20,000 bases of DNA, taken from the IMG/VR virus record IMGVR_UViG_3300026521_000001; one strand, 5' to 3'. Under the pieces are notes generated by a model. It saw only the letters and a list, made by a program, of their open reading frames with translations. It ran no database searches and was not told the DNA's origin. The DNA comes from an uncultured virus (IMG/VR IMGVR_UViG_3300026521_000001) (taxonomy: Duplodnaviria > Heunggongvirae > Uroviricota > Caudoviricetes). Below are positions 1 through 20,000 of this stretch, piece after piece; the first letter of the stretch is position 1, and each line of letters begins with the position of its first letter. A program made the position numbers and the translations under genes.

Positions 1-813
1 AACACAGCTGCTTCTTTATTAGATAAATTTAAAGTTAGTCAATATAAACTATATAAAGTACTTAAAAATCTTAATTTAAGTAGGGAACAAACTTATATAA
101 ATTTAGTAACTAAACACCCACCGTATAATATATCTGCATTTGAATTAATAAAAAAATATAAGTTAAAGTCAGTTAAAATAGTTACTTTAAAAAAGTACGC
201 TATAAAAATATATGGAGAAGCTTATATGGATTTTTATGATAAGCAATCAATGGAATTAGAAGAAGAAATAAAAGAAATGTTAAATACTTATGAATTTCCT
301 TTATTACAATTAGGTAGACAAGGTATAATAGATTATTTAGGTATTGGTGTAAATAAATATAATAAAATACGTAAACAAAGAAAATGGACAAAAAGAAAAG
401 AATATAAAAAATTATTTAATAGATATCCATTAAATGAATATTCTATGAAAGAACTTTCAAATATAGTAAATAAGAGTAAAGATATGATTATAGAATGGGC
501 AGAGAGATTAAATGTAAAAAGAATAAATAAAAAAGCAATATCTATAAGTGTAATTAAAGCACGTAGAAAAAGGTACGGTTTAATGCCTGTAAAAGAGCAA
601 GTAAAAAAATTATCTTATAAAGATATAAAGATATGGTTTGAAGATAAATTATTGAACCAGAGAGAATTATCAGTGAAAGAAATAAAAGAATATTTGGGTA
701 GAAAAGATATGAATAAAGTACTTTACTGGATCAAGAAGAATTATGGTTTAATAGATTATGTATTTGACTATAAAGAATTAAAATACAAATTAAAGGAAAG
801 TGATGACATATAA
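1..813 (+). CDS. Basic, probably multi-HTH DNA-binding protein (5'-truncated by the window edge, or starting at 226)
   Basis: Frame +1 is stop-free from base 1 (NTAASLLDKFKVSQYKLYKVLK...) into the listed 226..813 ORF. Lys-rich with several HTH-like segments (YSMKELSNIVNKSKDMIIEWAERL; LSVKEIKEYLGRKDMNKVLYWIKK). A GGAG near 214-217 leaves 226 as a possible start. Confidence 0.6.
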   Translation, partial: NTAASLLDKFKVSQYKLYKVLKNLNLSREQTYINLVTKHPPYNISAFELIKKYKLKSVKIVTLKKYAIKIYGEAYMDFYDKQSMELEEEIKEMLNTYEFPLLQLGRQGIIDYLGIGVNKYNKIRKQRKWTKRKEYKKLFNRYPLNEYSMKELSNIVNKSKDMIIEWAERLNVKRINKKAISISVIKARRKRYGLMPVKEQVKKLSYKDIKIWFEDKLLNQRELSVKEIKEYLGRKDMNKVLYWIKKNYGLIDYVFDYKELKYKLKESDDI

Positions 814-1072
814 AGATTTTATAGAAGAAGAAATTATAAAAGAGTTAAAAGTAGGAGAATATACTGCAAAAGTAGTTAATTGGAATAGTGCTAAATGGAC
901 TAATACAGAAGTTATAATTAATACATTTAAAGGACATAAAGCTTATTATTCTGGAGGTAGTAGTATCTTATTAGTAAGTAAAAATGATTTTAAAGTAAAA
1001 ACTAAAAGAGGAATTACCAAAGATATTAAAAAAATGTATGAAGAACATAACAAAGATAAAGGAGCAGCATAA
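803..1072 (+). CDS. Hypothetical phage protein (~89 aa)
   Basis: AAGGA at 793-797 before GTG800/ATG803; overlaps the upstream gene's end; its TAA overlaps the next ATG (TAATG). No family recognised. Confidence 0.75.
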   Translation: MTYKDFIEEEIIKELKVGEYTAKVVNWNSAKWTNTEVIINTFKGHKAYYSGGSSILLVSKNDFKVKTKRGITKDIKKMYEEHNKDKGAA

Positions 1073-1335
1073 TGCAAACTGAAGAAATTTTAAAACAAAG
1101 AGGAAATAGGTATGGAGAATTTGAAGATTTAGCTGTAATTAGCCAAAAATTAAAAGACATTGTGTATGAAGTAGAAGGTGTAGGTCAGGACAAAGCATTA
1201 ATGGAAGCTATTGAAATGATAATGCATAAAATAGCAAGAATTCTTAATGGGGACGAAACTTACATTGATAACTGGGTAGATATTGCTGGTTATGCAACTT
1301 TAGCAGTACATTACTTAGAAAAAAATAAAGTATAG
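1072..1335 (+). CDS. DUF6378-like small all-alpha phage protein (possibly MazG-like/nucleotide related)
   Basis: Motifs RGNRYGEF, MHKIARILNGD and DNWVDIAGYATL match the family pattern as I recall it; AAGGAG RBS at ~1059-1064. Confidence 0.8.
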   Translation: MQTEEILKQRGNRYGEFEDLAVISQKLKDIVYEVEGVGQDKALMEAIEMIMHKIARILNGDETYIDNWVDIAGYATLAVHYLEKNKV

Positions 1336-1346
1336 GAGAAATATAA

Positions 1347-1544
1347 ATGAATATAGGAGAAAAGTTCAAACATGTAAGTAGGCTATCTATTTATAAGATA
1401 ATTGATTTAGTTTTATTGGAAGTAAAAGGTAGAGTTGAACCAGGAGTAGTATATGTAAAAGAAGAGGAACCAGAAACTAAATACTGTAGAAGTATTAGAA
1501 GCTTTAAATCTAATTTTAATAAGGTTCGATATGGCTGCAATTAA
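1347..1544 (+). CDS. DUF1653-like small beta protein
   Basis: Pattern GxKFKH...YKII...VVY...YCRSxxSF resembles the DUF1653 consensus (GxYrHyKG..Y.V...VVY...wvRp..mF); AGGAG RBS at 1334-1338. Confidence 0.65.
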   Translation: MNIGEKFKHVSRLSIYKIIDLVLLEVKGRVEPGVVYVKEEEPETKYCRSIRSFKSNFNKVRYGCN

Positions 1545-1692
1545 AAATTTTTTTATAGCTATTATATTAACAGTATTAGCTATAGTAGTATGGTTTAGTA
1601 GTATTATAATAGGTTATTTTTTAGCTATAGTAGGAGGGATAGCATTAGCTATCTTCTCTTTATTTAGTTTATTATCTCTTTTGAGAAAATAG
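1531..1692 (+). CDS. 53-aa membrane protein (likely two TM helices); below the ORF-track cutoff
   Basis: Hand translation: MAAIKNFFIAIILTVLAIVVWFSSIIIGYFLAIVGGIALAIFSLFSLLSLLRK*; TAAGGT RBS at ~1520-1525; overlaps the previous gene and fills the gap up to the convergent gene. Confidence 0.8.
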   Translation: MAAIKNFFIAIILTVLAIVVWFSSIIIGYFLAIVGGIALAIFSLFSLLSLLRK

Positions 1693-1693
1693 A

Positions 1694-4600
1694 TTAATAA
1701 CTAAATAATCTATTTATCCTACTAAATGGATCCATTAGATTTTCTGCTTCGTCAAAGAAATGAATTTGTCTAGCTGCTATTAAATCAGTAGGAGTGTGAG
1801 TATATGTTTCATATATTTCAGGAACATCTATTAATAATTCATTTATACTACCAAGTTTAGCTACACCTAAAGGTTTCATTTTTATAGTATTTTTTATTAC
1901 TTTTACTGTTCCAAGTAAAAATTTACTAAACATAAACATACCAGTATCATTAGCATATTTTAAATATTCATTCTGGTTCAAGTTGTAATTAATAAAGTAT
2001 TGATCGGCTAATAATAAAGCCTCTTTTTCAGATTTATGTTCTTTTAGAATATAATAATCCATCAATGTTTTCTTAGCTACAACATCTCCATATTGCATTA
2101 TTTTTAATGCTTTTTTAAATAAAGCTGTATCTTCTGTAATAAATAAGGTTTTTACTATACTTTGTGCTTCTGGTTTTAATTTAGATATGTATTTTTTTTC
2201 TATAAAATTAGATATTAAATTAGTATCATTTATATTAGATATAGTAGCATCTTCAATAATTGAACCAACAATACCGCTTTCTACTAATGAATTTAATTTA
2301 TTTTTACTAATAGAGTTTCTTAAATGTTTTAATTTAATTCTTTCTTTAGTAGTAATAATCTTTGCTTTTTCTTTAGATTCTAACTTTCTCATTTCATTAT
2401 ATTCTTTATTTAATTTATCGTACTCAATCCAGTTCTTCTTCATTTCTCTAAACACTTTTTCTATAGGCATATATTGAGATAATACCCAAAAGTTAGACAT
2501 CAAGTTTCCTAATAATACTGCACCATTAGCAATTACCATAAGTGGTTTAACTAATTTAATAAAATCTTTCCATAATTTTTCAAATAATTGAATTTTTCTT
2601 CTTATTTTATTTATATTTTTATTTGTAACATTTTTTAATAACCAGTGATTATATAAAGTTGGATCTTTATACCCCATAGTATTTTTTATTAAATGTGTTG
2701 GTATAGGTAATAATTTATTTCCTAAATATTCTTTAGTAGCTTTAGGTAATATAGCATATAAATCTGGATTAAGTATTTCTCCTGATACTGGATCAACTCC
2801 TATATATGTATATAAATGAGGTTTACTTCTATCCCATGAACCAAGAAAATAATCTATTAATTGTTTATTAATTTCAGTACCATTTATTTTTAAAAACATA
2901 TGTGATTGAGTATTAGATATTACACTTCTTATATCTAAATCATGATTATTTAATTCTGCTTCATGGTCTTTTCTTAAAACATATCTATAATCAACTACTT
3001 CTCCATCTTCATTATACAAAGGAACTACTTTAGTTTCTTTTCTCTCTTTCAATTCTTCAGCTACTTCTTTAGGATTAAAATTTTCATTAGTGTTAATTAC
3101 TGATAATTTATTCTTTATATTTTTAAGTATTTCTTCTCTATATTTTTCTGGATTATCAATATATTCATCACTTAATTTTAATCCCATAGTTGATTGATTA
3201 GTAATTTCAAATGCTCCCTTAGTATAAGCTGGTTCTGTATTTAATCTTTTCATTACATAACTTGTACCAATAGTATTTTTTAATAATCCATTTTCTCCAT
3301 TTATAGTATAATCTACTTCCCACCCATGTGATTTATATAGTTCTAATTTAGAAGCATCTATAACTGCAGACTCATATAAAGATTTACTTTTAGGTTTTAT
3401 ATAACCTTTTATTACATGGACTGGATTAGGGAATAAAGTAAGAGTATCTTTTTTTATAGTATTTCTTATATATTTAATCATCTTAGAGAAGTTTTCTTCA
3501 TCTTCTTCAACATAAGTAATTAATACTTCTAAAGATTTTCCATCTAAATAGTTTATTGAATATAGAGTAGCTAATTCATCTATCTCTTTACTTAAATCTT
3601 CTGTTATATGTCTATCTGATTCTTCTAAAATAAATAACTGTTTAGCTATACCATTAGCATTTAGTTGTAAATGTTCTACTGTAACTTCTCCTGTAAGCAT
3701 ATAATAAGCTAATGCTTTAGTCTGATTTATCATTGCTCTACCATAAGGATGCTCCATTATTCTTTTTTCTAATATTGCTATTCTATTGTCTCTTGCAGGT
3801 TTAACTAATATATATCTTTTTAGTCTATTAATAGGAATAATTGCCAAATCTGTCATTAATATAGCTTTAGTTAATCTTTTTAGTTTATTAGGTGTCTTTA
3901 AACTATCAGGAAGTAAACTGTCTAATAATTCTATATTAGCTGATTCTTGTTGCATTCTTACAGTTTCTTGCATATGTTTTATTTTATTATATAATTCATA
4001 GAATTTAGAATCTAATATATTATCTCTAAACATTTCATTATAAACATCTCTTATTAAACCAGCAATATCTAAATTGAATCTCGCTATAGCTTTAGCATTT
4101 TCTTTAGCTATTCTTGCTAACATTTCTGGATCTTTAACTTTATCTTCTATATGTTTTAAAGTATTATCTACTCCTTGCATAACTAATTTTACAGAACTTT
4201 TAACTCCATTTAATATTTCTTTTACACCTTTTAATTTATTTAGTTCTCTAAATAATTGAGCTATTTTTAATTTTTCTAATAAAGGCGTCTCAGAATAAGT
4301 ATTATTAGCCATTTTTTCAGTTAATAATATAGCAGTAGCAAATATATCATTTAGTTCTTTAGAAGCAGGTTTTTTAGTCATATTCATTATAATTTGATTA
4401 AAAGCTTTAATCACTAAATCTAATAATCTTTCAATACCATTTTTAGGTATTATACCTTCTATTTCAAGATTAGACACTTTAATGTCATTATTTTTTATAT
4501 AATTATTTAAAATATTATTTGTAGTAGCAATAGTAAAAAACTCTTCTGGATCTCCTTTTATATATCTATACATTTCCTTAGATTGTCTTTTAGCTTCGTC

Positions 4601-6076
4601 GGTATGTTCTACACCTATAGGAATAAAAAATGTCTCAGGATCGATTTCTGGATTATTATCAAGGTGTTTTATCACAGCTTGTTGTAATTGTAATAATCTG
4701 GTTCTTAATTTAGCATCTACAGATAAGGCTGTGTGTGTCATTAAGTGAGTCATTTCATGTAGAAATATTTCTTTTTCTGTTTGAAGAGATAATTTAGAAC
4801 CAGAAGATAATCTAATTAATGTTTTTTCTAATACAGCTGAACCACGATTAAAAGTTTTATTTATATAAGTTATTACTTTTAGTTTTTCTCCTACTTTAAA
4901 TATAGTCTTAATTCCTTTAGATACTTTTTCTAATATAGATTTTTCAGTAGGGGTCATAGTTTCATCTAAAGTAGCTAAGAAATCTTTAACATCTTCTTCT
5001 GTTTCAAGTAATATTTCTTCTTGTTTAGTTCCCATTGATTTAACCCAAGAAGATCCCATTTCTTTATTATTATATTTTACATGTGATACACCTTTGATAC
5101 TATATGTCCTTGTTTGTTCTTTACCTTTTATAGTATATGTATTTATTCCTCTTTCTATTTTTGGAGCTACTTTTTTAATAATTTTAAAAGGTAATTTAAT
5201 TAATTCAGAATGATTTACTTCACTTAATTTATTAGTTTTTAAATTAATAATTTTATATATATTTTTACTATAATCTACTATTATTCCTATTACTGATTTA
5301 TTATTTTTAGTATTTATTTTAATTACTGAACCAGGAGATATAGTATTAATATCTTCTTTTATTTTTTTCTTTTTAAATCTTTCTAATCTTTTTAATAATT
5401 TTATTTTATCTGATTTATCTATGTTTTGGGCAAAGTCTATTTTAGCTGGATCATCTATATCAGGATTATCTTCTATAGGAATTATTCTTAAATATTTCAT
5501 TACATTGTCGTCTGTAAGGCTTAAATCATAAGGAGCCCTTTTTAAAAATGCTTCTTTAAATGACATACCTTCTTCTTCCATAAAATACTCTACCATAGGT
5601 TCATGTAACCAATAATAATATTCATCAGTACCTTTTTCAGGTACTTTAGGTTTACTATTTATCATATAATCTACTTGTTTAAAATCAATAGTATAAGGTT
5701 TATTATTTATAAATACTAATAATGCTTTATGCGATACTTTTCTAATTTCATAACTATCTGTTTTTACAGCTGTAGATATACTTAATCTATAATGCTCATA
5801 TTTAGTATTTTTAAAAATATGAGATAATATATCAGTAACTGATATACATGAACTTCCATCACATAGTTTAGCAGCATCAATTAAATCATCTATATATTTA
5901 TATGATAAAATTCTATCTTTTAAAATTTGTACATTATTATCTTGTATATTAGTGGTAGGATTCGTTACATCTGTAATAAAACTATCTGTATTATAGTCTA
6001 TAAGTTCTTTTTTAGCTTTATTGAAAGCAGTTTTTACTATTTTTAATTGATTATTACTTATACTACATTTACTCAT
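1694..6076 (-). CDS. Stand-alone C-terminal part of an N4-like virion RNA polymerase, with zincin-like HExxH domain (1460 aa)
   Basis: IFLHEMTHLMT (H440-E441-H444, nt 4745-4759) followed by PEEFFTIATTN. The C-terminal QYGDVVAKKTLMD...EAL...QYFINYN...YANDTGMFMFSKF...KPL resembles the N4 gp50 C-terminus as recalled (EYSDFIAKAIIYD...EAL...EEFINYD...MGLMWFYNF). Own AAGGA RBS. Confidence 0.85.
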   Translation of the reverse strand: MSKCSISNNQLKIVKTAFNKAKKELIDYNTDSFITDVTNPTTNIQDNNVQILKDRILSYKYIDDLIDAAKLCDGSSCISVTDILSHIFKNTKYEHYRLSISTAVKTDSYEIRKVSHKALLVFINNKPYTIDFKQVDYMINSKPKVPEKGTDEYYYWLHEPMVEYFMEEEGMSFKEAFLKRAPYDLSLTDDNVMKYLRIIPIEDNPDIDDPAKIDFAQNIDKSDKIKLLKRLERFKKKKIKEDINTISPGSVIKINTKNNKSVIGIIVDYSKNIYKIINLKTNKLSEVNHSELIKLPFKIIKKVAPKIERGINTYTIKGKEQTRTYSIKGVSHVKYNNKEMGSSWVKSMGTKQEEILLETEEDVKDFLATLDETMTPTEKSILEKVSKGIKTIFKVGEKLKVITYINKTFNRGSAVLEKTLIRLSSGSKLSLQTEKEIFLHEMTHLMTHTALSVDAKLRTRLLQLQQAVIKHLDNNPEIDPETFFIPIGVEHTDEAKRQSKEMYRYIKGDPEEFFTIATTNNILNNYIKNNDIKVSNLEIEGIIPKNGIERLLDLVIKAFNQIIMNMTKKPASKELNDIFATAILLTEKMANNTYSETPLLEKLKIAQLFRELNKLKGVKEILNGVKSSVKLVMQGVDNTLKHIEDKVKDPEMLARIAKENAKAIARFNLDIAGLIRDVYNEMFRDNILDSKFYELYNKIKHMQETVRMQQESANIELLDSLLPDSLKTPNKLKRLTKAILMTDLAIIPINRLKRYILVKPARDNRIAILEKRIMEHPYGRAMINQTKALAYYMLTGEVTVEHLQLNANGIAKQLFILEESDRHITEDLSKEIDELATLYSINYLDGKSLEVLITYVEEDEENFSKMIKYIRNTIKKDTLTLFPNPVHVIKGYIKPKSKSLYESAVIDASKLELYKSHGWEVDYTINGENGLLKNTIGTSYVMKRLNTEPAYTKGAFEITNQSTMGLKLSDEYIDNPEKYREEILKNIKNKLSVINTNENFNPKEVAEELKERKETKVVPLYNEDGEVVDYRYVLRKDHEAELNNHDLDIRSVISNTQSHMFLKINGTEINKQLIDYFLGSWDRSKPHLYTYIGVDPVSGEILNPDLYAILPKATKEYLGNKLLPIPTHLIKNTMGYKDPTLYNHWLLKNVTNKNINKIRRKIQLFEKLWKDFIKLVKPLMVIANGAVLLGNLMSNFWVLSQYMPIEKVFREMKKNWIEYDKLNKEYNEMRKLESKEKAKIITTKERIKLKHLRNSISKNKLNSLVESGIVGSIIEDATISNINDTNLISNFIEKKYISKLKPEAQSIVKTLFITEDTALFKKALKIMQYGDVVAKKTLMDYYILKEHKSEKEALLLADQYFINYNLNQNEYLKYANDTGMFMFSKFLLGTVKVIKNTIKMKPLGVAKLGSINELLIDVPEIYETYTHTPTDLIAARQIHFFDEAENLMDPFSRINRLFSY

Positions 6077-6100
6077 TTGTATCCTTTGTTTTTTAACATT

Positions 6101-9100
6101 TTAACATAAATTATTATATTCTATAGATTCTATTTCATCTAAAGGTATATTATGCATCATACTAAAATAATGTAATTTTTCACTTAATTTATGTATATAT
6201 TCTTTAGATAATTTTTTTTCATCCTGTTCAAACATTGACTCTGTAACTGCAAACATTCTATCTTGGTCATATTGAGAAAATTCTACAATAGATACTTTTT
6301 CCTTTTTTAATGCTTCATTAGTAATTAACATAAATCCTTTCTTATTTTCTTGTAATTTCTTGTATATATTACTTTTTACTACATTTGGTGTTGGAGTACT
6401 ATCAAAGTTTTTTCCTGTTAAATCTAAAAGGTCTTCTATACTCATTGCTTCAAGTTTTGTAACTAATTCAGGGGAAAATATTTTATCATGATATATCCAT
6501 TGTCTGAGTATATTAGGATCTAAATTTATTAATAAATCAGCTAAATCTTCTGTTAGTTCAGTGTATTTATACTGTTTATTTTTATTACTCAGTTTTTTGT
6601 AGATTACTTCTTTTAAGGGTTGCCAGGTATCACTTCTAATATCATCTCCTGTTTCATCAATATAATAAGAACCCCCTTCTAATAAATCACTTGTAGAAGG
6701 GATATCATCCATATTTTTAGTAGCTGTTACATAAACAAATTTATTTGCATTTTTATTTGTCTCTTTTGGTTCAATTCCAAATACTACCATATCATTTCTG
6801 TTATCTACATCCATAACATATAACTCTGTATCTTTTTGTTTAACAGCATTTATTATATTAGTAAAGAATAATATACCTTCTTCTGTTAAATTATCTTTAT
6901 TTCTCTCTACAAAGTCAGGGTCATAAGTTTTTTTTGTTGTACGTGTTAAACCTGTTACAGTTATAAAACTTCCATCCTTTAATTCTAAAGCACTTAAAGA
7001 ACCTGCTTCTTTCATTACAGTTTCTGTATCCATTACAAAGAAATGTGGATTAGTACCATCATATATAGTAGTAGTTGATACTTGCTGTTGCTCTTCTTGT
7101 TGTGTTTGTTGATTGTTGTTGAATGTTTCTGCTATATATAATGCACCTATTGATGCTTTAATATCACTCATTTTTTTCATAAATTCAGAAGAATAATCTT
7201 TCCCATTTTTTAATGTATCAAATCTTGCTCCTTGTGATGGGACATAAGTAACTTCAATATTTTTATCTGTTATAATTTTTATATAATCTGATTTATATTT
7301 ATCACTTATAACATTAAAATTAACATCCATATATTCAATATTTTGTATATTTCCAAAATTTTTTATAAATTCATTTGCAAATTCTTGTCTTTTTTGTAAT
7401 AGAACATTTGTAACATTAAATATATTATTTTGTTCTTGTGGTTCTTCTTTTTTATTAAATCTATCTTCAAATGCTTGTTTATGGAAAATATCATAGTTAT
7501 TATGTACTTTTTTATATTCATTTGGTTGTAAATTATATTTTTCTTTTAATTTATTAAATTCTTCTTCTGTAACTCTGAAAGCATAATTATTAGTTCCTAA
7601 TACTTTAGCTGGTATATTATTATTTATAGCAGCTATAATACCAGCCTCATCAATACCTGTTTGACCCCCACTTCTAATTAAATGAATTTTTATACCATTA
7701 TTTAATAGTTCTTCTATAAGTTTAGTTAAATATTTATTTAATGTATCTTGATTTGTTTGATTAAAACTATATATACCATTACCTGCTATATTTAATTCAA
7801 TGCTATCTTTACCTAATGCTTTTATTTTTTCTACTAAGTTGTTAATAACTGACTTTGTTAATTTAATATTACCGTCTTGAATATTAATAGGTAAATATAA
7901 TTTACCATTCTGATTAACAGCTTTCTTTGTTAATTTTTCTCCAGGAGTATTAAAATCAGTAGCTATTGCAATAGTTACATCAGCATTAGCATTTGTTCTT
8001 GTTCTATCAGCATAATTATTGTTATTGATTGTTTCAATACTAACATTTTCCGATAAAGTATTATTATTATTATTATTATTTAAAGATTTATTATTTCTAT
8101 TATTATAATACCAGTGTCTAAAGTCTTTAAATCCTTGATTATCTCCTGCTTTATTAGCTGTTTTTTTATAAAAATTACTCTTCTCCTTATGTTCTTTATC
8201 AAATAGATTATATTTCAAGAAATCATATAAAGCATTTTTAAAATGTTCATCTTCAGACATTCCATACTTATCAGTAATTTCAATTACTAAATCTTTTAAA
8301 TTATCTATTTCAGTATCTTGTAATATTTTATGTAAAATTTTACTTATTTTAGGTAAATTAGCTAATACATTAAGTAATCCGTCTCCAGCATTTTTACTAT
8401 CTATATATGGAGTTAAATTTAAATAATTATCCATTATAGTATTTGCTTCTTCTTCACTTATATTTAATTTATCTGGATCCAGAGTATTAAATAAATTATC
8501 TAATATAACTTTTATATCTTTTAATTTAAATTGAGAATCAACACTATCAGTAATATAGTTATGTAATACTGTTATATCATAGTTTTCTAATATGTCTCTT
8601 ACTTTATCTTTGGCTGTATTTAAAGCTTCTCCATCTGTTAAATCTTTGATACTTTTTTCAATAGTAAATAATATATCTCCTAAAGAAGAAAATACATTAC
8701 TAATAGTCTTTTCATCTATTTTAGATATTTTATTAAAGTCTAAACTACCATCTTTATTTAAAGCACTATATATTTTAGATTTTAATTCTAATAAAGGTCT
8801 TAAATTGCCTACATTATTTATATGTTTAGCTGTTTCTTCATTTTTTAGTAAAGCACCTATTTTAGATAACATTGCTAAGTAAGTATTATAGTTAAAATGA
8901 TTATTTAATAAAGCTTCATTATAATCTTTAATAATAGAATTATTAGAATTATCTACTCCAAATAATAAGGCATCAAATATATGCATTGCTTTATATAAAT
9001 TATCATTTACTAAGAGTGAATCTACTATAGTTTTACTGTCTATCTGATGTGCTAATATAGGACCAATAGCAGGTAAATTTTCAATAAAGAAATCTACTTT

Positions 9101-12100
9101 CTCATCTATAGTATCTTTACCTTTATTATTTCCCGTAGTGATTCCTATTTTATTTCCTGTAGCATCTTTTTCTGTTTTTTCAGAAGTCATATTACCACCA
9201 TCAAATACAGATGGAATATCATACCAAATACCATCATCAATCATTGACTTAATTACTTCTTTTATCTGGTTTCTTGTATATTTCCCCATAGATGAAAATC
9301 TGTATTCAGCTAATGCTACTTGATCCAGAGAAGATAATTTAGTTTGTTCTTCTTTAGATAAGAATTTACTTTCTAATCTCTCAAAGAATACTGGTATAGT
9401 AATATTAAAAGCTAATTTGCTTAAATCTTGATTTAATGCAGTAAATTCATCTAAAAATCTAAAATTAGTTTTAAATGCCATTTGTAATAATTTACCTACT
9501 GCATTTTTAAATACTTTCGTAAAATAATCTTCTGTATGTCCTTTCCTTATCTCTACCATATCTAAAGGTAAATCAATAAAATCATCTACTGTAGTATCTA
9601 TTTCTCCATCTTTAACAGGTTTATTTAATTCTTTATCTAATTCTGCTTTACCTGTAATTTCGTTTAATTTATAGGCAGCAAATGCTTTTTTAACTCTTTC
9701 TTTAAGTATATAAGCATTATCTTTATTAGCACTTATATCTATATGTTCTACATCTTTTCTATATTTATACCCTCTTGGATCTGCGTCATAACCAGATAAT
9801 AATTCATTTTCTTTTACATTCAATATATCTCTTACTGTGTTTACTATTTTTTTAAATATTTCTATATATTCTTTTTTATCTTCTTCACTTAAATCTTTTA
9901 ATTTATCAGATATTTTACTAATATCATTATCAAACATATAACGAAGTAAATTTCTTAATGTTATATCTTTTTTACCTAACTTATTCATATCTTTATAGAA
10001 TTTATCTATAAACATGGTGTTATATAATTTTTTAATAATTGCTGCAACAGAAGCACCATAAGTTTTTACCATCATTGCTGGTTTAACTTCTTTTCTTTTA
10101 AAAGCAAAGTTACCATTATCATCTTTAAAATTATTTAGTAAATTATTTATAGCATTAAGAATAACATTATTATCAGTAGGTTTTACTTTATCTTGCCAGT
10201 ATAAAGAATCAGAATCAGCAGTTAATTGCCATCTATTATTGATATTATTATTTGCCATGTAATCACTTATACTTTCTTTGTCTTTTTTATTTAATTCTTC
10301 ATCTTTTTTTAATTTACCATTTTTATTGAACCAGTCAGGTTTAACATCTCCTAACCTCCTTTTGGTACCACTTACCGATTCAGTAAATTCAGGAGTCTTT
10401 GCTTGATCATTAATATATGTTGCTAACGAATTATAGAAATCTTTAAATAATTCATTTTTTTGTAACTCTCCATGAGTTAATTTTCCTTCTTCTTGTAGTT
10501 TTTTATATTCTTTTATCATATCCATTATTTTATCTGGAGGTGTATGTTCTAAACCAAACATATCAATATCTGTAAATATATTATCTTCACTTGGGTTTTT
10601 AGGAGTTATATACACTCCTCCTTTAGCTAATTTATTAAGAATCTTTTGTTTCACAGCCTCAAATGATGCTGCAAAGCCATATCTATCCATTTCATCATAA
10701 GTAGGATTATATTTACCAGAGAATAAAATATTCATAATAGTAATAATCATACCAGAAGTAATAGCATCAGACTCTATAGATAACTCTGTTTCAAACTCTG
10801 TTAATTTAGGATTATTATCTATAGCTTTGACTAAATAATATATTTCATTTAGTGCTTGTAATGCATGTAAATTTTCACCTTTATTCACAAAGTCAGAAAT
10901 AATATCAGTATCTTTTTTAGTGTAATTATCTTCTATTATATTAGATATTGCTTCAAATACAGGTCTAAATTCGTCTGTTATTGAATAAGTCCAACGATCT
11001 AATATTTTTGTAAAATTTATATATTTTTCATTTAATTCACTTATCATATCATTATCTGTTTTCTTATCTGGATCCATATCAAATGCTTGTGCTATTGCTA
11101 AATGAAATAAATCTAAAGCATTATTATTTGTCATATCTAATATAATAGAACCAGTATTCTTTATTTTAACTAAAAATCTATGTACTTTATTATCTTGTGG
11201 ATTGATAGAACTATCCATCATTGTTCTCATATTTTTAGCCATGAACCAGGCAGTTTTAAATCCTTGTTTAATTAAATCAGAAAACATTCTGGTGTATTTA
11301 AGTCTTCTTTTTAAATCTTCATTATTAGAAATTACAGAATTTCTTTGTGTTATATGTACTTCGTTTTCATTTTCTACACCTACCATTGCTTCTTGAGTTT
11401 CTTCATCTAATTTCATGAATAAGTCAAATGTTCTATTTGCTGTGTATATTACTTCATTTGATTCTTTAGTTACAAAACCCATACCTTCATCAGGTAGTTC
11501 AGTAGCTTCAGTACCCTTAATAGTTTCATTTGGAATATATTCATCTTTAGCTTTTATAGGAACAGTCTGTTCATGGTCAAATTTAAGTATTTGAGACATC
11601 ATACTATTCATCATAGAAAAAGTAGTATTTACTCTATCTTTAATATCTTCTATTTTACCTTCTGGTTCAATATTTTTATTAATTTCTAATTTATATAGAT
11701 TATATTGTTTTCTGGTACCATCTCCTGTAAAATCTTCATTTACAGTAGTTTTTACTACTTTAAAATAACCATCTTTATTATTACTTTTAGTACTTTCTAT
11801 AGATACTTTTTCTACTAAATTTAACACAAACATACCTAAAGCTAATTGTGTATCTTCTTTAAAACTTATAGGAACATCATCTGTCCATTTGTATCCTAAC
11901 TCATTATAAACTAATTGTCCTATATCTTTAGCTAATTCATATTTAGGTAACCCATTTTCTTTAATTATATTAAGCATTTTAGTTATTTGACTTTCATCTG
12001 AATTACTATTAAGGAAATCTCTTTCATCTTTATACCCCATCATTTTAATTACTTTAAGTCTATCAACAAATTCATATCCATTTAAAATACTTAATACATT

Positions 12101-12922
12101 AGGCATTAAAGCCTCTATAGTAGAAGCTACTAAAGGATGTAATATATTTTTATCATTTACTTTTTTAGTAAAAGGTAAAAGAAAAGCATCTAAAATATCT
12201 CCTGTTATATATTTATCTTTTCCCTTTATTTTCGCTTTTAAAGTACCATCTTTTATTTCTACTGGTTCAATGTTAGAATTTATAGTTTTATATAAAATAG
12301 TGTACCATAGACTCTTATTATTAGTTAAACCATAACCATATTGAAAATCTTTTATTTTTTCTTTTAAAAAATCTAAATTATCAATAAATTTTTTAAATTC
12401 TTGAGTTTCTGTTATATTAAATTCTTTCCAAGAATCTATAATATGTGGAACCAGATAATTAGATAAATAACTTACATAGCCTTGTTGTTTAATATGAGAT
12501 ATTGAACCAGCTAAAAAAGAAGTATTTAATAGTTTAACTGTTAACTTATCATGTGTATCTTCATTGATAGAAGCAGTATTTTCTCTATGTATATTTGCTC
12601 CTATAGGGTTTATTTTAACAAGAGTTTTATATGCTTTATTTAATTTATTTAGTTTAGTCTTTGCTTTTTTTAAATGTTCTCTTTTTAAAGTTTTTATCTC
12701 ATTTCCTAATTTGATAGAATCTGTAATATAAAGATTTTTTTCTTTATTTATTTTTACTAATTCTTCTCCTAAAAGATTTCTTTTAGTATCTATTTTACTT
12801 TTAATTTTATCTGCTTTAGCTACTTGTTTTTTAATAGTTTGTATATCTTTTTCTATATACTTAATGTTATTATCAAGTCTATATTTTAGTTTTTTTACTT
12901 TAGCATTACATGATTTTCCCAT
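6101..12922 (-). CDS. Catalytic part of an N4-like virion RNA polymerase (single-subunit T7/Pol A fold) with C-terminal SLOG and unknown modules (2273 aa)
   Basis: Motifs in the expected order: MAKNMRTMM..INPQDNKVHR (R566), motif A LSIESDAITSG (D719, nt 10766-10768), LAKGGVY, KDFY, motif B RKEVKPAMMVKTYG (R943/K947/Y955; Rx3Kx7YG), motif C MHIFDAL (D1317, nt 8972-8974). Own AAGGA RBS. Confidence 0.92.
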   Translation of the reverse strand: MGKSCNAKVKKLKYRLDNNIKYIEKDIQTIKKQVAKADKIKSKIDTKRNLLGEELVKINKEKNLYITDSIKLGNEIKTLKREHLKKAKTKLNKLNKAYKTLVKINPIGANIHRENTASINEDTHDKLTVKLLNTSFLAGSISHIKQQGYVSYLSNYLVPHIIDSWKEFNITETQEFKKFIDNLDFLKEKIKDFQYGYGLTNNKSLWYTILYKTINSNIEPVEIKDGTLKAKIKGKDKYITGDILDAFLLPFTKKVNDKNILHPLVASTIEALMPNVLSILNGYEFVDRLKVIKMMGYKDERDFLNSNSDESQITKMLNIIKENGLPKYELAKDIGQLVYNELGYKWTDDVPISFKEDTQLALGMFVLNLVEKVSIESTKSNNKDGYFKVVKTTVNEDFTGDGTRKQYNLYKLEINKNIEPEGKIEDIKDRVNTTFSMMNSMMSQILKFDHEQTVPIKAKDEYIPNETIKGTEATELPDEGMGFVTKESNEVIYTANRTFDLFMKLDEETQEAMVGVENENEVHITQRNSVISNNEDLKRRLKYTRMFSDLIKQGFKTAWFMAKNMRTMMDSSINPQDNKVHRFLVKIKNTGSIILDMTNNNALDLFHLAIAQAFDMDPDKKTDNDMISELNEKYINFTKILDRWTYSITDEFRPVFEAISNIIEDNYTKKDTDIISDFVNKGENLHALQALNEIYYLVKAIDNNPKLTEFETELSIESDAITSGMIITIMNILFSGKYNPTYDEMDRYGFAASFEAVKQKILNKLAKGGVYITPKNPSEDNIFTDIDMFGLEHTPPDKIMDMIKEYKKLQEEGKLTHGELQKNELFKDFYNSLATYINDQAKTPEFTESVSGTKRRLGDVKPDWFNKNGKLKKDEELNKKDKESISDYMANNNINNRWQLTADSDSLYWQDKVKPTDNNVILNAINNLLNNFKDDNGNFAFKRKEVKPAMMVKTYGASVAAIIKKLYNTMFIDKFYKDMNKLGKKDITLRNLLRYMFDNDISKISDKLKDLSEEDKKEYIEIFKKIVNTVRDILNVKENELLSGYDADPRGYKYRKDVEHIDISANKDNAYILKERVKKAFAAYKLNEITGKAELDKELNKPVKDGEIDTTVDDFIDLPLDMVEIRKGHTEDYFTKVFKNAVGKLLQMAFKTNFRFLDEFTALNQDLSKLAFNITIPVFFERLESKFLSKEEQTKLSSLDQVALAEYRFSSMGKYTRNQIKEVIKSMIDDGIWYDIPSVFDGGNMTSEKTEKDATGNKIGITTGNNKGKDTIDEKVDFFIENLPAIGPILAHQIDSKTIVDSLLVNDNLYKAMHIFDALLFGVDNSNNSIIKDYNEALLNNHFNYNTYLAMLSKIGALLKNEETAKHINNVGNLRPLLELKSKIYSALNKDGSLDFNKISKIDEKTISNVFSSLGDILFTIEKSIKDLTDGEALNTAKDKVRDILENYDITVLHNYITDSVDSQFKLKDIKVILDNLFNTLDPDKLNISEEEANTIMDNYLNLTPYIDSKNAGDGLLNVLANLPKISKILHKILQDTEIDNLKDLVIEITDKYGMSEDEHFKNALYDFLKYNLFDKEHKEKSNFYKKTANKAGDNQGFKDFRHWYYNNRNNKSLNNNNNNNTLSENVSIETINNNNYADRTRTNANADVTIAIATDFNTPGEKLTKKAVNQNGKLYLPINIQDGNIKLTKSVINNLVEKIKALGKDSIELNIAGNGIYSFNQTNQDTLNKYLTKLIEELLNNGIKIHLIRSGGQTGIDEAGIIAAINNNIPAKVLGTNNYAFRVTEEEFNKLKEKYNLQPNEYKKVHNNYDIFHKQAFEDRFNKKEEPQEQNNIFNVTNVLLQKRQEFANEFIKNFGNIQNIEYMDVNFNVISDKYKSDYIKIITDKNIEVTYVPSQGARFDTLKNGKDYSSEFMKKMSDIKASIGALYIAETFNNNQQTQQEEQQQVSTTTIYDGTNPHFFVMDTETVMKEAGSLSALELKDGSFITVTGLTRTTKKTYDPDFVERNKDNLTEEGILFFTNIINAVKQKDTELYVMDVDNRNDMVVFGIEPKETNKNANKFVYVTATKNMDDIPSTSDLLEGGSYYIDETGDDIRSDTWQPLKEVIYKKLSNKNKQYKYTELTEDLADLLINLDPNILRQWIYHDKIFSPELVTKLEAMSIEDLLDLTGKNFDSTPTPNVVKSNIYKKLQENKKGFMLITNEALKKEKVSIVEFSQYDQDRMFAVTESMFEQDEKKLSKEYIHKLSEKLHYFSMMHNIPLDEIESIEYNNLC
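7570..8030 (-). other. SLOG (YpsA/PF12694-related) domain embedded in the polymerase chain, circularly permuted
   Basis: YADRTRTNANADVTIAIATDFNTPGEKLT...LNIAGNG...IRSGGQTGIDEAGIIAA..NIP are characteristic SLOG motifs; bounded by a poly-Asn linker and a Gln/Glu linker. Confidence 0.85.
8060..8080. repeat. (ATT)7 microsatellite encoding a poly-Asn linker
   Basis: attattattattattattatt, in frame as AAT x7 in the 2273-aa ORF, immediately before the SLOG domain. Confidence 0.9.
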
Positions 12923-12935
12923 AGTATATTATCCT

Positions 12936-15900
12936 TTATTTACATATATTTTCAATTTCTTTTCTTATTATATCAAAGTATTTTTCTGTCTCTTCTAAAT
13001 TTTTAATTATAGTATTTGGATTACTTTTACCAATTATACTTTTTTTAGTCTTATCAATTTGTTTAACTAAGGTCGCTAATGTTTTATCTGGTATCCCAGC
13101 ATCCAGTAATTCTCTACCATTATTTAATATATTCTCTTTTAAATTATTTAAACCGTGTGTATCTCTTTCATAATTATTAGATATATTAGTAATTATTTTA
13201 TCTATAGAGTTTTGTACTTTTTTATAACTATTAGATAATTTATCTATAGTACTTTTTATTTTTATAGATTCTTTATTTTTATTTTTTCTATATCCTCTGT
13301 TCATTTCTAATTGTTGTTCTTTCAATTTAATCTTATTACTTATAATATTTACATCTTTTAATACTTTTTCTACATTAGATACAAACTTTTTAATAGAAGT
13401 ATTTCTAATAACTATATCTTCAGATTCTGTGATTTCAGCTAAGTTATTTATATCATTTATAATATCTGTATCTGCTAATTTAACAGATTTATCTAAATCA
13501 GATATATAATCTCCCTCTATATCAGTTATATCTACTTCATCTAATACAGAGTCTTTGAAATCAGACATATTTTCAGATTGCACAGTACTTTCTGGAGATT
13601 CTGGTTTAACATAAATATCTTTATATGCCCTATTAAATCTGGCTCTTAAAGTTTGAAAGAATCTAAGTTGCTCATTTTTATCTTTAGAAGCTAGATATTT
13701 TAATATATCTTCATTATTTACTGAATCTGTAACCCATAATATTTTACTGTCTACTATTTGTTTTTCTGTTAAAGGTCCTTCACTTTTATTTAACATATGC
13801 TCTATTTTATCAAACATCATATCTACAGCATCATAGTCATAAATAAAATTACCTAATTGCTCATGTATAAATTCTCTCTTATCTTCAATAGCACTTAATA
13901 AATCTGCAATTAACTGTCCTATACTATTATCTATGTCACCACCACTATTAACTTTTTCTTTTAACCATTCAGGAGTTTTAGATTTCTTAGGTTTTTTAGG
14001 AGGGGTACCTGTATTATCTTTAGGTGTAAATGTAGAACTAGAAGAATTATTACTATTATTACTATTATTATTACTATTATTTGAAGTATTAGTATTTGTA
14101 GATATTCTTTTTAATAACTCTTGTAAATTACTAATATCTTCATCTGATAAATTACCATACATATCATCGGTAGGACTCGATATAATAGTTTTATCATTAA
14201 ATTCATACATATTAGTTAAAACATTATTATAGAAATCTTGGAATAATTTAGATACTTCTTCTCTTTCAGTTTCATCTAAATCCTCAGCATTTATAAAGTT
14301 TAAACTAAATTGATCACTTACCCCTTTACTTCCATCTGGTTCAAAGTTAGAAGGCATTACATTCTTTATAGTAACTTCCTTAGTATCTGGATTATATTCC
14401 ACATTTACTTGTATTAAATTACTTTTACCTACTTTCATTATAATAGAATCAGTACGAGTACCAGTAGTCTGTCCTTCTTGTTGTGATACATCTTCAGAAT
14501 TAACTAAAATACTAAATAACTTACTTTTATTATCAATTAATCTTTTTATAGTTGATAAAATATCTTCTTTATTCTGTGTAAGTTTAAAAGAACCAGTAAG
14601 ATACATATTAGTTATAAATTCTACTATATCAGGATTATTTTTTATATTAACATCAGTATCTGTAGAATCATCTCCCCTATTTTCTATCTGTTTATCACTT
14701 TGTAATTTATCTAAATTATCTTTGTTAGTAATTATACTTCTACCGTTAGAAATATCTTTTATAGAAGTAATAGTAATATTATTATATTTGTCATTTATAG
14801 TACCTTTAATTTCGTATAATTTACCGTTTTGGTTTTTAGTTATAGTAAAAAAGTAATCGCCATTATCAGCTTTAGCAAAGTTTTTAACATTATATGATTG
14901 TATATTTTTACCATCTATAACACCATTAATTAGATTAGTAAATATATGATTTAGGTTTAGGCCAAAAGAATTAACTCCTTTAGTTAAATGTATTTTAGCT
15001 TTTTTACTACTATCTTTTTTATTAGATGCATTACTTTTACCTTTTGAACCAGATTTAGAAGAGTTATTATATTTTGGAGGTGTATATAAATCTCTTATAT
15101 CATTAGCATTATTTAGAGTATTTAGAAAATCTAAATCTCCTGCAATTTCTAAAGCTTTTGGTAGGTTATCTCCATTCTGGTTCATATGTTTAAATAGATT
15201 GAAATATGCTTGTGCTATAGCTATAGGATTGTTTCTATTTGCTGTAATTTCTTGGTTATAAACTACTTCTTTACCTTCATTATTTATGAGAGTTACTCCA
15301 ATATAGTGCTTACCCTCCTTAGTATATAGTACAGGAAGTAATCTATACAAGTGTTTTAATTTCTCTAATTCTTCTTGTTTTACTTTATCTATTATATTTA
15401 ATCCTGAATTTTCTCTTTCTAAAGCATCTATTCTTTCTTTAATTACTTTTCTAAAATCACTATTTTCTGTTAATATAGCATTGACTACATCTAAACTTAT
15501 TTTATTTTTATGAATTGCTCGTGCAAATTGTTCTAATTTATTTTTAGCTCTTGATACAGTAAATCTAATTAAATTTTCATTATTTTCTCTTAAACTTTGT
15601 TCTGTTACTGGTTCAATAATTTCGTCAGTATTTGGATCTAAAGATAATTTATCATTATATGTTTTATAATCTGCTAATGCTTTTTTAGTATTAGAAAGAC
15701 CTTTAGTATATATATCTTCAGCTACATCTAAATAGTTTTTCTTAAAATCTTTATAAGTTTTATTTTCAAATATAGCTTTTACTATATCTTCATCAAATAG
15801 AGATTTTAGACTATCTTGTAAAGTTTTAAATTCATTCTCATTTAATACTGATCCTTGTTCTTTACTTGAAGTTTTATATATAAAAGCTTTCATTTGTTCT

Positions 15901-18005
15901 AATACTGATTTATAAGTAGTATAAGTATTTTCGTCCATATTAGAAGATATATTATCAGTCATTTCCTTAACAGCTTGATTTTTATTTTTATATTTAGCAT
16001 TTAGACCTATAGCATATAACGAAGCTGCTTCTTTTTTTAATTTAGTTTTAATACTATCTTCTATATTCATAGAATTTATTTCATTTATAGCATTTACATA
16101 ACTATTAAAAGTATTAGTATCCATAGAAGTAAAAGGTTTAAATATATTATCACGAATAACTTCTTTAGAATAATTATTTAACCCTAACATATCGGTAAAG
16201 TTAGTAACCCTATCTTGTGCAGTAATCTCTGCTTGCTTTAATCCTTTTTTGTACTTATATTTATCTACATAATATTTAGTTGCTGCTAAACCAACTATAG
16301 ATCCTGCGCCAGATGCAGTACCTGCCATTATTGCAGGAGAGTGTAACAATGCACCACTTAACGATACTGGGTTTAATGCTGCATGTGTAAATGAACCAGA
16401 AGTACCACCTATAGCAGAAGCATTTAGATATTGACTTAAAGGACCTACTTGTCCTTTAGTTATATAATCTTGTTGTAATTGATCCAAAGGTTCTTGTATA
16501 GCTTCCCCTGCAAAAGCCTTAGTTAAGTTAAATACCTCTCCTCCTACTTTTTTACCAACAAGTAATGCAGGAGAAAGTCCTTTAGCTATTAAAGGAGCTT
16601 TACCATCAATTACGTTTAATAAATGTGAGCCAGAAGAAACTAAATCTTTACCTGCTTTTTCTATAATAGCAGCTTCTCCAAACATTCTATCCATGGCTAA
16701 TACACTAGTATTTAAGAACATTGATAATTGTGTTTTAGCAGCTAATTTAACAGGATCTTTAATTAAACTTGGGTCATTTTGTATAGCTGTATATATATCG
16801 GCATTAGTTCGTTGGAATGCTGATGATACTATACCTCCTGGTAAAAATAATTGTAAAGTTTCCCCTGAAGAGTTAACGACATTACCTAATAATGATTTAA
16901 TATCTGCTTGTGCAAATATAGCATCTGTATAGTTATTTAAAGTATTTTGGTTTACTCCTTGAGCTAACATTCCCGAATAAGCATTATGTACATCTGTATA
17001 TCTTGATAAGGCTTTAGCACTTTTGCCCATATAGAAATTATCATACATTTCTTTAAGTTGCTTTTTCTTTTCTGGATTAGAGAATTTTTCAAAGTGTTCA
17101 AGCATAGCTTTTTCAAAGCCTTCTGCATCACTTCTACCGAAAAAAGCATCAGTATAACTACTTAAATTTCTTAATGCTAAGTTACCTATAGCAGCCCATA
17201 GTTCATATGTATTATTAAAATGATTTGCTACATTTGCAGCAAAACCTTGCATTGCATCTCTTGAATTATACATATATTTTTTTAAAATACTATCAGTCTT
17301 ATCAGCGTCTGTTTTATTATAAGCATTCATTTGTGCTAAATATAAATTATCATGATTAGCTAATTCCCCAGGACCTTGTACTCCGCCTTGTAAGTAAGTT
17401 GCTTCTAATACAGCAGGGTCAGTCATTACTTTCTGGTTTTTATGTTGTATTTCTCTTAATTGTCCTGTTTCTGGATCAATATAAGGAAGGACATAATTTT
17501 TATTTATATTTACATCTGAACCAGTAAAAGCAGTATTATATACTGTACTAAACATTTTATAAGCATATTGTCCGCTATCTGTATTTAAATCAAATAAATT
17601 CTGAGGTAATGTTTTAAGTTTTACTTTTAATTTTTTTAAAGTAGATCTTTCATTTAAAGGTATATTTTCATATGAACCATATTTATCTATTAATGAAGAA
17701 TATGTAGTTTTATATTCATGTGCAGTATCCATTATATATGAATATGCTACATCAGCATTATACATTAAATCTCTTTTTTTATCTGGATCTACCACATCAG
17801 TAATTGCTTGTTTAAATGGATTACTTTCAGGAGTATTCATTAAAGTACCTTCCCCCATATCAGAGTAAGTACTTTTAGTTTCCTGCAACCATTGTGGTGT
17901 AGTAAATGAAGTATCATTTTGTATAGGAGTATTAATTGAAGAATATACATCTTTTATTTCTATACCATTATCAGTATTAATATTTTTAAGTGCTTCTTGT
18001 AACAT
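12936..18005 (-). CDS. N-terminal part of an N4-like virion RNA polymerase / ejection protein (1689 aa)
   Basis: Lies between the gp51-like gene and the polymerase core. AFAGEAIQEPLDQLQQD followed by a Gly/Ala-rich apolar stretch resembles the N4 gp50 N-terminal domain as recalled (AGETVEEGVQGATGQLAQN...GALYG). One Cys only; AAGGAG RBS. Confidence 0.7.
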   Translation of the reverse strand: MLQEALKNINTDNGIEIKDVYSSINTPIQNDTSFTTPQWLQETKSTYSDMGEGTLMNTPESNPFKQAITDVVDPDKKRDLMYNADVAYSYIMDTAHEYKTTYSSLIDKYGSYENIPLNERSTLKKLKVKLKTLPQNLFDLNTDSGQYAYKMFSTVYNTAFTGSDVNINKNYVLPYIDPETGQLREIQHKNQKVMTDPAVLEATYLQGGVQGPGELANHDNLYLAQMNAYNKTDADKTDSILKKYMYNSRDAMQGFAANVANHFNNTYELWAAIGNLALRNLSSYTDAFFGRSDAEGFEKAMLEHFEKFSNPEKKKQLKEMYDNFYMGKSAKALSRYTDVHNAYSGMLAQGVNQNTLNNYTDAIFAQADIKSLLGNVVNSSGETLQLFLPGGIVSSAFQRTNADIYTAIQNDPSLIKDPVKLAAKTQLSMFLNTSVLAMDRMFGEAAIIEKAGKDLVSSGSHLLNVIDGKAPLIAKGLSPALLVGKKVGGEVFNLTKAFAGEAIQEPLDQLQQDYITKGQVGPLSQYLNASAIGGTSGSFTHAALNPVSLSGALLHSPAIMAGTASGAGSIVGLAATKYYVDKYKYKKGLKQAEITAQDRVTNFTDMLGLNNYSKEVIRDNIFKPFTSMDTNTFNSYVNAINEINSMNIEDSIKTKLKKEAASLYAIGLNAKYKNKNQAVKEMTDNISSNMDENTYTTYKSVLEQMKAFIYKTSSKEQGSVLNENEFKTLQDSLKSLFDEDIVKAIFENKTYKDFKKNYLDVAEDIYTKGLSNTKKALADYKTYNDKLSLDPNTDEIIEPVTEQSLRENNENLIRFTVSRAKNKLEQFARAIHKNKISLDVVNAILTENSDFRKVIKERIDALERENSGLNIIDKVKQEELEKLKHLYRLLPVLYTKEGKHYIGVTLINNEGKEVVYNQEITANRNNPIAIAQAYFNLFKHMNQNGDNLPKALEIAGDLDFLNTLNNANDIRDLYTPPKYNNSSKSGSKGKSNASNKKDSSKKAKIHLTKGVNSFGLNLNHIFTNLINGVIDGKNIQSYNVKNFAKADNGDYFFTITKNQNGKLYEIKGTINDKYNNITITSIKDISNGRSIITNKDNLDKLQSDKQIENRGDDSTDTDVNIKNNPDIVEFITNMYLTGSFKLTQNKEDILSTIKRLIDNKSKLFSILVNSEDVSQQEGQTTGTRTDSIIMKVGKSNLIQVNVEYNPDTKEVTIKNVMPSNFEPDGSKGVSDQFSLNFINAEDLDETEREEVSKLFQDFYNNVLTNMYEFNDKTIISSPTDDMYGNLSDEDISNLQELLKRISTNTNTSNNSNNNSNNSNNSSSSTFTPKDNTGTPPKKPKKSKTPEWLKEKVNSGGDIDNSIGQLIADLLSAIEDKREFIHEQLGNFIYDYDAVDMMFDKIEHMLNKSEGPLTEKQIVDSKILWVTDSVNNEDILKYLASKDKNEQLRFFQTLRARFNRAYKDIYVKPESPESTVQSENMSDFKDSVLDEVDITDIEGDYISDLDKSVKLADTDIINDINNLAEITESEDIVIRNTSIKKFVSNVEKVLKDVNIISNKIKLKEQQLEMNRGYRKNKNKESIKIKSTIDKLSNSYKKVQNSIDKIITNISNNYERDTHGLNNLKENILNNGRELLDAGIPDKTLATLVKQIDKTKKSIIGKSNPNTIIKNLEETEKYFDIIRKEIENICK
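14046..14081. repeat. Imperfect (ATT/ACT)n repeat encoding an Asn/Ser linker
   Basis: attattactattattactattattattactattatt encodes NNSNNNSNNSNN, followed by a Pro/Lys-rich stretch. Confidence 0.85.
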
Positions 18006-18016
18006 ACATACTCCTT

Positions 18017-19456
18017 TTATTTAAAAAATATATTAGATATAGTACTAATATTATTAGCAGTATCTTTACCAAATCCAAAATTACCAAATATTGGAGCATC
18101 AGAAGTTAGGGATTTGTATATAGGTCCTTGAACATTTGTAAATTGTTCATAAGTTTTATGCTTAATTTCATTAGTGTCTATATTAGGTAATTTATCTACA
18201 TTACTATTTACTACATTTATAGCTGCTAAAAGTAAACTATTATGAGAAGCACCACTATTATTATTTACTTCATCCCAAATATTAGTACCTTTAGTGTCCC
18301 AATATATGTTAGAATCTACATCTTTAATAGTTCTTACACCATTAAACATACCATCTCGTACAGCTACTGTTTTATCTATCAAATCTTTAGCTATATTTAC
18401 AGGTATTCCTTTATATTTAAATGCATCAATTAATTGTTTTTCACCTTCAGCTAATTTAAATTTATCAGGAGAAGTATAATGTTTTTTAAAGTTTGGATCT
18501 TTAGACATAACAATTAAATCATTATAATTAACTTTTTTAGCTGCTATCATATCTTGTAAAGATAATCCCCCTGAATTATAATTATAGTTTTTAATACCTA
18601 AAGTGCTATCATTACCTATTTTAATATGAGACCCTTTAGGTAAATTTAAAGAATCAACTAATTTAGGAAGTAAACTATCCACAATTTTCATATCATAAGA
18701 TATTATTTTTTCTCCTGTATCAGGATTAATATGTTGAGTAGGAGATATACCAAGTTGATCTAAAAGTTGTAATGCTTTAGGGGTAACATTTCCTGAATCA
18801 TCTATAAAACCAAGGCGTTTACCATTATGTAATTTACTATATGTTTCTTCTATATTAGATAAAGATGATCTTAATTTTTTATTATCTGCAGAAGCTCCTA
18901 AAAATGAATTAGTAAGTGATTGCGCTGTTTTAACACTTCTAACGTTAGTAGAATTACTACCACCAGAAGAAAATGATTTTCCGCCAAATTTACTATTAAA
19001 AGGAATGTCATTATCTTTATAAAATTGTAACATGTCTTCCATATTTTGCATATTTGATTCGTTAGTTAATTCTAACATTGCTTTTTTAGTAGCTAATTGT
19101 ATTCCAGGAGTTAATGCTTGTAATATACCTTTATTTTCTTGATTTATTCTATCTATATTATCACTAACATTTTTGTCTACTTTATTATAAAATGAAGTAT
19201 TTATATTATTTATATTAGTATCATAAGATTTTAAAGCATTACTCATACTAGAATATTTATCTTTAGTAGCTGTAGCCTCTTTATTAAAGACTTCACCTAC
19301 AGCTCTTGCTTCATCTTTACCTGTTCGAGCCAGAGCCTCAGAAGCAGTAGATACATTTCTACTTGCCTGGTTCAATGAATTTAATAGCCCTGCTGTATTT
19401 ACTGTTTGATTAATATCATTAGCACTAAATATATTTTGAATTTTTCCACTAATCAT
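18017..19456 (-). CDS. Putative internal virion/ejection protein (N4 gp51 position), ~479 aa
   Basis: GGAGG RBS 8 nt before the ATG at 19456 favours this start over 19471. Cys-free, helical N-terminus, directly upstream of the vRNAP parts. Assignment is by synteny, not clear sequence similarity. Confidence 0.6.
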   Translation of the reverse strand: MISGKIQNIFSANDINQTVNTAGLLNSLNQASRNVSTASEALARTGKDEARAVGEVFNKEATATKDKYSSMSNALKSYDTNINNINTSFYNKVDKNVSDNIDRINQENKGILQALTPGIQLATKKAMLELTNESNMQNMEDMLQFYKDNDIPFNSKFGGKSFSSGGSNSTNVRSVKTAQSLTNSFLGASADNKKLRSSLSNIEETYSKLHNGKRLGFIDDSGNVTPKALQLLDQLGISPTQHINPDTGEKIISYDMKIVDSLLPKLVDSLNLPKGSHIKIGNDSTLGIKNYNYNSGGLSLQDMIAAKKVNYNDLIVMSKDPNFKKHYTSPDKFKLAEGEKQLIDAFKYKGIPVNIAKDLIDKTVAVRDGMFNGVRTIKDVDSNIYWDTKGTNIWDEVNNNSGASHNSLLLAAINVVNSNVDKLPNIDTNEIKHKTYEQFTNVQGPIYKSLTSDAPIFGNFGFGKDTANNISTISNIFFK

Positions 19457-19457
19457 T

Positions 19458-20000
19458 TTAATTACCTCCATATGAAGCTGTAAGTTGATCTCTTAAAGCT
19501 GATTTTCTATTATATTCATCTTTCTGCACGTCCAATGACCATTGTTTAGCACCTAATTCCCAATCAGTTATTTTTTTATTGTAATCAAACTGTTCTCTTT
19601 GGAAATCTAAATTAGCTTGTTGTATTTCTTTAGACCAGTCAAATTGTTCTCTTTGGAAGTCCATATTCTTCTGATATAATCCCATTTGATCATTCCATTG
19701 ATTTTGAGCAAAGTTTTGTTGTTGATTAAATACATCTTTTTGGAATTGTAGATTTTTATTATATTGATCATGTTGCCAGTCTATATTATTTTTCAATAAA
19801 TTATATTTTTGTTGTGATGCATTATTAGTTAAAGACATCATATTTTTAAATGCATCAGATAAAAAGTTACTACTATTATAATCAGTGTAATTACTATTTA
19901 ATGAAGTACTACTTGGAGATTTAAAACTGTTATCAGTATTAAATACTACATCGTTAGATCCAGGTAATGTAGTACCTAAATAATTGGATGGGTTACTATT
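19458..20000 (-). CDS. Putative small ejection protein (N4 gp52-like), 5'-truncated by the window edge
   Basis: The frame is open from 20000 (NSNPSNYLGTTLPGSNDVVF...SDAFKNMMSL), so the start lies outside the window or at 19841. Ser/Asn-rich N-part, then a Gln/aromatic coiled coil (NLQFQKDVFNQQ), ending ASYGGN; Cys-free. Confidence 0.6.
   Translation of the reverse strand, partial: NSNPSNYLGTTLPGSNDVVFNTDNSFKSPSSTSLNSNYTDYNSSNFLSDAFKNMMSLTNNASQQKYNLLKNNIDWQHDQYNKNLQFQKDVFNQQQNFAQNQWNDQMGLYQKNMDFQREQFDWSKEIQQANLDFQREQFDYNKKITDWELGAKQWSLDVQKDEYNRKSALRDQLTASYGGN
19585..19658. repeat. Intragenic direct repeat, 54-nt period
   Basis: tcaaaYtgttctctttggaa at 19585 and 19639 (1 mismatch in 20), encoding DFQREQFD twice, 18 aa apart. 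Confidence 0.85.

Follow-up and report, generated by a model that had tools for sequence, protein, structure and literature searches.

How might a giant polymerase, ejected from the virion, be encoded in pieces? The locus described here, from a 20,000-nucleotide stretch of DNA of an uncultured member of the Caudoviricetes (hereafter the window, meaning the whole stretch that was analysed), raises this question, as its virion RNA polymerase (vRNAP) is not one polypeptide of ~3500 aa but three ORFs, each with its own start and stop. The initial annotation proposed that the separately translated parts are re-joined through cysteines at their facing termini, and the analysis below follows that proposal from the window to related loci and to a structurally characterized pair of ejection proteins.

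The three-piece locus and its cysteines

The three pieces, hereafter labelled A, B and C, lie on the minus strand, as do all features given below unless stated otherwise. Piece A (1689 aa, 12936..18005) is followed by a 13-nt spacer (12923..12935) and by piece B (2273 aa, 6101..12922) in a different reading frame; a 24-nt spacer (6077..6100) then leads to piece C (1460 aa, 1694..6076). Each spacer carries a Shine–Dalgarno-like AAGGA ahead of the downstream ATG, and the B/C spacer is in frame with both B and C (frame 0), with no further stop. We propose that the three chains, comprising the NTD (A), the polymerase (B) and the C-terminal domain (CTD, C), are each translated from their own ribosome-binding site and start codon.

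The RNA polymerase domain of B (residues 301–776, 10595..12022) matches positions 1060–1496 of phrog_2206, ‘virion RNA polymerase’ (E = 2.6e-48), and in BLASTP this region matches residues 1413–1593 of coliphage N4 gp50. The vRNAP CTD occupies residues 352–1420 of C (1817..5023), matching positions 2259–3368 of the same profile (E = 2.5e-93), and contains an HExxH motif at residues 440–444 (nt 4745–4759). By the homology of these two domains, which are shared with N4 gp50 and with gp71 of Pseudomonas phage DEV (Schitoviridae), the window proteins are identified as an N4-like vRNAP. As opposed to these two phages, the window has extra inserted domains: between the polymerase and the CTD, B contains a cpYpsA SLOG domain (residues 1623–1714, 7781..8056; PF12694, E = 5e-08, above the gathering score), with phrog_10774 spanning residues 1628–1784. 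Piece A gave no family match in Pfam and PHROG profile searches and only a weak one, over 143 aa, to the NTD piece of a related locus, L082; it is assigned as the NTD piece by position, being in the same place as the NTD pieces of L082 and L084. The last 300 aa of A are predicted to be all-helical, with a helix reaching the Cys, in a single-sequence model with a mean pLDDT of 59.6; a single-sequence model of C residues 1–340 is unusable at a pLDDT of 36.6.

Directly upstream of A lies a Cys-free ORF of 484 aa (18017..19471), the counterpart of N4 gp51 by position and with no family match; in L082, the matching place is taken by a 503-aa ORF, likewise Cys-free. A second Cys-free ORF, of 127 aa (19458..19841; 180 aa when read to the window end), is a gp52 counterpart by position only. 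In N4 and DEV, too, the giant gene comes after two small Cys-free ORFs and Cys is strongly suppressed, with 0 Cys in N4 gp50 (3500 aa), gp51 and gp52. There, flexible linkers connect the NTD, RNAP and CTD units within one Cys-free chain of 3400–3500 aa, whereas the window has three chains, 5422 aa in all, with paired terminal Cys; splits of the window type fall at such linkers.

From base composition alone, A, B and C would be predicted to hold ~36, ~47 and ~29 Cys, respectively; the three chains together contain 6, and 4 of these are no more than 5 residues away from one of the four junction-facing termini. At the A/B junction, the sole Cys of A is its penultimate residue, Cys1688 (...ENICK*, 12942..12944), and faces Cys5 of B (MGKSC, 12908..12910). 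At the B/C junction, Cys2273, the last residue of B (...NNLC*, 6104..6106), faces Cys4 of C (MSKC, 6065..6067). All four codons are TGT. B has no Cys other than residues 5 and 2273, and neither A nor B has any in its interior; the remaining two, Cys72 and Cys77, form a CxxxxC pair in C (5846..5863) that is not present in its relatives, which have a single N-terminal Cys each, or one or two other internal Cys. The two upstream ORFs and three plus-strand ORFs at 1–1335 have none. The stretches of 6 residues at the four junction-facing termini amount to 24 positions, and the probability that these hold at least four of six Cys is 5.7e-9. This recount from the ORF translations reproduces exactly the Cys positions, counts and coordinates of the initial annotation, and bears out its claims that Cys concentrates at the junction-facing ends and is missing from the outer ends and from the gp51/gp52-like ORFs.

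Split junctions in related loci

By chain walking, we identified 35 split junctions with a Cys on both sides, in the window and 28–29 related loci, many of them sharing ancestry (L002 and L003 have the same junction sequence). The upstream Cys lies 0–5 residues from the C-terminus (1 residue in 19 junctions) and the downstream Cys at position 3–6. Six three-piece systems have two Cys pairs each, and none of the complete outer termini in the chain-walked loci carries a Cys. L020 and L084 have one extra unpaired internal Cys each, and for L047 no partner was found in 4.9 kb of upstream sequence. The pairing is independent of gene adjacency: in L066, L070 and L072, 3511, 2416 and 1830 nt of other genes, respectively, separate the partners and the Cys pair is still present, the distant partner in L070 being a true vRNAP NTD (phrog_2206, E = 4e-17). 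Sequence around the junction varies: no alignment to L082, L084 or L085 was possible over the last 160 aa of A, and all four still end in Cys.

HMMER searches give the same picture from the downstream side. A Cys occurs in the first 7 residues of 56 of the best 150 relatives of piece C, at position 3 (37), 4 (10), 5 (6), 6 (2) or 7 (1), and for 52 of these 56 it is the only Cys in the protein. Of the relatives of at least 3000 aa without an N-terminal Cys, 54 of 57 are entirely Cys-free. Another 18, of intermediate length (1150–2999 aa) and also without an N-terminal Cys, may be truncated or may be real Cys-free splits; most adjoin a close full-length relative in the tree. The 80 IMG/VR loci comprise 24 that are cut at the 5′ end, 27 full-length one-piece vRNAPs (26 with 0 Cys), 26 pieces with an N-terminal Cys and 3 pieces without, the last (L034, L037 and L078) all being overlapping-frame or N-run breaks. 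At the level of sequence, paired terminal Cys at splits is a general rule and not chance.

One of these loci (L007/L086) belongs to a cultured, N4-related phage, Alteromonas phage vB_AmaP_AD45-P1, in which a two-gene vRNAP, split between the polymerase and the CTD, has been described (Bacteriophage 2013, PMC3821669). A 2481-aa piece ends in ...HCKQ* and a 1409-aa piece starts with MTIC, with one Cys each. The stop codon was re-sequenced by PCR, and both polypeptides are visible on phage gels (PMC3821669). AD45-P1 is distant kin of the window, with two pieces as opposed to three and with the CTDs in different clades of the tree. Its authors took cysteines to mean a non-injected protein and made no comment on where in the chains they lie (PMC3821669).

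These data bear on two ways in which the splits could mislead. The first is that they are assembly errors with coincidental Cys, in keeping with the RefSeq label ‘potential frameshift’ on the AD45-P1 locus and with the error-like breaks in L034, L037 and L078. However, the loci with error-like breaks are exactly those without Cys, the AD45-P1 stop codon withstood re-sequencing, and the enrichment reaches its P value within the window alone. Both window junctions are also reproduced, with 0 differences, by a second assembler, in a 43.5-kb Logan contig of the probable source run (depth 26.6), which comes from the same sample as the window and hence is not independent support. We consider the chance of an artefact negligible.

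The second is that the ORFs are joined at translation, by read-through, frameshifting or a T4 gene 60-like hop between Cys codons. The uniform TGT codons of the window would fit such recoding, as would the shared frame of B and C with a single TAA between them, and read-through was the suggestion of a published survey, in which ORFs of this kind were concatenated (PMC10654107). However, in three cases the partners are separated by 1.8–3.5 kb of DNA carrying other genes, junctions are found in every relative frame (7, 9 and 19), and both Cys are encoded by the same codon at 22 of 35 junctions, compared with ~24 expected from the TGT/TGC marginals. Distant partners, all frames and unmatched Cys codons together bring read-through and ribosome hopping close to refutation. 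Further, the Cys stands 0–5 codons before the stop, each downstream piece has an ATG 2–5 codons before its Cys, TAATG or ATGA overlaps typical of coupled initiation are frequent, neither window junction shows RNA structure (z-scores 0.65 and 0.36), and AD45-P1 displays two polypeptides. Recoding is thus very improbable. T4 gene 60 bypass and split inteins resemble the locus in that one functional protein arises from an interrupted coding sequence with Cys codons or residues flanking the break. Bypass of the gene 60 type was rejected given no take-off hairpin, partners up to 3.5 kb apart and codons that match in the window but no better than chance across the family, and a split intein was rejected given no Pfam intein/Hint match in A, B and C and the 3–4 residues (2–5 across the family) that precede the downstream Cys.

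Probable disulfide staples and the cyanophage A4 precedent

As every split in distant relatives retains the lone facing Cys, disulfides in the virion most likely hold the pieces together. We regard it as probable that inter-chain disulfides staple the vRNAP pieces head to tail, with A-Cys1688 bonded to B-Cys5 and B-Cys2273 to C-Cys4; the stapled product would be one unbranched chain of ~5400 residues. The idea of re-joining by terminal Cys, first raised from the window alone, gains support from the 35 conserved junctions, in which terminal Cys is kept at homologous splits and absent from unsplit vRNAPs, and from the disulfide signature of cyanophage A4.

Two elements are already in print: the split vRNAP genes of AD45-P1 and an analogous disulfide in A4 (Anabaena phage A-4L, a cyanopodophage). 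Cryo-EM of the A4 virion shows, in the pre-ejectosome, a disulfide between Cys1715 of gp27 and Cys5 of gp26, which locks gp27 in place where its C-terminal helix docks into gp26 (PNAS 2025, PMC12002296). As in the window, gp27 and gp26 are products of consecutive genes for large packaged ejection proteins with facing terminal Cys. The single Cys1715 of gp27 (1717 aa) lies 2 residues from the C-terminus (...NPCQF*), compared with Cys1688 of 1689 in A and Cys2273 of 2273 in B; the single Cys of gp26 is at position 5 (MSKHC), compared with Cys5 in B and Cys4 in C. The signature is kept in all 4 A4 relatives checked. As opposed to the vRNAP pieces, gp26 and gp27 have no known polymerase domain and fall in PHROGs 19395 and 33290, not 2206; between them and the vRNAP pieces there is no phmmer match, and the hhalign probability is 0.2%. 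The window therefore resembles the A4 clasp in its signature and, as far as sequence comparison reaches, does not appear to be a member by descent. For vRNAP the disulfide chemistry is thus carried over from proteins with no detectable homology to it, a point that counts against the stapling proposal. The available portion of the A4 paper describes one bond in one phage and states no rule (PMC12002296), and our literature search found no paper on a terminal-Cys clasp in vRNAPs, in agreement with the initial annotation, which knew of no such description for N4-like phages.

The Cys could also be functional without tethering, as a redox sensor, as a contact with another virion partner or in a transient assembly intermediate, with the pieces travelling separately. 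The two separate bands on the AD45-P1 gels would suit this explanation, gel conditions not being given in the available portion of the report (PMC3821669). It is nevertheless unlikely: the Cys stand in facing pairs at 35 junctions, L047 alone being partnerless and its upstream DNA short; outer termini have none; both Cys arise together with a new split, as seen in the B|C junction of the window compared with the fused proteins P0005–P0009, discussed below; and the A4 pair is bonded to each other (PMC12002296).

If the pieces are stapled by disulfides, they would at first associate non-covalently, in the reducing cytoplasm, with the bond closing once the particle is outside the cell. As assembly takes place in the reducing cytoplasm, recruitment of the pieces into the capsid cannot depend on the disulfide. 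By their position at the very ends of the chains, the Cys would keep the topology thread-like and favour ordered passage through the narrow tail channel, Cys that are already paired would not be targets for periplasmic thiol oxidases, and the bonds would be reduced in the host cytoplasm. Packaging of vRNAP in the virion and its ejection into the host have been demonstrated for N4 alone and, partially, for AD45-P1 (PMC3821669).

Origin of the second split and its possible meaning

In the closest relatives, P0005–P0009, B and C are fused, with no Cys at the fusion point and the N-terminal Cys kept in each. Upstream NTD pieces ending in Cys are seen for 2 of these 5, P0005 (= L082, GCK*) and P0009 (= L084, RCE*). 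C has 47% identity to residues 1903–3031 of P0005 and is its sister in the tree (support 99). Since B and C are fused without Cys in the closest relatives, the second split of the window and its second Cys pair are derived. The tree as a whole demands at least 7 changes between the split-with-Cys and unsplit states.

This newly evolved junction has exactly four Cys (B-Cys2273, C-Cys4, C-Cys72 and C-Cys77), which might act as a relay for disulfide exchange or bind a metal. The count suits a clasp in which terminal thiols bridge the chains through Zn, Cu or Fe instead of a disulfide, an alternative already raised in the initial annotation. Against it, 34 of 35 junctions offer two Cys only, lack any conserved His, Asp or Cys in the vicinity and vary in their N-terminal residues; Cys72 and Cys77 are missing from all relatives; and in A4 a disulfide was modelled into the density (PMC12002296). 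A metal clasp is accordingly quite improbable, and we return to the disulfide.

A joint reading, which we offer tentatively, is that the terminal Cys pair is a convergent, redox-cleavable substitute for a peptide bond that doubles as an arrival sensor, with the B|C junction of the window maybe an intermediate form. In N4, the CTD is reported to hold the polymerase auto-inhibited (PMC13492108). Opening of the staples in the reducing cytoplasm would free the polymerase from the inhibiting CTD and turn transcription on. If this is true, phages could cut giant ejected proteins at domain linkers, yet deliver one ordered thread, and the pieces could separate in the genome, or gain cargo domains, without losing ordered delivery.

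The probable source run of the window is labelled as a hydrothermal vent metagenome, a habitat that is possibly sulfidic and in that respect an objection to disulfides; set against this, virions of crAss001, a phage of gut Bacteroides, carry structural disulfides (PMC10172136).

Cysteines of the three vRNAP pieces

The vRNAP of this uncultured N4-like phage is encoded by three consecutive giant minus-strand ORFs: A, assigned by position as the N-terminal piece (12936..18005, 1689 aa), B, the polymerase piece (6101..12922, 2273 aa), and C, which carries the C-terminal domain (CTD; 1694..6076, 1460 aa). In this window of 24% G+C, the Cys numbers expected from base composition alone are about 36 for A, about 47 for B and about 29 for C; A has only Cys1688, B has Cys5 and Cys2273, and C has Cys4, Cys72 and Cys77. 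The two ORFs upstream of A and the three plus-strand ORFs at the window's other end have none. ORF translation and a recount of Cys confirm every coordinate in the initial annotation, and the enrichment it proposed at the junction-facing termini is borne out, with P = 5.7e-9 for at least four of the six Cys falling within six residues of these four ends. Both junctions, A/B and B/C, are reproduced with 0 differences in a 43.5-kb Logan contig (depth 26.6) from the probable source run, which is the same sample and hence not independent support.

Residues 301-776 of B and 352-1420 of C match the PHROG family of N4-type vRNAPs at profile positions 1060-1496 (E 2.6e-48) and 2259-3368 (E 2.5e-93), and domain and PHROG profile searches give no family match for A. 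The splits are placed between the globular units known from N4 vRNAP, of which there are three with flexible linkers between them, according to an excerpt of PMC13434306. B also contains a cpYpsA SLOG domain (residues 1623-1714, window 7781-8056). In a single-sequence model (mean pLDDT 59.6), the last 300 aa of A are helical as far as the Cys, an end that may faintly resemble the C-terminal helix of gp27 in cyanophage A4. The AlphaFold2 single-sequence model of C residues 1-340 has a mean pLDDT of 36.6, too low to judge the proximity of Cys4, Cys72 and Cys77; the latter two could pair in an internal disulfide or contribute to a four-Cys site at the new junction.

Near the start of the CTD, C carries an HExxH motif (residues 440-444, window 4745-4759, minus strand), which is almost invariant in an alignment of 41 split pieces (A1; H283, E284 and H287 of the relative P0004), recurs at residue 2228 of N4 gp50, and resembles a zincin-type metal site. 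The ‘zinc-binding motif’ mentioned for DEV gp71 in the excerpted text of PMC11445570 matches this HExxH.

Terminal cysteines in split and unsplit relatives

Ejected phage proteins are generally thought to be Cys-free. N4 gp50, at 3500 aa, has no Cys, nor do gp51 and gp52, and Cys suppression in the vRNAP operon is described across 191 Schitoviridae and attributed to periplasm passage (PMC11445570, excerpt). The window phage has no close relative among isolated phages, with 0 megablast matches to phage records and tblastn matches of only 20-24% identity. An IMG/VR scan with C alone gave no match, and word-based protein searches returned only P0004 for C and only A itself for the C-terminal 600 aa of A. 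With C residues 1-1200 as the query, a full HMMER search recovered 451 relatives, the best 150 of which were classified. Among these best 150 of 451, 56 have a Cys within the first seven residues, at position 3 in 37, 4 in 10, 5 in 6, 6 in 2 and 7 in 1; it is the sole Cys in 52 of the 56, and these Cys-tipped proteins are mostly pieces of 1150-2000 aa. A further 57 of the best 150 are at least 3000 aa long and have no N-terminal Cys; 54 of them have no Cys anywhere, and together they contain 8 Cys in 202,784 residues. The N-terminal Cys is also missing from 19 short and 18 mid-length hits of the best 150. The mid-length hits, including P0010, P0041 and P0044, are possible exceptions to the pattern; most of them adjoin a close full-length relative in the tree and may therefore be truncated. 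For P0010 (1766 aa, Cys-free and CTD-bearing), an IMG/VR search found no locus.

Genomic context allows both sides of each break to be read. An IMG/VR scan with the alignment of 41 pieces yielded 80 loci: in 24 the contig ends within the CTD-bearing ORF, 27 encode a full-length vRNAP, 26 encode pieces beginning M-x(1-4)-C, and three encode Cys-less pieces, each at an overlapping-frame or N-run break with the look of an assembly error. The P0005-encoding contig and two further split loci came from a second scan. Walking upstream from each Cys-tipped piece, we traced 35 junctions with a Cys on both sides, in the window and 28 loci. Between the upstream Cys and the C-terminus there are 0-5 residues (1 residue in 19 of the 35), and the residue after this Cys is Lys in 25; in the downstream piece, the Cys occupies position 3-6. 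Six systems consist of three pieces, with two Cys pairs each. A partner was found for every Cys-tipped piece walked except that of L047, where the upstream DNA covers only 4.9 kb. No complete outer terminus carries a Cys, the apparent exception in L008 being upstream of the real ATG, and interior Cys are almost absent from split systems (Cys72 and Cys77 of C, one in L020 and one in L084). The rule is that a single Cys flanks each break on either side and that Cys is otherwise absent. The proposal that terminal Cys are conserved in homologous split loci and missing from unsplit ones holds: 35 junctions are Cys-paired, and 26 of the 27 full-length loci are Cys-free.

Judged by alignment, conservation does not extend to the sequence flanking the junctions: A and its equivalents in L082, L084 and L085 all end in Cys, yet the last 160 aa of A do not align with any of the three. 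In the five closest relatives (33-45% identity), B and C are fused into proteins of 2464-3295 aa with no Cys at the fusion point. All five keep the N-terminal Cys, and for P0005 (L082) and P0009 (L084) the upstream N-terminal piece ends in Cys. In a FastTree phylogeny built from the last 700 aa of 132 proteins, C falls within this fused group as the sister of P0005 (support 99), so that the B/C split of the window and its Cys pair are derived. The split looks recent; at window 6077-6103, B and C are in frame, separated by one TAA and 24 further nt that contain no stop. Particular features of the window are its three-piece form, this derived second split and the extra CxxxxC pair. The tree requires seven or more switches between the split-with-Cys and unsplit conditions, a count to be taken with caution given FastTree support values and long branches, and one in which gains are indistinguishable from losses. 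The linker between polymerase and CTD contains inserted domains that differ between relatives: the SLOG domain of B in the window, DUF7831 in P0007 (1637-1749) and, in P0008 (1571-1667 and 1911-2024), DUF7831 and a 2OG-Fe(II) oxygenase match below the gathering score. The vRNAP appears to be a carrier of injected cargo domains.

Recoding, separate polypeptides and known split systems

A gene 60-like hop was first suspected in the window, because all four Cys codons at its junctions are TGT and B and C share one frame across a single TAA. The family data reject it. All three relative frames occur among the junctions (7, 9 and 19), the two Cys codons are identical in 22 of 35 junctions compared with about 24 expected from the marginal TGT and TGC frequencies, the distance from Cys to stop is variable, and the Cys of every downstream piece is closely preceded by an ATG, commonly in a TAATG or ATGA overlap. 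RNA folding of both window junctions found no structure, and a promoter and terminator scan of the window found no excess of sites and no terminator at either junction. The excerpted text of a 2023 survey calls vRNAP separation rare, proposes read-through and concatenates the ORFs (PMC10654107). Read-through, bypass and other recoding are rejected by loci in which the partners lie 3511 nt (L066), 2416 nt (L070) and 1830 nt (L072) apart with ORFs between them; in L070, the distant partner is a true vRNAP N-terminal domain. A split intein was also considered and rejected. At the nucleotide level, the Glu/Gly-Cys-Lys ending that is frequent in the family partly codes the ribosome-binding site of the next gene (for example, AAGGAG before TGT AAG TAATG); the terminal Cys is kept even without gene overlap or adjacency. 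The preferred reading is that the pieces are separate polypeptides.

The unrelated ORFs between the Cys-tipped N-terminal and polymerase pieces (L070 2851-4722, L072 3630-4934 and L066 2353-5007) include a 623-aa protein with three Cys and no PHROG family, and a member of phrog_8198.

The cultured Alteromonas phage AD45-P1 has one such junction (L007/L086), in which one piece ends ...HCKQ and the next begins MTIC, with one Cys per piece. As excerpted, the AD45-P1 paper reports that the stop was re-sequenced by PCR, that two polypeptides, one of 270 and one of 175 kDa, were observed, and that the Cys were taken as evidence against injection; it counts two Cys in the larger ORF (PMC3821669), as would be expected if the ORF was called longer and took in a Cys ahead of the ATG. 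In RefSeq NC_021532, this split vRNAP (L086 1606-13288) is only a misc_feature, ‘potential frameshift’, with no CDS. The Cys rule argues that split vRNAPs are real and functional, rather than the frameshift artefacts that databases mark them as, and provides a simple signature by which annotators can recognise true splits and match up non-adjacent pieces.

The experimental precedent is cyanophage A4 (Anabaena phage A-4L, L087), in whose virion cryo-EM shows a disulfide between gp27 Cys1715 and gp26 Cys5 (PMC12002296, excerpt). In the A-4L genome, gp27 (1717 aa) has Cys1715 as its sole Cys (...NPCQF at the C-terminus), and gp26, starting 5 nt later, has its sole Cys at position 5. Both are kept in all four A4 relatives checked (Pf-WMP3, Pf-WMP4, LPP-1 and TR020; 23-27% identity). 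gp26 and gp27 have no detectable homology to vRNAP pieces, so the same solution occurs in two ejection proteins that are either unrelated to these pieces or diverged beyond recognition. A-4L gp28 (L087 25321-28497) is 1058 residues long and contains Cys1036 and Cys1039 but no other Cys; this CxxC close to the C-terminus may be another terminal thiol feature of an ejection protein. gp29 has none. The A4 disulfide is already in print as a single structural detail, in the excerpted text of PMC12002296, and our literature search did not find terminal Cys pairs at vRNAP splits described.

Predicted disulfide links and phage habitat

The Cys rule predicts a specific covalent link between pieces and implies that they exit the capsid as one chain without branches. 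This would constrain models of how a protein of at least 3500 residues is packaged and threaded through an ejection channel approximately 30-35 Å wide (PMC13434306 and PMC13492108, excerpts). In the virion of the window phage, inter-chain disulfides A-Cys1688/B-Cys5 and B-Cys2273/C-Cys4 probably link the three chains head to tail. The pieces would dock non-covalently in the reducing cytoplasm, and the bond would close after release. With Cys at the extreme ends, the chain would stay unbranched, and so could pass through the channel; the paired Cys would escape periplasmic oxidases, and the bond would be reduced in the host cytoplasm.

Because the probable source run carries the label hydrothermal vent metagenome, the habitat of the window phage may be reducing. 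Structural disulfides are nevertheless described in virions of crAss001, a phage of a gut Bacteroides (PMC10172136, excerpt). An RNA library of another study (X2, biofilm metagenome) contains at least eight short contigs, scattered over window 1630-17346, that differ from the window phage at 0-1 positions, placing the same phage in a second sample. None of these contigs bridges a junction, so they neither confirm nor dispute the stops and say nothing on transcription, RNA and carried-over DNA being indistinguishable as the source of the signal.

Just past the end of piece C, on the opposite strand, an 87-aa ORF (window 1072-1335, plus strand) matches DUF6378 (PF19905, E 2.3e-08) and several PHROGs, two of them labelled phosphofructokinase.
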